64,000 nucleotides of DNA from Spirochaetia bacterium (GTDB taxonomy: Bacteria > Spirochaetota > Spirochaetia > UBA9216): the NCBI GenBank assembly GCA_965140585.1, contig OZ223268.1, forward strand, positions 64,001 through 128,000, in the 5' to 3' direction. A model generated the notes under the pieces. That model saw only the letters and a list, made by a program, of their open reading frames with translations, searched no databases and had not been told where the DNA came from. A program made the position numbers and the translations under genes. Positions 1 to 64,000 of this stretch are shown piece by piece (within the stretch, counting starts at the first letter, position 1; the number at the start of each line of letters is the position of its first letter).

Positions 1-67
1 CAGGAACCTGTACATCTTTTACTTCTATATTACCTATTGCTTTTATAACAGCAGCTTTCATTTTCAT
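1..67 (-). CDS. 5' end of probable zinc-dependent alcohol dehydrogenase (runs off window)
   Basis: Reverse strand reads MKMKAAVIKAIGNIEVKDVQVP, typical of MDR-family N-termini; only 22 codons visible. Confidence 0.5.
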   Translation of the reverse strand, partial: MKMKAAVIKAIGNIEVKDVQVP

Positions 68-96
68 ATCCTTCAACGTGGCAACAGGGTATTAGT

Positions 97-1017
97 TTAA
101 ACTCTGAAAATCAAGCCCGTATGTTTACTTCTCTGCATGATTGAATAAAACTCACTTATAATCCAGGCCATTTCAGGACATCTGAGATACCCGTATGATT
201 TATGAGGATTTCGCTCTCCTTCAAATATATAATTATTCCATATAAGCTTATCCTGCGGTTGGACTCCATGACGGTTCGGCAGATAATCATCATATAGGAT
301 ATAATTTATGGCAACAAGATCCTTGAAATCTGCCAGATTATACCAATTTCGTGTAATATTATCCGGAGTCCTCAAATCAGCTTCTGTTCCGGGATATTCA
401 GAAATAAGTTTGCTTTTAACCACCGGATTACCAAGCGGAGATCCGATTGTAACCAGGGTATCAATATTTACATCAGAAATCCATCTTGTAAGAACATCCC
501 AGGCTATTATCGATCCCATTGAATGAGCAACAAGCATAATCTTCTTTCTTCGGTTTTTATAAAGACTTTCAGCCAACCTTCCACAGATTTCATCACGTTT
601 TCTGAAATCTTTTTTATTGAAATAGGCATCAAGATCCTTAAGGAAATGACGTATTATAAAATCTGTGATTCTAGAAAAATTGGGAGATCCATCATCTTCA
701 ATGAAGATCTTTTCAAGCTGTTCGTTCAGCCTCTTTCTGAACACCGGATTTTGATCACAACTTTCATTTATCGGATATTCTCCAGCCCCCCGAACGTAGG
801 GTTCTCTTAAAAAGAAATCACTGCCTTCATCTGTGATATCAGGATCTAAAGCCTGGGGATACAAAAGAGAAGCCCAATAAACCATACTGAAATTTATAAA
901 TCTGTAACGGAAAGAATCACCCAGCCCCTCCAGGATAGCCGCCTTCCACCACTGCTCAAGCTGCCGGTACGGCGGTTTGTTTCCCAGACCGTGTATTCCT
1001 ATAATCATTCTGGACAT
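97..1017 (-). CDS. alpha/beta hydrolase-fold protein (lipase/PGAP1-like)
   Basis: IHGL oxyanion motif, AHSMG nucleophile elbow, TIGSPLG, C-terminal His (NPHKSYGY). Confidence 0.7.
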   Translation of the reverse strand: MSRMIIGIHGLGNKPPYRQLEQWWKAAILEGLGDSFRYRFINFSMVYWASLLYPQALDPDITDEGSDFFLREPYVRGAGEYPINESCDQNPVFRKRLNEQLEKIFIEDDGSPNFSRITDFIIRHFLKDLDAYFNKKDFRKRDEICGRLAESLYKNRRKKIMLVAHSMGSIIAWDVLTRWISDVNIDTLVTIGSPLGNPVVKSKLISEYPGTEADLRTPDNITRNWYNLADFKDLVAINYILYDDYLPNRHGVQPQDKLIWNNYIFEGERNPHKSYGYLRCPEMAWIISEFYSIMQRSKHTGLIFRV

Positions 1018-1153
1018 TTAAGGAGAAATCCTCACTTTATATTATCTGTTAATCTGTGACTCTATATTGTAATAAAGCTGGAGGTTTTCTCAAGCAGTTT
1101 TAGATGGAATCGGCTCTTTTTAATCATTTATATGTATCAGTAATCTTAATATT

Positions 1154-2218
1154 TCATAAATCAGCCATTACCCGGTTCTTTCCGGCATCCTTCCCACGGT
1201 ACAGAAGATCATCAACCCTTTCAAATAGTGATTTCTGTGTATCACCCTCTCTACAGTGAGATACTCCGAAAGTAACTGTGACTTCAATTGCGTTCTCTGT
1301 GCACTGGATAGGCGTGGAAACAGCCTGCATTCTTATGCGTTCCATCGTATCAACGGCCTGCTCTGCGGTGGTATTTTTAAGGATAAAAATAAACTCTTCA
1401 CCGCCCCATCTTCCTATAAAATCATAGTTTCTTACGCAGCTGCGGAAACGGGAGGCCATTTCGGTAAGGACAGCATCACCGCACTGATGACCGTAAGTAT
1501 CGTTTACTTTTTTAAAATTATCGAGATCTCCCAGAGCAACAGTCACCCCCTTTTCTCCGTCCTTTGAGTTACATAACAGAATTCTGGAAAGTTCCTCCTC
1601 GACACTCCTTCTATTGGGAAGATCGGTCAAAGCATCGGTGTTTGCCATATGTACTACCCGGCCGTGATACATCTGCAGTTCAGATTCTGCATTTTTTAAT
1701 GCCAGATGATAACGGTAAAAACTCAATGAAAGAACTGTAAACGCCAGTACAATGTTAATCTCATGAAATACCGCACGATGATTTTCAGGGATTTCATAAA
1801 GAGAGTTTCCATTTCTGAATAAAACCAAAATGAGAATATAGAAAATGAGGATGGAAAAATTGATAATAAATCCGTGATTTCGTTTTATACTTGCACTTGC
1901 CGAAATCAATACATTAACGACAAGAAGATAATGATGTATTCCGACTGAAATTCCCAGAAAATATACCAAACCCGGAATATCTATGAGAAGTGCGATCAGT
2001 CCAAGGGTTATAGCAGAAATAAACAGTTCCCGTTTAGCAAGCATAAGGGCTGCGCTAAAAAGCAGAAGAATTCCCAGACTGAAATATAATGGAATTAAAA
2101 ATCCCATAACAAAAAAATAAATAGTATACGGCAGGGTGAAGAGCATCGCCATGAAATAAATTGTTGACTGGTAGGTATAGACAGGATCAAAGCGTTTCGA
2201 CAATGGATCATTGTTCAT
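1154..2218 (-). CDS. membrane-bound diguanylate cyclase (GGDEF)
   Basis: Multiple N-terminal TM helices; DALTDLPNRR, DLDNFKKVND, RNYD I-site, GGEEF; start could be 2248. Confidence 0.9.
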   Translation of the reverse strand: MNNDPLSKRFDPVYTYQSTIYFMAMLFTLPYTIYFFVMGFLIPLYFSLGILLLFSAALMLAKRELFISAITLGLIALLIDIPGLVYFLGISVGIHHYLLVVNVLISASASIKRNHGFIINFSILIFYILILVLFRNGNSLYEIPENHRAVFHEINIVLAFTVLSLSFYRYHLALKNAESELQMYHGRVVHMANTDALTDLPNRRSVEEELSRILLCNSKDGEKGVTVALGDLDNFKKVNDTYGHQCGDAVLTEMASRFRSCVRNYDFIGRWGGEEFIFILKNTTAEQAVDTMERIRMQAVSTPIQCTENAIEVTVTFGVSHCREGDTQKSLFERVDDLLYRGKDAGKNRVMADL

Positions 2219-2257
2219 AATTAAATTATATGAACTGAACAGCAGCAATCAAACAGT

Positions 2258-3721
2258 TTATTTCATAATATCCAGAAGACTATTAAGGAGGAGAAATCCA
2301 TAGCTGAGCGGCGGGAGTTCTATCTGCCTTGCACAGCCCTCAGGAACCGGATCAGGTTCAGGTATTTCAGGAAGAACTTCCGGAGTCAGCGGCTGGCCGT
2401 TCATAAGAATGACCCTGCTGTAGATATCAGGGGAAGTCAGAAAAATCTTGTGCTTTATAAGAGGAAACGAATCATCAAGATTACATATTCCAGTTTCTTT
2501 ACTCAAATTTATATAAATAAGACAGTAACCTTCCGTTTTTTTTCCTGCAAGTGAGTGCAGATAAAACCGGAGACTTCGGGAAGTTCCCTGCACCACCGGC
2601 TCATAAACTTCGGGACCTACATACCTGCTCCATAAAAGTGTAGTATAAAAATCCGGCAGCGGATCATGTGTAAACTTATCAAGCAGACCGTAATCTCCGC
2701 CAGTCAGGGTTTGACGGACAACCTGACTCATCCCTTCCCTGGCCATTATGCCAAGCTGATCGAGCCACCAGAACCCCGAGTAGAATGTATCTGAAAGTCC
2801 GGGCTCACCGCCGCATTGGGCATGACCGGTTTCGCCAAGCCAGATTTCGACATCCGGCATGTATTGATCCCGCAAAGAGGTAATTTTTCCTGCCTGCCTG
2901 GCGGCTTCTTCAAGGTTGGAAGGTTTAAGCATGGTTTTACGCTTAGCCCTGCGTATAGCAAATGGCGATCTCGAACTCTGCTGGGGATAGTAATGCCAGG
3001 TAATGATATCAAGAGACTTCCCTGCCTTTCTGAGAAATCTTTTCAGAAAAGGCAGAGTTTCTCCTATAACAGGCCAGACTGCAAGCGCGGGGCCCGCAGT
3101 CATGGCACCGGCCTTTGATGATATTGTCCTTTTCAGGCGTTTCATATCACCGGCATATTCACGTGATGATATCCGGCTGCCTGAACCGTGGAAAAAAGGA
3201 TATGCGTTTACTTCGTTACCCAGTTCCCATACGGCTACATCATGTTTTTTATCCTCTGAATATTTAATAAGCTGTCTGGCATTTTTCCTGCGCCAACGCT
3301 GTTTTTCATGCCTCGGCCCAGGACCGGCGTTTACCGTAAGCATCAGTGAGGAACCGACCAGTCTGCAGAACAATTCCATAGCCTTCCATCGCTTCCTCCC
3401 CAGCGTGTAATGATATCCGTCCGTCAGTTCGCCCGTGCCGTTTTTTTTATTCAAAGCGTAATATACACGATCAGCCTCTGTTCCTCCGAAGCGGATACAT
3501 TTCGGGTGCAGTAGTTTTGTATAAAAAACAAGTTTTTCGTTTTCCAAATCAAGAGGTTCAGTCCTGGCCTCACCCAGCCCATTTTTAACCATTCCCGAAT
3601 TGTCCCACCAGTATCCGCCCATAATCTGGGAAGTATCAAGTGCTACTGATATATATTGTTCAGGTATTCTGTGTACAGGCTGTGGTGATTCTAGAAACAG
3701 CTTAGATGCAGGTGATTTCAT
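2258..3721 (-). CDS. glycoside hydrolase family 79 (heparanase/beta-glucuronidase-like)
   Basis: RFGGTEAD, WELGNE (acid/base), WLGETG (nucleophile), WWLDQLG, RQTLTGGDYGL motifs. Confidence 0.85.
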   Translation of the reverse strand: MKSPASKLFLESPQPVHRIPEQYISVALDTSQIMGGYWWDNSGMVKNGLGEARTEPLDLENEKLVFYTKLLHPKCIRFGGTEADRVYYALNKKNGTGELTDGYHYTLGRKRWKAMELFCRLVGSSLMLTVNAGPGPRHEKQRWRRKNARQLIKYSEDKKHDVAVWELGNEVNAYPFFHGSGSRISSREYAGDMKRLKRTISSKAGAMTAGPALAVWPVIGETLPFLKRFLRKAGKSLDIITWHYYPQQSSRSPFAIRRAKRKTMLKPSNLEEAARQAGKITSLRDQYMPDVEIWLGETGHAQCGGEPGLSDTFYSGFWWLDQLGIMAREGMSQVVRQTLTGGDYGLLDKFTHDPLPDFYTTLLWSRYVGPEVYEPVVQGTSRSLRFYLHSLAGKKTEGYCLIYINLSKETGICNLDDSFPLIKHKIFLTSPDIYSRVILMNGQPLTPEVLPEIPEPDPVPEGCARQIELPPLSYGFLLLNSLLDIMK

Positions 3722-3788
3722 TACTGAAATTTACCTGCCGGAACTAAGCTATGCAATGAAATTTATGTATATCACTGTTAGTTTTTGG

Positions 3789-4709
3789 TTAAACAAAATA
3801 TGATTTAGCTATTTCTGCGCCCACCCGGGCGTTATTGAAAACCAGCTCTATATTTGTATTCAGTGATGCCTTTCCGGTGATCGTCTTAATTGCATCAAGC
3901 AGAAAGGGAGTTGCATCTTTTCCCGATATTCCCTTTGCCTCCATATCTGCAAGTGCCTTTTCTATTGCGCTGTCAATTGTCTTTTTATCTGCTTCAAATT
4001 CCTCGGGTACCGGGTTTGCTACAACCATCCCTCCCTTAAGACCGAGCTCTCTTTTTACACGGAACATATCGGCGATATCCTTTGCGCTGTCGCAGGATAT
4101 CTCAACAGGGTAACCGCTGTCACGTGTAAAAAATGCCGGAAAATTCTTTGTTCCGTAGCCGACAACCGGAACACCGTATGTCTCAAGATATTCAAGTGTA
4201 AGTCCGATATCGAGTATTGACTTGGCGCCTGCACAGACAACTGCAACAGAGGTATTAGCCAGTTCCTGAAGGTCGGCAGAAACATCAAAGGTCTTTTCTG
4301 CCCCGCGGTGGACACCGCCGATACCGCCTGTAACAAACACTGGGATTCCCGCAAGGTCGGATATGATCATGGTAGCAGCAACAGTGGTAGCTCCGCAGAG
4401 TTTCTGAGAAACAACCCAGGGAATATCTCTTCTGCTCACCTTGAGAATATCACCGCTGTTTCCAAGTCTCTCAAGCTCATTATCCTCCAGCCCGACAGTG
4501 AGCACACCATCAAGAATGGCGATAGTAGCGGGGATAACGCCTTTGTCACGTACGATCTTTTCAACCTTCAGTGCAGTTTCAACATTATCCGGATAAGGCA
4601 TGCCGTGAGATATAATAGTTGATTCAAGACTGAGAACCGGTCTGCCCTCTGCCAGAGCCTGTTTAACTTCTTCTTTGATTTTAATGTAGCTGCTGATATT
4701 GTTTTCCAT
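3789..4709 (-). CDS. psuG: pseudouridine-5'-phosphate glycosidase
   Basis: LESTIISHGMPYP, KVSRRD, ATTVAATM, TGGIGGVHRG, SADLQEL, GAKSILD motifs. Confidence 0.95.
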   Translation of the reverse strand: MENNISSYIKIKEEVKQALAEGRPVLSLESTIISHGMPYPDNVETALKVEKIVRDKGVIPATIAILDGVLTVGLEDNELERLGNSGDILKVSRRDIPWVVSQKLCGATTVAATMIISDLAGIPVFVTGGIGGVHRGAEKTFDVSADLQELANTSVAVVCAGAKSILDIGLTLEYLETYGVPVVGYGTKNFPAFFTRDSGYPVEISCDSAKDIADMFRVKRELGLKGGMVVANPVPEEFEADKKTIDSAIEKALADMEAKGISGKDATPFLLDAIKTITGKASLNTNIELVFNNARVGAEIAKSYFV

Positions 4710-4726
4710 TTGTCTGTAAACTCCTG

Positions 4727-5806
4727 TTATTCGATTATTTCGATTATTTTTTCAGTTGATAGTGACGGATTAACTGTTTCATTGCACAGGACCGTCAATG
4801 CCGATGCGGCTGATGCAAATTTGACTTTTTGATGCACGTTCATGTCATTCAATGAACTATAAACCAGACCGGCCATAAACGCGTCACCGGCACCGTTGGA
4901 ATTCGCCATTTTATAAGGCTCCCTGTTGTAGAAAAATATTCCATCGATGTTTCCATAGCACGTTCCCTTGCTGCCCCTGTTGATAAAAACTTCTTTAACC
5001 CCAGCATTAAGCAGATTTTTTACTGCCGACTTATAATCCTCTTCAGTTTCTATTTTTATCCCGCCCAGGATTTCCGCCTCCCAGCGGTTGCAGGTTAATG
5101 AGTGGATGCTGCCAAGAAGGTGCTTGAGCTTTTCCGCCTTTGTAGTTGAAACGGGGTCGGCAAAAAAGAGGGTATTACGAAAGTTGCATAGAAGGTAATC
5201 AAGGGCTTCCGATGACAGATTAGCCTCAACCACCACAACCTTCGCATATTCGATCAGGCTGCTGTTTCGTTTGATGTAGTCTATGTTTATCTTTTCGCTT
5301 ATATCCATATCTGATAAAGCAAGAATCATCTCTCCTGAATCATCCTGTATCGACAGATATATTGATGTCCGGCCGTCTTCGACAACCTTGACCGAGTCCA
5401 TGTCGATTTTAAAACTACGGCAGTCAGTAATAATTTTTTCGCCGTAAACATCAAGTCCTATTGCTGACAGCATTTTAACCCGGACGCCCATCCTTGAAAG
5501 ATTTTCAGCGATGTTCCGGCCTACGCCGCCCATGGAAAGCTGCACTGAACCGGGGTTACTATCATTGAATATAAGAGTCTTATGAGGAAAACCGGAGATA
5601 TCCATATTGGCACCGCCGATTACAAGAGCATAATCTTCTTCACTCAGAATGTATTTTTTCCCCTTAATCATCCCCTTCTTGGTCAGATTAAGAATATGGA
5701 CACCTACTGATGAGCGGGTAATGCCAAGCTGCTCCGCTATTGTTTTCTGAGTAATCCAGGGGTCTGCTTTAATCAGATCGAGTATTTCCTGTTCCCGCTT
5801 TGTCAC
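4727..5806 (-). CDS. psuK: pseudouridine kinase (N-terminal wHTH + PfkB domain)
   Basis: HTH (ITQKTIAEQLGITRSSV), GGANMD, GGVGRNIAENL, GAGDAF; directly upstream of psuG. Confidence 0.88.
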   Translation of the reverse strand: MTKREQEILDLIKADPWITQKTIAEQLGITRSSVGVHILNLTKKGMIKGKKYILSEEDYALVIGGANMDISGFPHKTLIFNDSNPGSVQLSMGGVGRNIAENLSRMGVRVKMLSAIGLDVYGEKIITDCRSFKIDMDSVKVVEDGRTSIYLSIQDDSGEMILALSDMDISEKINIDYIKRNSSLIEYAKVVVVEANLSSEALDYLLCNFRNTLFFADPVSTTKAEKLKHLLGSIHSLTCNRWEAEILGGIKIETEEDYKSAVKNLLNAGVKEVFINRGSKGTCYGNIDGIFFYNREPYKMANSNGAGDAFMAGLVYSSLNDMNVHQKVKFASAASALTVLCNETVNPSLSTEKIIEIIE

Positions 5807-5912
5807 AGCAACTCCTTTACCTAAATCTTTATTTATTTTATAAACACATATTTATATTGTCAATAATCTATCATCAAGTTTTGAATATTATTTGATTTTT
5901 TTTAAAAAAAAA

Positions 5913-5934
5913 GTCCAGAAATATATTTCTGGAC
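5913..5934. promoter_or_regulatory. perfect 22-bp palindrome GTCCAGAAATATATTTCTGGAC, putative operator (copy 1)
   Basis: Exact self-complementary 22-mer about 60 bp upstream of the 5995 start; identical copy at 8353-8374. Confidence 0.7.
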
Positions 5935-5994
5935 GACAGCGGAATCATTTTTCTATAAATTTATCTGATTCTATTTTCAGGAGATTCAAAATAT

Positions 5995-8223
5995 ATGAAA
6001 AGATTAATGCTCCCATTTTATTTTCTTGCAATTTTACTTGTTATCAGCTCTTCCGGATGTAACCCGGATATTGCAGCAGGAACAGGAACATCTGACACCG
6101 GAAGTACAGAGACCACAACCTACTCGGTAACATATTATTCAAACACGGCTGACTCCGGTGCCGCTCCGGTGGACAGCACTGAATACGAAGAAGGCGCCTC
6201 TGTCACCGTTTCCGGAAATACCGGCAGCCTTGTAAAAAGCCACTATACCTTTGCAGGATGGAACACTGCAGCTGACGGATTCGGCACAACATATACTGCT
6301 GGAAGCACTTTCACAATGGGTACCGCCGATGTAAGCCTATATGCCGTATGGACAGAAATACCACAGACCATCAGCTATAATGCTAACGGCGGAAGCGGCA
6401 GCATGGCTGACAGTACTGTTCGTGAATATTCCGATGTAACACTTCCCATAAACACATTTACAAAACCGAATTACAATTTTGCAGGCTGGTCAACGACGGC
6501 AGACGGAGCTGTAGAATATACCGATGGGGCCGTTCTTTCAATTACTGATGCTGATGTTGAACTATATGCTGTATGGGTAGAAATAAAGACTATCAGCTAC
6601 AATGCAAACAGCGGAAACGGCAGCATGAATGACAGCAGTGTTAGTATTAATTCAGATATAACCCTTCCGGTAAATACTTTTACAAAACCGCATTACAGTT
6701 TTGCAGGCTGGTCAACATCGTCAGGCGGAGCTGTAGAATATACCGATGGAGCCGTTTTTTCGATGGGTAATGCTGATATAATTCTCTATGCTGTATGGCA
6801 GCTTGACATTAAAGCAGTCTATGCAGAGGTTGTTAAGGACGGTGGAGCAAACTCATGCCTGTATGGTGTGGCAGCTGATGATAACGGCAATATATATGCT
6901 GCCGGTTACCAGAATGGTAAAAACCAGTTCAACTATAATGGAGCAACAGCTGCTTCCAACATCAGCGCGAACAACTCTGTAATTATTAAATATGATGAAA
7001 ACGGCAACGGAATCTGGGCAAGAGTTGTAAATGACGGAGGCGCCGCATCTACATTCAAACGGGTGGCCGTTGATGCTGAGGGAAATATCTACGCTGCGGG
7101 TTTTCAAACCGGTACAGATACTTATGTTTATGGTCAGAGCTCTGGGGGAGCTGATGTAACAGCAAAAGCCGACAATTCAGGAACAAATGCAGTTATCGTA
7201 AAATACACATCCGCTGGAAATGTGGAATGGGCGAAGACTGTTATAGGCGGTGAAAATAAATCCTACTTCAATGCCGTTGCGGTTGATAAATACGGAAATG
7301 TCTATGCGGCGGGCTATCAGGCTGGAGCGGGTACCTTCGACTACGATAACGGTGTTACCGTTTCTGCATCAAATGATGTAAACAACTACAATCATTGTGT
7401 TCTGGTAAAGTACGACAGTGATGGAAACACCCAGTGGGCAAAATCTGAAACTGGAAAGAACTCAAAAACTGCTTTCAACGGTGTAACAACAGATATTAAC
7501 GGAGACGTGTATGTCGCAGGATACCAGTGGGTGACTTCTGACTACACAACAGTAAGTTACGGCGGAGTTTTGATTGATTCTCATGGAGCAGATAGACTCG
7601 CCAGCATTGCAATCAAGTATTCCAGTTCCGGAGTTCCTCAATGGGGAAAAATCGCATACGGCACAGGTTCTTCAGCTTTCTATTCAATAGTAACAGACGA
7701 TGACTGTAATGTTTACACTTCAGGTTATCAGTACGATGAGTCAGAATTTAATTATGGTGACTGGGTAACTGTAAAATCAACCAGCCGCAGCTGCTATAAC
7801 GGCACAATTGTAAAATACGACAGCACGGGAAAAACTCTCTGGGCAAAAATCCCAAGGGTTGGTTCAAATTCAGATTCAAGTTTCTACGACATAGCAATGA
7901 GCGCAGATAACTATATTTATATTTCAAGTATGCAGGAGTCTACAGATACTTTCACATACAGCACCGGGATAACTGCAAAAGCAAACTATAGCGGAAAAAA
8001 CTCTGTAATTGTTCGTTACAATACAGACGGAAAGGCTGAGTGGGTGCGGACTGTAAACTACGGCTCAGGCAACTCAAATTTTAAAAGTGTCTTCGCTACT
8101 AATGACGGAAGCATTCTCGTTGCAGGGTATCAGGACGATACCGGAACATTTTATTACGGTAGCAACGTTTCTGCTACGTCGAATACAGGAGCAAACAACT
8201 CTGTAATTGTTAAATACTATTAA
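5995..8223 (+). CDS. surface lipoprotein with three InlB B (Listeria-Bacteroides) repeats and a C-terminal SBBP-like beta-propeller
   Basis: Lipobox-like SSSGC; three F[A]GW[N/S]T..DG...LYAVW repeats; repeated xAxDxxGNxYxAGYQ and KYDxxG blades. Confidence 0.85.
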   Translation: MKRLMLPFYFLAILLVISSSGCNPDIAAGTGTSDTGSTETTTYSVTYYSNTADSGAAPVDSTEYEEGASVTVSGNTGSLVKSHYTFAGWNTAADGFGTTYTAGSTFTMGTADVSLYAVWTEIPQTISYNANGGSGSMADSTVREYSDVTLPINTFTKPNYNFAGWSTTADGAVEYTDGAVLSITDADVELYAVWVEIKTISYNANSGNGSMNDSSVSINSDITLPVNTFTKPHYSFAGWSTSSGGAVEYTDGAVFSMGNADIILYAVWQLDIKAVYAEVVKDGGANSCLYGVAADDNGNIYAAGYQNGKNQFNYNGATAASNISANNSVIIKYDENGNGIWARVVNDGGAASTFKRVAVDAEGNIYAAGFQTGTDTYVYGQSSGGADVTAKADNSGTNAVIVKYTSAGNVEWAKTVIGGENKSYFNAVAVDKYGNVYAAGYQAGAGTFDYDNGVTVSASNDVNNYNHCVLVKYDSDGNTQWAKSETGKNSKTAFNGVTTDINGDVYVAGYQWVTSDYTTVSYGGVLIDSHGADRLASIAIKYSSSGVPQWGKIAYGTGSSAFYSIVTDDDCNVYTSGYQYDESEFNYGDWVTVKSTSRSCYNGTIVKYDSTGKTLWAKIPRVGSNSDSSFYDIAMSADNYIYISSMQESTDTFTYSTGITAKANYSGKNSVIVRYNTDGKAEWVRTVNYGSGNSNFKSVFATNDGSILVAGYQDDTGTFYYGSNVSATSNTGANNSVIVKYY

Positions 8224-8243
8224 TTCTAATATCCGACGAAAAG

Positions 8244-8278
8244 TTAAAAAGGTCGAGCCGGAGGTTCGGCCTTTTTAA
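8244..8278 (+). terminator. rho-independent terminator
   Basis: aaaaaGGTCGAGCcggaGGTTCGGCCttttt stem-loop with T tract after 8223. Confidence 0.75.
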
Positions 8279-8352
8279 TTACTGAATGCTATATCATAGA
8301 TGTAAAAACCTTGTACGACGGCTTAAACCTTCATTTTTTTCTATAAAAAAAA

Positions 8353-8374
8353 GTCCAGAAATATATTTCTGGAC
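8353..8374. promoter_or_regulatory. perfect 22-bp palindrome, putative operator (copy 2)
   Basis: Identical to 5913-5934, at nearly the same distance from the downstream ATG (8434). Confidence 0.7.
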
Positions 8375-8433
8375 GACTGTATCTAACAAATCGAGTAGAT
8401 TTAGCTGATTTTATATTCAGGAGAATCAAAGAA

Positions 8434-10044
8434 ATGAAAAGATTCATGCACTGATTTTATTTTCTCTCAATTTTGCTCGTTATCAGCCTCTCAGGCTGCG
8501 ACCCGGATATTTTAGCCGGAGTTGAAGACGCAGACGGCACTGGAACAGTTGACACTGACAGCGGGGTATCAGCCGATGCATCAGCTGCTGCAGCAGACAT
8601 CGCTGCCCTTGATGAGTCGGATTTCACCTTCGCATCTGGAGACAGCAGGACAGGCGTTACCGGAGACTTCACAGTCCCAACCAGCGGTAGCAGCGGGACA
8701 ACCATCACCTGGACTGAGAAACAGGATGCGGGAGACAATGTAGCTGTAAGCTCCGGGACGGTAACAGTAACAAGACCGGCAGCCGGCAGCTTAGATGCGG
8801 AAGTAATTCTTACAGCAATGCAATCACATGGACTGAAACTACTGACAGCTCAAATAACATCAGCATTTCCGGAAATACTGTCACAGTAACACGTCCCGCA
8901 AAATTCTATGAGCATGCCTCTGTCACCATCACAGCCGCTCTAACTTTCGGCGGCTCGAGTGATACAAAAGATTTTCAATACTGATATTGGCTGACTACAT
9001 GGCCGGAATAGACTTCAGTACAAATGTATCATCCTTTACGTATGAAATACCTGCAGAAAACTCCGCAGCAAGGATATTCAGACTCGCAGAGGATTCAGAA
9101 ACAAACTCGGTAGCAATCGTTGGAAACTATGCCTATGTGGCTCACGAGTACGGGCCTGCGGGAGATCCTGTCTATGTTTTTGATATCAGCAACCCTGCAG
9201 TTCCTAAGGCGGTATGCTATTTTGATTTAAACGCAAGTTTTTACAACATTACTGCTTCAGAAAACTATCTGTATGCGGTATGGAACAAGCAAATCTATCC
9301 GATTGATGTATCCGATCCTGTTAATCCGGAGGTAATGCGACCGGTTGAAATTGCATCAACTGAACTTACATCGGTTCTTGACTTATATATTGACGGCAGC
9401 ACCCTGTATTACACCGGCTCCTACTCCTACAGCTCGTCAACTAGAGTTGGAGCAATCGATATTTCAAATCCAGCAGTACCGGTAAATATGGATTATATTC
9501 TTTTCAGTGGCCGTCCATTCAAGATGACCTGCAGCAACGGCTATGTCTACATTGCAAATGGGTATACTGCTGATGCATCCCTTGCTATAGTGGATGCAAC
9601 TGACCCAAAGGATCTAAAACAGATATATCTTGGTGTTCTTGATGATAACCTTTCCTATACCACCGGTATCAGTATCGATGATGATTACCTCTACGTTTCT
9701 GATGACGGGTATCAAATAGAGGTTGTAAATATCACAGCCCCGGCAGCACCTGTCTATGTTAAAACAGTAGAGCCAAGCGGGACTCGCAGCCTCGGAATTC
9801 TTTTGGTATCCGGTAACTCATTATACGGAGTAAACCGGGGGATAGTTCAATACTCAGGTTGGATATTTCAAGCACACCGGATATTGCTGAAAAAACAAAA
9901 GTAGTATACGGCGGAGATTTAACAGGAAGTAATGTAACAGGTACTGACTTTGAAGTAAATGGCGGCTATCTGTATGTTACAGGAGTCTATAACCCCACAT
10001 CAAACGATATTTGGAATGGTTTCGCGGTAATGCCGGATAATTAA
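8434..10044 (+). pseudogene. disrupted lipoprotein with Ig-like domains and LVIVD-repeat propeller
   Basis: ATG 8434 with aggag RBS, homologous to the 5995 signal peptide but TGA at codon 7; frame breaks near 8817, 8972 and 9858; fragments 8473-8889, 8987-9904 and 9859-10044 carry ITWT..TVTRP Ig motifs and YAYV..DISNP LVIVD repeats. Confidence 0.8.
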
Positions 10045-10063
10045 AAACAAAAAACTGCAATAT

Positions 10064-10098
10064 AAAAAGCCCGTCTGAAAAGTAGACGGGCTTTTTTA
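10064..10098. terminator. bidirectional rho-independent terminator
   Basis: aaaaaGCCCGTCTgaaaagtAGACGGGCtttttt between convergent genes. Confidence 0.8.
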
Positions 10099-10127
10099 TC
10101 GCATAAGCTGTATTTGACTCTGAAAAA

Positions 10128-11339
10128 TCAGGTTCCGGTAAGGGTCCGGTTGAATGAGCTGACAAGCGCAAGCAGAATCATCAATCCGCCTGTAATTAAA
10201 AGCAGAAGCTCTATTGATACAGCCTCTGCAAGGGGACCGAAGAGCAGCATTGCAAGGGGCATCATCGATGTAAAGAGCATGGTTGAAACACTCATAACCC
10301 TGCCAAGGAATTCATCTTCCACAGTCTCCTGCAGCAGCACCATGCTCGGAGTATTGTAAAAACCGAAGCCTATTCCGAATATCCCCATTATTCCAAGATA
10401 AACCCAGAACGGCGGAGCGAAACCGAGAGCTACGGTGCACAAGGCCATGATATACACTGAAAGAAGCATTGTCCGGAACCTATGCCTGAAACCTCCCCAT
10501 ACAGCGAGAATACCGCCGCCGGCAAGCATCCCGGCCGAAAAGAAAACTTCTATTCCGGTAAGGCGCCAGACATCGGGTCCATAGGTTCTTGAAGCCTGAA
10601 GCGGTGTTAGAAAGGCTGCCGGTGATATCAGAAAGAGAACAAGTGCAATAAAAACAAAAAACGGAACAAGATAATGATGATTTCCGATATACCTGAAGCC
10701 GGCTGCCATGTCCCTGAAGTATGAGACTTCTCCTGGTGCCTCGTCACTTCGTGTATTATTAAGTTTTAGAAAGAAGGCAAGCAGGCAGACAGCAACTGCA
10801 GCTGTTACAACATCTATGAGAAATATAAAAAACAGCGGGGTAAAGGCCATCAGTATCCCGCTTATAACAGGCGAACCAAGGCCCACAGCAGACTGCATCG
10901 AAGCAAATATACCGTTGACCCGCATCAGCTTTTCCTTCGGTACAAATTGCGGAAGAAGCGCCCCGACAGCCGGGCCCTGAACTGCAGAGCCCACAGCACG
11001 GAGAGCGGCTGCGGCTATCAGAACCCAGACATTCTCACCGATGAAGATAAAAATCAGTGCTGCAATAAGAGTAACCAGTGCTATTCCGCTGTCACTGATA
11101 ATAATCAGTTTTTTCCGGTCATAACGATCCGCCCATACTCCGGCGAAGGGAGAAAGCAGAAATGTCGGAAGAAACCCGGCAACGATATATACTGTCATCA
11201 TCGTGCCCGATCCGGTTTTCAGGGTTACATACCAGATCATCGCATACTGAACAAGTGATGTTCCAAGAAGCGAAATTATCTGACTCGTAAGAAAGAGGGC
11301 TGCTCTGCCCTTCCATCCTGTCTGCTCATCTTTTTTCAT
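10128..11339 (-). CDS. MFS transporter (DHA3/MefA-like efflux)
   Basis: About 12 TM segments, motif A GVWADRYDRKK, SQIISLLGTSLVQYAMIW N-terminus typical of Mef-like MFS. Confidence 0.85.
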   Translation of the reverse strand: MKKDEQTGWKGRAALFLTSQIISLLGTSLVQYAMIWYVTLKTGSGTMMTVYIVAGFLPTFLLSPFAGVWADRYDRKKLIIISDSGIALVTLIAALIFIFIGENVWVLIAAAALRAVGSAVQGPAVGALLPQFVPKEKLMRVNGIFASMQSAVGLGSPVISGILMAFTPLFFIFLIDVVTAAVAVCLLAFFLKLNNTRSDEAPGEVSYFRDMAAGFRYIGNHHYLVPFFVFIALVLFLISPAAFLTPLQASRTYGPDVWRLTGIEVFFSAGMLAGGGILAVWGGFRHRFRTMLLSVYIMALCTVALGFAPPFWVYLGIMGIFGIGFGFYNTPSMVLLQETVEDEFLGRVMSVSTMLFTSMMPLAMLLFGPLAEAVSIELLLLITGGLMILLALVSSFNRTLTGT

Positions 11340-11383
11340 AGAAGCTGATTATAGCCTCACTTCATGCATCAGACAAGATCTCC

Positions 11384-13009
11384 TTAGTGCGGGCTGTGCT
11401 CAGTTTTTTCGAGGTAGTAATCGTACCCGCCCTCAAAGATCCGCATTGCTCCGTTATCTATTTCAAACACACGGTTTACCAGATGCTTAAGAAAGTAACG
11501 GTCGTGACTGACAATCATAACCGTACCTTCAAAATCCTGGAGTGCCTCAAGCAACACCTCACGGCTGGCGATATCAAGGTGATTAGTTGGTTCGTCAAAA
11601 ACCAGGAAGTTAACCGGCTGGGCAAGAATAGTAGCAAGAACAACCCTGCTTTTTTCCCCCCCGGACAGTACTGAAATTTTCTTGTCAGCATCATCTCCGG
11701 AAAACTGGAAGGACCCAAGCAGATTCTTGATATAGCCGATGCTTGCAAGCGGGAGCCTGGAGCTTACCTCTTCAAAGATAGTGTTTTCGGGGTTCAGCAG
11801 GTCCGATGAATATTGACTGAAGTAGCCGAGGTTTACGCTTGCCCCCAGTGTGCTGCTGCCCTCAGTTGCTTCAGTCATTTCGCAGATAACCTTCAGAAAG
11901 CTGGATTTTCCGGCTCCGTTAACACCGGTCACGGCAATCTTGTTAAGCCGCTCAACTGTTCCGGTAATACCGCTGAATACAGGAGTTTCACTGCCGTCCT
12001 CGTTGGTCCACTTCTTTCCAAGCCCGGTCATCTCAACGACCTTGTCGCCGCTGCGTTTGACTGAATCAAAACTGAACTTCATAACCTTAGGTTCAGGCGG
12101 AACAACAATACGTTCAATCTTTTCTATAGTTTTTATCCTGGACTGAACCTGAGCTGCGTGCGATGCCCGGGCGGCAAACTTGGCAATAAACTCTTCTTCC
12201 TTGGCAAGCATTGCCTGCTGCCGCTTCTGGGCTGCAACAAGCTGTTCCCGCCTGATAACCCGTTCACGCAGGTAGAAATCGTAATCCCCGGAATAGGTGG
12301 TTATAGTACCCGGTGAGACCTCAACAGTCTTTGAGCAGAGGCGTGTCATAAACTCACGGTCGTGGCTGGTCATCACCAGGATTCCCTTGAATGAGTTAAG
12401 CCAGGATTCAAGCCAGACTATAGATTCAACATCGAGGTGGTTGGTAGGTTCGTCCATCAGAAGGACATCAGGATTGAGCAGAAGGATTCTGGCAAGGGCT
12501 ATACGCATTTTCCATCCGCCGCTGAAGCTTTCAACCGGCTGGTCACGCCTTCCATCGTCTATCCCCAGACCGTCAAGAACGGTTTCAGCCCTGTTTTCAA
12601 GCTCGTAGCCGACCAGATCCATAAACTCCATCTGAATCTCACCGTAGCGTTCCATCTCTGAGTCGCTGAGTCCTCCGCTTTCAGGATCACTCATCCGGTG
12701 CTCGAGATCTGCAAGCTGTAGGCTCAGCTCATACACCCTGCCGGCACCTGCAAGGGCTTCCTCCAGGGCAGTCCGTCCGCTCATCTCTCCGACGTCCTGG
12801 GAGAAATAACCGATGACCTTACCGGGTTCAATATTCACTGTTCCTTCATCAGGAGTTTCCTCACCCGATATCAGCCTGAATATCGTAGTCTTTCCCGAAC
12901 CGTTGGGACCGACCAGACCGATTTTTTCACCGGGGTTTATCTGAACATCAGCCCCGGAGAACAGGGTTCTGCCTCCGTAACTCATGCGTATCTTTGAGAG
13001 GTTTATCAT
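11384..13009 (-). CDS. ABC-F family ATP-binding protein
   Basis: Two ABC domains (GPNGSGKT, FSGGW, DEPTNHLD; GVNGAGKS, LSGGE, DEPTNHLD), no TM segments. Confidence 0.92.
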   Translation of the reverse strand: MINLSKIRMSYGGRTLFSGADVQINPGEKIGLVGPNGSGKTTIFRLISGEETPDEGTVNIEPGKVIGYFSQDVGEMSGRTALEEALAGAGRVYELSLQLADLEHRMSDPESGGLSDSEMERYGEIQMEFMDLVGYELENRAETVLDGLGIDDGRRDQPVESFSGGWKMRIALARILLLNPDVLLMDEPTNHLDVESIVWLESWLNSFKGILVMTSHDREFMTRLCSKTVEVSPGTITTYSGDYDFYLRERVIRREQLVAAQKRQQAMLAKEEEFIAKFAARASHAAQVQSRIKTIEKIERIVVPPEPKVMKFSFDSVKRSGDKVVEMTGLGKKWTNEDGSETPVFSGITGTVERLNKIAVTGVNGAGKSSFLKVICEMTEATEGSSTLGASVNLGYFSQYSSDLLNPENTIFEEVSSRLPLASIGYIKNLLGSFQFSGDDADKKISVLSGGEKSRVVLATILAQPVNFLVFDEPTNHLDIASREVLLEALQDFEGTVMIVSHDRYFLKHLVNRVFEIDNGAMRIFEGGYDYYLEKTEHSPH

Positions 13010-13112
13010 TAAAAGTCCTTGCTTATGTTTTTCTGTGATTCTGTACTGAGAGGAAAGTTTAACTAAAAATAAGCCGGATTGTCAAAGGGCAGAAGTTTCA
13101 ATTCTGATAAGT

Positions 13113-13209
13113 TTAACAGAGGGAAGCATACCGGAAACAGAAATAATCATCTTCATCACCGGTTCCGTCAGCTGAGGTATTCCAGCCGTCAAATATGTAT
13201 CCTGTTTTT
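13113..13209 (-). pseudogene. remnant of an InlB B-repeat coding fragment
   Basis: Reads KTGYIFDGWNTSADGTG, matching KSHYTFAGWNTAADGFG of the 5995 gene; no start codon. Confidence 0.5.
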
Positions 13210-14802
13210 TCAAAATCCTGTGATTTCAACAGGTGATGTTCGGTTAGTCTGAGTGCCATCGCCCAGTTGGCCCGAACCATTGTATCCCCAAGTCCATAAC
13301 CCGGAATCTTCATCCAGGGCGATGGAATGATACCAGCCGGTTCCTATTGCTTCTATTGCACTTATACCATCAATTTTCCGGGGATAATGGCAAGAATCAT
13401 TTGTTCCATCTCCAAGCTGGCCGTAGTTATTGTAACCCCAGCTCCATAGCTCTCCGGCTTCGGTCAATGCAAGGCAATGCTCCAGGCCTGCGGAAATGGA
13501 AACAATGTTTTCAATATTCAGTACACTGACAGGAGTAGCACTATCATCAGTTGAATTATTACCCAACTGCCCATAGTAATTATAACCCCAGGCTTTAACT
13601 GTACCGTCGCCTTGAATTGCATAAACGGAAACCCAATCCCGGCTATTCATATATTGGCCACCGCTTGCAATGCCGATAACATCGGAGAGCCCGACAACCC
13701 GGGCTGCAGTGTTCCGGCTTGCTGTAGCAGTCGAAACACCCAGCTCTCCATCAGCATTCGCCCCCCAGGTCCATACAGTACCATCATCCTTAACTGCTGC
13801 GGAAAGATGTCCCGCACAGCTTATCTCTATGATTCCGGTAAGCGGTGTTTCTCCATCTGCGAGTAAAACTTCAACCGGGGTTGTTTCATCTGAGTAAGTT
13901 CCGTTTCCAAGCTGACCATCATCATTATCTCCCCAGGCAAGGACTGTCCCGTCAGACTTCAAAGCCATTGAATAATCATATGACATGCAAATAGAAATTA
14001 TTCCGCTTAGATCATCAATTTCTGTTGGATAGTTTTTATCATCTGTAGAATAATCCAGGCCAATCTGTTCATAGCCCATTCTGCCCCAGGTCCAGACTGT
14101 TCCATTGCTTTTAAGAGCAAGGGAGCCCCCGTTACACGCAGAAACTTCAGCAATATCTGAAAAACCGGAAATCAAAATCGGTATAAGGCTCTCGGTGGTT
14201 GAACCGTCACCAAGCATTCCATACATATTGTTACCCCACGATTTTAAGTAATCGGCATCTGTAACTGCAAGCGTATGGCTATAGCCTCCGGCTAATTCTA
14301 TGTATCTGGTTGTTTCGATGTAACGATTAAAACTTCTAATATCGCTTGTATATGCTCCATTTGTGTCTGTAACTGTTGCGGCCCAATAATAGGTAGTAAA
14401 GACAGAAAGAGCTTGCCCGCTTACTGAGAGGAAAAATGAAGGACTATCCAGCCCGTCTTTCGCGACTAACGGATCGGAAAGATTTTCATTTTCAGAAATA
14501 ATGAATCCATATGTCACATTAAGATCTGTTGATTTTGGCTTTATAGAAAAAGTCAGAATATCATCAACCACTATTGTCTTATCCTCCGGCTCAAGAAGGA
14601 TAATTTCATCAGCATCAAGATAGTCCCCTATTCCGTCGCCGTCTGTATCTGTTGATTCCTCCCCGCAGTAAAGAGAGCTCTGCGGGTCTACAGAATTTTC
14701 AAAAACAAATGAATCCAGGTTTGCAGGACTTATCACATCACAGGCTGTGAAAAATACCGGAACAGCGGCAAGCAGCAGTATTTTCATGAGATAGTTTTTC
14801 AT
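13210..14802 (-). CDS. RCC1-repeat lipoprotein
   Basis: Lipobox FFTAC; DTDGDGIGDYLD Ca-binding-like motif; repeated WGxNxxGQLGDG RCC1 blades. Confidence 0.88.
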   Translation of the reverse strand: MKNYLMKILLLAAVPVFFTACDVISPANLDSFVFENSVDPQSSLYCGEESTDTDGDGIGDYLDADEIILLEPEDKTIVVDDILTFSIKPKSTDLNVTYGFIISENENLSDPLVAKDGLDSPSFFLSVSGQALSVFTTYYWAATVTDTNGAYTSDIRSFNRYIETTRYIELAGGYSHTLAVTDADYLKSWGNNMYGMLGDGSTTESLIPILISGFSDIAEVSACNGGSLALKSNGTVWTWGRMGYEQIGLDYSTDDKNYPTEIDDLSGIISICMSYDYSMALKSDGTVLAWGDNDDGQLGNGTYSDETTPVEVLLADGETPLTGIIEISCAGHLSAAVKDDGTVWTWGANADGELGVSTATASRNTAARVVGLSDVIGIASGGQYMNSRDWVSVYAIQGDGTVKAWGYNYYGQLGNNSTDDSATPVSVLNIENIVSISAGLEHCLALTEAGELWSWGYNNYGQLGDGTNDSCHYPRKIDGISAIEAIGTGWYHSIALDEDSGLWTWGYNGSGQLGDGTQTNRTSPVEITGF

Positions 14803-16364
14803 TATTTTGCTCCTTCACTTAATGCAGCAATCTGCTCGTCTATCTTATTGATGGAAGGTCTGACAAAAAGAAAAGTCAGTCCGCTTGCAGCTCCGGTACC
14901 GGAACATATCAGGGCAATATTCCGGTATAACCGGTAGCTTTCCACTGTTGAAATATTTGCACTTACAGCGCTATGCAGGGACTCTGCCTCAGAGGAAATT
15001 GTTGCAGAGGTATAGGCAGAGTAATTGCTGTCGAGATCAGTTTTTTCAGATGCAATAAGAGCCTCAAAGATACCTGAGACAATTCCGGATGCCGCCGCAA
15101 TACTAAAAGAGGAAATCATGCTTATATTCAGACGCCTGCGCTTTTCTAAAGCGGCAGCTCTTTTCGCTTCCAGCTCTTCAACTTTTTCTCCGGTTAGAAA
15201 TTGTTCTGTGTGAATCAGAAGCGGTGAGATTTCATGCACCGTTCCGGGTTGAAGCGAAAGACTTTCCCTGTATGGCTGATAATCTTCATGAGTGAATTCA
15301 AGTATGTAAGTTCCGGGAGGAACTGTTATTAAATCTTCAATGAACTGATATTCTACGGCATCATCAGATATAAGTCTGGATGATGATTGCTCCGGCGTTG
15401 TAATTATTACATCGGCACCTTTAATTAGACTGAGACTTACGGCTGAAGTACGCCCGGTGTTTATTTCGGCATTTCCTTCGTAATACCAGCAGTTACCCTG
15501 AACTTTCAAACTATACGAACCTACAGGAAGATCTCTATTAAGGCCGGTTTTCAGCGGTATTGTACCTAGAGAGATAGTATAACCTTCCGCCTCTGTATTG
15601 TTTATCTTCACCATCAGATTCCCTCTCAGGAGGGAATTATCAGCAATGACTTCGGCAACATCGGTTGTATTTACATTTATCTGATTTTCAAAAACGTATT
15701 CATCTGATTCGGCTTTTATAACATGAACGCCGAAGTCCACATCATTTATCACTATAGGGGTTTGTCCAATTCTATTTCCGTCAAGATACACATATAGCTC
15801 CATACCTTCAGGAGCAGTTATATATAAAGAACCTTTTTCTTTAACTGATAGATCTGTACCTGCAATGTATTTCAAACCGCATAGATTATAGGCTGCTGTA
15901 AAAGACTGTCTTTGAAGGTTCTCGAGTTTATCAATATCAATAACCTCTGCTTTTTCAATATTTCCTTTTTCAACATCAACAAGCCTGATCGTAAGCACCA
16001 TTGCTTCGCCGATACCGTCGAGAGAGCCCACAACAATCTTCTCTGCAGACAAGAGTTCACCAATCTCTATCGCACAGGAATCATCAGTACAGCCTGACAG
16101 ACTGAATGCCTGAGCCTCAAGTATTTCTTCAACATCGGTATAGCTCATAACCGAATAAGCACCGGTCTTAATCAGTGCGGCTTCCAGAATATTTCTGCAG
16201 GTAGAAGCAATTGATTCAGATACACCTTTGGCCTCAATCGCCGGTACAGCAAGGACCTTTCTATCTTCTGAAAATAAAGCTGATGGAAGGCAGATACTCA
16301 ACAGAAGTAGAACCAGTATAATCTTTACTGATTTTATATTCCTTACAGGTTTAACTTTTTTCAT
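14802..16364 (-). CDS. secreted PEGA-domain protein with CsgG/DUF2380-like N-terminus
   Basis: Signal peptide; GCTDDSCAIEIGELL...IVVGSL; VYLDGNRIGQTP PEGA motif; C-terminal hydrophobic segments; overlaps start of RCC1 gene. Confidence 0.7.
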   Translation of the reverse strand: MKKVKPVRNIKSVKIILVLLLLSICLPSALFSEDRKVLAVPAIEAKGVSESIASTCRNILEAALIKTGAYSVMSYTDVEEILEAQAFSLSGCTDDSCAIEIGELLSAEKIVVGSLDGIGEAMVLTIRLVDVEKGNIEKAEVIDIDKLENLQRQSFTAAYNLCGLKYIAGTDLSVKEKGSLYITAPEGMELYVYLDGNRIGQTPIVINDVDFGVHVIKAESDEYVFENQINVNTTDVAEVIADNSLLRGNLMVKINNTEAEGYTISLGTIPLKTGLNRDLPVGSYSLKVQGNCWYYEGNAEINTGRTSAVSLSLIKGADVIITTPEQSSSRLISDDAVEYQFIEDLITVPPGTYILEFTHEDYQPYRESLSLQPGTVHEISPLLIHTEQFLTGEKVEELEAKRAAALEKRRRLNISMISSFSIAAASGIVSGIFEALIASEKTDLDSNYSAYTSATISSEAESLHSAVSANISTVESYRLYRNIALICSGTGAASGLTFLFVRPSINKIDEQIAALSEGAK

Positions 16365-16407
16365 ATATTTCCCTCTTGTACGTATAGAATGAGGCTACTA
16401 TCAGTAT

Positions 16408-16451
16408 GTAAATGCTGAATTAACAGAATGTTAACAGCATGTGAACAAAAA
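16408..16451. promoter_or_regulatory. four 11-bp-periodic direct repeats (GTwAACAG-like), putative OmpR-family binding site
   Basis: gtaaatgctga/attaacagaat/gttaacagcat/gtgaacaaaaa; TTGACA at 16463; analogous array at 19173. Confidence 0.55.
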
Positions 16452-16489
16452 AATTTATAGTATTGACATGAAACGTTTAGAGTAAAATA

Positions 16490-17209
16490 ATGGATTCAAT
16501 TATGAAAAATAGAAATATCAGCGTTCTGCTTCTGGAGGATAATCCCGCCCAGTATGCCCTGCTTTCCGCATATCTTGAGAAGGAAAATTTCAAAGTTGTT
16601 CATGCCGGCTGCATTAAAACCTTTAAAAAACTTATAGAAACTGAAAACATCGATCTTGTCCTGCTTGATCTCAATCTTCCTGACGGTGATGGATTACAGC
16701 TGATAAAAAACATTAAATCAGTTCACAGGCTTCCGGTTATCATAATTACATCACGCGATACAATAGAAGACAGAGTTATCGGTCTTGAATCGGGTGCAGA
16801 TGATTATATCTGTAAACCCTACCATCCAAGAGAGCTCATTATCCGAGTTAATAAACTTCTTAAGTCTGAAGGAGAAATATACACTGACGCTCCTGATAAA
16901 ATTATGCTCAATGATTACATTTTTGATGAGGAAGCCCACTGCTTCCTGGATAAAGGCGGATACTGCATAAAGCTTACCCCGGGTGAATATACAATTATGT
17001 CATCACTTTTAAAAAATAACGGGCGCATATTATCCAGAAGCCAGCTTATTGATACCGCTTTCAGCAGAATTGAATATCCGACAGACAGAAGCATAGATGT
17101 TCTTATCTCCCGGCTTAGAAAGAAATTCCCGGTAGCCGCTGGAGAGCCTGAAATAATTGAAACAATAAAAGGCTTCGGCTACCGGATAAACAAGAATATT
17201 CTAAAATAA
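16490..17209 (+). CDS. OmpR/PhoB-family response regulator
   Basis: LLED, LDLNLPDGDG, GADDYICKP, winged-helix RSIDVLISRLRKK, TIKGFGY. Confidence 0.95.
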   Translation: MDSIMKNRNISVLLLEDNPAQYALLSAYLEKENFKVVHAGCIKTFKKLIETENIDLVLLDLNLPDGDGLQLIKNIKSVHRLPVIIITSRDTIEDRVIGLESGADDYICKPYHPRELIIRVNKLLKSEGEIYTDAPDKIMLNDYIFDEEAHCFLDKGGYCIKLTPGEYTIMSSLLKNNGRILSRSQLIDTAFSRIEYPTDRSIDVLISRLRKKFPVAAGEPEIIETIKGFGYRINKNILK

Positions 17210-19120
17210 GTCTGCAAAAACACTCAGGAAGGGATATCCGCCGTTGGCTGAACTGTAGATATCCCAGATATCATCTGTACCTGTATCATCATCAGGATCC
17301 CCGGCAAAATCCCATGCTGTTTCCAGATCATCTCTTTCAGCTCCATCGCTGTCAGTCAGTTTTGTAAAGGTTGAATCAGTGGTCATTTCATCGCTTGTTT
17401 TTGCGGTCCCCTTCCCGGTATCAGCCATTCCGGTAGTTTCTGAATCATAAAAGCAATCCGTTACTGTACCTGAATTAAGTCCTACGACGCCTCCGGTATC
17501 ACTGCTGCCGGAGACTGCTCCTGAAGCATAGGAATAAGAAACTGTACTGTTGTTATTGTTACCGACAAGTCCACCTACTGAACCGTTCCCTGAGACAGTT
17601 CCGGCTGCATAGCAATTGGTCACAATACTGCTGTTTAAATTAAGACCGACGAGGCCGCCGACCTGAGTTAATGAACCTTTAACGGTACATTCAGAATAGC
17701 AACCTGATATCTCACCGCCGGAGTTATTCAGCCCTGCCAGACCGCCTATATAATAATATCCTTTACCTGTTACAGAACCGGCAGAACGGCAATACTCAAT
17801 GACTCCGTCATAGTTTAACCCGGCTATTCCTCCGCAGTACCCCGTACCGGTAATCGAAGAGTCAGAATATGAATATTCAATATTCCCCTTAGAGTTATAC
17901 CCAACCAGTCCGCCGCTGCGATACGAAGAACCGGTTACCGTTGCTGTACTGTAAGAGTTTGTAATTGTACCGCTATTATATCCGGCCAGACCTCCTGTAT
18001 TGTAAACCCCGGAAACGGTTCCTGACGCGTAACAGCTGCTTATCTTGCCGCTAAGATCTCCTGCAATTGCTCCTGTATTTTCACCGCCTTCGACATCTGC
18101 ATCAGTAAGCCCCAGCAAATATAGCTCACCGCTCAGCCAGCCGAAAAGTCCCTGATAATCGTCGCTTGAACTGATTTTCAGATTTGAAATAGTCCGGTTA
18201 TTTCCGTTTAACTTGCCTGAAAATTTTGAACTTCCGTCAGCACCGTAATTTCCCAGAGGGGTCCAGCTCACAGCGTCGAGATCTATATCGTTCATAAGTA
18301 TGTAAGCCCCGGAAAGTGAATTATTCATATTCTGCAACTCTTGTGCGGTACTCACAAGGGTATAACTGTCTGAGCTTCCGGAGGCCGAGGTCCTGATATA
18401 ATTGATAACTGCATCAGAGCTGGTTTTATCATCATACAGGCCGGACATACTGACAGTATAAATAGTTTCCGATTCCAGGCTGTCAAAAGAAAATGTCCCG
18501 TCACCGGGAGCAAACGAACCGCTTGAAATTGAATTACCATCAGTTAATTTAAAGACAATACTATACAATTCTTCATCCTGCAGATCTGCCAGCGTAATTG
18601 CAATGGCACTTGAGGTTGTTGATATACCGGTAATATTATCCTGAGTAAGCGAGTCTGAATGATCGGCAGCCGTTTGCGGAAAAATCGCTGTAATAATACC
18701 GGAATCAGCAGCATTGCTAACCGAAGAAGCCCCGCTAACTGTAAAAAAATCAGCAGACAGCCCTGTAAAAGTATAAGCATCTTTAGCGGTAAGTGTGATT
18801 GTCGCTGTGTATACTGTTTCAGCCTCAAAGGTTGAAGGTGAATCTGACCATACAATACTGCCGGTAAATTCATCAGTTGCCGTCACAGATGAAACCGGGA
18901 CCTCTCCATAAACCGGAACCGCTACACCGTTTATTTCATGGATTGTAATGAGAGTATCGCTACCATCATCTGTTGTAGAACTGTCAGTATCTGTATCTGC
19001 GTCTGTATCTGTCAGTTCTGAATCAGGGTCATCAATTATTAGACTGTCATCGCAGGCCATAAAGACAGCAGATAGAAACACTGCGAGTAAAAAATAAAAA
19101 AAACTACATTTTCTTTTCAT
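17201..19120 (-). CDS. GLUG-motif surface lipoprotein
   Basis: Lipobox VFMAC; acidic S/T linker; many GGL[VA]GxN GLUG repeats; FSGKLNGNNRTISNL. Confidence 0.85.
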   Translation of the reverse strand: MKRKCSFFYFLLAVFLSAVFMACDDSLIIDDPDSELTDTDADTDTDSSTTDDGSDTLITIHEINGVAVPVYGEVPVSSVTATDEFTGSIVWSDSPSTFEAETVYTATITLTAKDAYTFTGLSADFFTVSGASSVSNAADSGIITAIFPQTAADHSDSLTQDNITGISTTSSAIAITLADLQDEELYSIVFKLTDGNSISSGSFAPGDGTFSFDSLESETIYTVSMSGLYDDKTSSDAVINYIRTSASGSSDSYTLVSTAQELQNMNNSLSGAYILMNDIDLDAVSWTPLGNYGADGSSKFSGKLNGNNRTISNLKISSSDDYQGLFGWLSGELYLLGLTDADVEGGENTGAIAGDLSGKISSCYASGTVSGVYNTGGLAGYNSGTITNSYSTATVTGSSYRSGGLVGYNSKGNIEYSYSDSSITGTGYCGGIAGLNYDGVIEYCRSAGSVTGKGYYYIGGLAGLNNSGGEISGCYSECTVKGSLTQVGGLVGLNLNSSIVTNCYAAGTVSGNGSVGGLVGNNNNSTVSYSYASGAVSGSSDTGGVVGLNSGTVTDCFYDSETTGMADTGKGTAKTSDEMTTDSTFTKLTDSDGAERDDLETAWDFAGDPDDDTGTDDIWDIYSSANGGYPFLSVFADLF

Positions 19121-19172
19121 CCCGAATACTCCGATTGTTATAAATTTCTATTCCTGAACGTACCAGCGGGGT

Positions 19173-19216
19173 GTAAACAGAAAGGCAACCGTATGTTAAC
19201 AGTAGGTAAATACTTA
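19173..19216. promoter_or_regulatory. four 11-bp-periodic direct repeats, putative OmpR-family binding site
   Basis: gtaaacagaaa/ggcaaccgtat/gttaacagtag/gtaaatactta; TTGACA at 19226. Confidence 0.55.
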
Positions 19217-19281
19217 TTAAATTGATTGACATTGATAACAAGCTGAAAAATAATACTGATAAAAGAAAAGGCAGCTCTGAA

Positions 19282-21426
19282 ATGACAGATAAAAACACGA
19301 CTGATTCTCTATACAGAATTAACAGGCTCACCGGGGAATTTACAAATCGGCAGATTGAAAGCAAGTTCACGGAAATCTCCTGGCCCGGGATTTCAAAAAA
19401 GCTTATTATTGCTTTTATACTCTGTGCTGCAAATTTCCTTCTTTCCAATAACATTCAGGGTCCCGGGGAATTTCCGCAATACCGGACACTCATTGTCCCT
19501 ATCACCAAAGGCTTTGCAGTATTCCTCTTAGCTGCTGCTGTCGCTGTAAAAAAAAGCAGAAAATATTACCTCTGGCTTCAGATAGTGGTCTCTCTGTCAG
19601 AAATTTTCATCGGACTGCAGTCAGCGGCCAACCATTATTTTTTTCTTACATACATCAACAAATTCTATGATATAGGCACATCATTTATTGTGTTCTATAT
19701 TCTTATCTTCTATATAGTTGTTCCGAACAGGCTCTTAACAATCCTGATTACAAATGTCACAATTGCAGTACTGTTCACCTTTATAACGAATCTCAGCGGG
19801 CTTACATCTTTTTCAGACATCTTTTCCATATCCATGTATTTTGCAATTGCAAATGCACTTGGCTATGTGATCACCCTATCGAATAACAGGGCAAGGCGTG
19901 AAGAATACCATCAGCGAATTCAGCTTAGAGCGGCTCAGGATGAAGCAATCGATGCCAGGAAGATGGCCGAAGAAGCAAATTCAGCAAAGAGCCGCTTCCT
20001 TGCAATGATCAACCATGAGATGCGGACTCCTCTGAATGTTGTTGTGGGCGGCATACAGATACTCGAAAATGACGGACTGAATGCCGGTCAGCAGGACACC
20101 CTGACCATGATAAAAAATTCGGGCGAACTACTGAAAGACCTCATAAGAAATGTGCTTGATTTCACCGATATGGAACGCAATCAGATCCAAATCAGAAGTG
20201 AAATCTTCTTACTTGATGATCTGTTTAAAGAGCTTCAGAATATCTACACCCTGATGGCCGAAGAGAACAAAATTGATTTTATACTGACAGATGAGCTGAA
20301 TGAGTTCAGACCGGTAGAGGGTGACCCCATGCGGCTTCGTCAGATTCTTACCAATCTTTTAAACAATGCATTTAAATTTACAAGGGACGGTTCGGTCTGT
20401 CTGAAGATTGCACCTGAAGCAGCAGATGATTCACAGTTATTATCAGTCAGGTTTTCAGTTATAGATACCGGAATCGGTATCTCTGAAGACCAATTCACAG
20501 AGATAATAAAGCCTTTCACACAGGTGGAACAGACAGCCACAAGGAATTTTGACGGCAGCGGACTGGGGCTGGCCATTTGCAGTGAACTTCTCAATGCAAT
20601 GGGAAGCAGGCTTGAAATATCAAGTAAGGAAGATTCGGGCAGTACATTCAGCTTCATTCTTAGCTTTAAAATATCAAAGCTTCAATCCGGTGCAGTATCA
20701 GCTATACCCGAAACGTCCTGCAAAATTCTGCTTATCGATGATATTTCAGCTAACTTGAAAATAGCCGGCAAACTTTTGGAGGCTCTGAATCAGAGTGTTG
20801 TATGCTGCAGCAGCGGACAGGAAGGAATAGAAAAGATTTCTAACGAAGATATTGATATTGTGTTTATTGATTTTCATATGCCCGAAATGGACGGCTTTGA
20901 AACACTGAAAAGAATAAAGCAGAAAAAGCCTGATATAACCGCCTTTCTGATGACTGCAGATACCAGAGAAGAAATTCTTAGACTGGGAGAAGAAGCAGGA
21001 TTCTCCGGCATAATAAATAAGCCGATTGATTCAGCACAATTGTATGAAGCAGTAGCAGAAAGGAACCTGAATTGTAATTCAAAAAATAATAAAATCAGAA
21101 TAATTTCAGGAGCCTCTAAAAGTATCGATACTGAATATCTTCTTCAGATAAAAAAAGATCTGGGAGAAGAGGTTTTTGCTGATGTAATAAAATCATGTAT
21201 TAAAAATCTGGAAGATACTGTAAGGCTACTGGAAGATAAAGAATCAGGATACGGGCCGCAGGAGCTCATTCATCAATTACTGGGTGTTGCCGGAAACTAC
21301 CGTCTTAATGCTGTTGTAAAAACACTGAAGACCTTCAGGAGTGAACCTTCAGATTTTAATCCTGAAAAGCTGACCGATCAGTTGAGAACTGCAGTCAATG
21401 AACTAAAAGAGCTGATACCTGAATAA
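19282..21426 (+). CDS. hybrid sensor histidine kinase (TM sensor, HisKA, HATPase, REC, Hpt-like)
   Basis: NHEMRTPLN H-box, NLLNNAFKFT, DTGIGI, GSGLGLAI, DFHMPEMDG receiver, IHQLLGVAG Hpt-like. Confidence 0.92.
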   Translation: MTDKNTTDSLYRINRLTGEFTNRQIESKFTEISWPGISKKLIIAFILCAANFLLSNNIQGPGEFPQYRTLIVPITKGFAVFLLAAAVAVKKSRKYYLWLQIVVSLSEIFIGLQSAANHYFFLTYINKFYDIGTSFIVFYILIFYIVVPNRLLTILITNVTIAVLFTFITNLSGLTSFSDIFSISMYFAIANALGYVITLSNNRARREEYHQRIQLRAAQDEAIDARKMAEEANSAKSRFLAMINHEMRTPLNVVVGGIQILENDGLNAGQQDTLTMIKNSGELLKDLIRNVLDFTDMERNQIQIRSEIFLLDDLFKELQNIYTLMAEENKIDFILTDELNEFRPVEGDPMRLRQILTNLLNNAFKFTRDGSVCLKIAPEAADDSQLLSVRFSVIDTGIGISEDQFTEIIKPFTQVEQTATRNFDGSGLGLAICSELLNAMGSRLEISSKEDSGSTFSFILSFKISKLQSGAVSAIPETSCKILLIDDISANLKIAGKLLEALNQSVVCCSSGQEGIEKISNEDIDIVFIDFHMPEMDGFETLKRIKQKKPDITAFLMTADTREEILRLGEEAGFSGIINKPIDSAQLYEAVAERNLNCNSKNNKIRIISGASKSIDTEYLLQIKKDLGEEVFADVIKSCIKNLEDTVRLLEDKESGYGPQELIHQLLGVAGNYRLNAVVKTLKTFRSEPSDFNPEKLTDQLRTAVNELKELIPE

Positions 21427-21472
21427 ACCCCGGAGCCGGGCTCTCAGGATTTATCCGATATTCCAGCTATGC

Positions 21473-22642
21473 TTATTTCTTTTTTCTGTCTTTCAGCAGT
21501 GCTGCAAATGGATTATAGGTATCAGCATCAGATTCAGGCTCCATATATTTTCTGCTTTCCTCATCGTTGAGGATTGTTGAGGCAGGCTTTAATGATAGCC
21601 GTCTTTTGCCCTTATCGATACTGTTTATCAGTACTGTAAGGGTCTGTCCGGGCTTCAGTTTGGCTGCCGTCTTACCCGATCTTGAATCAGCCTCAAGTTC
21701 TGAAATGTGAATCAGTCCGTCCAGTCCGGGTTCAAGCGATACAAAAGCACCGAAGTTTGTCACACGTACAACAATACCTTCGTATTTGACTCCTCTGTGA
21801 TACCGTTCATCAACATCTTCCCAGGGATCAGCTAGAAGCGCTTTCATACTGAGGCTGATACGCTCGGACTTCCAGTCGATACTGAGAATTGAAGCCTTAA
21901 TTTCCTGGCCTACCTTCAGTACAGCGTTAATATCCTCTACACGGTCACGGCTTATTTCTGAAACCGGAAGAAGGGCCTGGAAGCCGTCAATATCAACGAA
22001 GGCTCCGAAATTCTGCAGCCGGGTTATTGTTCCGTTGACGGTCATTCCCTCTTCCAGATTCTTTTTAAGCTCTTCAATCTGCTTCTCATGCTCAGCCTGC
22101 AGAATTGCTCTGTTTGAAACCAGGATATTACGTCCGCCCTCTTTATACTCAATAATCTTAAAAGTAAGTGTCTTGCCAATCCAGTCCGCCGCGTTTTCAA
22201 TACGCTGCATGCCCAGTTGGCTGTAGGGACAAAAAGCCCTGGAATCACCTATAGTGATTTCAAATCCGCCCTTAATTTCCTTTTCAACAATGCCTTCAAC
22301 CGGTATACCGTTTTCATAGGCGGTTTCCATTACCGCTTTTGCAGCCTTGTCACCGCTGATTTTAGTTGTAAAATGCATCTCTCCGTTTTTTGCAGAGAGA
22401 AAAAAGACCTTTATTTTATCGCCGGCTTCAGCGGTAAGGTTTCCGTCTTTATCAATCAGTTCCGCCCGGTCCATCAGGCCTTCACTCTTGCCGTTCAGCT
22501 GAAGAAAAACCGTATCTCCGGAAATTGAAACTATCTCAGTCTCAATCTGCTCTCCGGGTCTCATTGATTTGCTTTCAGTAAAACTCTCCTCCAGCATTTG
22601 TGCAAAGTCATTTTCATAGTTTTCTGAGTCAGGTTTATCCAT
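21473..22642 (-). CDS. rpsA: 30S ribosomal protein S1-like (short, about 4 S1 domains)
   Basis: Repeated S1 motifs (FGAFVDI, LPVSEIS, RISLSMK, FGAFVSL, GLIHISEL); probably a paralogue. Confidence 0.8.
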   Translation of the reverse strand: MDKPDSENYENDFAQMLEESFTESKSMRPGEQIETEIVSISGDTVFLQLNGKSEGLMDRAELIDKDGNLTAEAGDKIKVFFLSAKNGEMHFTTKISGDKAAKAVMETAYENGIPVEGIVEKEIKGGFEITIGDSRAFCPYSQLGMQRIENAADWIGKTLTFKIIEYKEGGRNILVSNRAILQAEHEKQIEELKKNLEEGMTVNGTITRLQNFGAFVDIDGFQALLPVSEISRDRVEDINAVLKVGQEIKASILSIDWKSERISLSMKALLADPWEDVDERYHRGVKYEGIVVRVTNFGAFVSLEPGLDGLIHISELEADSRSGKTAAKLKPGQTLTVLINSIDKGKRRLSLKPASTILNDEESRKYMEPESDADTYNPFAALLKDRKKK

Positions 22643-22863
22643 ATTTGTTATTTACTCCATTTTCAGTGGTATTATACAGAATAATAAAATATTTTTAAAT
22701 CCTCTGCGGCGCCAAGTATCCATATCGGGCTTGAACATCTTTGCATATTCACATATAGTGACAGCTCAGAGCCGTGATACAGCCAAGGCTTATATTCACG
22801 GTCCCTTCTTTTCCATGTTGTCCGGCGGGTAGAGATTGATAAAAAACCCGGACCAGGAAATAA

Positions 22864-24261
22864 ATGAATAACAATAATTCTCACACAAAGACAAACAATC
22901 TGCAGGGTGTTTTCAATATGTTGCGCCCCGAAATACAGAAGGCTGTAGCCCTTAAGGGTTATACTGAACCCTCTCCGATACAGGAACAAGCAATTCCGCA
23001 TCTTCTTAAAGGCTGTGATCTGCTCGGCAGCGCACAGACCGGAACAGGTAAAACAGCGGCATTTTCGCTTCCCCTGCTTCAGAAACTTGCACAGAACAGC
23101 ATGAGGCCCCAGAAGAGCACTCCGAAAGCCCTTATTCTTGCTCCCACACGGGAACTTGCAGCACAGATTGGTGATAACATAAAATCATACAGCAGATTTC
23201 TGAGAGTAAGCCACGCCGTAATTTTCGGCGGAGTAAGCCAGCATCACCAGATAAAGGCTCTTAACCGCGGAGTTGATATCCTTGTGGCAACACCCGGAAG
23301 ACTTCTTGATTTGATGAACCAGGGCTTTATTCACCTGGAAAGTATTGAAGTCTTCATCCTGGATGAGGTTGATCGTATGCTTGATATGGGATTCATCCAC
23401 GACATAAAAAAGATAATCGCAGTGATTCCGGAAGAGCGTCAGACGCTGTTTTTCTCGGCTACAATGCCTCCGAAGATCATGACGCTTGCAGAAACACTTG
23501 TAAAAAGCCCTGTCATGATAGAAATTACACCCGAACAGCCGGCTGTCGAACGGATAGACCAGAGAGTGCTCTTTGTTGATGAAAAAGATAAGGATGATCT
23601 GCTGAAGCTTGTTCTCAAAGACAGTGAGATAAGCAAAGCAATAATCTTCACCCAGATGAAACATGTAGCAAACAGGGTTGTTGACAAGCTGACATCAGCC
23701 GGAATCGAGAGTGCGGCAATTCACGGAAACAAAAGCCAGGCAGCCAGGGTTAAAGCTCTGGATGGTTTCAAGAAAGGCCAGATCTCGGTTCTTGTAGCCA
23801 CTGATGTAGCAGCCCGCGGAATTGATGTAGAAAACATAAGCCATGTTATAAATTACGATATGCCGATGGAAGCTGAAACCTATGTACACCGTATAGGCCG
23901 TACAGCAAGAGCAGGAGCCGACGGCATCTCAATATCCTTCTGCTGTGCCGAAGACCGTGCTTATCTGAGGGCAATTGATAAACTGCTTGATGTTCCTGTT
24001 CCGGCCGACATTAATCATCAGTATCATTCCGATACCGCACAGAACTCAACCCTTCCCGCTCCCAAAAACTTTGGAAGAGGCAGAGCCGACCGCAGACCGG
24101 GCGGCCAGGGAGGACAGGGCCAGAGAAGACCCGGCGGTACTCCCGGCCAAAACAGCCGGAATGCCTCAGGAAGAAATTATTCAGGCGGCAGAAACGGAAA
24201 CCGTCCTTCCGGTAATTCCAACCGTTCAGGTAACCGAAGCCGAAGCAGAAATCAGGCTTAG
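22864..24261 (+). CDS. rhlE: DEAD-box RNA helicase (RhlE-like)
   Basis: Q motif, AQTGTGKT, PTRELA, TPGRLLD, DEVD, SAT, ARGID, HRIGRTAR; R/G/N-rich tail. Confidence 0.9.
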   Translation: MNNNNSHTKTNNLQGVFNMLRPEIQKAVALKGYTEPSPIQEQAIPHLLKGCDLLGSAQTGTGKTAAFSLPLLQKLAQNSMRPQKSTPKALILAPTRELAAQIGDNIKSYSRFLRVSHAVIFGGVSQHHQIKALNRGVDILVATPGRLLDLMNQGFIHLESIEVFILDEVDRMLDMGFIHDIKKIIAVIPEERQTLFFSATMPPKIMTLAETLVKSPVMIEITPEQPAVERIDQRVLFVDEKDKDDLLKLVLKDSEISKAIIFTQMKHVANRVVDKLTSAGIESAAIHGNKSQAARVKALDGFKKGQISVLVATDVAARGIDVENISHVINYDMPMEAETYVHRIGRTARAGADGISISFCCAEDRAYLRAIDKLLDVPVPADINHQYHSDTAQNSTLPAPKNFGRGRADRRPGGQGGQGQRRPGGTPGQNSRNASGRNYSGGRNGNRPSGNSNRSGNRSRSRNQA

Positions 24262-24413
24262 ACAACTGAGGGCGGGTCATTTACACGGCCTGCCTGCATT
24301 AACCATACGGCGGGGATGAAAGTCTTTTCAGGAAGCAGTATAGAAGTTACTGTCAGGAATAGAAACAGCAGAGTTACAATAAGTTCCAAAGCCGGCCAAT
24401 TTTTTACTTTCAT
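24258..24413 (-). CDS. possible 51-aa membrane peptide or truncated gene
   Basis: MKVKNWPALELIVTLLFLFLTVTSILLPEKTFIPAVWLMQAGRVNDPPSVV fills the intergenic gap; no clear RBS. Confidence 0.3.
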   Translation of the reverse strand: MKVKNWPALELIVTLLFLFLTVTSILLPEKTFIPAVWLMQAGRVNDPPSVV

Positions 24414-24455
24414 AAGTACAGCTTATCATGGAATACTTTCAAGCTGTACAAAATT

Positions 24456-25058
24456 TCAATCGGCCTTTAATCCGTACTTCATGAGCTCCACAAAATCATT
24501 CAGAAATTCAATAGACTGGTCCAGTTCCGGTTCTTCATCCCTGAAAAATATATCATCAAAAGATGCAAACAATGAACTCATAACCTTTTGAATAAATTCC
24601 GGTGAAAAGTGTTTTCTGAAACAGCCTGATTCATAATATTTTGCAATAAGCGAACTCAGCCCGGATTCCTCTGCAGCATCAAGATCTTTTAAAACCTGAC
24701 TATAAATCTCAGTCCCCTTTTCTCTTGAAAGCAGTATTCCCAGTTTATGATATCCCGGATGAGCAGCAGCGAACCTGACACCGCTTTCCGCCTGTTTGAG
24801 AAAAAACTCAAAGATGTCCCCGGCCCCGGAGTCATCACCAGTTTCAGCTTTTATGAATTTCCACTTTTGAGAACTTGCCTCCCTCAAAAGAAACAGGTAC
24901 AGTTCATACTTATTCTGAAACCGGTAGTAGAAGGACCCCTTTGCTATACCTGCATTTGAAATTATCCTGTTCACTGAAGCTTCTTCATAGCTGTGCACTG
25001 TAAACTCTTTCAGGGCCTCCTCCAGAAGCCTGTTTTCATCAATTTCCTTTCTGGCCAC
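24456..25058 (-). CDS. TetR/AcrR-family transcriptional regulator
   Basis: SYEEASVNRIISNAGIAKGSFYYRFQNK HTH. Confidence 0.9.
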   Translation of the reverse strand: MARKEIDENRLLEEALKEFTVHSYEEASVNRIISNAGIAKGSFYYRFQNKYELYLFLLREASSQKWKFIKAETGDDSGAGDIFEFFLKQAESGVRFAAAHPGYHKLGILLSREKGTEIYSQVLKDLDAAEESGLSSLIAKYYESGCFRKHFSPEFIQKVMSSLFASFDDIFFRDEEPELDQSIEFLNDFVELMKYGLKAD

Positions 25059-25937
25059 TCATACCTCTCCAAGCTCCGGAATATATTTTTTAGTGAGAGT
25101 CATGACATCATCAATATTCCGCCTGCTTCTGCTGTATCCGGATGAAGAAACCTCTTTACATTTTTCATCAAAATATTTTCCCGTTATGCTGCGGTACTGC
25201 TCAGAAACTGCAAGTTCGGTATAGGTTTCAGCCATCTTTTCGGGGCTGATAGATTTTTTTGCTTTGGCTGCATACACCTTTTTCATGAACTCCGACAGTT
25301 CCGCATGCCGGGATATATCAACTTTCACCGCCGTTACACGTATACAGTTGACTCTTACATCTGTATTCTCAAGCCTTTCCGCCAGACGATAGGTGTACAT
25401 AACCTGTGCAAGCTTGGACTGATAATAGGCATTTACGATACTGAATTTTCTGCTTTTAAACTCCGGGTCTGCTGTATCAACTTTCATAAATGGTTTCGCA
25501 AGAAGGCCCTTTGATGAAACCATCAGAACCCTGCCGTTTTCACTTTTTTTAAGCTTCTCAAGCAGTAATTCAGTAAGCAGAACCGGGCCCAGATGGTTTG
25601 TAGCCCAGACGGTTTCAAGACCTTCAGAGTTTTCCTTCCGCTCTTTTTGTGTAACATTAAATACCGCAGCATTATGAATAATCACATCAAGCTACTCAAA
25701 CCGGCTTGAAAAATCAGCTGCAAACGATTTGATTGATTCAAAGCTGCCCATATCAATTATGGCAAGTTCCGCGGAAAGACCGGATTCCAATTCCATCAGC
25801 TCCCGCAGAGCCGCCTCTCCCCGTTCACGGCTTCGGCAGGCAAGAATTACATGCATGTTCTTCTGTGCTATCTGAAAAGCCGCCTGCCTGCCAATTCCGG
25901 CGTTGGCTCCTGTGATTATGCAAATTTTCTTTTCCAT
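25059..25937 (-). pseudogene. SDR oxidoreductase (retinol dehydrogenase-like) with in-frame amber stop
   Basis: TGANAGIG, HNAA and YYQSK motifs in one frame, interrupted by TAG at 25692-25694 (FE*LDVIIHNAA). Confidence 0.8.
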
Positions 25938-25954
25938 CAATTAAGCCTCCTTTA

Positions 25955-25984
25955 TAGACCTTCCGGTCTAGACTAATAGGCCTA
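25955..25984. promoter_or_regulatory. tandem TAGACC-N4-GGTCTA palindromes, putative TetR operator
   Basis: tagaccttccggtcta overlapping tagactaataggccta just upstream of the SDR-tetR operon RBS. Confidence 0.55.
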
Positions 25985-26036
25985 ATATAATACAGCATTA
26001 CCACTTTATCAAATTTTAAAGGGGATTTCTGTTAAA

Positions 26037-26759
26037 TTACGACCAGAGAGAGGCAATAAATGGATTTGGAGTTCTGTTTTCCGACGAACCGCTCAGATTA
26101 TGAGCACCAATCTGCACTGCAGCAGCATTCTTCCATTCTGAGACTTCCTTTTCATTCAGATTGATATACTCAAGCCTGGTTTTATAATGAACCTCGGAAC
26201 AGCCGCCGGCTTCTTCCCATGCAGAATAAAACGGTTTACAGCTTCGGCGGGCAAGTTCACCCATATGCGTTCTGTTAATGGTAAACCAGTTCAGCTCTGT
26301 AATACAGGCATAGGACCATAAGTCTTTTGAGGACCCACCGCATGAGACTGAATGGATGTAAGCCATACGGCCGGCTTCAGCATCACCCCAGCCCTTTAGA
26401 ATAAACTGCAGCGGAATGCAGAAACGCCAGGTTATACCCTCAGGGAACCTGAATAACATCTGAAACTCGGCATTACCGGCCTTTGCCCCCTTGATACCCT
26501 GAAACTTTACAGCCCGGGTTTCAACATCATAATCCATTAAAACATTAATGGCTGAATTGCCGAGCCTTCTGAAACAGCTTACCCGGTTATTCATCCGTTC
26601 ATTAGCTGCAATCAGAAGATCAACGGCTCCGTTTTTTTTACTATCGCTGCTGTTTGCATGCTTTTCCAGATACTCATCCAGCATACGAAGAACCTGAATG
26701 GTGGGAATTAAAGGAAGAAGGGAGTTGCAGTTTCGACTGTCTAAAAATTTGAATTTCAT
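26037..26759 (-). CDS. hypothetical protein, possible degenerate GIY-YIG-like domain
   Basis: Long ORF; AYIH...YACIT..NW...H...FYSAW pattern. Confidence 0.55.
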   Translation of the reverse strand: MKFKFLDSRNCNSLLPLIPTIQVLRMLDEYLEKHANSSDSKKNGAVDLLIAANERMNNRVSCFRRLGNSAINVLMDYDVETRAVKFQGIKGAKAGNAEFQMLFRFPEGITWRFCIPLQFILKGWGDAEAGRMAYIHSVSCGGSSKDLWSYACITELNWFTINRTHMGELARRSCKPFYSAWEEAGGCSEVHYKTRLEYINLNEKEVSEWKNAAAVQIGAHNLSGSSENRTPNPFIASLWS

Positions 26760-26794
26760 AATTATTTCCAAGTATATCCCGTAAATCTGTAATT

Positions 26795-27778
26795 TCAGAT
26801 GATGAAGCCTGAAGTAATAAGAAATGCCTTTAACCTGTCCCTGTACTCAGTATTTGCGAGCTCCCAGGCCCTGGCATGTTCGGCACCCTCTACAATAAAG
26901 AGCTCTTTTTCACTGCTGCAGGCATCATACAGACGGAAAACCATTTCAGTGGGGACAAAGGTGTCCGAACCCCCGTGAATGAAAAACAGCGGAACCGAGG
27001 CCTTTGCAACCTGAATCAGGGCAGAAGCTTCTTCAAAACTGTAGCCGGCCTTTTTCTTTGTATATCTGCTGGTTCTTTCGACAAGTCCGGGATTATCAAT
27101 ATTTCTGAAATGCTCAAGCTGATAGGTGAGTTCATCCTGAACACTGGTATAACCGCAGTCTTCAACAATACAGACTACAGTGTCCGGAAGCTGTTCGCCG
27201 CTGCTCATCATAACAGTTGCACCGCCCATGGATATTCCATGAAGAACAATAGAACAGTCGTCGCCGGTAAGCTTTGAAACCTCATCTGCCCAGTCTATAA
27301 TATCAAAACGCTCATGCCAGCCGAATCCTATATAGTCACCGCCGGAGGCTCCGTGGCCCCTGGCATCCACGGCAAGAACATTAAAACCGAGCTCATTAAA
27401 ATAGTACCGTGCAAAGCTGCTCATTGAAAAAGCATCCATCGAATATCCGTGAACAAGTATTACTGTATTCTTCGTAACTTTTCCGTCATCGGAAAGATAA
27501 GGCAGCCAGTAGCCTGCAAGTTTTAGACCGTCACCTGAGATAATCTCAATATTTACGTAAGGCATATCGCCGAACCAGTTACGGTCAGTGCTGAATATGG
27601 ATTCTCCGGCTTCTTCCTCATCAGCACTCCCGTTGCTGTCGGAAGCCGGGGCAACGACAGTGCTTTTATCATTACGCTTAACTGCCACAGAATAGTAGAA
27701 TCTTGCGCATGAGCTTAGTTCTGCGGTCAGAGTAAAAATTATCAATATAAGCAGGACAGATTTTTTAATACTTTTCAT
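26795..27778 (-). CDS. alpha/beta hydrolase (YqkD-like), N-terminally anchored
   Basis: VHGY, DARGHGAS, GISMG nucleophile, IHGGSDTFVP, GAEH. Confidence 0.9.
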   Translation of the reverse strand: MKSIKKSVLLILIIFTLTAELSSCARFYYSVAVKRNDKSTVVAPASDSNGSADEEEAGESIFSTDRNWFGDMPYVNIEIISGDGLKLAGYWLPYLSDDGKVTKNTVILVHGYSMDAFSMSSFARYYFNELGFNVLAVDARGHGASGGDYIGFGWHERFDIIDWADEVSKLTGDDCSIVLHGISMGGATVMMSSGEQLPDTVVCIVEDCGYTSVQDELTYQLEHFRNIDNPGLVERTSRYTKKKAGYSFEEASALIQVAKASVPLFFIHGGSDTFVPTEMVFRLYDACSSEKELFIVEGAEHARAWELANTEYRDRLKAFLITSGFII

Positions 27779-27867
27779 AATTTGTATATACCACCCGGAT
27801 CAGATTAATAATTCCGGATTATTTAATCAACGGTAATAGATATATAAATAGAGGGAATATATCAGAT

Positions 27868-29910
27868 CTAAACCCTGAACTTAGCAGTCTGGATCGTAAG
27901 TTCCTCGATACTGGTTTTATTCTGCATGCTCAATTCCGCTACCGATTCCACGGCATCGGTTATCTGTCCGGCACCTACAGCCATCTCGTTCATGCCCGAG
28001 CTGATGCCCTCTGTGACCCTGCTGAGATTAGCCATTCCGGATAAGACCTCCTGAACTCCGAGCTTCATTTCATTTGATTTCTCATGAACTTCCCGCGATT
28101 CTCCCACCATTGCTTCAACAGCCTTCAGTACAAGCTTGTTGCCGGACATCTGTTCCTCCATGGCCGCACGGAGCATCTCCTCCTGCTGGGTCACAGATTT
28201 TATCTCATTGTCCATGACAGAAAAATTCTGCATAAGCGAATTTGTGGAAAAACTGATTCTGCCTACTGAATCTTTGATGCGGGAAAGAATTGCAGAAACC
28301 GTCTTCACCTGTTCTCCGGCAGATTCGGCAAGTTTGCGTACCTCATCTGCAACAACTGCAAATCCCTTACCTGAATCACCGGCATGGGCAGCCTCAATGG
28401 CGGCATTCATTGCAAGAAGGTTGGTCTGGCTTGCAATTCCTTCGATAACCTGACTAATTTCAAGAAGGCCATCAGATTCAGATTCGATCTGCCTGATATC
28501 ATCGGCCACAGCAGCAAGTCCGTTTTTACCGGCTTCTGAAGAACTCTGCAGATTATTGAAAATCTCGGTATTCCGGATAAGAGTTCCGGCAATGGAATTC
28601 AGGTTTTCGATCATCTCCTCTGTCGCAGAAGAGCTCTCCTCAATACTTATAAACTGCTTTTCAATAATATTATTTAGCGCTTCTATATTGGAAGTTATCT
28701 GTTTCATAGCCTCAGAGGTTTCATTCACGCTTGATGCCTGGTACTGGGTCTGCTCCTTTACACTTTCTATAGCCGCGGTAATTTGAGTAATGGCAGAGGA
28801 GGTTTCGTTCATATTCATCGCAAGCTTATCACCGATTCCGGAAAGTTCACCCGAATGCTGCTGGATTGAAATTACCAGGTTCCTGATATTGGTAAAGGTA
28901 CTGTTAAGAATACGCGTCATTCTGCCTATCTCATCATTTCTGATTTCCGAAAAGCTTATGGCCAGGTTGGTACTTGACTCCTGAACGACTTCGGCAAGAG
29001 AAGCTTCTGTTTTAGTAAGCGGCTTTGTAAGCAGGGCTCCGAATATCAGGGCGACTATAAAAATCATGACTGTTGAAACCGCAAGAACTATGATGGTAAG
29101 CATTCTTGAGGTATTAATAAGCTGTATCAGGCTGCTTTGATCCTGCCCTATCCGTATCATACCCTGAATCTTCTCACCGCCTGGACCTTTTAAAGGCAGA
29201 AAAGAGTACAGCGTCAGTCCCCGTTGTACATCAACCCTCTCTTCACCATCCTGAATACGGCTGTATATATCATCTTCTGGTTCCATTGAATCCCAAACAG
29301 GCTGTGCATGTGAATACAGGGCGATATCACCGAGAAAGACAGAACCAAGTTCCTCAAGAATATCACTGTCAAGATTTATTCCGGCCTGTAGCGTTCCAAT
29401 TATCTCTCCATCCAGCCGGAGGGGGGCAAAGGCTCTGATAGCAAGGCCGCTGCTTCCGAATTCAAAACCTCCAAGCTTATTACCCTCAAGCGCTTTTGCT
29501 ATGGAATCATTACCGCTTTTATCATCACCGAACTTTCCGGGATTATGACCGCGGTAAAATACTGCCCCGTCCGCATCACCAATCTCAAATACAGTAACAC
29601 CGTTATGAGCGTTCAGAGACTCAAAAACAGGCAAAACAAATCGGGCAGCGGCCTCACGGTCTTCATAATACAAGGCGTTAAGCAGTACAGCATTATCAGT
29701 ATAGCCGTCAATAATATTTTCAAGGTTTGATACCTTGCTGTGAAAGAAATACTCTACAAACTTCAGGTTCTGGGCCGATTTCTCACCGGATTGAATTGTA
29801 ATCACATTGTTTGTCTGAGTGATTAATATCAAAGATACAATTGCCAGCGGAAGCAGACTGATTGCAAGCATTGCAAAAAGAATCTGCAGGCGTAGTGATT
29901 TTTTATGCAT
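27868..29910 (-). CDS. methyl-accepting chemotaxis protein (Cache-type sensor)
   Basis: Two TM segments, HAMP (DEIG), [38 protein letters not shown] signalling domain. Confidence 0.95.
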
Positions 29911-30049
29911 TTTGGAATCCCCTGATACTTTCTATAAGGTTTACTCATTAAAAGTATATGAGTTCAGATATCAAAGTCAAACAATGGTATAAAAAGCCGG
30001 AACCGGTTAAAATTGAAACAAAATTCCATTTAAAAACGGGGGAAAGTGC

Positions 30050-31021
30050 TTGAATATAATTGAAGTAGAAAATCTCAGTAAAAACTATGAAGATTTCAAG
30101 GCAGTTAAAGACATCAGTTTCACCGTCAGCAAGGGCGAAGTTTTCGGATTTCTCGGGCCTAATGGAGCCGGAAAAACCACGACTATAAACATGCTCACAG
30201 GACTGGCGCATCCTACAACCGGAAGAATAACTATTTCAGGTAAGGACGGGATAAAGAATATCAAAAAAGTTCAGAGGATAATTGGCATTGTACCGGATGA
30301 AAGCAACCTTTATGATGATATGAGCGGATTTGATAACCTGGTGTTCTGCGCATCGCTTTACGGCATAAAAAGACACGACAGGGAACAGAGAGCCCGGGAA
30401 CTGCTGAAGCAGTTTTCACTTGATGATACCGGCGACCGCCCCTTTAAAGCCTATTCCAAGGGAATGAAAAGAAAACTCACGATAGCGGCGGGCATAATCC
30501 ATAAACCTGAAATTCTCTTTCTTGATGAACCGACAACCGGTATTGATGTTGAAAGCGCAAGGCAAATTAGAATACTGATTAAAGAGCTTAATGCCTCCGG
30601 AACAACTATTTTTCTGACAACCCATTATATTGAGGATGCCGAAAGACTCTGCAACCGGATCGGGTTCATTGTCGGAGGAAAAGTCATTAAGGTAAGCGAA
30701 GTCGGGCAGCTGATGAGTGAGGCGCAGAAGGAGCATATAATTGAATTTAATTCTGCCGCCGAATTCCCGGAGATATCCGGAGCGCTTGAAAAGAGCTTTC
30801 CGGACATCAGTGTAAAAATTGTGAGTACAAGCAGTATACGTGTTATCAGCAGTGAGAAACAGGAACTGATGCCCTTTATGACATTCTTTGATGAGAGGAA
30901 GATCGGCATAAACGAAGCAAAAATAATCCGGCCATCGCTTGAAGAAGTCTTTGTTAAAATAACCGGAATTGAAATAGCAAAACTCAAAAAAGAAAAAGAA
31001 CGCGGAGGTAAAAATAAATGA
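30050..31021 (+). CDS. ABC-2 type exporter ATP-binding protein
   Basis: GPNGAGKTT, YSKGMK, LDEPTTG, TTHY, PSLEEVF. Confidence 0.92.
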   Translation: MNIIEVENLSKNYEDFKAVKDISFTVSKGEVFGFLGPNGAGKTTTINMLTGLAHPTTGRITISGKDGIKNIKKVQRIIGIVPDESNLYDDMSGFDNLVFCASLYGIKRHDREQRARELLKQFSLDDTGDRPFKAYSKGMKRKLTIAAGIIHKPEILFLDEPTTGIDVESARQIRILIKELNASGTTIFLTTHYIEDAERLCNRIGFIVGGKVIKVSEVGQLMSEAQKEHIIEFNSAAEFPEISGALEKSFPDISVKIVSTSSIRVISSEKQELMPFMTFFDERKIGINEAKIIRPSLEEVFVKITGIEIAKLKKEKERGGKNK

Positions 31022-31752
31022 CAGCATTGATGGCCTATCTCAGTATCCTTAGAAAGGATATGAAAAACTATTATCTCAAGCCGCCTAATATCAGCTGGGG
31101 AATCATATTCCCCATTTCCTGGACCTTGATGTTCTTCATGAAATCAAATAGTGACGTCAGCATTCGCGGGATTCTTCCGGGAGTTATGGCTGTCTCAATT
31201 CTTTTCGGTACAACCTCCATGCTGGCTGTGACAATAACCTTTGAACGCAGGAGCCGTTCCTTCGAGAGGCTCCTGCTTGCCCCTATAAGCCTGAACCTGC
31301 TTATGATGGCAAAAACAACGGGGGCAATACTCTTCGGTATACTCAACGCGTTTATTCCCGTTCTGCTGGCATCATTTCTGGTTGATCTTTCAGGAACACA
31401 GTGGGCGACAGTGCTGGCCGGGGTTGTTCTGATTGCGGTAACTTCTACCTTTCTGGGGCTTTTTATTGCTGTTTCGGTAAGCGAGGTATTTGAAGCGCAA
31501 ACCTTTTCCAACTTTTTCAGATTCCCGATGATGTTTCTATGCGGACTGTTCATTCCAGTTGCGAACCTGCCTTTCTTCCTGCGCCCGCTCTCATACATCC
31601 TGCCGCTGACATACGGTGAGGATCTGCTCAAAGGCGCAATTAATTCAGCGTCCGTGATTCCATCATGGATAAGCCTTGCGGTCCTTATTGTATTCAGCCT
31701 TCTGCTGTTCGGAATAAGTACGCATAATATAAAAAAGAAGTGGATCTACTGA
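31018..31752 (+). CDS. ABC-2 type exporter permease
   Basis: About 6 TM segments, ERLLLAPIS, PMMFLCGLFIP, PLTY; ATGA overlap with ATPase gene. Confidence 0.9.
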   Translation: MTALMAYLSILRKDMKNYYLKPPNISWGIIFPISWTLMFFMKSNSDVSIRGILPGVMAVSILFGTTSMLAVTITFERRSRSFERLLLAPISLNLLMMAKTTGAILFGILNAFIPVLLASFLVDLSGTQWATVLAGVVLIAVTSTFLGLFIAVSVSEVFEAQTFSNFFRFPMMFLCGLFIPVANLPFFLRPLSYILPLTYGEDLLKGAINSASVIPSWISLAVLIVFSLLLFGISTHNIKKKWIY

Positions 31753-31761
31753 AAAACCGGT

Positions 31762-33645
31762 TTATACCAGCTCATCCTCAGGAACAGCCAGACCGCTTAA
31801 TGTCTGCTTAAGCTCGTTTAAAGCATTAAAAACATCTTCGGCAGGGAGAGTCCCTGATTCATAATTCCTGGTACTAAGCCGCAGTTCCTCTTCAATTTCG
31901 GTAAGCTTCTTTTTACTAACAAGATTGGCAAGCATTCCCGGAACCGGTCTGCCGGCGGCAAGTGCGGCAGCAAGTCTGGCGGAAGAGATGGCGGAGACCG
32001 CCTGCTGTCCTGTTTTTTTAGGTATCTGCGCTATAATCTCTTCCCACGGAGTATTTGAGCTAAGCATATTGATTTCTGATTTAAAACGCTCATCGAGGGG
32101 CTTCTGCAGCTCATTGTAAAGAATATATGAAACCTTAAAAGGCATCAGAAGCTTATCTTCCTGTATGGCCCGGTAAATTCCCTTAAGGGCATCCTCGTTA
32201 CCCTGAATCATCTGCTCAAGATTTTCGGCGGCACCGGAACAGCTATCCCAGTCGGAATGTCTTGCCTGCGGAATATATCTTTTATAATCTTTTTTGTTAA
32301 ACAGTGCATCACGTCCGATAAAAGCCTTTTCAGGTCCATCAGGATAATAGCGGTAAAGAAAGAGCGACTGAAAATCATCAAGAGAACTGCCGCCTGCCAG
32401 AAAGTAATTCTGAACAAGCCGGGCCGCATTATTCAGATCAAGTACTGACAGCAGCATGGACAGGCTCAGGCTCTGCCTGCTGCCCTTATAAAAAGAATCA
32501 ATTCTTGAACCAAAAAGGCTTGAATTAACCGAAAGCAGGCCGGCAAGCCCGGAAACCTTGTGATTCTGCAGAGCCTTAACCTCCCAGTCTTTAAGTATCG
32601 ATGACAAATAGCCTGCAAAGAAGGATGAAGGAACAAAGATTCGTACCGGGATTTTTCTGTTTTCCCAGTTCACAGAAGCTGCCAATATGACAGAATCACC
32701 AATTTTGCCTGGAGAAGAAAGAAGCTTTCCACCGGCGCTGTCAAAGGAGGATAAAGAGCGTAAAAATGACGCCGATTTCTTCACCAGGGCAGAGAACAGG
32801 CTGTTAAAAAAGCCAAGAGTCTGCTTGTCGCGATTTTTGGATTCAACACTGTATGCGATTGAATAATTTTTTCCGCCGGAAGCCAACTGAAACTTGTACC
32901 AAATCATGTCTGCCGTTACACGCGATGCGGGATCCCCGGCTGCAATTATCCCCTCAAAAACTACCGAGACATCCTTCTTTCCTATATTTGCTTCGCGCGG
33001 CAGAAAGCAGCTTCCCGCTATAAACTCAAGCGGACTTTTCACTCTGAGCTTTAAATTAGTATCGTACAGCTCTGTGAATGCATCAGCTGTTACTTTTCTT
33101 CCGGACATCTTCTCCTGCAGGGTCTTTTTAAAGGCTGCATCGCTTTTCAGCAATATATCGATCGATTTTTTGAGTTCACTGTTGAGGCTGATATAAAAAG
33201 CAGCAGACCCGACACGGCAAAGATATATAGAAGATTCAGAAAGATTCCATAAAAGTTGATCACTGTGTTCACTGCTAAAAGGCTTCTGCACAGTAAAAGT
33301 GTTTCGCAGCTCTCCCTTTGCTTTGACCGAGCAGATAAAGGGAAGGTTTCCGGTAATAAAGTTGAGCAACCTCGTAACCGCATCCCCGGCAGTTTCACCG
33401 TCTCCGGGTCTATTGAACTTTCCAAATGACTTCAGGGCAGCCGACGGAAGAAAAACAGACATAACAGCGTTATCTGTTTCAGTATAAACATAGAGTACGC
33501 GGCCCGAACCTGCGGATTTTACATCCGCCTGAAATTTTTCAAAGGGCAGCACAGAGGCTGCCGCTTTAATTTCCTGACCGGCAATGGCCGTGAGGTTTTT
33601 AGAAATTGTATGTGAAAGAAATCCGTCAATAAAAGGCTGATTCAT
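31762..33645 (-). CDS. hypothetical protein with possible FliG-C-like C-terminus
   Basis: 627-aa ORF; C-terminal helical pattern resembles the FliG C-terminal domain. Confidence 0.6.
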   Translation of the reverse strand: MNQPFIDGFLSHTISKNLTAIAGQEIKAAASVLPFEKFQADVKSAGSGRVLYVYTETDNAVMSVFLPSAALKSFGKFNRPGDGETAGDAVTRLLNFITGNLPFICSVKAKGELRNTFTVQKPFSSEHSDQLLWNLSESSIYLCRVGSAAFYISLNSELKKSIDILLKSDAAFKKTLQEKMSGRKVTADAFTELYDTNLKLRVKSPLEFIAGSCFLPREANIGKKDVSVVFEGIIAAGDPASRVTADMIWYKFQLASGGKNYSIAYSVESKNRDKQTLGFFNSLFSALVKKSASFLRSLSSFDSAGGKLLSSPGKIGDSVILAASVNWENRKIPVRIFVPSSFFAGYLSSILKDWEVKALQNHKVSGLAGLLSVNSSLFGSRIDSFYKGSRQSLSLSMLLSVLDLNNAARLVQNYFLAGGSSLDDFQSLFLYRYYPDGPEKAFIGRDALFNKKDYKRYIPQARHSDWDSCSGAAENLEQMIQGNEDALKGIYRAIQEDKLLMPFKVSYILYNELQKPLDERFKSEINMLSSNTPWEEIIAQIPKKTGQQAVSAISSARLAAALAAGRPVPGMLANLVSKKKLTEIEEELRLSTRNYESGTLPAEDVFNALNELKQTLSGLAVPEDELV

Positions 33646-33701
33646 TGATTAAAGCTTAGATTCAATATCGATTTTTGTCAAATCAGCCTGAAAAAATTTT
33701 C

Positions 33702-35396
33702 TTATTTTGCCTTCTTCTGGCGCTTCAGCCTTTCCAGGATTCTAATCCCCTCACCCCAGGCAAGTTTATCATCTGCAAGTTCATAATGCATTCCTTCAAG
33801 AATCGTGACCTCAACTATGTTGTCAGCCTTATCAATGAGCTGACGGCATTCATCGCTGAGATTCAGCAGGTGAAGTTTCTTGCCCAGCTGTCCGTATTTT
33901 TCTGCAACAAAATTGACTGCCTCAAGTCCCGAATGATCATGAACGTGGGCATTGGCAAAATCAATTACAACATCAAGGGGGTCGCCCTGATAGTCAAAGA
34001 TATCCTTGAATGACTGAACCGAGCCGAAAAACAGGGCCCCGTCCAGGCTGTATATCTTTGCTCCGAACTGGTCTATAGCGGATGAGGCTTCCATCTTTTT
34101 GCCCTTCTTCCAGGCAAAGACCAGGGCTGATAATATGATACCGACGGCGACCGCCACTGCAAGATTTTCAACAACAGTAATCAGCGAAACCAGAATTATC
34201 ACCAGCGCATCCGATTTAGGAATACTCTTTATTACCCTGAAACTCGACCATTCGAATGTGCCTATTACAACCATGAACATGACTCCGACCAGAGCAGCCA
34301 GTGGAATCTGCTCAATCAGGACAGAACCGAAAAGAATAAACCCCAGAAGCCCCAGAGCCGCTGTAATTCCGGAAGTTCTTCCACGGCCTCCGGCACGGAT
34401 ATTGATAACACTCTGTCCAATCATTGCACAGCCGCCCATCCCTCCGAACAAGCTGTTAACGATATTGGCAATTCCCTGCCCCAGGCATTCTTGATTACCG
34501 AAACCGCGGGTTTCAGTCAGCTCATCAACCAGAGTAAGCGTCATAAGTGATTCAATTAAACCGACAGAAGCAGCCAGAACAGAAAAAGGCAGTATTGTCT
34601 TAAATGCCTGCCATGTGAGCGGTATTCGTGGCAGGCTGAACTTCGGAAGTCCTGCTGCAAGGCTTGTCCTTACAGGGCCTTCGGATGGAGCATTATCCCT
34701 TACAAAATCAAGCACTGTCCTGACTTCAATTCCGGATCTATTGAGTACAAATCCTATGAGGCTTACAACAACGAGGGCTGTGAGAGTAGCCGGAACAGCC
34801 TTTGTGAGTTTAGGCATGAAAAAACTTATCGACATAGTCATGGCAATTAAAATCCCCATAACCGTCCAGATAACCAGTTTTTCACGGCTGCTTTCAATAT
34901 GCCCCAGATGAAACATTTCAAACTGTGATCGGAAGATAACGATTGCAAGACCGTTAACAAAGCCAAGCATTACTGGATGCGGAACGAGCCTGATAAACTT
35001 ACCAAGCTTGAGCACTCCGAACAGGACCTGAATAACACCCATCAGCATAACAGCAGCAAACAGATATCCCAGTGCGGACTGCATAGCGGCATCAGTGCTG
35101 AGCCCCGCAGATACTGCAGCATCAATCTGCTGTGCAACCAGCGGAGCAAGAATAACAGCAACAGCACCTGTAGCGCCGGAGATCATCCCGGGACGTCCGC
35201 CAATAAGCGCTGTGACAAGGCCCATCATAAATGCGGCGTACAGCCCGATAATTGGGTCAATTTTCATAATAAATGCAAAGGCGATGGCTTCGGGCACGAG
35301 CGCCAGCGCGACAGTAAGTCCTGAAAGAATATCATTTTTCAGATTACGGGGTTTTGTAACCTGTATAGGAAAAAAGAGATTGTTTGAGTTTTTCAT
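33702..35396 (-). CDS. SulP-family anion transporter with STAS domain
   Basis: GLTVALALVPEAIAF, GGRPGMISGATGA, GGCAMIGQS, STAS (DGALFFGS, DHSG). Confidence 0.93.
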   Translation of the reverse strand: MKNSNNLFFPIQVTKPRNLKNDILSGLTVALALVPEAIAFAFIMKIDPIIGLYAAFMMGLVTALIGGRPGMISGATGAVAVILAPLVAQQIDAAVSAGLSTDAAMQSALGYLFAAVMLMGVIQVLFGVLKLGKFIRLVPHPVMLGFVNGLAIVIFRSQFEMFHLGHIESSREKLVIWTVMGILIAMTMSISFFMPKLTKAVPATLTALVVVSLIGFVLNRSGIEVRTVLDFVRDNAPSEGPVRTSLAAGLPKFSLPRIPLTWQAFKTILPFSVLAASVGLIESLMTLTLVDELTETRGFGNQECLGQGIANIVNSLFGGMGGCAMIGQSVINIRAGGRGRTSGITAALGLLGFILFGSVLIEQIPLAALVGVMFMVVIGTFEWSSFRVIKSIPKSDALVIILVSLITVVENLAVAVAVGIILSALVFAWKKGKKMEASSAIDQFGAKIYSLDGALFFGSVQSFKDIFDYQGDPLDVVIDFANAHVHDHSGLEAVNFVAEKYGQLGKKLHLLNLSDECRQLIDKADNIVEVTILEGMHYELADDKLAWGEGIRILERLKRQKKAK

Positions 35397-35519
35397 GTGG
35401 TAGAATAAATCCTTGGTTGGTAATAAATAACGAATCAAGAACTTAACAGATCAAAGAGTTTTATGCAATAGACAGTCTGAAAATCCAAATTTTCTTTCTT
35501 TATAACCTCAACCAATCTT

Positions 35520-36485
35520 TTAAGTTAAAAAATTATTTATTATAGCTGTAATAAAAACTATAAACCAGATAATAAGTATCAATCGAGAAATCTGAATCAT
35601 TATTATCGTTGTAGGTGATTTTTTTAATATCTTATCAAAGTCATCCTGTCTTGGCAGAACAACACGGGTTCCTTTATTTCTGAGCAGAATTCTTTCGATA
35701 TCCATTACTCTTTCTTTTCTATGATTCATATACTTCACACCGCTTTGCAGCGTGATAGTAAATAACAGGGACGAGACAGCACCCAGCCCTGATACCATCA
35801 ATAAGGGATAAAGCAAACTCCCGTTCGACAGTGTTGAAATAGTACTTAAAGCGACAAGTAATCCGCCGGAAATGTAGAATAAATTATTCAGTTTTGACCA
35901 GTTAAGTTTATCTTCATGCAGATACAGCTCAATTGCGGTATCGTACTGATGTTCAATTAATGATATGTCATAGTAGGATGAATCTGAAAATCTATAAATT
36001 AATCTTATTTTCCCATCTTCAGCTTCCACCTCCAGCACTTTTGCAAACTGCAGTTTGAGATGAAAATTAACAGAGGCTTCATTATATGGTTCTTTTACAA
36101 TAGCAACAAAAATCGGGATTTCAATCAGCTCCTTAAGGTACTCATAAAGCTGTGTAGCGACGCCCTTCCCTTTCATTTTACGGGACACACATATCTGCTT
36201 TATAATAAAAAAACTACCTTCTGAATATTCTATGATGCGTTTATTTACAGCCAACGACCTGTCAAGTTCACTATCCAAATATCCAAAAGCAAATGCACAG
36301 ACTTTTCCTCTTTTTTCAGTCACATAAAAATGCACATATTTTTTGAGCATATATATATAGTCACTTCGGGTAAATTCTGAAACTAAAAAACCTTCGTTAT
36401 CTAAAGCATCGTTCCGCAGTTTATTCTCTTCGGCAATTGAAATTATTGCATCAAGATCTGATATTTGAGCTTTTCGAATTCTCAT
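35520..36485 (-). CDS. GNAT acetyltransferase fused to a 3-TM membrane domain
   Basis: IRKA...D, QICVSRKMKGKGVATQLY acetyl-CoA motif A, NEASVNFH motif B; C-terminal hydrophobic helices; AT-rich. Confidence 0.75.
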   Translation of the reverse strand: MRIRKAQISDLDAIISIAEENKLRNDALDNEGFLVSEFTRSDYIYMLKKYVHFYVTEKRGKVCAFAFGYLDSELDRSLAVNKRIIEYSEGSFFIIKQICVSRKMKGKGVATQLYEYLKELIEIPIFVAIVKEPYNEASVNFHLKLQFAKVLEVEAEDGKIRLIYRFSDSSYYDISLIEHQYDTAIELYLHEDKLNWSKLNNLFYISGGLLVALSTISTLSNGSLLYPLLMVSGLGAVSSLLFTITLQSGVKYMNHRKERVMDIERILLRNKGTRVVLPRQDDFDKILKKSPTTIIMIQISRLILIIWFIVFITAIINNFLT

Positions 36486-36550
36486 TTTGATTTCCTTAAC
36501 TCTACAGCCTTTATCAATTCATACGAATTCCGCCGAACCCGTTCGGATGA

Positions 36551-38761
36551 TTATACTCCAACAGCCTCCGGTTTTGCAGCACCGTCTTTTGAACCGTTTA
36601 TCATAACTTCCTTTACCTCAGATGCGGTAGTGCATTTAAGAAGCTGACCGGCAATCCAATCCTTGCTTAATATTGCACCGACAGAGGAGAGAAACTGCAG
36701 ATGAGGGCCGGAGGCACTTTTAGGAGACAGGGTCATAATAAATATTCTGGAAGGCTCTCCGTCAAGAGACTTGAAATCAAGGCCGCCCTTCTTAAGGCCT
36801 ATAGCAACAATTAGCTCATCAACACCGTCGGACTTTCCGTGAGGCAGGGCAATGCCGTTCTGCATACCCGTACTCATTGAAGCCTCACGTTCCTTAACAG
36901 CGGCAAGGCAGTCATCATAATCATTTATCAGACCTTCGGTATGCATCAGCCCGAGCATTTCTTCAATAAGACTGTCCTTATCATCGCTTTCAAGCTCGAG
37001 TTTAATACAGTTCTCACGGATATTTTTAAAGTGATTATCCTGAACCCTGGTCTGCTGTTCCGAGGCCAGGCTTTTCATCCCTTCAATAAGTTGTTCAGGT
37101 CTCACAAGCTCCTTGATGCGGGTTACCGTTTCATTCAGTTCTAGCAGGGCCTCGTAAACAAGGCTCTTCACATAGTGAACATCTACAGGGTCTGAGACAA
37201 TTTCGATGCGCTCATCATAATTATGGAAAGTAAGGAAGATATCGTCACGGCGTACCTGGTTTATCTGATGGTCTTCCACACTGAACTCATGGATGTAGAA
37301 ATCCTCATCTCTAAGAAGCTGTATAATCCTGGCCGAGGCCATATGAGTCATCTCTCGTGAAGGAAAATCAAACACCGTGCTTACAGTAGAAGAACCTTTT
37401 TCTGAAGTACGTGTACCCAGCTTTCCGTTTTTAAGAAGTGATGAAAGCAGAGGCGGCGGAATTAATGTGGTGATCAGGGTCATGAATATCGCGACACCGA
37501 AATGACTGTGGGATAGAATCCCCGATGATATACCAATACCGGCAATAATCAGGGCAACCTCGCCTCTGGGAACCATCCCTACACCAATACGTGCAGCACC
37601 CCTAAGGTTGAAGTTGAGAAACAGTGCAGGGATGCCGCAGCCTATAAGCTTGGCAAGAATACCAAGAACCGAGAAAAGCAGGCCGTATAGCAGGACCTGG
37701 GGCTTCAGGACTTCCTGAACATTAACAAGCATACCCATTACACAGAAAAACACAGGAACAAAGAACTCCTGAATAGGGTGAATCTTCTCCTGAATAACGA
37801 AACTCAAATCTGTACGTGATAATGAAAGACCCATTACATAGGCCCCGATAATCATCGCAAGCCCGGCCTTCTCAAATATGCCGGACAGCAGAAGGGCAAG
37901 CCCCAGGCTCATAACGGCAATTGAGTTCTCGGTATGGAAAATCTTCAGAAATTTACCGATACGTCTGGCAAAAAGAAGTCCCAGAGCAGTAAAACCAAGC
38001 CACACACCCACGGCTTTCAGCGCGATAAAGCCAATAACGCTCCAGTGCACATGTCCGCCGCCCGCACCGGTCATTACGGTCACTATACCCACAACAATCG
38101 CGAGGATGATTATGCCGAGAACATCATCAATAACTGCCGCTGCAAGGATGGTCACACCCTCGGGAGAGTCCATCTTACGCTGTTCAGATAGTATACGGGC
38201 GGTGATTCCAACAGAGGTAGCCACCGATATTACGCCTAAAAACAGGTTAACCGGCGCAAGGAGTCCCTGACCGGTTAAGAATCCTCCCGCCCAGGCGCCG
38301 GCGAAAAAGGAAACAACTACCCCGCCTATTCCGATAATAGCGCCCTTAAGCGAGTAGCGCAGAAAGAGAGATATATCGGTCTCAAGACCCGAGTGAAACA
38401 ATAATATAATGGAGGCTATTGTGGATATACCATACAATTCAGGCGTCACAGAGAGGCTTCCGTTTACAATAGGGAAAAGGCCCTCATGAAAACCCGGCAG
38501 TGGAATTCCGCCAAGCAGATAGGGGCCGATTACTATTCCCATCAGAAGTTCACCGAGAACGGACGGCATATTGATTTTCTTCATAAGAAAACCGCCCAAC
38601 CTGGCTGCGAAGAGGATTACTCCGATTTCGAATACGAGTTCGGTCATTTTTTCGGTTAAAACTGATTCTTCATTTTCGGAGGCAAAGACAGGAACGGCTG
38701 AAACAAAAAGTATAATTATAAACAGAAAGACAAATTTCTTCACACCTGACGCATTATTCAT
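36551..38761 (-). CDS. CPA2 cation:proton antiporter fused to PTS EIIA(Ntr/Fru)-like domain
   Basis: ATSVGIT, AAVIDD, MVPRGEV; C-terminal ERE..MSTG..NGIALPHGK. Confidence 0.9.
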   Translation of the reverse strand: MNNASGVKKFVFLFIIILFVSAVPVFASENEESVLTEKMTELVFEIGVILFAARLGGFLMKKINMPSVLGELLMGIVIGPYLLGGIPLPGFHEGLFPIVNGSLSVTPELYGISTIASIILLFHSGLETDISLFLRYSLKGAIIGIGGVVVSFFAGAWAGGFLTGQGLLAPVNLFLGVISVATSVGITARILSEQRKMDSPEGVTILAAAVIDDVLGIIILAIVVGIVTVMTGAGGGHVHWSVIGFIALKAVGVWLGFTALGLLFARRIGKFLKIFHTENSIAVMSLGLALLLSGIFEKAGLAMIIGAYVMGLSLSRTDLSFVIQEKIHPIQEFFVPVFFCVMGMLVNVQEVLKPQVLLYGLLFSVLGILAKLIGCGIPALFLNFNLRGAARIGVGMVPRGEVALIIAGIGISSGILSHSHFGVAIFMTLITTLIPPPLLSSLLKNGKLGTRTSEKGSSTVSTVFDFPSREMTHMASARIIQLLRDEDFYIHEFSVEDHQINQVRRDDIFLTFHNYDERIEIVSDPVDVHYVKSLVYEALLELNETVTRIKELVRPEQLIEGMKSLASEQQTRVQDNHFKNIRENCIKLELESDDKDSLIEEMLGLMHTEGLINDYDDCLAAVKEREASMSTGMQNGIALPHGKSDGVDELIVAIGLKKGGLDFKSLDGEPSRIFIMTLSPKSASGPHLQFLSSVGAILSKDWIAGQLLKCTTASEVKEVMINGSKDGAAKPEAVGV

Positions 38762-38913
38762 TGTTAATCTCCCTCTCCAGCACACCAAATAAGCTGCAAT
38801 CAACATCATAACGCGTACTGCATTTCTGCATAATAATAGAAAATATCCGCTCAGTCTATTGCCGGCATGTCCTGACAGGGAGAAACAACAGTAAGATTTA
38901 AGAAATTATATAA

Positions 38914-38987
38914 CCACAGATATATATCACGCTATGCGGTCACATATACCACGGAGCAGCCGCAAAAGTGATGGGCACTGATATAAG
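38914..38987 (+). repeat. degenerate copy A of the GxxExxY-associated repeat
   Basis: ccacagatatat...tatgcggtcaca...gatgggcactgatataag; last 18 nt match 45039-45056 at 16/18. Confidence 0.6.
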
Positions 38988-39144
38988 TTAAAAGGTATTT
39001 TTTACGCAGATTTCGCCTGTGGCTTTATCTTTATCAGAACACAGAATGTTTTTTTATCAAACAAAGAGTCTAAGTTTCCGGTATGCCACTGTGAACTTTT
39101 TGTTATAAAGTTGTACCTATATATTTTTACTTCTGTAAACTTGT

Positions 39145-39184
39145 AATGAACTGTTTTCAGATTAAATACCAAAAACAGTTCATT
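39145..39184 (-). terminator. stem-loop downstream of ribF-like gene
   Basis: aatgaactgtttt...aaaacagttcatt inverted repeat. Confidence 0.45.
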
Positions 39185-39227
39185 GAAAAATTGAAATTGT
39201 AATTGCTAAAATTATTTTTAGACTCTA

Positions 39228-40118
39228 TTATAACTTATCCAGATATGCTCTTATTGAATCAATATCATGGTTGACCTGCTGTTTAACTTCTTCAATAGAG
39301 TTAAATTTTTTAACACCTCTTATAAATACATGAACCTCAAGACTTATGATCTTTCCATATAAATCACCTGAAAAATCAAGTAAAAATGCTTCAATAGTCA
39401 GGTAGTCATAATCATCTACAGAAGGGCGCTTACCTATATTAGTGAGTCCTTTAACAGCCTTTCCGTCAATGTCTGAAAGCGTGCCGTAGACACCGTCAGA
39501 AGGAAGCTGCTTCCATGGCTCAAACCCGATATTTGCAGTCGGCATGCCCACGGTACGCCCGAGAGCTTTTCCATGCATGACTTCACCCATTATCAGATAT
39601 GGATGCCCAAGCATCCTGTTAGCTTGCTCAAGAGAACCTTTGCTTAGCACATCGAGTATTCGTTCAGAGCTAATAGGTTTATTTTCAAACTCAACTGTAT
39701 CAACTTCTATTATTTTAAAACCATACTTTATAGAGCAAGATTGAATCCTCTTAATGTTGGGATCCTGCTTCCCTGCAACAATGATCTTTGCACTGGCAGT
39801 TTTACAAAGAAAATCATTGATAAAATTTTCGATATCTGTTCCATCAAATTTATTTTCTGCTGCAAAAGAAATAATCTCATCAAGACCAGAATCTTTGAGT
39901 AAGGTATATTTTTCAAGTTTTGTAGAAAGTATTTTTTGTTTCTCCATAATTTCATCTGGATATTCAAAACAAACTATTGCAGGTTTTAATTTATTCTTTT
40001 GAGCCAATTCTACAACTTTATTTATAACACTCATGTGGCCCTGATGAATTCCATCAAAATCACCAAAAGCAATACATCTATTTTCTGTGCAAATTTCTTT
40101 ATTATTCAAAATTCTCAT
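39228..40118 (-). CDS. ribF: RibF-like riboflavin kinase / FAD synthetase paralogue
   Basis: GDFDGIHQGH, GRTVGMPTAN, NIGKRPSV, IEAFLLDFSGDLYG; the GxDFxFG loop is absent. Confidence 0.8.
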   Translation of the reverse strand: MRILNNKEICTENRCIAFGDFDGIHQGHMSVINKVVELAQKNKLKPAIVCFEYPDEIMEKQKILSTKLEKYTLLKDSGLDEIISFAAENKFDGTDIENFINDFLCKTASAKIIVAGKQDPNIKRIQSCSIKYGFKIIEVDTVEFENKPISSERILDVLSKGSLEQANRMLGHPYLIMGEVMHGKALGRTVGMPTANIGFEPWKQLPSDGVYGTLSDIDGKAVKGLTNIGKRPSVDDYDYLTIEAFLLDFSGDLYGKIISLEVHVFIRGVKKFNSIEEVKQQVNHDIDSIRAYLDKL

Positions 40119-40241
40119 ATCAACTCTTTCAGATAAGATTTCAATTCTTTGGATTATAAAAACAGGAATTAACTCTGTTTGATATTGCAGGCAAATGCAA
40201 GGATTTCGAAGAACTCCAGCCCTTCGAAATCCATAAAAGTA

Positions 40242-41597
40242 TTATTTAACCAGGCTTGGAGAACTTTTCCTTGTTCCAATCAGAAAAATAATCATACCAA
40301 TTGCAAAATATCCGGCAGTCCAGGCCCATAGCTGCCATCCTCCGGATACAATTCCCGGAATATATGCACAAATTATTATAACAAATGTTGCTATTGGTAG
40401 GAAATTTCCACCTGGTGCCTTGAATACATCTTTAACATCAGGATTCTTTTTTCGAGCTGCAATGATGGTCAAACATACTATAGCAACAACAATTGCGTTA
40501 CAGAGCGCACCAAGATTGACTATCAGATTCGTAAACTTCGGAAATGCTGCTACAACACCGACAACAACCATTACAACTATAAGTGAGTTAACCGGCATAT
40601 TAGTGCTATCGCTCGTTTTAGCAAAAAACTTTGGAAGGATCCCGCTTTCAGCAGAAGCCTGTAATGCCCTGGCGGATAATGCTATAACAACTATTATTGT
40701 AGTAAGAAGCGCCAGAACTGCAGATATTGAAATCAATGGTACAAGCCATGGAATAGATGCAAGCTTAGTAAATGCAGCTGCATAAAGGGGAATGTATGCC
40801 ATACCGGGATTTTCCTGCAGAAAACCGGAGTTCACTAATCCAAGTGTAGCCAGAATTGTCAGTACATATAAGATTAAAACTACAGTCATTGCAATTGACA
40901 TTGCCTTGGGGACAGTTTTATTTGGATTCTTAATTTCGCCAACCATAAATGAAACTGAAACTATCGAACCAAATGCGACCATTGCTACAGGAATAGCTCC
41001 CATAAATCCAAATGTTCCTTCAGCGCCCTGAGTGAAAAATGGTTTTAATAAGCTTGAATCCCAATGTCCGGAAAACAGTGCAATACAAATAAATATTACC
41101 ATTGTTACTGCCAAACCAATGGTCAGGCCGGTGTTTATCTTTCCCATAGCTGTTATTTTTACAACATTTAATATACCGCAGAATAAAACAGCCGCAATTG
41201 CCAAAGGCACCTGATATGCTCCCAATGCAGGAAAACTTACCCCTAGATAAATACTCACGTAAATTGCAGAAAAAGCAGCACCTGCAATACATCCGAATAA
41301 ATATGCCCATGAAGATATCCAGCCCCATAATTTCCCCTGCTTTTCTGTTTTACCAAGAGACTTGGAGGGAAAAACAAAAATACCACCTGAGTGCGGAAAA
41401 ATAGTTGATAATTCCGCAGTTTGAAGACCATAGGCAAAAAGAATAATTGCAGCGATTATCCATGATAAAATTGCAGCCGGGCCTGCATTTAAAATTGTAA
41501 CACCGGATAATGAAAAGATTGCGCTACCAATCATTCCACCGATCAAGATTGATGAACTGTCCATCAACCCCAGCTTTCCCTGTTCCTTTTTTGACAT
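40242..41597 (-). CDS. APC-family amino acid/amine permease
   Basis: GGMIGSAIF, AELSTIFPHSGG, GEIKNPNKTVPKA; about 12 TM segments. Confidence 0.9.
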   Translation of the reverse strand: MSKKEQGKLGLMDSSSILIGGMIGSAIFSLSGVTILNAGPAAILSWIIAAIILFAYGLQTAELSTIFPHSGGIFVFPSKSLGKTEKQGKLWGWISSWAYLFGCIAGAAFSAIYVSIYLGVSFPALGAYQVPLAIAAVLFCGILNVVKITAMGKINTGLTIGLAVTMVIFICIALFSGHWDSSLLKPFFTQGAEGTFGFMGAIPVAMVAFGSIVSVSFMVGEIKNPNKTVPKAMSIAMTVVLILYVLTILATLGLVNSGFLQENPGMAYIPLYAAAFTKLASIPWLVPLISISAVLALLTTIIVVIALSARALQASAESGILPKFFAKTSDSTNMPVNSLIVVMVVVGVVAAFPKFTNLIVNLGALCNAIVVAIVCLTIIAARKKNPDVKDVFKAPGGNFLPIATFVIIICAYIPGIVSGGWQLWAWTAGYFAIGMIIFLIGTRKSSPSLVK

Positions 41598-41654
41598 ACT
41601 AATCTATCCTCCTAATCATTCCTTAAAGATTCAACCTGCTTTAAAACAATGTTT

Positions 41655-42686
41655 TTATGTTTCAATTACAATTCTATATGTAGCCGGATCTATTGCCCTC
41701 TCAAAGGCGTAATCAATGTTTGATAACGGAACAACCTCTGAAACAAGTTTCGATGCATCGATTATTCCGAATGAGAGCAGTCTAACTGCTGACATAAAAT
41801 CCTGAGTGTTTGAATTCACGGCCCCTGTGATAATCTTTTCTGATGAATGGACTGAATTAACATCCAGTTCAATAGGTTTGCCTTTCGGGAAAGAGGAATA
41901 CATAACTACAAAGCCATTATTTCCTGTCATATTGATACTCTGGTCTGCAAGCGATGTTAATGCAGCGGTGCAGAACACAACATCCGCCCCTCTTCCATCA
42001 GTATATTCTTTGACTTTTGCTACAGCATCCTCTTCACGCGAGTTTATAAGAATATCTGCACCCATGAGCTTCGCCAACTCCAGTCGCTTGTCATCAACCT
42101 CACAGGCTATAACTCTGGCCCCCTTAAGCTTTGCCAGCTGAATATGGAAAGCACCCATAATCCCGTTTCCAACAACAACCACATCATTTCCAAGCTGTAT
42201 ATTTGCGTTATTAATACTGTGCACACAACAGGCTAATGGTTCAGTCAAGGCTGCATATTTTAAATCAAGGTCATCAGAAACTTTGTACAGGGCTTTAGCC
42301 TCAATCAGCATGTACTCTGCAAATCCGCCGGGCCCACCGACCCCTTCATGGATATTTGCAATAAAAGCAGTCTCACATTTACTTTCATGACCTGTTCGAC
42401 AGTAATAACATTCACCACAGGTTGTCAAAATCCTGGCGGCTACCTTGTCACCGATTTTCAGATTTTTAACTTTATCGCCTACCGCCTCAACTGTTCCGGC
42501 TGCCTCATGACCTCCCGCATACGGATATCTCTGGAAAATACCGTTATAGATTCTTTGTTCCAGCGTACATATAGCGCAATTGGTGATTTTTACAAGAACC
42601 TGCGATCCCTGTGGTTCCCTGATTTCTTTTTCATCAAAATTGAATTTCTTCACATCTGAATGAATTGCAACTTTGTATGTCTTCAT
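41655..42686 (-). CDS. zinc-dependent dehydrogenase (sorbitol/threonine DH-like MDR)
   Basis: GHE, CGECYYCRTGHESKC structural Zn site, LTEPLAC, VGNGIMG. Confidence 0.9.
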   Translation of the reverse strand: MKTYKVAIHSDVKKFNFDEKEIREPQGSQVLVKITNCAICTLEQRIYNGIFQRYPYAGGHEAAGTVEAVGDKVKNLKIGDKVAARILTTCGECYYCRTGHESKCETAFIANIHEGVGGPGGFAEYMLIEAKALYKVSDDLDLKYAALTEPLACCVHSINNANIQLGNDVVVVGNGIMGAFHIQLAKLKGARVIACEVDDKRLELAKLMGADILINSREEDAVAKVKEYTDGRGADVVFCTAALTSLADQSINMTGNNGFVVMYSSFPKGKPIELDVNSVHSSEKIITGAVNSNTQDFMSAVRLLSFGIIDASKLVSEVVPLSNIDYAFERAIDPATYRIVIET

Positions 42687-42694
42687 CTTTTCTC

Positions 42695-43495
42695 CTAGAA
42701 TTTCTTATTCAACTCTTTGAGAGCTGCATCAACACTGCAGTTTTCATGTATCATTTTTGCTATAGCACCTGCATATCTGGCAGGATCTTCATGTCCCCAG
42801 ATATTTCTTCCCATAGCTACACCCGCACCGCCGGCATCAATCGAATCTTTAATTTCTGTGAGAAGTTTCTCTTCCGATACTTTTTTACTGCCCCCGAGAA
42901 TAACTACCGGAACATATACACTTTCACATAACTCATGAAATGTTTCCTGTGACCCCGTATACTCGGTTTTAATGACATCGGCGCCCATCTCAGCACCCAT
43001 TCTGCAGGCGAAGGTTATATTCTCCGGAGTACGTGAATCTTCACCTCCCTCGAACCCCCTGGGAAGCATCTCAGCAACAACCGGAACACCCCACTGATCG
43101 GCGTCCAGTATATTTCTTGAAAGGTCATTCAGTATTTGGTCTTCCCATTTGGATCCAGGGAACCCCATGCTGATAACCGCATCAGCCCCAAGTCTTAATG
43201 CATCTTCAACTTTAACAACAGTCTGCAGAGGCTTTGACTTTGAACCCAAAAATGAACATGAACCATCCAGACGAAGAATTATCCCCCTGCCGTGAAACTT
43301 ATCTGCAAATTTAGCAGCAAGTCCAACGGTAGACAGAAAAGCATCTGCTCCTGCTTTGGCGACTTCACTGATTATTTTTCCAGGTTCTTTCATGGCCGGC
43401 AGAACATTGAACATATTGCCATGGTCCATTGCCATGATAAAAACCTTTCTGTCTTCCCTAAATAGATGATTCATACGATGTGTTTTTGTTGACAT
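42695..43495 (-). CDS. class I aldolase (DhnA/FbaB/LsrF family)
   Basis: AMDHG, LRLGADAV, GADVIKT Schiff-base Lys, ILGG, AMGRNIW. Confidence 0.9.
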   Translation of the reverse strand: MSTKTHRMNHLFREDRKVFIMAMDHGNMFNVLPAMKEPGKIISEVAKAGADAFLSTVGLAAKFADKFHGRGIILRLDGSCSFLGSKSKPLQTVVKVEDALRLGADAVISMGFPGSKWEDQILNDLSRNILDADQWGVPVVAEMLPRGFEGGEDSRTPENITFACRMGAEMGADVIKTEYTGSQETFHELCESVYVPVVILGGSKKVSEEKLLTEIKDSIDAGGAGVAMGRNIWGHEDPARYAGAIAKMIHENCSVDAALKELNKKF

Positions 43496-43522
43496 ATATA
43501 TGCTTCCTATTTTTATTCAATT

Positions 43523-43569
43523 TTCAGGTGTTACATATGCTCACTTTGTGTTCATATGTAACACCTGAA
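43523..43569. promoter_or_regulatory. 47-bp inverted repeat (perfect 17-bp arms), putative SorC-family operator
   Basis: TTCAGGTGTTACATATG-N13-CATATGTAACACCTGAA upstream of the aldolase; no T tract on the coding strand. Confidence 0.65.
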
Positions 43570-43684
43570 CACAGACTAACACAGCATACCTGAGAAGTAA
43601 AGCTTTTTAAGAAAAAATTTAGAGATTTATAAGCTATTTTTTAAAGTGAGGGTTGCTGTTAAATATCTGGATAAAGAAAAGATT

Positions 43685-44614
43685 TTATTTTTTTAAATTT
43701 CGATGGACTGCAGCAGCAGTAATGGAATCTGTAACTAGTATATTTATCAGGTTTCCGCGTATAGCACCCGTGATAGCAGAAACTTTCTTTTCACCGCCGG
43801 CGATGCCAATCCTGATTGGAATGTTTTTATAACTTTCCAAATCTATCGCAAATACCCTGCCGTTAAGATCACTCTGAATAACATTACCTTTATCATCAAA
43901 AAAGTGGGTACACACTTCACCAACTACATTTTTATCTTTTAAAGATTTTTTTTCCTGTTCAGACAGAAAATCTTCCTGTATGAACGAAGATTCCTCGGAC
44001 ATATCACCAAGGCCGACTACCGCAACAGTACAATTCTTCATTTTCTCATATACCTGAGCAAAAAAACTTTCTTTAAGCATTGAATCTCTGAGCTGCTTAT
44101 TTTCGACAATAATTGGAGCATACATAAAATATGGTGTTGCATCCAGGATTTCTGAAGACTGGCGTACGATGTCATCTGAATTTACATTTGACTCCCTGGC
44201 ATTCAAACCGCCTACCAGTTGTGTAACAATCAGGTTCTTTTTATCAGATTTTTCTAAATTAGCTACAGCTGAAGAAAGGGCTCTGCCCCTGGAAAAACCA
44301 ATAATATCATTATCATTAATAATCCTGTCCAGATAAGCCGCAGCAGCAAGTCCGAGTGAGTTGTTTATATCCTCGTCACAATTTAGAATTATTGCTTCGT
44401 TTAGACCCGAGCATGTCTCGAATTCAGTTTCATATTCAATATTTCGATCTTCAATATCCTGAATTACAATTTTAACAATACCTTTATCTAAACAATATTT
44501 TAATATCCGATTAACTCTTTGTCTGGATGTCAGCATTTTCTTTGCAATTTCATTCTGAGTCATGCCTTTCCTGTAATAATAATGAGCAACCTTGATATAT
44601 TCGTTAAGATTCAT
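43685..44614 (-). CDS. SorC/DeoR-family sugar-binding transcriptional regulator
   Basis: VAHYYY..GMTQNEIAK...SRQRVNR HTH; GRAL, QLVGG, GIAGGEKK, GNLINILVTD. Confidence 0.92.
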   Translation of the reverse strand: MNLNEYIKVAHYYYRKGMTQNEIAKKMLTSRQRVNRILKYCLDKGIVKIVIQDIEDRNIEYETEFETCSGLNEAIILNCDEDINNSLGLAAAAYLDRIINDNDIIGFSRGRALSSAVANLEKSDKKNLIVTQLVGGLNARESNVNSDDIVRQSSEILDATPYFMYAPIIVENKQLRDSMLKESFFAQVYEKMKNCTVAVVGLGDMSEESSFIQEDFLSEQEKKSLKDKNVVGEVCTHFFDDKGNVIQSDLNGRVFAIDLESYKNIPIRIGIAGGEKKVSAITGAIRGNLINILVTDSITAAAVHRNLKK

Positions 44615-44836
44615 AAATGTTCCTACCAGATTATACAATATCATTAATTTATTTTGTAAACTATATAAAATTATGTATCGTTGGGGAACGGAGTTGATGA
44701 TGGTTCTTAAATTATCAGCGCTATTGAATTTATAGGCGGATTTCTTACAGCCGAGAAGAACTTCTACAATGTATAAATTAACTTTCTCTGTACTTTCCGA
44801 CTGTCTATGGATAAATTTAATATAAGGAGGAACATT

Positions 44837-44980
44837 ATGGAAATTGAACCTGTAGATCCTTCGATACCACCGCCGGAAAAGCCTGCCGAACAGCCGCTCC
44901 CGCCTCCGGAAAAAACACCCCCGGAAGCTGAGGTTATCGAGGACGATGAACTCGGAGAAAACGTAGATCTGCTTTCATAA
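44837..44980 (+). CDS. 47-aa Pro/Glu-rich small protein (C-terminal LGENVDLL)
   Basis: Strong AAGGAGG RBS; MEIEPVDPSIPPPEKPAEQPLPPPEKTPPEAEVIEDDELGENVDLLS; below the ORF-track cutoff. Confidence 0.7.
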   Translation: MEIEPVDPSIPPPEKPAEQPLPPPEKTPPEAEVIEDDELGENVDLLS

Positions 44981-45002
44981 TATCCGCTGGGAGATTATTG
45001 AA

Positions 45003-45056
45003 CCACGGATATATGTGGCTTAGATATGTGGTCACACGGATTGGCACGGATATAAG
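45003..45056 (+). repeat. copy B of the GxxExxY-associated repeat (left end)
   Basis: CCACGGATATAT-N7-AGATATGTGGTCACACGG followed by attggcacggatataag; three CACGGAT units. Confidence 0.75.
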
Positions 45057-45123
45057 AAAGTTTAAGGTTGAAAAGTAGAACACTTAGGAACTGCCTCCAC
45101 GTAATACTCAATTTTACATCTTA

Positions 45124-45183
45124 TTTCCGGAGGTTCAAGGCCAGAGCAAGCGATCCTTCGGACCGGCCTTGAGCATCCGGAAA
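45124..45183 (+). other. long GC-rich stem-loop with internal C(UUCG)G tetraloop upstream of GxxExxY gene
   Basis: tttccgga-g-gttcaaggcc ... ggccttgagc-a-tccggaaa, with inner tccttcgga. Confidence 0.55.
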
Positions 45184-45211
45184 GTGAGCCTGCCTGTTTT
45201 TAATAAAAACA

Positions 45212-45640
45212 GTGAGGCTGAATCTTTTGTCTTTGACAAAAGATTTGACAGTTTTCGTTGAAAACTGTCAGTTAAGAAACTCTATAACAGAATTATCAAA
45301 TAAAATTGTAGTAGCTTTTTTCAGGGTTCATAATGAACTTGGGCCGGGTTTGCTTGAATCATGCTATCATAATGCACTTTACATTGAGATGAAAGCCACT
45401 GGGTTAAATATTGTCAATAATGCCCAACTTAATGTGCATTACCGGGGTGAAGTTGTCGGTGAGTTTTTCTCTGACCTTGTGGTTAATAACAGTATCATCA
45501 TTGAAATCAAATCTGTTCAGGCGCTTTCATCTGCTCATGAAGCACAGCTTATAAACTATCTCCGCATCAGTAAGCTTAAGGTCGGTTATCTTGTTAATTT
45601 TCAGGGTTCAAGGGTTATATTTAAGCGGTTTGTTGTTTGA
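45212..45640 (+). CDS. GxxExxY protein (PD-(D/E)XK nuclease superfamily)
   Basis: VHNELGPGLLESCY, DLVV..IIIEIKSV, HEAQLINYL, GYLVNF; start codon uncertain. Confidence 0.92.
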   Translation: MRLNLLSLTKDLTVFVENCQLRNSITELSNKIVVAFFRVHNELGPGLLESCYHNALYIEMKATGLNIVNNAQLNVHYRGEVVGEFFSDLVVNNSIIIEIKSVQALSSAHEAQLINYLRISKLKVGYLVNFQGSRVIFKRFVV

Positions 45641-45825
45641 TAGATCTTGTTCACAGATTTACCAAGAGCATGATATCATAAAGGAACAAAAGAAAAGATT
45701 ACCTGCAGACGATGATATTTCAAATGTCGACTGCCATACCTCAAACTTCTATACATCACTAGCTGAATATATAAAAGCGACATAGAAAAAAAAGTTGCAC
45801 ATTAATATTAAAAAGTCTTATATTT

Positions 45826-46527
45826 TCACCTTATAGCTTTATCAAGGATACTTTCTATCTCTTTCTCAATTTTAGGGATACTTGCTTCCAGCTCTTGAAC
45901 ACTAATAAGTCTCTCAAATGATAACATTTTAGAAATTCCATCTTGGATATTCCCAGCTAAGAAATTTACAAAAGTTGAAGAATATTCTTTAAATTCAGGT
46001 TGATGAAACACTTCTAATGAATAGAAATTAATAATCGTAGGCACTGTAACAAGTTTGAATAAATGAATTTTTGCCCTTAAAAGCTTATCGGAAATATATG
46101 TTTCACTTATAAATTTAATTTTCATGTCTAAAGCAATCGCTTCTGTGACAATTTTGTCATTTCGGTGCGGTAAAAACTCATTCTCTTCACCGTGTGAATC
46201 AATGTTAAAAGGTTTTCCAGAAGCTACAAGCCCTTTATAAATACTAGTTGGATAATACAAATTTAAAAGTTCAGAAATATAATTATTCAATTCGAGAATG
46301 TATTTTTGTCTTTGCTGGTATTTAAATTCACGATCCTGCATATTCAAATTCATAAGTAAAATAATCATCGTCAGCATTGTTAAGATTGGAGTTATAAATG
46401 AACCGAATGCTCCCCAATGATTTGGGTCGTCAGATAGTCCACCATTAAAATTGACAACATAAAGAATGATTGATAACAACGATAGTACTAAAAGAAAAAT
46501 GATTGAAATCTTCAAAATTTTATTCAT
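45826..46527 (-). CDS. hypothetical 2-TM protein of mobile-element type
   Basis: N-terminal TM-GLSDDPNHWGAFGSFITPIL-TM hairpin; very AT-rich. Confidence 0.65.
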   Translation of the reverse strand: MNKILKISIIFLLVLSLLSIILYVVNFNGGLSDDPNHWGAFGSFITPILTMLTMIILLMNLNMQDREFKYQQRQKYILELNNYISELLNLYYPTSIYKGLVASGKPFNIDSHGEENEFLPHRNDKIVTEAIALDMKIKFISETYISDKLLRAKIHLFKLVTVPTIINFYSLEVFHQPEFKEYSSTFVNFLAGNIQDGISKMLSFERLISVQELEASIPKIEKEIESILDKAIR

Positions 46528-46564
46528 ATTACAATCCCCCTTCTCTTCAATAGTTAATTATTTT

Positions 46565-47280
46565 TTAAGACTGAAATGGATTCTTTGATAGATAATTTTT
46601 CATTTGCTTTATTTTGATATCAAGAAAATCATTGCTGATATGCATTCTTTCATAGATAACTTCAGTCGCTTCAGCGATAATATAGAATATTGTTTCGATA
46701 TGAGCCACAAAGGCTTGAATAGGTCTTTCATTAACCAACATAAAAACATCGCGTTCAGAATTATATGAACGATCCATCAGAACTGCCAAATTATTGTGCG
46801 TCTCACCACAAAGCGTAATATAAGCACCTTTATAGAAATTCTCCAACCCGGCGCTTTTAAATTTGGACTTAATTGACAGTACTTTTCCATTTTCACTTCA
46901 AATTCATTTATTTTAGCCTTTATACTGTCAATCTTTACATCATCCACTTTAAAATCCCCTTCAAACAAACCTTCTTTAAAAACCTTAATTCGATGTTTAT
47001 GGTAATCCAATTCTAATAATGATAAATAGCTCTCATCATTATTAAGATTTATAAAGTCAACAAAGGCTTCCAACATATTTCTTAAAATATGAGAAACAGC
47101 TGCTAAAAGATGCTCCTTAATAAGCACCATACAGGAAAGACAATCCTCGTATATCGTGCAATACAAACAAAGCAATGCAGTAGTGTATTTATCGTTGGAG
47201 ATATCATTTTTCTTTTTTAAATCTTTTTCGATATTTTTACATATGCATAATCTATCATTCCAAATCCTTATCAGGTTCAA
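46565..47280 (-). pseudogene. frameshifted DUF5677-like protein
   Basis: ILRNMLEAFVDFINL in one frame continues as AGLENFYKGAYITLCGETHNN in another near 46855. Confidence 0.55.
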
Positions 47281-47605
47281 CTACATTTTGATTTGAACTT
47301 GCTCTTTTTCTTTTTTTTTCCTGTAATTTTGCATATTGAATCGGGTTTATCTTGTCTTCGATTATAAAATTATCCATCAGGTACAATAAATCAAGAGCTC
47401 GCAATATCTGAATAAGAGAGGAAAGCCTAATTGATTCCCCATTCTCAATTTGAACAAGAGTACCTCTATTTATCCCTGCTTCATATGCTATTTTTTCTTG
47501 AGTTTTGTTTTGTCCCAGTCGCTGATGTTTAATATATGTACCTATAACACTTATAAGTGCGGAATCGGTCATTGAAGCCCAATTATTGTTGATATTTTCC
47601 ATCAT
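47255..47605 (-). CDS. XRE-family HTH protein (HipB-like antitoxin)
   Basis: IKHQRLGQNKTQEKIAYEAGINRGTLVQIENG HTH; SLIQILRAL; palindrome tgttgg-N6-ccaaca at 47628-47645 upstream. Confidence 0.85.
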   Translation of the reverse strand: MMENINNNWASMTDSALISVIGTYIKHQRLGQNKTQEKIAYEAGINRGTLVQIENGESIRLSSLIQILRALDLLYLMDNFIIEDKINPIQYAKLQEKKRKRASSNQNVVEPDKDLE

Positions 47606-47883
47606 TAACCCTGCAATATTGTTTTAATGTTGGCTTTTTCCAACAAAGAACCAGTTTTCACATTTAGTTGTGAGAAATGCGGGTTAATCATTATGTTTTT
47701 AGATTACCTCTACGTAAGGAACAGTTTATACTTCACCAGGTAAAAATTAGGTACACTATTCCAGGGGAAATTCATGAAGCGCCTCTGAGTATTTCCACCT
47801 GATACACCAGCAAGAAAAAATTTTTCTACGATAATACAAACAAACGTTCATCTGTGAACCGCTGCCCTTCACCACCCCACTAA

Positions 47884-47920
47884 CCGTGTGACCGCATATC
47901 TTTACCCAATATATCCGTGG
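47884..47920 (-). repeat. copy C of the GxxExxY-associated repeat (right end, inverted)
   Basis: Reverse complement CCACGGATATAT-N7-AGATATGCGGTCACACGG, same length as copy B. Confidence 0.75.
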
Positions 47921-47985
47921 CCAACACCCTCTTCTCGGGCTGGCCGAAAGACAGCGAAGTGCAGCAGCCCAGGCCACTATGGTGC

Positions 47986-48014
47986 AAAAAAAGCACCTTC
48001 TAAGGTGCTTTTTT
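47986..48014 (-). terminator. tRNA terminator
   Basis: aaaaaaaGCACCTTctAAGGTGCtttttt. Confidence 0.8.
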
Positions 48015-48022
48015 AAACGGTA

Positions 48023-48096
48023 TCGGGCTGGCCGGATTTGAACCGGCGACCCCAAGTCCCCCAGACTTGTACGCTAAACCCCTGCGCTACAGCCCG
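48023..48096 (-). tRNA. tRNA-Pro(GGG)
   Basis: CGGGCTG acceptor stem, anticodon arm CAAGT-CTGGGGG-ACTTG, GGTTCAAATCC T-loop; CCA not encoded. Confidence 0.95.
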
Positions 48097-48130
48097 TTAT
48101 GTGCTGGTAAAGATACCACTTAAATGCTTT

Positions 48131-48934
48131 TTATGTCAATAAATCCGGATACACCTTTTCAATCCATTTCTGCGAATCCATCGGAGGCCTCATATACCCC
48201 TCAGGCGACTGGCGCTCGGGCAGATCTATAGGTTCCGGAGTAAGGTCCTGATACGGAATCTGCTTTAAAAAATGATCTATAGTATTAAGCCTGGTGCAGA
48301 ACTTGTCATCTGCATCAACCACATGCCAGGGAGAATCTGGCAGATCAGAAAATGCAAACATCTCATCCTTCGCCTTAGAATACTCAACCCACTTTGAACG
48401 GGCCGTCATATCCATCGGACTGAGCTTCCACCTCTTTGCAGGGTCTTTAAGCCTGTCCCGGAACCGCTTTTCCTGTTCTTCATCACTTACCGAAAACCAG
48501 TATTTAATCAGAATAATTCCGCTTCGAATCAGCATACGCTCAAATTCAGGAAGCGAACGTTTGAACTCATCATATTCATCATGGGAACAGAAGCCCATAA
48601 CATGCTCTACCCCCGCCCTGTTGTACCAGGAACGATCAAAAAAAACCATTTCACCGGCGGAAGGCAGATGAGTCACATAGCGCTGAAAGTACCACTGACT
48701 CTTCTCCTTTTCTGTAGGAACAGGCAGTGCCACGACCCTGGCTCCGCGGGGGTTTAAACCGGCAGTGATTACCTTTATTACGCCCCCCTTTCCTGCTGCA
48801 TCACGGCCTTCAAAAAGAACAACAACCTTTAATCCCTGTTTTTTAATCCACTGCTGCTGTTTAACAAGCTCAGTGGTAAGCCTTTTCAGTTCCTTCAGAT
48901 AATCTTTCTTCTTCAGCTTTGATTTTGTCCCCAT
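48131..48934 (-). CDS. ppk2: polyphosphate kinase 2
   Basis: FEGRDAAGKGG, WYFQRY, FDRSWYNRAGVE, WKLSPMD; ggagg RBS before 48934. Confidence 0.95.
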   Translation of the reverse strand: MGTKSKLKKKDYLKELKRLTTELVKQQQWIKKQGLKVVVLFEGRDAAGKGGVIKVITAGLNPRGARVVALPVPTEKEKSQWYFQRYVTHLPSAGEMVFFDRSWYNRAGVEHVMGFCSHDEYDEFKRSLPEFERMLIRSGIILIKYWFSVSDEEQEKRFRDRLKDPAKRWKLSPMDMTARSKWVEYSKAKDEMFAFSDLPDSPWHVVDADDKFCTRLNTIDHFLKQIPYQDLTPEPIDLPERQSPEGYMRPPMDSQKWIEKVYPDLLT

Positions 48935-49081
48935 TTTGGACCTCCTGCAGACGGTATATCCGAATTTTAAACTCATTTGCAGCATGAAAGCAAATTTTAT
49001 TTTTTATTGCCTGTATTGGTTTCTTACTATATACTTCTATAAAATTTCACAAATAGGCGTAAATTACCGAGAAATATACAA

Positions 49082-50197
49082 ATGGCTGATAATAATATAC
49101 TTGAACAGTTCAATAAAATGCAGCAAACCGGTGCACTCAGCGATCTGGCGGCATTACGGCGTGAAAACCGTGAGCTTGAAAAGATAATTACCGATGCGGC
49201 GCTTTTGATTACCAATTCCAATGTAGACGGAATGCTGCAGTTCATGATCAGCAGAATACTCGATCACTTCATCCCCCAGTTTCTGGCCTTTATTATTGAG
49301 CCGCCGAGAGGCAAAAACCTTCGCGAGTATACCTACCGGAACCTCAAAGAAGTCGATGACAAAATCCCTGCGCGGTACTACGACCTTCTCAAAGAACATT
49401 TCATGCATACCCCGGCTGCAGCCAGTTTCAAAGATCTTGAAAAAGCCCTCGGTGAAGAGAACTTCGGAGATGATTTCCGCCGATACGGGCCTGAACTGAT
49501 ATACCCCATGCATGGTATCGGAGGTCTTTACGGCCTTGTTATACTGGGTAAAAAGTTTACAGCCGATGAATACGGAGAACTTGAAAAGCTGTACATGGAC
49601 CGGATGATCCGCTTTCTTTCTGTAAGTATCCAGAACGGTCTTCATCATGAGAGCTCCATCACCGACCCCAAGACCAGTCTGTTTAACTATGATTACTTTA
49701 TAAGCAGGGTTGAAGAGGAAATTGCCCACGCAGGCAGGCACGGAGTTAGATCCGGAATGCTGATACTCGATGTCGACAAGTTCAAGAACTTTAACGATAC
49801 TCACGGGCACGTAGCCGGTGATGAAGCCCTTGTCACACTTGCAAATGTGCTGAGAAAAAGTACAAGGGCCGAAGACTGCGTATCACGCTTCGGTGGTGAA
49901 GAGTTCTCTATACTTATTGCTAACTGCAATTCTGCCCTGCTCAAAGAAATTGCCGAAAGAATCCGTAAATCTGTTGAGGAAACTCCAATCCACTTTGAAT
50001 CAAAGAAACTAAATATTACTGTCAGCATAGGCGCCAGAATGATAGAGTTCACTCCGGGCCGAAATGCAGTAAATTTGCTTGAGGATGCGGACAAAGCCCT
50101 GTATAATGCAAAGGAAGGCGGAAGAAACCGTGTAGTCCTTTACGCCTCCGGCTTTCTTGGAAGGGCCGAGGTTACCAGAAAGGGAATGCAAAAATAG
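49082..50197 (+). CDS. cytoplasmic diguanylate cyclase (GAF-like + GGDEF)
   Basis: TDPKTSLFN, DVDKFKNFND, RAED I-site, GGEEF. Confidence 0.92.
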   Translation: MADNNILEQFNKMQQTGALSDLAALRRENRELEKIITDAALLITNSNVDGMLQFMISRILDHFIPQFLAFIIEPPRGKNLREYTYRNLKEVDDKIPARYYDLLKEHFMHTPAAASFKDLEKALGEENFGDDFRRYGPELIYPMHGIGGLYGLVILGKKFTADEYGELEKLYMDRMIRFLSVSIQNGLHHESSITDPKTSLFNYDYFISRVEEEIAHAGRHGVRSGMLILDVDKFKNFNDTHGHVAGDEALVTLANVLRKSTRAEDCVSRFGGEEFSILIANCNSALLKEIAERIRKSVEETPIHFESKKLNITVSIGARMIEFTPGRNAVNLLEDADKALYNAKEGGRNRVVLYASGFLGRAEVTRKGMQK

Positions 50198-50312
50198 TAG
50201 TACTAATTTACTATATGTTTTACTGAATTCATTAGAAAAATTAATGAAAATAGAGTACTTCTGATGTAGAATATTCCTGATGAGACTTGCATTGGTTTCA
50301 CAGGAGGATACT

Positions 50313-50525
50313 ATGCCGGGTAAACCTAAACTTAAGATTGGGAGTTACCTTGTTTCGAGAGGCCTGATTTCAGTCGAACAGGCAAAAAAGATAAAACTGA
50401 TTCAGGAAAAACTTGGACCGGACAAATCTGAAAGATTCGGCAGAATTGCCGTAGAAGTTGGCTTTATTAAGGAAAGCGAACTGAAACAGGCCATGCGTGA
50501 AAAACATGAGCTTGAAAACAAGTGA
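50313..50525 (+). CDS. stand-alone MshEN-like small protein (70 aa)
   Basis: aggagg RBS; KIGSYLVSRGLIS..Q......Q and RFGRIAVEVGFI....L motifs. Confidence 0.75.
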   Translation: MPGKPKLKIGSYLVSRGLISVEQAKKIKLIQEKLGPDKSERFGRIAVEVGFIKESELKQAMREKHELENK

Positions 50526-50540
50526 GAAAAACAGCCGGAA

Positions 50541-51062
50541 TTGAACAAACGAATATTACTTATCATAGACATGCAGCAGGCTCTGGCTGATGAACAGCCC
50601 CATGACTTTAACATAGTCCTGAATAACATTCAGCAGCTTCTTATCAATCAGCGTATTAATCGCCAGCCCGTTATTCACGTTCAGCACTGCGCCGGACGCG
50701 GAACCGAACTTGAACCTGACACTCCGGGCTGGCAGATAGTCGAAGAGCTGAAACCTGCAGAAGGTGAACTTGTGATAAAAAAGCGGTTCAACTGCTCATT
50801 CAAATACACCAATCTTGAAGAAGAAATAAGAAAACACGGCGATTTTTCAGAACTGGTGATAACCGGAATGCAGACCGAATACTGTGTTGACACAACAATT
50901 CGCTCCGCATATGAAAAAAGCTTCAAAGTGATTGTCCCCGAAAAGACTCACACAACATTCGACAATGAATACCTCACTGCCGAGCAGATCTATAATCACC
51001 ATAACAGAATCTTCAAAAACCGCTTTGCAGAGATAATCCCCGTTGAAGATCTTCTGCAGTAA
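50541..51062 (+). CDS. cysteine hydrolase (isochorismatase family)
   Basis: LLIIDMQ, K in IKKRFN, GMQTEYCVDTT. Confidence 0.92.
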   Translation: MNKRILLIIDMQQALADEQPHDFNIVLNNIQQLLINQRINRQPVIHVQHCAGRGTELEPDTPGWQIVEELKPAEGELVIKKRFNCSFKYTNLEEEIRKHGDFSELVITGMQTEYCVDTTIRSAYEKSFKVIVPEKTHTTFDNEYLTAEQIYNHHNRIFKNRFAEIIPVEDLLQ

Positions 51063-51154
51063 AAAAACCTTAATCAAACAGTTACAATCCTTAAAACCAA
51101 AGCCTTAGCTCCCTCCTTGAAAATTTCGCGGTATTGCTGTAGCTTCAAGATACC

Positions 51155-52747
51155 TTGAAAATAATATTTACCGTAATACATATAGAAAACACCCCTCCGG
51201 CCTTCCCCCTTGCAGCTGCCGTTCTTAAAACCGCAGTTGAACAGAACCCGCAGCTTGCCGGCTGGAGCACAGGAATTCGCGACTTCTACCTTCCTGCAGA
51301 ACCCGATGTAATTGCTTCAAAGCTGACCGGAACAGGAGCCGAGGTTATAGCATTTTCCTGCTATACATGGAATGCTGAAGCAGTTCTGCAGACAGCGGCT
51401 CTCATCCGGAAGAACAACCCCGGAACCATTATGATAGCCGGAGGCTCCCAGGTAACAGCTGCGCCCGATGATTTTGCAGGCTCATCACTTTTTAATTTTA
51501 TAGTTACCGGTGAAGGTGAAAAAGCAGTTCAGCAGATTCTGTCAAATCTGCCTGCTGAAAAAGCAGAGATTGAAAAACTTGCGGTAGAATCTGTAAATAT
51601 TCTTATTCACAGCGATACTGCTGATTTTTCATCATCAGTATCCCCCTACCCGTCTTTACTCTCGGCAAAATCGAGGTACAAGGGAGTCTTATGGGAAATT
51701 ACAAGAGGATGTCCTTATAACTGCAGCTTCTGCTATGAAGCCGGAGGCGAGAAAGGAATCAGGCAGATCAGCCCCACCCGCATCAAAGAGGAGTTAGAAT
51801 TTTTCCGCTCCCTTAAAGTAAAAAAGATATGGGTCCTTGACCCAACCTTCAACTTCAAAAGTTCCGAGGCTGCTGAAATCCTTAGATTGATTATTGAGAC
51901 CTACCCTGATGCCGAATATACATTTGAAATAAGAGTCGAACTGATGACCCTGGAACTCTGCGAGCTTTTTTCAGAGCTTGATTGCAGCCTTCAGATTGGT
52001 CTTCAAAGTACCGATGCTGAGGTTTTAAAGCTGGCGAACAGAAAGCTTGATGTTGAAAAGTTTATCAGCAACTGCCTGATGATGAGTGACTACGGTCTGC
52101 GGTTTGGAATAGATTTGATATATGGGCTGCCGGGTGACAGCATTGACAGGTTTATAGAATCAGTCGATTTTGCGGTATCTGCAATGCCGAACAACATAGA
52201 TATTTTTCCCCTTTCCATTCTCCCCGGAACAAAATTAAGTACACAAACACAGGATTTCGGCATACAGCACACCGGCTTCCCCGATTACAGAATAACCGGC
52301 TCTGAGACATTTTCAGCAGAGGACCTTTCAAAAGCCGATGAACTGACTGCCGTACTGGATCGAATTTATAACATCGAGCGTTCATTTATCTGGCTAGGAG
52401 CCGTCTGCAGAGAGCTGGATCTGAAACCGTCTGCTCTTCTGATGCGTATGGCCGGTACAGAAAACTTTCGCAGCATTACTACCGCAGAGTTTCTGAGAAA
52501 CACATTCCTGAGCACCGGAAAAAAGCAAATCTGGCAGATAATCAGAAGTTTTATAATCTGGAGTGAAGCCGCAGAGAAAGCCTTTTCCTGTCCCGGTGAA
52601 CAGATAAAAATCACGCTTTCCTACCCTCCTGAGATACTCGATGAACTGATTGCCAGCCCTGCATCAGATATCATCAAGGCTAACGGACAAAGCTGTGAGA
52701 AAAGTTACACCCTGTTTTTTGACGGTGAAGAACTCTATATAAATTAG
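51155..52747 (+). CDS. B12-binding-domain radical SAM protein
   Basis: FSCYTWN, GGSQV, GEGE, RGCPYNCSFC, DLIYGLPGD. Confidence 0.9.
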   Translation: MKIIFTVIHIENTPPAFPLAAAVLKTAVEQNPQLAGWSTGIRDFYLPAEPDVIASKLTGTGAEVIAFSCYTWNAEAVLQTAALIRKNNPGTIMIAGGSQVTAAPDDFAGSSLFNFIVTGEGEKAVQQILSNLPAEKAEIEKLAVESVNILIHSDTADFSSSVSPYPSLLSAKSRYKGVLWEITRGCPYNCSFCYEAGGEKGIRQISPTRIKEELEFFRSLKVKKIWVLDPTFNFKSSEAAEILRLIIETYPDAEYTFEIRVELMTLELCELFSELDCSLQIGLQSTDAEVLKLANRKLDVEKFISNCLMMSDYGLRFGIDLIYGLPGDSIDRFIESVDFAVSAMPNNIDIFPLSILPGTKLSTQTQDFGIQHTGFPDYRITGSETFSAEDLSKADELTAVLDRIYNIERSFIWLGAVCRELDLKPSALLMRMAGTENFRSITTAEFLRNTFLSTGKKQIWQIIRSFIIWSEAAEKAFSCPGEQIKITLSYPPEILDELIASPASDIIKANGQSCEKSYTLFFDGEELYIN

Positions 52748-52794
52748 TAATCTTACCGCTTGTACCCCTGCCGGGCCGGTGATATACTTAACAT

Positions 52795-54255
52795 ATGTAC
52801 AGTTATTCTATAAAACCTGATGTACCGCAGAAACTTACAGAACTTGCCGAATCAGCCAGATACGATGTCTGTCTTGCAACATGCTCGACTGGAAAAAGCG
52901 GACAGAGAGGCAGGACAAGAGATCCGCAGAATCCGCTCACCGACTGGATCTACCCTGCATCCGTTCCCGGACAGGGGACTGTATTCATCCTCAAAGTACT
53001 GCAGTCCAACCAGTGCAGAAATAAGTGTACATACTGCAAATTCGCAACCAGCAACGGCAGCCTTCGCCGTGTAACAATGTCGCCGGAAGAGCTATCAGCA
53101 TCTTTTATACAGATGTACCGTGCGAGGCTTGTGGACGGTTTGTTTGTTTCATCAGGGGTTTCATGCAGTCCGGACTCATCGATGCAGAATATGGTCAAAA
53201 CCGCAGAAATTCTCCGATTTAAGTACAAATTCAGGGGCTATCTGCATTTAAAAGTAATTCCCGGCTGCTCAGAGAACCTGATAGAAGCAGCAGCCCGTTA
53301 TGCCGACAGACTTTCCATCAACCTTGAAGCCCCTGAAGCCGGCTACCTCCGTCAGATAGCACCCGACAAGGACTTATACAAAGACATATTGCCTGCGGCA
53401 GAATCAGTTGCCGGGCTGCTGCGGAAAAAAGCGGAAGACGGCGGACAATCCTATATCAGAGCTAAAAGCCAAACCACCCAGTTTGTCGTAGGCGCAGCAG
53501 ATGAAAAAGATCTGGACATCATGAATACAGTTGATTACCTTTACCGTGATTTTCACATGTTCAGGGCATACTTCTCAGCCTACCAGGAAAGAGGCGGCCA
53601 TGAGACACCGGCAGCATCCGGAAGGCTGCAGGCAGGCATCGGCAGCATCATGAAAACAGAAGGGGAAGAATTCAGGGGTTCTCCTCTTTTAAGGGAACAC
53701 CGCCTTTATCAGTGCGATTTTCTGTTACGGGCTTACGGGTTCCGCCTCCCCGACCTTGTTTTTGATGAACGGGGAAATATACCTCTTGAGACTGATCCCA
53801 AAACAGCATATGCGGTAATGAATCAAAGCCTCTTCCCTGTTGATATAAACAAAGCATCAATGGAGGAATTGCTCAGGGTGCCTGGTATCGGCCCTCAATC
53901 TGCGGAACGCATAGTCAGCACACGTTCAAATGACAAATTCAGGAGCCTCGATGAGCTCAAGGCAACAGGGGCCTGGACACGGAGGGCCGCTTCATGGATT
54001 GAGATAGACGGAAGAAGACCGGATATCCCCGACAGAAAAAATACCGATCATGAATTCGATGCTGATCAGGGATGGCTTTTTGAGGAGCTTGCGCCTGATA
54101 ACTGGAAGACTTCAATGGAAAGAAAGGATCTTGATTATAAATCCCGGAAAGACCCTGCAAAGGCAGAGGAAAGCATCTATGAATACCCGGGCCAGAAAGG
54201 GAAATGGGTTAATTACCAGATGAAAAAGAAGGATCCGAGAATAATGTGCAGGTAA
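52795..54255 (+). CDS. putative DNA modification/repair radical SAM protein with helix-hairpin-helix
   Basis: ARYDV, CRNKCTYC, GYLHLKVIPG, SQTTQFVVG, REHRLYQ.DFLLR.YGF, DINKAS.EELLRVPGIG HhH. Confidence 0.88.
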   Translation: MYSYSIKPDVPQKLTELAESARYDVCLATCSTGKSGQRGRTRDPQNPLTDWIYPASVPGQGTVFILKVLQSNQCRNKCTYCKFATSNGSLRRVTMSPEELSASFIQMYRARLVDGLFVSSGVSCSPDSSMQNMVKTAEILRFKYKFRGYLHLKVIPGCSENLIEAAARYADRLSINLEAPEAGYLRQIAPDKDLYKDILPAAESVAGLLRKKAEDGGQSYIRAKSQTTQFVVGAADEKDLDIMNTVDYLYRDFHMFRAYFSAYQERGGHETPAASGRLQAGIGSIMKTEGEEFRGSPLLREHRLYQCDFLLRAYGFRLPDLVFDERGNIPLETDPKTAYAVMNQSLFPVDINKASMEELLRVPGIGPQSAERIVSTRSNDKFRSLDELKATGAWTRRAASWIEIDGRRPDIPDRKNTDHEFDADQGWLFEELAPDNWKTSMERKDLDYKSRKDPAKAEESIYEYPGQKGKWVNYQMKKKDPRIMCR

Positions 54256-54256
54256 A

Positions 54257-54988
54257 TCAGACGTTTTCCCGGTACTGCCTCAGCCTGCCGATAATATCAT
54301 TGATATGCTTAATCATCGCATCTTCAGGCTCGGTTTTTGAGGTTCCCCTGATGCTGTTTATTATGGCCATATGCTCCTCTATAGCATAATCATAGCTCTC
54401 GAATATCACATATGTGGCCTTGATTTCCTCAAACATAAAATCGCGAAGAACGTTGTAAATCGACACAAACAGATCATTACCGCTGCTCTTGATGATTACA
54501 TGATGAAAGTTATAATCACATTCAATAAGCTCTTCTATGGACTTGTTGCCGATGGCAATCTTCATCTGCTCAAGAACCTCTTCAAGCTCATCGGCTACAG
54601 CCCTGCGCTTTCCCGGATTCTCATGTTCAGTGTTTTTCAGGTTCTTAAGTGTCCATACTTCCAGAGCGCCGCGCATTTCTACCATGTTGAACAGTTCATT
54701 CTTTCCAAGCAGGATTGCCCAGGTAAGGGCTTCAGATGATATGTTGGCGCTGTCGGCAACAAAAGTTCCCTTGGCAGCCTTTGATTCAAGAATTCCAAGA
54801 TAGTTGAAAACTCTGACAGCCTCCCTTATGGAAGATCTTCCTATGCCGAAGCGTTCAGCAAGCTCATGTTCGGTAGGTATACGATCGCCTGAACTGTATT
54901 TACCCGATGCAATCAGGTCGCGGATCTGTTCCATGACCTGTGCTACGACTGTCTTCTGTTTAATTACTACTCTGGATTCATCACTCAT
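54257..54988 (-). CDS. FadR/GntR-family regulator
   Basis: PTEHELAERFGIGRSSIREA, KGTFV, FCD domain (DYNFH, EH). Confidence 0.93.
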   Translation of the reverse strand: MSDESRVVIKQKTVVAQVMEQIRDLIASGKYSSGDRIPTEHELAERFGIGRSSIREAVRVFNYLGILESKAAKGTFVADSANISSEALTWAILLGKNELFNMVEMRGALEVWTLKNLKNTEHENPGKRRAVADELEEVLEQMKIAIGNKSIEELIECDYNFHHVIIKSSGNDLFVSIYNVLRDFMFEEIKATYVIFESYDYAIEEHMAIINSIRGTSKTEPEDAMIKHINDIIGRLRQYRENV

Positions 54989-55051
54989 AACGAATCATTA
55001 TCGAGTATATTGATAATTTTTACAACAACTTCATCAGACAATTAGACATTG

Positions 55052-55086
55052 GAGCAGGTCTAAAAAGTAAATTTTTAGACCTGCTC
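55052..55086 (-). terminator. stem-loop after paaK
   Basis: gagcaggtctaaaaa-gtaaa-tttttagacctgctc, perfect 15-bp arms. Confidence 0.6.
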
Positions 55087-55089
55087 TTA

Positions 55090-56403
55090 TTAAAACTGCT
55101 GTTCCCGTTCATCAAGAACCCGTTTTGCCTTGCCCTCTGAAACAGGAAGGACTCCATGTTCATGAAGTTCAACTACAGGACTGATAGAAATAGAAGCCTT
55201 AAGATTCTCACCTATCTTCTTCTTTAATGCATACAGGTCCCTGGTATCGTCGGTAAGGATCTCAGGTGTGATTTCAGTTTTAACAATCAGCTTATCAAGA
55301 GGCCCGTTTTTCTGAACGACAATAAGGTAGTTGGTTCCAACCTCGGGCATCCGCATAATCACCTCTTCAATCTGTGAGGGGAACACATTCACGCCGTTGA
55401 TTATAAGCATGTCGTCAGTTCTGCCCTTCATACGGGCAATTCGGCGATGAGTACGTCCGCACTGGCAGGTCCCGGGAATAATACGTGAAAGATCCCTGGT
55501 CCGGTAGCGCAGCAGCGGCATTGCCTCACGGTTAAGAATTGTAAGAACAAGTTCGCCTTCTTCACCGTCGGGAACCGGCTGCAGGGTATCCGGGTCGATT
55601 ATTTCAACAATGTATGCGTCTTCCCAGACATGCATGCAGTCGCGGTATACACATTCAAAGGCGAGGCCGGGACCGTTCATCTCTGAAAGCCCATATGAAT
55701 TGTATGCCTCGATATTCCAGAGTTTCTCGATCTTTTTTCGGATATCCTCGGAATGCGGTTCGGCACCGATATATGCCTTCTTCAGCTTCAGGTCCCCGGG
55801 CTTGTATCCGAACTCGGACATCCTTGAATGAAGATAAAGCATATAGCTTGGTGTAGCATGAACAACCGAAGTGCTGAAGTCTTTCATCATCTTGAACTGC
55901 TTGGCGGTATTACCTGAACTTGCTGGAATAACCATCATGCCAAGGTTCTCTGCACCGTAATGCAGGCCCAGACCTCCTGTAAAAAGCCCGTAGGTCATCA
56001 TATTCTGAAAAACATCATTAGGCTGTGCTCCGGTCGCCACTATTGATCGGGTAGTAATCTCGGTCGATCTTTTAAGATCAGCAGCTGAGAGATAAATTAC
56101 AGTGGGGGTGCCTGTTGTACCGCTTGATGCATGCATCCGCACAACATCATCACGGTCAACGGCAAGCATTCCATAAGGGTATGAATCACGAAGATCATTC
56201 TTCGTTGTAAAGGGAATCTTTGAAAGATCGGCAAGTGTTCTGATATCATCGCCGGAACTCAGTCCGTGCTCCTTCAGTCTTTTTCCATAAAAATCAGTCT
56301 TAAACGCCTGATCTACTGTCTTTTTCAGACCTTCAAGCTGAATCTTCTCAATGCCTTCCCTGTCAAGAGTTTCTATCTCTTTATCGTAGTATCTAATCTC
56401 CAT
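55090..56403 (-). CDS. paaK: phenylacetate-CoA ligase
   Basis: HASSGTTG, YGLFTGGLGLHYG, YGLSE, RYRTRD, GRTDDMLIINGVNVFPSQIE. Confidence 0.92.
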   Translation of the reverse strand: MEIRYYDKEIETLDREGIEKIQLEGLKKTVDQAFKTDFYGKRLKEHGLSSGDDIRTLADLSKIPFTTKNDLRDSYPYGMLAVDRDDVVRMHASSGTTGTPTVIYLSAADLKRSTEITTRSIVATGAQPNDVFQNMMTYGLFTGGLGLHYGAENLGMMVIPASSGNTAKQFKMMKDFSTSVVHATPSYMLYLHSRMSEFGYKPGDLKLKKAYIGAEPHSEDIRKKIEKLWNIEAYNSYGLSEMNGPGLAFECVYRDCMHVWEDAYIVEIIDPDTLQPVPDGEEGELVLTILNREAMPLLRYRTRDLSRIIPGTCQCGRTHRRIARMKGRTDDMLIINGVNVFPSQIEEVIMRMPEVGTNYLIVVQKNGPLDKLIVKTEITPEILTDDTRDLYALKKKIGENLKASISISPVVELHEHGVLPVSEGKAKRVLDEREQQF

Positions 56404-56430
56404 AGTGCTGCCCTTATGATATGTACTTTT

Positions 56431-56994
56431 TCAGCCTCTTCCTGCTCGGAAAGCTGCAATGTTCTGATTTATGATATCCTCACCCTTTGATGAGAAAAGA
56501 TTTTTTATAGCCGATTCAATATTTTCCTGATTAATAGGAAGATATTTGGAAGCGGCACCGATCATTGCCATATTGGTCGATTTCATGTTTCCGGCTTCCT
56601 GGGCAATTGCCTTAGCCTGAACAATCTCAGCCTGACCGGTTTTCTCAACATTCTTGAGAATTTCCGCCTCTTCAGGATAATCGGGGATATTTATTACTGG
56701 TGATGATGCAGTAATAAGCTTTCCGTCTGCCTTAAGGTATTCAAGGTAGCGAAGGCTTTCCAGCGGCTCCATACTCAGAATCATATCCGCAGAACCGAAA
56801 CCAATTAAATCACCGGGGATCTCGCAGTCGGAGATTCTGAGGTGAGACATTACTGCGCCTCCCCTCTGAGCCATTCCGTGAACCTCGGACTGACGGACCT
56901 TAAGCCCCTGAAGCATGGCTCCTGTTGCAATTCCAGCCGCTACCGACAGAACTCCCTGTCCGCCTACTCCGGCTAGTATGATGTCGTATTTCAT
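56431..56994 (-). CDS. iorB: indolepyruvate:ferredoxin oxidoreductase subunit beta
   Basis: GVGGQG, SEVHGMAQRGG. Confidence 0.93.
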   Translation of the reverse strand: MKYDIILAGVGGQGVLSVAAGIATGAMLQGLKVRQSEVHGMAQRGGAVMSHLRISDCEIPGDLIGFGSADMILSMEPLESLRYLEYLKADGKLITASSPVINIPDYPEEAEILKNVEKTGQAEIVQAKAIAQEAGNMKSTNMAMIGAASKYLPINQENIESAIKNLFSSKGEDIINQNIAAFRAGRG

Positions 56995-58595
56995 TTTGCG
57001 CCTCCGGATTTTCTGTTCTTTCTTGCTGTTTCAAGGCATTCTCTCAGTGCAATAATTACTGAAAGGCCTTTGTATTCCATCTCAGCCTTGATGACTGCTG
57101 TATTTTCCTCGTGGTGCTTTTTAAGCGGAGTGATGGTTTTAATGTGCTGCGGATCAACTCCGATGCCTTCAAGAACCGATTTAATCCTTGATGAAGGAAT
57201 AATAGTTTCCTGCCCGCCGGTCATAGCAACTGTTTCATTGTCCAGAATTATAAGAGTCATGGGAGTTTTGCATGCTACCGCGTCAACCAGCGGGGAAAGT
57301 CCGGAATGCATGAAGGTACTGTCTCCGATTACAGCAACTACCGGCTCAAACCCGGCTTCAGCTGCACCCTTTGCGGTACCCACAGATGCGCCCATACAGA
57401 TAATGGTTTCAATTGCATTATACGGAGGCAGAGCCCCAAGCGAGTAACAACCGATATCAGAAGTAACAATAGAGTTGTCAAACGATTTTCTGGCTTCGTT
57501 AAGTGCAGCATAAGTATCCGCATGCGGACAACCCTTGCACAGCTGGGGAGGCCGGCCGGGAAGCGCCATTTCGGCAGAAGGTCCCTTTCTTGAGTCAAGT
57601 CCGAGTGCAGGTCTGATATTATCAGGATTCAGCTCTCCGGCTGCAGGTACAGGGCCGTCAATCTTTCCGGATATTTCTACACTCTGTTTTAAAAATCCCC
57701 GGAGGTAACGTTCAACAAATGAACACCCCTCTTCAAGAATTACAATCTTATCAACTGAATCTGCAAGCTTCCGTACCAGGTCCCGGGGAACAGGATAGGC
57801 GCTTATGTGCAGATGCGAAGGCTTCTGACCAAGTTCTTCGGCGGCTTCATCGTAGTAGTTTCGGCCGAGTCCTGTTGTAATTACACCGAAATCTTTGAAG
57901 CTGCTGTTAATTGTAAGAGAGTTAAATGATGATGCGGATGTGTAGTCTGTAAAATCCTTCTGCTGATCAAGCAGTGTAGCCCAGTTCTTTCTGGCCATTG
58001 CCGGAAGCAGCATCCAGCCTCTTACATTGTCTGTTTTTTCCAGGCTGTTCTGAGCCCTCTTTTCACCGGGAACAACTACTGCACGGGAATGAGCCAGCCT
58101 GGTTACAATTCTTATCATGACAGGAATATGAAACTTCTCTGAAAGGTCAAAGGCCTCCCTGGTCATCTCATAAGTTTCCTGCTGGTTTCTGGGTTCAAGG
58201 CAGATAATACGTGCAAAATCGGCAAAATACCGAGAATCCTGTTCACCCTGTGATGAATGCATCCCCGGGTCATCAGCAACAGCAATAACCAATCCGCCCT
58301 TGATGTCCAGAAGAGCCGAGTTCATAAAGGGGTCAGCCGCAACATTAAGTCCTACATGTTTCATTGTTACAAGCGAACGTTTTCCTACAAAGGAGGCTCC
58401 GAGTGTCTCTTCATATGCTGTCTTTTCGTTTGAACTCCAGGAGGCAAATATATTACCTGTCTTATTTGAATAATTTAAAAGGTATTCCATTATCTCGCTT
58501 GATGGAGTTCCAGGATAACCATATGCCGATGATATACCGGCATCTATTGCGCCCAATGCAAGCGCTTCATCGCCTAAAAGGACCATTTCGCCCAT
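56991..58595 (-). CDS. iorA: indolepyruvate:ferredoxin oxidoreductase subunit alpha
   Basis: YGYPGTPSSE, MKHVGLNVAAD, LCKGCPH, DIGCY, IGDSTF TPP motif. Confidence 0.93.
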   Translation of the reverse strand: MGEMVLLGDEALALGAIDAGISSAYGYPGTPSSEIMEYLLNYSNKTGNIFASWSSNEKTAYEETLGASFVGKRSLVTMKHVGLNVAADPFMNSALLDIKGGLVIAVADDPGMHSSQGEQDSRYFADFARIICLEPRNQQETYEMTREAFDLSEKFHIPVMIRIVTRLAHSRAVVVPGEKRAQNSLEKTDNVRGWMLLPAMARKNWATLLDQQKDFTDYTSASSFNSLTINSSFKDFGVITTGLGRNYYDEAAEELGQKPSHLHISAYPVPRDLVRKLADSVDKIVILEEGCSFVERYLRGFLKQSVEISGKIDGPVPAAGELNPDNIRPALGLDSRKGPSAEMALPGRPPQLCKGCPHADTYAALNEARKSFDNSIVTSDIGCYSLGALPPYNAIETIICMGASVGTAKGAAEAGFEPVVAVIGDSTFMHSGLSPLVDAVACKTPMTLIILDNETVAMTGGQETIIPSSRIKSVLEGIGVDPQHIKTITPLKKHHEENTAVIKAEMEYKGLSVIIALRECLETARKNRKSGGAK

Positions 58596-58667
58596 GACAC
58601 TACTCCTTGATGAAAAATTAAAACCGGCACCGTATAACACGATACCGCGTATGGGTCTGTTAAAAGT

Positions 58668-60260
58668 TTATCTGCCTATACCGGCAAAGCACTTGTCTAC
58701 TATTTCAGGATCTTCCACTTTTGTACATAGGCTAACAGCAATTGTTACTATGATGGATACCGGAAGACCGAATACCAGCGGATCAACAAAATCCCAGATT
58801 CCGCCCAGAAGCGTCACCTTTCCGGTAAGAGCCTCGCAAATACCGAAGACCGCAGCCTCTTTTGCGTGCAGAAAAAGATAGGCAAAAATCTGTACACCAA
58901 GACCGGATACAATTCCGGCGATTGCCCCCCGGCGTGTAAGCCGTTTCCAGAAAAGCGAGGCTGTGTAGGGAGCCAGAAAGCCGGAAGCCATTATACCGAA
59001 AAAGATAGCCGTTGCACGGGCAATAATTCCGGGCCCCAGTCTCAGAGAGAGAAGGACAGTAAAAATAATTGATAAAACCATTCCGACACGGGTTATAAGC
59101 ACTCCCCCTGCCTTGGTTTTTCCCTTCATGATTCCGTATTCAAGGACATCGCGGCCGACAGCTGTGCCGACGGTGTGAAACAGAGAGCTGAGTGTGGACA
59201 TTGCTGCCGAGATAATCACCAGCATGAACAGGTATGCAAACCAGGTCGGCATAACATCTGAAATAAGCAGCGGCATTACGCTGTCCGGATTACCTCCGGC
59301 AGCCTGAATTGCAAGCTGTCCTGAAGTCTTCATAAAATACACATTGGATAAAGGCCCTACAACATAGGTTGTTCCCACGCAAACCAGAATAAACAGTCCT
59401 CCTATCAGGACCGCCCGGTGAATTTCCTTATCGCTTTTTACAGTCATATACCTTACAGCAAGCTGCGGCTGGGCTAAAACACCTATTCCGACACCGAAAA
59501 CCAGTGAAGAGTAGATTACCCACCACAGGGGACTGCCTGAGGCAGGAGATTTTGTCCAGCCCTGATGTCCGATAGCCCTCAGATTTTCAGGTACCATATC
59601 CGCCATGGCAGTCAGGGCGGAATGTGCCTCAACGATTCCGCCGAGTTTGTAGTAGATAAAAATCAGCAGAAACAGCATGCCTCCAAGCATTAAAGTGCCC
59701 TGAAAGGCATCGGCATACATGACGCTTTTTATACCGCCCATAATTACATAGGCGGCCACTACAATAGTAAGAATCGTTACAGAATAGATAAAGGGTATTC
59801 CAAGAAGACCTTCCATTATACGGGCGGCGCCGATTAAAACGGCCGCTGTGTATATAGGCATAAAAATAAAAATAACAAGCCCGCCGAACCACTGAATAAA
59901 CGGAGATCCTACTCTTCTTGAAAGGAATTCGGGAAAGGTCTGAGCACCTATATTAAGCCCCATTCGCCTTGTACGCGTTCCGTAGACAATAAATGCCAGA
60001 AAAATACCGACTATAATATTGCAGGCGGCAAGCCAGAGAAGACTCATTCCATACATCGATGAAACCCCTCCGAATCCGACAATTGCAGATGTCGAAATAA
60101 AGGTAGCTCCGTAGGACATGGCCATTATATAGGGATGAACCGAGCGCCCCCCGACCAGGTAGTCAGCAGAGTTTCTGGTTTGACGGTAACCTGCCCAGCC
60201 CAGAGATGCGATGACAGCCAGATATATTATGATGATTACAATTAAAGGAAAAATATGCAT
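58668..60260 (-). CDS. sodium:solute symporter
   Basis: DYLVGGR, ATFISTSAIVG, SAAMSTLSS; about 13 TM segments. Confidence 0.93.
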   Translation of the reverse strand: MHIFPLIVIIIIYLAVIASLGWAGYRQTRNSADYLVGGRSVHPYIMAMSYGATFISTSAIVGFGGVSSMYGMSLLWLAACNIIVGIFLAFIVYGTRTRRMGLNIGAQTFPEFLSRRVGSPFIQWFGGLVIFIFMPIYTAAVLIGAARIMEGLLGIPFIYSVTILTIVVAAYVIMGGIKSVMYADAFQGTLMLGGMLFLLIFIYYKLGGIVEAHSALTAMADMVPENLRAIGHQGWTKSPASGSPLWWVIYSSLVFGVGIGVLAQPQLAVRYMTVKSDKEIHRAVLIGGLFILVCVGTTYVVGPLSNVYFMKTSGQLAIQAAGGNPDSVMPLLISDVMPTWFAYLFMLVIISAAMSTLSSLFHTVGTAVGRDVLEYGIMKGKTKAGGVLITRVGMVLSIIFTVLLSLRLGPGIIARATAIFFGIMASGFLAPYTASLFWKRLTRRGAIAGIVSGLGVQIFAYLFLHAKEAAVFGICEALTGKVTLLGGIWDFVDPLVFGLPVSIIVTIAVSLCTKVEDPEIVDKCFAGIGR

Positions 60261-60454
60261 CAGTCCATTTCTCCTGAAAGTTCTTTATCTACTTCGTATT
60301 TCTCGGCAAACCAGGCCCTTGCTTCATCCATTTCCTCAGTCGACACCTCGCCTCCAGAATTCCATTTCAGGAACCCGAAAACCGCACAGCCGGCTGCAGA
60401 AAATACTGTAAGGATAAAAGCAAGGAATACCGACAGATCAGGGATTCCAAGCAT
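60260..60454 (-). CDS. symporter small accessory membrane protein
   Basis: MLGIPD..V.LA....C.VFG..KWN pattern; overlaps the SSS start. Confidence 0.8.
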   Translation of the reverse strand: MLGIPDLSVFLAFILTVFSAAGCAVFGFLKWNSGGEVSTEEMDEARAWFAEKYEVDKELSGEMD

Positions 60455-60596
60455 TTTTGATTCTCCAGATTTTTATCTAAAATTATTTCACTGAGTTTAT
60501 CACTGATTTGATTTTTTTTGAAGCAAATTATTAATGAAAAAATAAGCGGAACCAATTCAAAAACCGGAACGGCATTTTGAATTGGTTTTTAAATAT

Positions 60597-60728
60597 TTAG
60601 AAATTATTCTGTTCGTCTTCCCGTACAGTTACAGGCGGAACTGTGCTTTCACGGCTCCAGTTGATAAGACCGTATGCAATGCAGCCAACGATCGAAAGAA
60701 ATAATAATGTGGAAGCGGCAACACCCAT
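60597..60728 (-). CDS. second symporter-accessory-like peptide (43 aa)
   Basis: aggag RBS; MGVAASTLLFLSIVGCIAYGLINWSRESTVPPVTVREDEQNNF shares GC.[AV][YF]G...W motif. Confidence 0.65.
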   Translation of the reverse strand: MGVAASTLLFLSIVGCIAYGLINWSRESTVPPVTVREDEQNNF

Positions 60729-60833
60729 AATGAAATCTCCTGTAATATTGTTATATTAATATCCTCGTCAGTATATCACATAACATTTAATTATCCAATT
60801 AATTGAATGTTAATTTTGTAAATAGCACATCAA

Positions 60834-61088
60834 TCAGCGTTCACCTGACCTTCTGCGTTCATGATCGGGTAAATTACTGTCTTCCATGCTGTTTTTTGAG
60901 CGTTTAATGGTTTTATACAGACCTTTCGCAATAAGAGCTTCATACGTACCCGCAGACATAAGGATATTTATATCATCCAGAAGCTCTGTATCTCCGGATG
61001 CATGAAGTTCATTCAGGGCATCCATCATTCTTTTGTTCGTAGCTGAGAAAACCCGTCTTGCATCAAGTGATTTATCCATCAGCCCCAT
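60834..61088 (-). CDS. hypothetical protein (84 aa)
   Basis: agggggt RBS; fills the gap after the aminotransferase. Confidence 0.6.
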   Translation of the reverse strand: MGLMDKSLDARRVFSATNKRMMDALNELHASGDTELLDDINILMSAGTYEALIAKGLYKTIKRSKNSMEDSNLPDHERRRSGER

Positions 61089-61133
61089 AACTACCCCCTT
61101 CTACCCATAAGGGACACGTCCTGACGGACATGA

Positions 61134-62312
61134 TTAGAACAGTTCGAAAGCCTTTCTGAATCCCGGCATTGATCCCTCTATTACCTTATCGGCAACACAG
61201 AAAGCAATCCTGAAATATCCCGGCGCAGCAAAGCCTTTACCCGGTACTACAAGTATACGCTCTTTCTGAAGAGTATCAACAAAGGCTGAATCATCTCCGC
61301 CGGGGGCTTTTGGAAAAAGATAGAATGTTCCGGCAGGCTTATGAAAGTCATAACCGATATCAGACAGCCCGTCACAGAGCATATCCCGCTTTCTTTTGTA
61401 CTCATTCATATCAACACTCTCGCCCTGCATCTCGCCGACAATCCGCTGCATTAGAGCCGGAGCATTAACAAAGCCGATAATTCTGTTGCACAGCGTTACT
61501 GCGTTTACAAGATTATTGTAGTCATCTGCGGCAGGATTAATTGCGGCATAACCTATACGTTCACCGGGAATGGAAAGATCCTTCGAATATGAAGTCACAA
61601 CAACAGTGTTTCTGTAGATCGGAAACATTGCAGGAACAACAGCTCCATCAAAAACTATCTTCCGGTACGGCTCATCACAGACAATATAGATTCTGCGACC
61701 GGTTTTTGCTGCAGACCGTTCAAGCATGGCCGCAAACTTCTTTAGATTTTCTTCAGAATAGATTGTACCTGTGGGATTATGGGGAGAATTAAGAATAACT
61801 GCAGCAACATCGGGTCCCATGGCCTTCTCAAAGGCATCAATATCAAGTTCAAAGCCCTCTGCCGGTTCAATTATTTCAAGCTTTCCGCCGTGATTGTCTG
61901 CATAAAACTTGTATTCCATAAAGCATGGAGCACTTACAAGAACACGATCGCCATAATTAATAATTGATTTCAGAACGGCATTCATAGCACCGCCCGCGCC
62001 GCTGGTCATAATAATTCCGGAAGCATCAACTGCCGTATTCTGCTCTTTGGATACCCATTCCGCTATTGATTTTCTTACATCGGGATAGCCTGCATTTGGC
62101 ATATATCCGTGTTTACCTGGAATCTCTGCATCAGCATATTTTTTCAGAATCTCTGCAAATTTTACCGGCGGTTCAATATTGGGGTTACCTATACTGAAAT
62201 CATATACATTGTCCTCACCATATTCAGCCTTAAGCTGTGTACCTGCCTCAAACATCTTCCTTACCAGTGAAGACCCTTTTAACATTTCAAGTATGTGTGC
62301 TGATACTGCCAT
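61134..62312 (-). CDS. PLP-dependent class I/II aminotransferase (aspartate/aromatic)
   Basis: NSPHNPTG, DEPY, SYSKDLSIPGERIGY. Confidence 0.93.
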   Translation of the reverse strand: MAVSAHILEMLKGSSLVRKMFEAGTQLKAEYGEDNVYDFSIGNPNIEPPVKFAEILKKYADAEIPGKHGYMPNAGYPDVRKSIAEWVSKEQNTAVDASGIIMTSGAGGAMNAVLKSIINYGDRVLVSAPCFMEYKFYADNHGGKLEIIEPAEGFELDIDAFEKAMGPDVAAVILNSPHNPTGTIYSEENLKKFAAMLERSAAKTGRRIYIVCDEPYRKIVFDGAVVPAMFPIYRNTVVVTSYSKDLSIPGERIGYAAINPAADDYNNLVNAVTLCNRIIGFVNAPALMQRIVGEMQGESVDMNEYKRKRDMLCDGLSDIGYDFHKPAGTFYLFPKAPGGDDSAFVDTLQKERILVVPGKGFAAPGYFRIAFCVADKVIEGSMPGFRKAFELF

Positions 62313-62434
62313 TCTTTATTCTCCCGATTCTTCAATAATATTGATGATAAAATACCGCAATCGGCTGGTTGTTGCAACTGGTATATTGACAGACTGACTC
62401 AATAGGCTTAAATTATACTAAAGAGGTTTAAGTA

Positions 62435-63013
62435 TTGATTAAGAAGAACGCAGAATTCGGCAACAAGCTCAGGCTTGTGCGTGAAAGGAAAAACATGACG
62501 CTCAAGGACGTAGCAGGACAGGCCGGAGTAAGTGAAAGCCTGGTCAGCCAGATAGAGCGCAACCGGGTTTCACCATCAATCGACACTCTGATTGCCATAG
62601 CAGATGTTCTTAACCTTGATCTGGAATACCTGTTCAGGGATCTCAAGAACAACAGTGCTGTTTCAATAGTTAAACCGCAGGACAGGAATGTCATGATAAT
62701 CAAGGGTGTTGAATACCAGCAGCTTTCCTTCATCCCGGACTCGGATATCAATCCATCGGTAGAAGCCTTTCTGCTTGATATACCTCCCGGAAAGGAAAAG
62801 GGTGATCTGGAGTTCGGACATCCGGGAAGAGAGATGGGAACAATAACCGAAGGCCGTGGTGAGCTTATATATGGAACATCGACATACCAGCTTGAAACAG
62901 GTGACACGGTATCATATTCATCAGACATTCCTCACATTATTAGAAACAACGGAAACGAGCCCCTCAAGGCGATGTGGATCATCACCCCGGGCCGTATATT
63001 TACGGAAAATTAA
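62435..63013 (+). CDS. XRE-family regulator with cupin domain
   Basis: TLKDVAGQAGVSESLVSQIER HTH; HPGRE and GDTVSY...PH cupin motifs. Confidence 0.92.
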   Translation: MIKKNAEFGNKLRLVRERKNMTLKDVAGQAGVSESLVSQIERNRVSPSIDTLIAIADVLNLDLEYLFRDLKNNSAVSIVKPQDRNVMIIKGVEYQQLSFIPDSDINPSVEAFLLDIPPGKEKGDLEFGHPGREMGTITEGRGELIYGTSTYQLETGDTVSYSSDIPHIIRNNGNEPLKAMWIITPGRIFTEN

Positions 63014-63028
63014 TTTAAGGAGCCGGAT

Positions 63029-64000
63029 ATGGGTAAAACAACAGCTGAAAAGATTTTTGACTCCCACAGGATAGACTCTCCGTCAGAAGGGATCGAGGTA
63101 ATTAAGCTCGACAGGGTTTTCTGCCACGAAATAACAACCCCTACTGCCATTGTCGATCTTATGGAAAGGGGTAAGGACAGGGTCTTTGATTCTTCAAAAA
63201 TCAAGGCGGTAATCGATCATGTAACGCCAGCAAAGGATTCTCTTACTGCAACACAGGGAAAGGTTCTAAGAGACTGGGCAAGACGTCACGATATCAAGGA
63301 TTTCTTTGATGTAGGAAGAAACGGTGTATGTCATGCTATATTCCCGGAAAAGGGATTTGTAAGACCGGGATTTACCATTATAATGGGCGATTCACACACC
63401 TGTACACACGGAGCCTTCGGAGCCTTTGCTGCAGGTGTAGGTACTACCGACCTTGAAGTTGGTATTCTCAAAGGGATATGCGCCTTCAAATCCCCGAAGA
63501 CCATGAAGATAAATGTAACAGGAAAACTGCCTGAAGGAGTTTACCCCAAGGACATAATCCTTAGCATTATCGGTAAAATCGGGACAGATGGGGCAACAAA
63601 CCATGTTGTAGAGTTTGCCGGACCAGTAATCGAGGAAATGAGCATGGAAGGCAGAATGACTGTCTGCAACATGGCTGTTGAAGCCGGTGCAACATGCGGC
63701 ATCTGCTACCCGGACAGCACAACGGTTGACTATCTCTGGCCCTTCATCAGCTCAGAATATGCAACAAAAGAGGAGGCACTCAAGGATTACTCACAGTGGC
63801 TGCCTGATTCCGATGCCGAATATGCCCAGGTAATTGAGCTTGATGCTGACAGCCTTAAGCCAGTTTCTACATTTGGATACAAGCCCGACCAGATAAAGAA
63901 TGTTGAAGATATGGGTGATGTTAAAGTTGACCAGGTTTACATCGGCTCCTGTACAAACGGAAGAATCGAAGATCTTCGTGCAGCTGCCGCCGTGCTCAGA
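63029..64000 (+). CDS. leuC: 3-isopropylmalate dehydratase large subunit (partial, runs off window)
   Basis: MGKTTAEKIF, CHEITTP, DHVTP, GVCH, GDSHTCTHGAFG, CNMAVEAG, IGSCTNGRIEDLR. Confidence 0.92.
   Translation, partial: MGKTTAEKIFDSHRIDSPSEGIEVIKLDRVFCHEITTPTAIVDLMERGKDRVFDSSKIKAVIDHVTPAKDSLTATQGKVLRDWARRHDIKDFFDVGRNGVCHAIFPEKGFVRPGFTIIMGDSHTCTHGAFGAFAAGVGTTDLEVGILKGICAFKSPKTMKINVTGKLPEGVYPKDIILSIIGKIGTDGATNHVVEFAGPVIEEMSMEGRMTVCNMAVEAGATCGICYPDSTTVDYLWPFISSEYATKEEALKDYSQWLPDSDAEYAQVIELDADSLKPVSTFGYKPDQIKNVEDMGDVKVDQVYIGSCTNGRIEDLRAAAAVLR

Follow-up and report, generated by a model that had tools for sequence, protein, structure and literature searches.

Box-bearing repeats around GxxExxY nuclease genes in distant bacteria hint at a selfish DNA element of a type not yet described

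REP sequences are short imperfect palindromes that fold into hairpins and occur in tens to hundreds of gene-less copies per genome, and the RAYT gene that accompanies them, encoding an HUH/Y1 (IS200-like) transposase, is itself flanked by inverted copies of the repeat. MITEs share their inverted arms with an autonomous parent, composite elements are bounded by two ends, and free-standing homing endonuclease genes are not known to have flanking repeat arms or gene-less hairpins. In the available excerpts of one paper, the intervening sequence (IVS) that Coxiella 23S rRNA carries is described as selfish, with an ORF between terminal inverted repeats that form a 28-bp stem, with excision by RNase III, and with three tandem GACAGAT heptamers after AGAAGA (PMC4990558). 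The same excerpts name the IVS ORF, for example in Coxiella and Leptospira, as the four-helix-bundle protein S23p. The GxxExxY (PDDEXK_3) proteins form a very large family without an assigned function, with 34,145 representatives at 50% identity; in the accessible part of a 2012 survey of PD-(D/E)XK proteins they are entered as 'Unknown' (PMC3424549), and an excerpt of another study tells of one pipeline whose GxxExxY-domain label fell on a gene for which CRISPRone results pointed to cas4 (PMC8934634). A full-text literature search found no description of a link between repeats and GxxExxY genes.

Layout of the window locus

We analyzed a 64,000-nt stretch of DNA from a Spirochaetia bacterium, here called the window, in which an inverted repeat pair was originally predicted to enclose a GxxExxY gene and AT-rich cargo next to tRNA-Pro. 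The features are given below by position; L001 is a related spirochaete locus described in the next section.

38903..38987, + strand: degenerate repeat copy C, oriented like copy A (CCACAGATATAT..TATGCGGTCACA..CCACGGAG..GGCACTGATATAAG), where the low-GC region begins on the left
39228..44644, - strand: five genes between copies C and A, assigned with Pfam and NCBIfam
44980-44990: putative inverted box ATATCCGCTGG beside copy A, from reading the sequence only
44987..45039, + strand: copy A, the 37-mer 45003-45039 plus ~16 nt of outward conservation; the profile alignment begins at 44987
45045..45055, + strand: the left end's third CACGGAT box (CACGGATATAAG), with an L001 counterpart at 10043
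45133..45188, + strand: conserved leader module with hairpin TCAAGGCC-N22-GGCCTTGA, with an L001 counterpart
45195..45289, + strand: window-specific palindromic segment, from alignment, with a terminator-like hairpin at 45246-45270
45227..45640, + strand: GxxExxY/PDDEXK_3 gene with a TTG start; family match from 45290
45652..45658, + strand: CACAGAT box, 11 nt past the GxxExxY stop codon and in the same sense as the upstream boxes
45826..46527, - strand: 233-aa cargo protein without a Pfam family
46565..47280, - strand: DUF5677 gene in two overlapping ORFs, 46777-47280 and 46565-46846 (PF18928, 5.6e-11, first ORF)
47255..47605, - strand: XRE-type helix-turn-helix gene (PF01381, 1.7e-07), the first gene inward of copy B
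47850..47856, - strand: third box of the right end (GGTTCACAGATGAAC), overlapping promoter-like hexamers TTCACA-16-TATTAT
47884..47936, - strand: copy B, the 37-mer 47884-47920 plus outward conservation (GAAGAGGGTGTTGG)
47935..47946, + strand: 12-mer identical to the tRNA-Pro 3' end (TCGGGCTGGCCG), beside copy B on its outer side
48023..48096, - strand: tRNA-Pro (GGG)

The 37-mer has the form CCACGGATATAT-N7-AGATATG[T/C]GGTCACACGG, and copies A and B are identical at 31/37 positions, or at 29/30 when the 7-nt centre is excluded. None of 100 dinucleotide shuffles of the window contained a match to this pattern, and A and B were the only 2 matches in the window when up to 3 mismatches were allowed. 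The pair is non-random, and its predicted coordinates, strands and 29/30 identity were borne out by these scans. The repeat exceeds 37 nt, as ~14-16 nt are conserved outward of CCACGG and a third CACRGAT box comes after it at 42-120 nt. The CAC[A/G]GAT units predicted near 45652 and 47850 are both present, the former overlapping a promoter-like site (45650-45679), and the heptamer as such shows a mild excess in the window (21 found against 13.5 expected, with 4/100 shuffles reaching 21). DNA folding gave no clear sign of a palindrome in the spirochaete 37-mer: on its own it folded no better than shuffles in 4/6 copies (z 0 to -2.1), with inconsistent structures. No target-site duplication was found beside the repeat ends, which TTGAA and CCAAC adjoin (A and B: ...ATTATTGAA and CCAACACCC...; C: ...TTATATAA). 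A third, degenerate copy had also been predicted; it does exist, with nhmmer E-values for 38903-38944 of 0.0037 (profile from five copies) and 0.017 (profile from other genomes' copies only), but it is weaker than claimed, its best 18-nt match to copy B being 15/18 rather than 16/18, with an exact 12-nt core TATGCGGTCACA.

At copy C the GC content drops from 0.46 to 0.34; it is 0.384 for 38914-45002 and 0.333 for 45003-47920, with flanks at 0.44-0.455. Copies A and B bracket low-GC DNA adjoining tRNA-Pro, which holds the GxxExxY gene and a defence-like module of the XRE-DUF5677-AbiC-like type, in line with the predicted arrangement by the PF13366 match, GC content and tRNA call alike. The DUF5677 gene is apparently split by a frameshift. 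Antitoxin and control-protein look-alikes of the XRE gene fell below the cut-off, and language-model look-alikes of the 233-aa protein, with atlas scores of 0.95 and 0.91, are DUF4760 and putative AbiC clusters and serve as a lead only. The five genes between C and A encode a ribF-like FAD synthetase, an amino-acid permease, a Zn alcohol dehydrogenase, a DeoC/LacD aldolase and a SorC-type regulator. As predicted, no integrase or transposase family was matched among the 53 ORFs compared with Pfam, and there was no rRNA match in 38000-49000. The tRNA-end 12-mer occurs exactly at 47935 and 48023 only, the two enclosing 76 bp, with no third copy near 38900 or 45000.

The GxxExxY ORF matches PF13366 (8e-39, 133 bits, cut-off 22) and TIGR04256 (5.6e-40, 136.3 bits, cut-off 35), and its product, P0001, carries the motifs GLLESCY, SD, EIK and QLINY, with the catalytic E...D...ExK and QxxxY intact. 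Residues E44, D83, E93, K95, N110 and Y111 are invariant in 58 sequences, and Q107 is conserved in at least 90% of them. The best structural matches to the predicted model (pLDDT 91.7) are Cas4-like SSO0001, lambda-type exonucleases and Cas4, with Hjc ranking lower; tRNA-splicing endonucleases are among the weak matches. As modelled, GxxExxY is a minimal RecB/Cas4-like PD-(D/E)XK nuclease with an intact active site, whose ~120 aa comprise the nuclease core only; no sequence match to solved structures and no phage homologue were found. Two-domain fusions make up 36 of the top 150 family representatives, and in the 2 of these 36 that were read one domain lacks catalytic residues, which fits a dimer making one cut. 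The window leader shares 91% identity across 56 nt with L001 16317-16262, a segment that precedes the second GxxExxY gene there, and the 95-nt palindromic segment took the place of the native ribosome-binding site, ATG and first codons (MLxYEELSNK in relatives). Instead of the usual form with its own ATG, only the TTG start with a 16-residue extension remains, an extension common to one other protein, P0008.

Related loci in spirochaetes and other phyla

Among 185,579 species genomes, a set outside which the window's source genome lies, the strict repeat pattern was found at 2 loci, both in spirochaete MAGs. The first, L001, has three copies (a, b and c), of which a (+) and b (-) form an inverted pair enclosing two GxxExxY genes and restriction-like or accessory cargo: a GxxExxY gene, a methyltransferase-HNH protein, a PLD-helicase-DUF3427 protein, a NUDIX protein and the second GxxExxY gene. 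A YhgA-like Transposase_31 gene lies outside the a/b pair. At L002, the copy stands at the edge of a block encoding ParE, a nucleotidyltransferase, a UvrD-like helicase and a type I restriction R subunit, with no GxxExxY gene within 10 kb. This complete 5.15-Mb chromosome contains the strict pattern once, so the repeat is not an abundant REP in that clade. Neither locus has a tRNA despite the like repeats. Across genomes the 37-mer is 94-97% identical, compared with 83-87% for the GxxExxY and S1 genes and 86-88% for the adjacent coding sequence, and copy B shares 34/37 positions with the L001 and L002 copies as against 31/37 with copy A. Three of the 6 strong copies (window A, L001 a and L001 b) precede a GxxExxY gene by 245-286 nt, and a further 2/6 are at most 2.4 kb from one. 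Paralogues within one genome are only 65-75% identical, giving no sign of recent spread, and neither an empty site nor near-identical copies were found.

Three queries of a plasmid collection returned an identical set of 8 records with a GxxExxY homologue, and all 8 have flanking repeats within 150 nt of the gene. Using 120 ORFs as control, the flanking-repeat score exceeded the control 95th percentile in 7/8 records, with one borderline. For inverted repeats this was so at 4/8 loci, with L003 borderline, and for direct repeats likewise at 4/8; at 3/8 loci the gene is flanked by direct repeats whose sequence is unrelated. At 4/8 loci, CAC[A/G]GA boxes occur upstream in sense and downstream inverted. 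The box-bearing homologues, with 32-45% protein identity, come from Treponema, Fusobacteria, Bernardetia and Bacteroides, and in Treponema the arm, TTGTCACACGGATTCG, corresponds to the 37-mer's 3' half. Compact units lie co-oriented within operons (fabD-fabG, radA and its downstream gene, ade and its downstream gene), with arms of 25-32 nt and 86-100% complementarity; at locus L006, inverted arms enclose the gene in 472 bp, and gene-less versions enclose a loop of ~10-130 nt. In the plasmid collection, 15 records together have the Bacteroides arm at 46 places. Another 9 of these were inspected and every one lacks a gene; the 4 read in sequence are hairpins, and such gene-less hairpins lie in intergenic DNA between housekeeping genes. 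Gemmatirosa, like Bacteroides, has gene-less repeat copies scattered in intergenic DNA. This cross-phylum sample is small, at 8 plasmid loci and 3 MAG units. Copy positions, the L001 layout and the plasmid loci together uphold the predicted tie between the repeat and GxxExxY genes, and the recurrence of the arrangement in distant bacteria is a hint of a selfish DNA element of a kind not described before.

Candidate explanations

The reading we favour, which we consider quite possible though just short of probable, is that the window holds a REP/RAYT-like or IVS-like selfish unit with cargo. The 37-mer would be the spirochaete form of a CAC[A/G]GA-box terminal repeat that accompanies GxxExxY genes in several phyla. 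The basic unit, of ~0.45-0.5 kb, would run from boxes through the GxxExxY gene to inverted boxes, and would sit in intergenic DNA, often inside housekeeping operons, with gene-less hairpins of the same arms elsewhere in the genome; REP and RAYT, MITEs and their parents, and rRNA intervening sequences would all share such a pattern. The window version of this unit appears stretched: its left end would comprise copy A followed by a 250-nt leader and then the GxxExxY gene, its right end copy B in canonical inverted polarity, and 2.2 kb of antisense cargo (XRE, DUF5677 and an AbiC/DUF4760-like protein) would lie between, with copy C as a possible second, outer bracket around the catabolic operon. 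A GxxExxY dimer may bind the box arrays and nick or cut them. Repair of a transposition-like or homing-like kind after such cuts may spread or maintain the unit, and DNA that two inverted ends enclose may travel or be exchanged with it. Mobility, specific cleavage and the originally predicted nucleation of cargo capture at repeat sites are all putative. The box by the window gene's stop codon is in sense rather than inverted, a point against this layout. With its native start codon replaced, its DUF5677 gene frameshifted and its ends diverged, the window copy looks old and is perhaps inactive.

There are also several rival explanations. The repeats might be operator-like or promoter-proximal cis-regulatory sequences heading accessory operons and bound by a regulator, possibly GxxExxY itself, so that the pair would mark two convergent operons without any movement. 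Indeed, 4/7 of the clear or marginal copies precede a co-directional gene string whose first gene lies 245-315 nt downstream: GxxExxY for A, XRE-DUF5677-233aa for B, GxxExxY and the methyltransferase-HNH gene for L001 a, and GxxExxY, NUDIX and the DUF3427 helicase for L001 b, with the third box of copy B on a promoter-like site. However, promoter-like sites are not in excess (14 against 13.7 in shuffles), no co-directional gene lies near copies C, L001 c or L002, other phyla have inverted downstream boxes and gene-less hairpins between housekeeping genes, and an intact nuclease active site is unexpected in a plain repressor; we regard regulation as unlikely. We judge it somewhat less likely again that A, B and C are relics of old paralogous GxxExxY 5' regions, arranged in two convergent units after the L001 pattern and brought about by local inverted duplication and decay, the 37-mer having no present function beyond that of a gene leader. 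L001 would be the full form, with two convergent units, copy B retains only the 37-mer and third box, and the divergence of A from B fits decay, but the conservation of the 37-mer above that of adjacent coding sequence and the closeness of copy B to foreign copies rather than to A point to selection on the repeat itself.

The arms might instead act at the RNA level in the manner of an IVS, pairing in a transcript whose stem is cut by RNase III or by GxxExxY as an RNA endonuclease, thereby insulating the host operon from the inserted ORF, with the window pair as a decayed relic. The co-oriented compact units inside operons, the complementarity of their arms, the weak structural matches to tRNA-splicing endonucleases and, as far as the excerpts of PMC4990558 go, the stem, heptamers and RNase III excision of the Coxiella IVS all speak for this; on the other side, pairing in one transcript is unlikely for window arms 2.8 kb apart with cargo on the opposite strand, DNA exonucleases and Cas4 come first among the structural matches, and rRNA was not found in 38000-49000; we rate this account as quite improbable. 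Very improbable, in our estimation, is a remnant island, once inserted at tRNA-Pro and since deprived of its integrase, in which the repeats are incidental passengers or local duplications. The adjacent tRNA-Pro, the low GC and the exact 12-nt tRNA 3'-end copy 76 nt downstream of the tRNA and just outside copy B would fit it, yet no integrase family was matched in the 53 ORFs, the tRNA-end repeat encloses a mere 76 bp without a third copy near 38900 or 45000, L001 and L002 have the same repeats without a tRNA, and the cross-phylum link to GxxExxY would be left unexplained.

Returning to the selfish unit with cargo, a broader version would have GxxExxY proteins as the mobilising nucleases of widespread, undescribed minimal selfish elements ~0.45 kb long that end in inverted box arrays, have gene-less hairpin derivatives and are akin to rRNA intervening sequences, and whose paired ends move or exchange enclosed defence or accessory genes; we consider this version doubtful. 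If true, it would represent gene mobility by a PD-(D/E)XK enzyme only, without a DDE, HUH, serine or tyrosine enzyme. The box-array repeats around GxxExxY genes and the gene-less hairpins in housekeeping operons offer a concrete candidate nucleic-acid substrate for the family, and link it to a pair of long-standing questions: how rRNA intervening sequences arose, and how REP-like hairpins spread in phyla for which RAYT has not been put forward as the explanation. Should two ends be able to enclose cargo, these repeats would point to a new mode of defence-island assembly or exchange, and could be used as a search handle for such islands.

Comparison with known systems

In fold and in its E...D...ExK and QxxxY motifs, GxxExxY resembles Cas4, RecB and lambda exonuclease; it differs in being the nuclease core alone and in matching no solved structure by sequence. 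Like homing endonuclease genes, it is a small nuclease gene wedged co-oriented between conserved genes with a sporadic distribution, but it has repeat arms and gene-less hairpins, and no phage homologue was found. As a tRNA-integrating island the locus fits poorly, with no integrase matched in the 53 ORFs and the 12-mers enclosing 76 bp outside copy B. As in MITEs and composite elements, like inverted arms surround either a gene or a short loop, and DNA between two inverted ends is in principle movable as one piece; unlike in MITEs and DNA transposons, no target-site duplication, known transposase family or near-identical copies were found.

The compact homologues share with the IVS, as described in the excerpts of PMC4990558, a small ORF between heptamer-bearing terminal inverted repeats, and GACAGAT after AGAAGA there compares with CAC[A/G]GAT after (A/G)AGAG in the window. 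Since near-identical heptamers surround an unrelated ORF in that account, the boxes may not be specific to GxxExxY and might instead be used by RNase III or another host factor. In contrast to the IVS, the window element lies outside rRNA, its ORF belongs to PF13366 rather than PF05635, and its arms stand 2.8 kb apart around antisense cargo. Finally, the analogy to REP-RAYT in the original prediction stands for the layout, with a single small nuclease-type gene between inverted short repeats in the window, at L001 and at 4 to 5 of the 8 plasmid loci, and with gene-less copies in Bacteroides and Gemmatirosa. It fails for the protein, which is no RAYT, its sole family match being PD-(D/E)XK (RecB/Cas4-like) rather than HUH/Y1, and, in the 5.15-Mb chromosome, for abundance of the strict pattern, which occurs there once; the spirochaete 37-mer may also differ from REP, its folding having shown no clear palindrome, the Bacteroides arms do form long hairpins, and in the present case the ends have 2-9 kb of accessory genes between them.

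The inverted repeat pair and the region it bounds

The inverted 37-mer pair claimed in the original prediction is real: CCACGGATATAT-N7-AGATATG[T/C]GGTCACACGG occurs at 45003-45039 (+, copy A) and at 47884-47920 (-, copy B), the two copies being identical at 31/37 positions overall and at 29/30 when the centre is left out. These are the only matches in the window at up to 3 mismatches, and 100 dinucleotide shuffles yielded none. A third, degenerate copy (copy C) also exists, but is marginal. Over 18 nt it agrees with copy B at 15/18 positions at best, not at the 16/18 proposed; its segment 38903-38944 scored E 0.0037 with a profile of five copies, and E 0.017 with a profile made solely from the copies of other genomes. 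The repeat exceeds the 37 nt first described, as approximately 14-16 nt are conserved outward of CCACGG, and a further CACRGAT box (the “third box”) follows the 37-mer at a spacing that varies from 42 to approximately 120 nt. The CAC[A/G]GAT units expected at 45652 and 47850 are present as well, with the heptamer being mildly enriched across the window (21 occurrences versus 13.5 expected). No target-site duplication was found beside the repeat ends, and Rfam returned nothing beyond tRNA and sub-threshold chance matches.

The predicted folding of the 37-mer into a stable hairpin is weak. A sigma-70 or sigma-54 promoter within it was considered and rejected, as the hexamers are wrongly spaced and the features vary among copies. 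Promoter-like sites showed no enrichment.

The GC content is 0.333 from copy A to copy B and 0.384 from copy C to copy A, while the flanks range from 0.44 to 0.455. The features of the region are listed below.

Features of the region, from left to right (window coordinates)
~38903-38987, +: copy C, left edge of the region
Between copies C and A, -: five genes assigned by family matches (ribF-like, permease, Zn-ADH, DeoC aldolase, SorC regulator)
44807-44980, +: 57-aa ORF rich in proline and glutamate, preceded by a strong ribosome-binding site and ending 22 nt before copy A; no family match
45003-45039, +: copy A, followed by its third box
45133-45188: conserved hairpin module in the leader that follows the third box of copy A
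45195-45289: palindromic segment of 95 nt, between the leader hairpin and GxxExxY
End at 45640: GxxExxY ORF (PF13366, 8e-39; TIGR04256, 5.6e-40)
45826-46527, -: 233-aa protein; look-alike clusters in a language-model atlas are DUF4760, scoring 0.95, and a putative AbiC, scoring 0.91
46565-47280, -: DUF5677 gene, divided into ORFs of 167 and 93 aa that overlap
Beside DUF5677, -: XRE gene
Right end, in this order: third box of copy B, copy B (47884-47920, -), a 12-nt copy of the tRNA end, tRNA-Pro

Either a frameshift or an error in the assembly accounts for the split of the DUF5677 gene. This gene, the XRE gene and the gene for the 233-aa protein, the last of which was unmatched in Pfam, NCBIfam and PADLOC, may together make up a module for phage defence. 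PADLOC offered no defence-system model for the GxxExxY, 233-aa or DUF5677 ORFs, and its matches to the XRE gene were weak and of the control-protein type only. As originally noted, no integrase or transposase family was found among the 53 ORFs scanned.

In the window GxxExxY gene, the palindromic segment stands in place of the native ribosome-binding site and ATG; it consists of two or three adjoining palindromes and includes TGACAGTTTTC-GTT-GAAAACTGTCA, terminator-like on the minus strand. The segment encodes an N-terminal extension (MSLTKDLTVF.ENCQ) that is also found in one other protein, P0008. Because the extension recurs in a protein that is otherwise only 63% identical to that of the window, the segment may be a small module of DNA, either mobile or conserved.

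Just outside copy B, a 12-nt exact direct repeat, TCGGGCTGGCCG, which is the 3' end of tRNA-Pro, lies at 47935-47946 and 48023-48034, and encloses 76 bp with a terminator-like hairpin. It may be what an earlier integration at tRNA-Pro left behind; as a tRNA att site for the region it was rejected, given that only 76 bp separate its copies. Elsewhere in the window, a 42-nt repeat containing the 22-nt perfect palindrome GTCCAGAAATATATTTCTGGAC (5896-5937 and 8336-8377) flanks the gene for a 742-aa repeat-rich surface protein, and this gene and the one after it have in common, at their starts, a 93-nt segment with 78% identity (5989-6081 versus 8428-8520).

Copies in two related spirochaete genomes

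A scan of 185,579 species genomes with the strict pattern CCACRGATATAT-N{4,15}-ATGYGGTCACA gave two loci, both in spirochaete MAGs (L001 and L002); the copies of the window itself were missing from the result, which places the source genome outside the scanned collection. L001 holds three copies, at 10001 (+, copy a), 16499 (-, copy b) and 18650 (-, copy c, with a 5' truncation), of which a and b make up an inverted pair enclosing GxxExxY, methyltransferase-HNH, PLD-helicase-DUF3427, NUDIX and a second GxxExxY gene. Both GxxExxY genes lie 270-285 nt inward of their own repeat, each being the first in a co-directional string of genes, and the interval from b to c contains a YhgA-like gene and a Fic gene. 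The copy in L002 has a glpD-like gene on one side and genes for ParE, a nucleotidyltransferase, a UvrD-like helicase and a type I restriction R subunit on the other, with no GxxExxY gene within 10 kb and a degenerate second copy 6.6 kb away (profile E 0.013).

Between genomes, the repeat is 94-97% identical, compared to 86-88% for the GxxExxY genes and 83-85% for a common S1 gene, and the homology between the window and L001 units extends from just outside CCACGG to the stop codon. The repeat is non-random and linked to GxxExxY genes, and between genomes it is better conserved than what surrounds it; in two genomes, inverted copies bracket accessory genes.

A second module of approximately 50 nt (CTGCGTTAAACC..TATAGTCTGACTTAAAC..GCAGCACCGAAG) is found at approximately 9900-9975, 16560-16610 and 18655-18705 in L001 and at approximately 9940-9995 in L002, and is absent from the window. 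In all three copies of L001 it is external to the 37-mer, and in L002 it is placed between the 37-mer and the third box. The cassette-like cargo (ParE, Fic, NUDIX, nucleotidyltransferase) prompted a comparison with integron attC sites, which was rejected: copies A and B are inverted, there is no intI, and the 37-mer lacks an R''/R' core, GTTAAAC being confined to the separate 50-nt module. In L002, 161 bp of the gene for the ParE toxin (9697-9857) are duplicated 3.7 kb away at 13416-13576 with 99.4% identity, and a further repeat pair of 59 bp lies at 8741-8799 and 14112-14170.

GxxExxY genes and repeat arms in other phyla

For the comparison across phyla, three family members were used as tblastn queries against 72,556 plasmid records, each returning the identical 8 records, which together with the three MAG units made up the sample; repeats in the 150-nt flanks were scored against 120 control ORFs of the same loci. 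For inverted repeats, four of the 8 records scored above the 95th percentile of the controls (11.5): Bernardetia (18), Bacteroides (22.5), Sphingomonas (20.5) and Gemmatirosa (24), with Treponema at 11.0. For direct repeats, where this percentile was 12.0, four of the 8 again scored above it: Fusobacteria (29.5), Prevotella (24.5), Persicobacter (13) and Gemmatirosa (23). Scores of the three MAG units were just 8-9.5, because their partner arm is distant. One control ORF, flanked by copies of a terminator palindrome, scored equally high. CACRGA-type boxes, in sense upstream and inverted downstream, are present at four loci (Treponema, Fusobacteria, Bernardetia and B. finegoldii); in Treponema, TTGTCACACGGATTCG pairs with CGAATCCGTGT and corresponds to the 37-mer of the window in its 3' half, and related nine-base units are found in Gemmatirosa (CGCAGAGGA) and Sphingomonas (ACGCGAAGG). 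Taken as a whole, the GxxExxY family is flanked by repeat arms. Three of these plasmid-record genes are co-oriented within housekeeping operons, such as fabD / fabG. A DNA search of the plasmids with the 37-mer region and a search of phages with the GxxExxY protein gave no match.

In at least one genus, the same arms also occur as gene-less hairpins. The B. finegoldii arm is found at 46 places in 15 records of the plasmid collection, and all nine further places inspected (there are 14 other records) were gaps of 100-215 nt without an annotated gene, for example between gmd and fcl, dnaN and an exonuclease, or pheS and an MFS gene. All four gene-less places read in sequence form a hairpin, for which Rfam has no family. 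On the Gemmatirosa megaplasmid (L010), the GxxExxY gene, which is apparently frameshifted, lies between complete hairpins (2800-2866 and 3378-3461) built of CGCAGAGGA units, and the Gemmatirosa arm occurs at 12-15 places on each of two megaplasmids.

The family counts 34,145 representatives at E ≤ 1e-3. Among 58 aligned relatives, E44, D83, E93, K95, N110 and Y111 show no variation, and Q107 is nearly invariant. The confidently predicted structure (pLDDT 91.7) best matches the Cas4-like SSO0001, lambda-type exonucleases and Cas4, with Hjc resolvase ranking lower; a sequence search of the PDB gave no solved structure. Tandem two-domain fusions of 250-295 aa make up 36 of the best 150 of these representatives (P0121-P0267), a rank range in which they are over-represented because two-domain scores add. 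In the two fusions that were read (P0121 and P0122), the catalytic residues are gone from one domain; since one domain is degenerate, the sequences suggest a dimeric enzyme able to work with one active site.

A putative selfish unit and its alternatives

We infer that GxxExxY would recognise and cut the repeat arms, that the unit would be, or have been, selfish and mobile, and that DNA between two ends could ride along. Against mobility, we counted the lack of a target duplication and of an empty site for comparison, the divergence of the paralogues (65-75%), the single copy of the strict pattern in a 5.15-Mb chromosome, the copy without GxxExxY inside 10 kb, and the decay of both the window gene and the window cargo.

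Four other readings were weighed. The repeats could be operator-type boxes placed at operon heads, which we consider rather unlikely. That they are plain paralogous relics is somewhat less probable still. A function as RNA-level stems, as in intervening sequences, appears improbable, and that the region is the remnant of a tRNA island is very unlikely.

For a selfish unit of repeat and GxxExxY gene, no description of the link was found in the accessible parts of open-access papers and preprints, and the accessible literature on GxxExxY, PDDEXK_3 or PF13366 gives no function or flanking repeats. In the part available, a genome-language-model preprint (10.64898/2026.09.22.753630) mentions REP elements and Bacteroides, and not the GxxExxY family. 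The accessible text of PMC4990558 terms the 23S rRNA intervening sequence of Coxiella a selfish element: its S23p ORF is flanked by terminal inverted repeats forming a 28-bp stem, it carries AGAAGA followed by three tandem GACAGAT heptamers, and it is excised by RNase III; an older proposal cited there holds that the ORF formerly served mobility. As read, the Coxiella heptamer resembles the CAC[A/G]GAT boxes described here, a likeness that does not imply homology.
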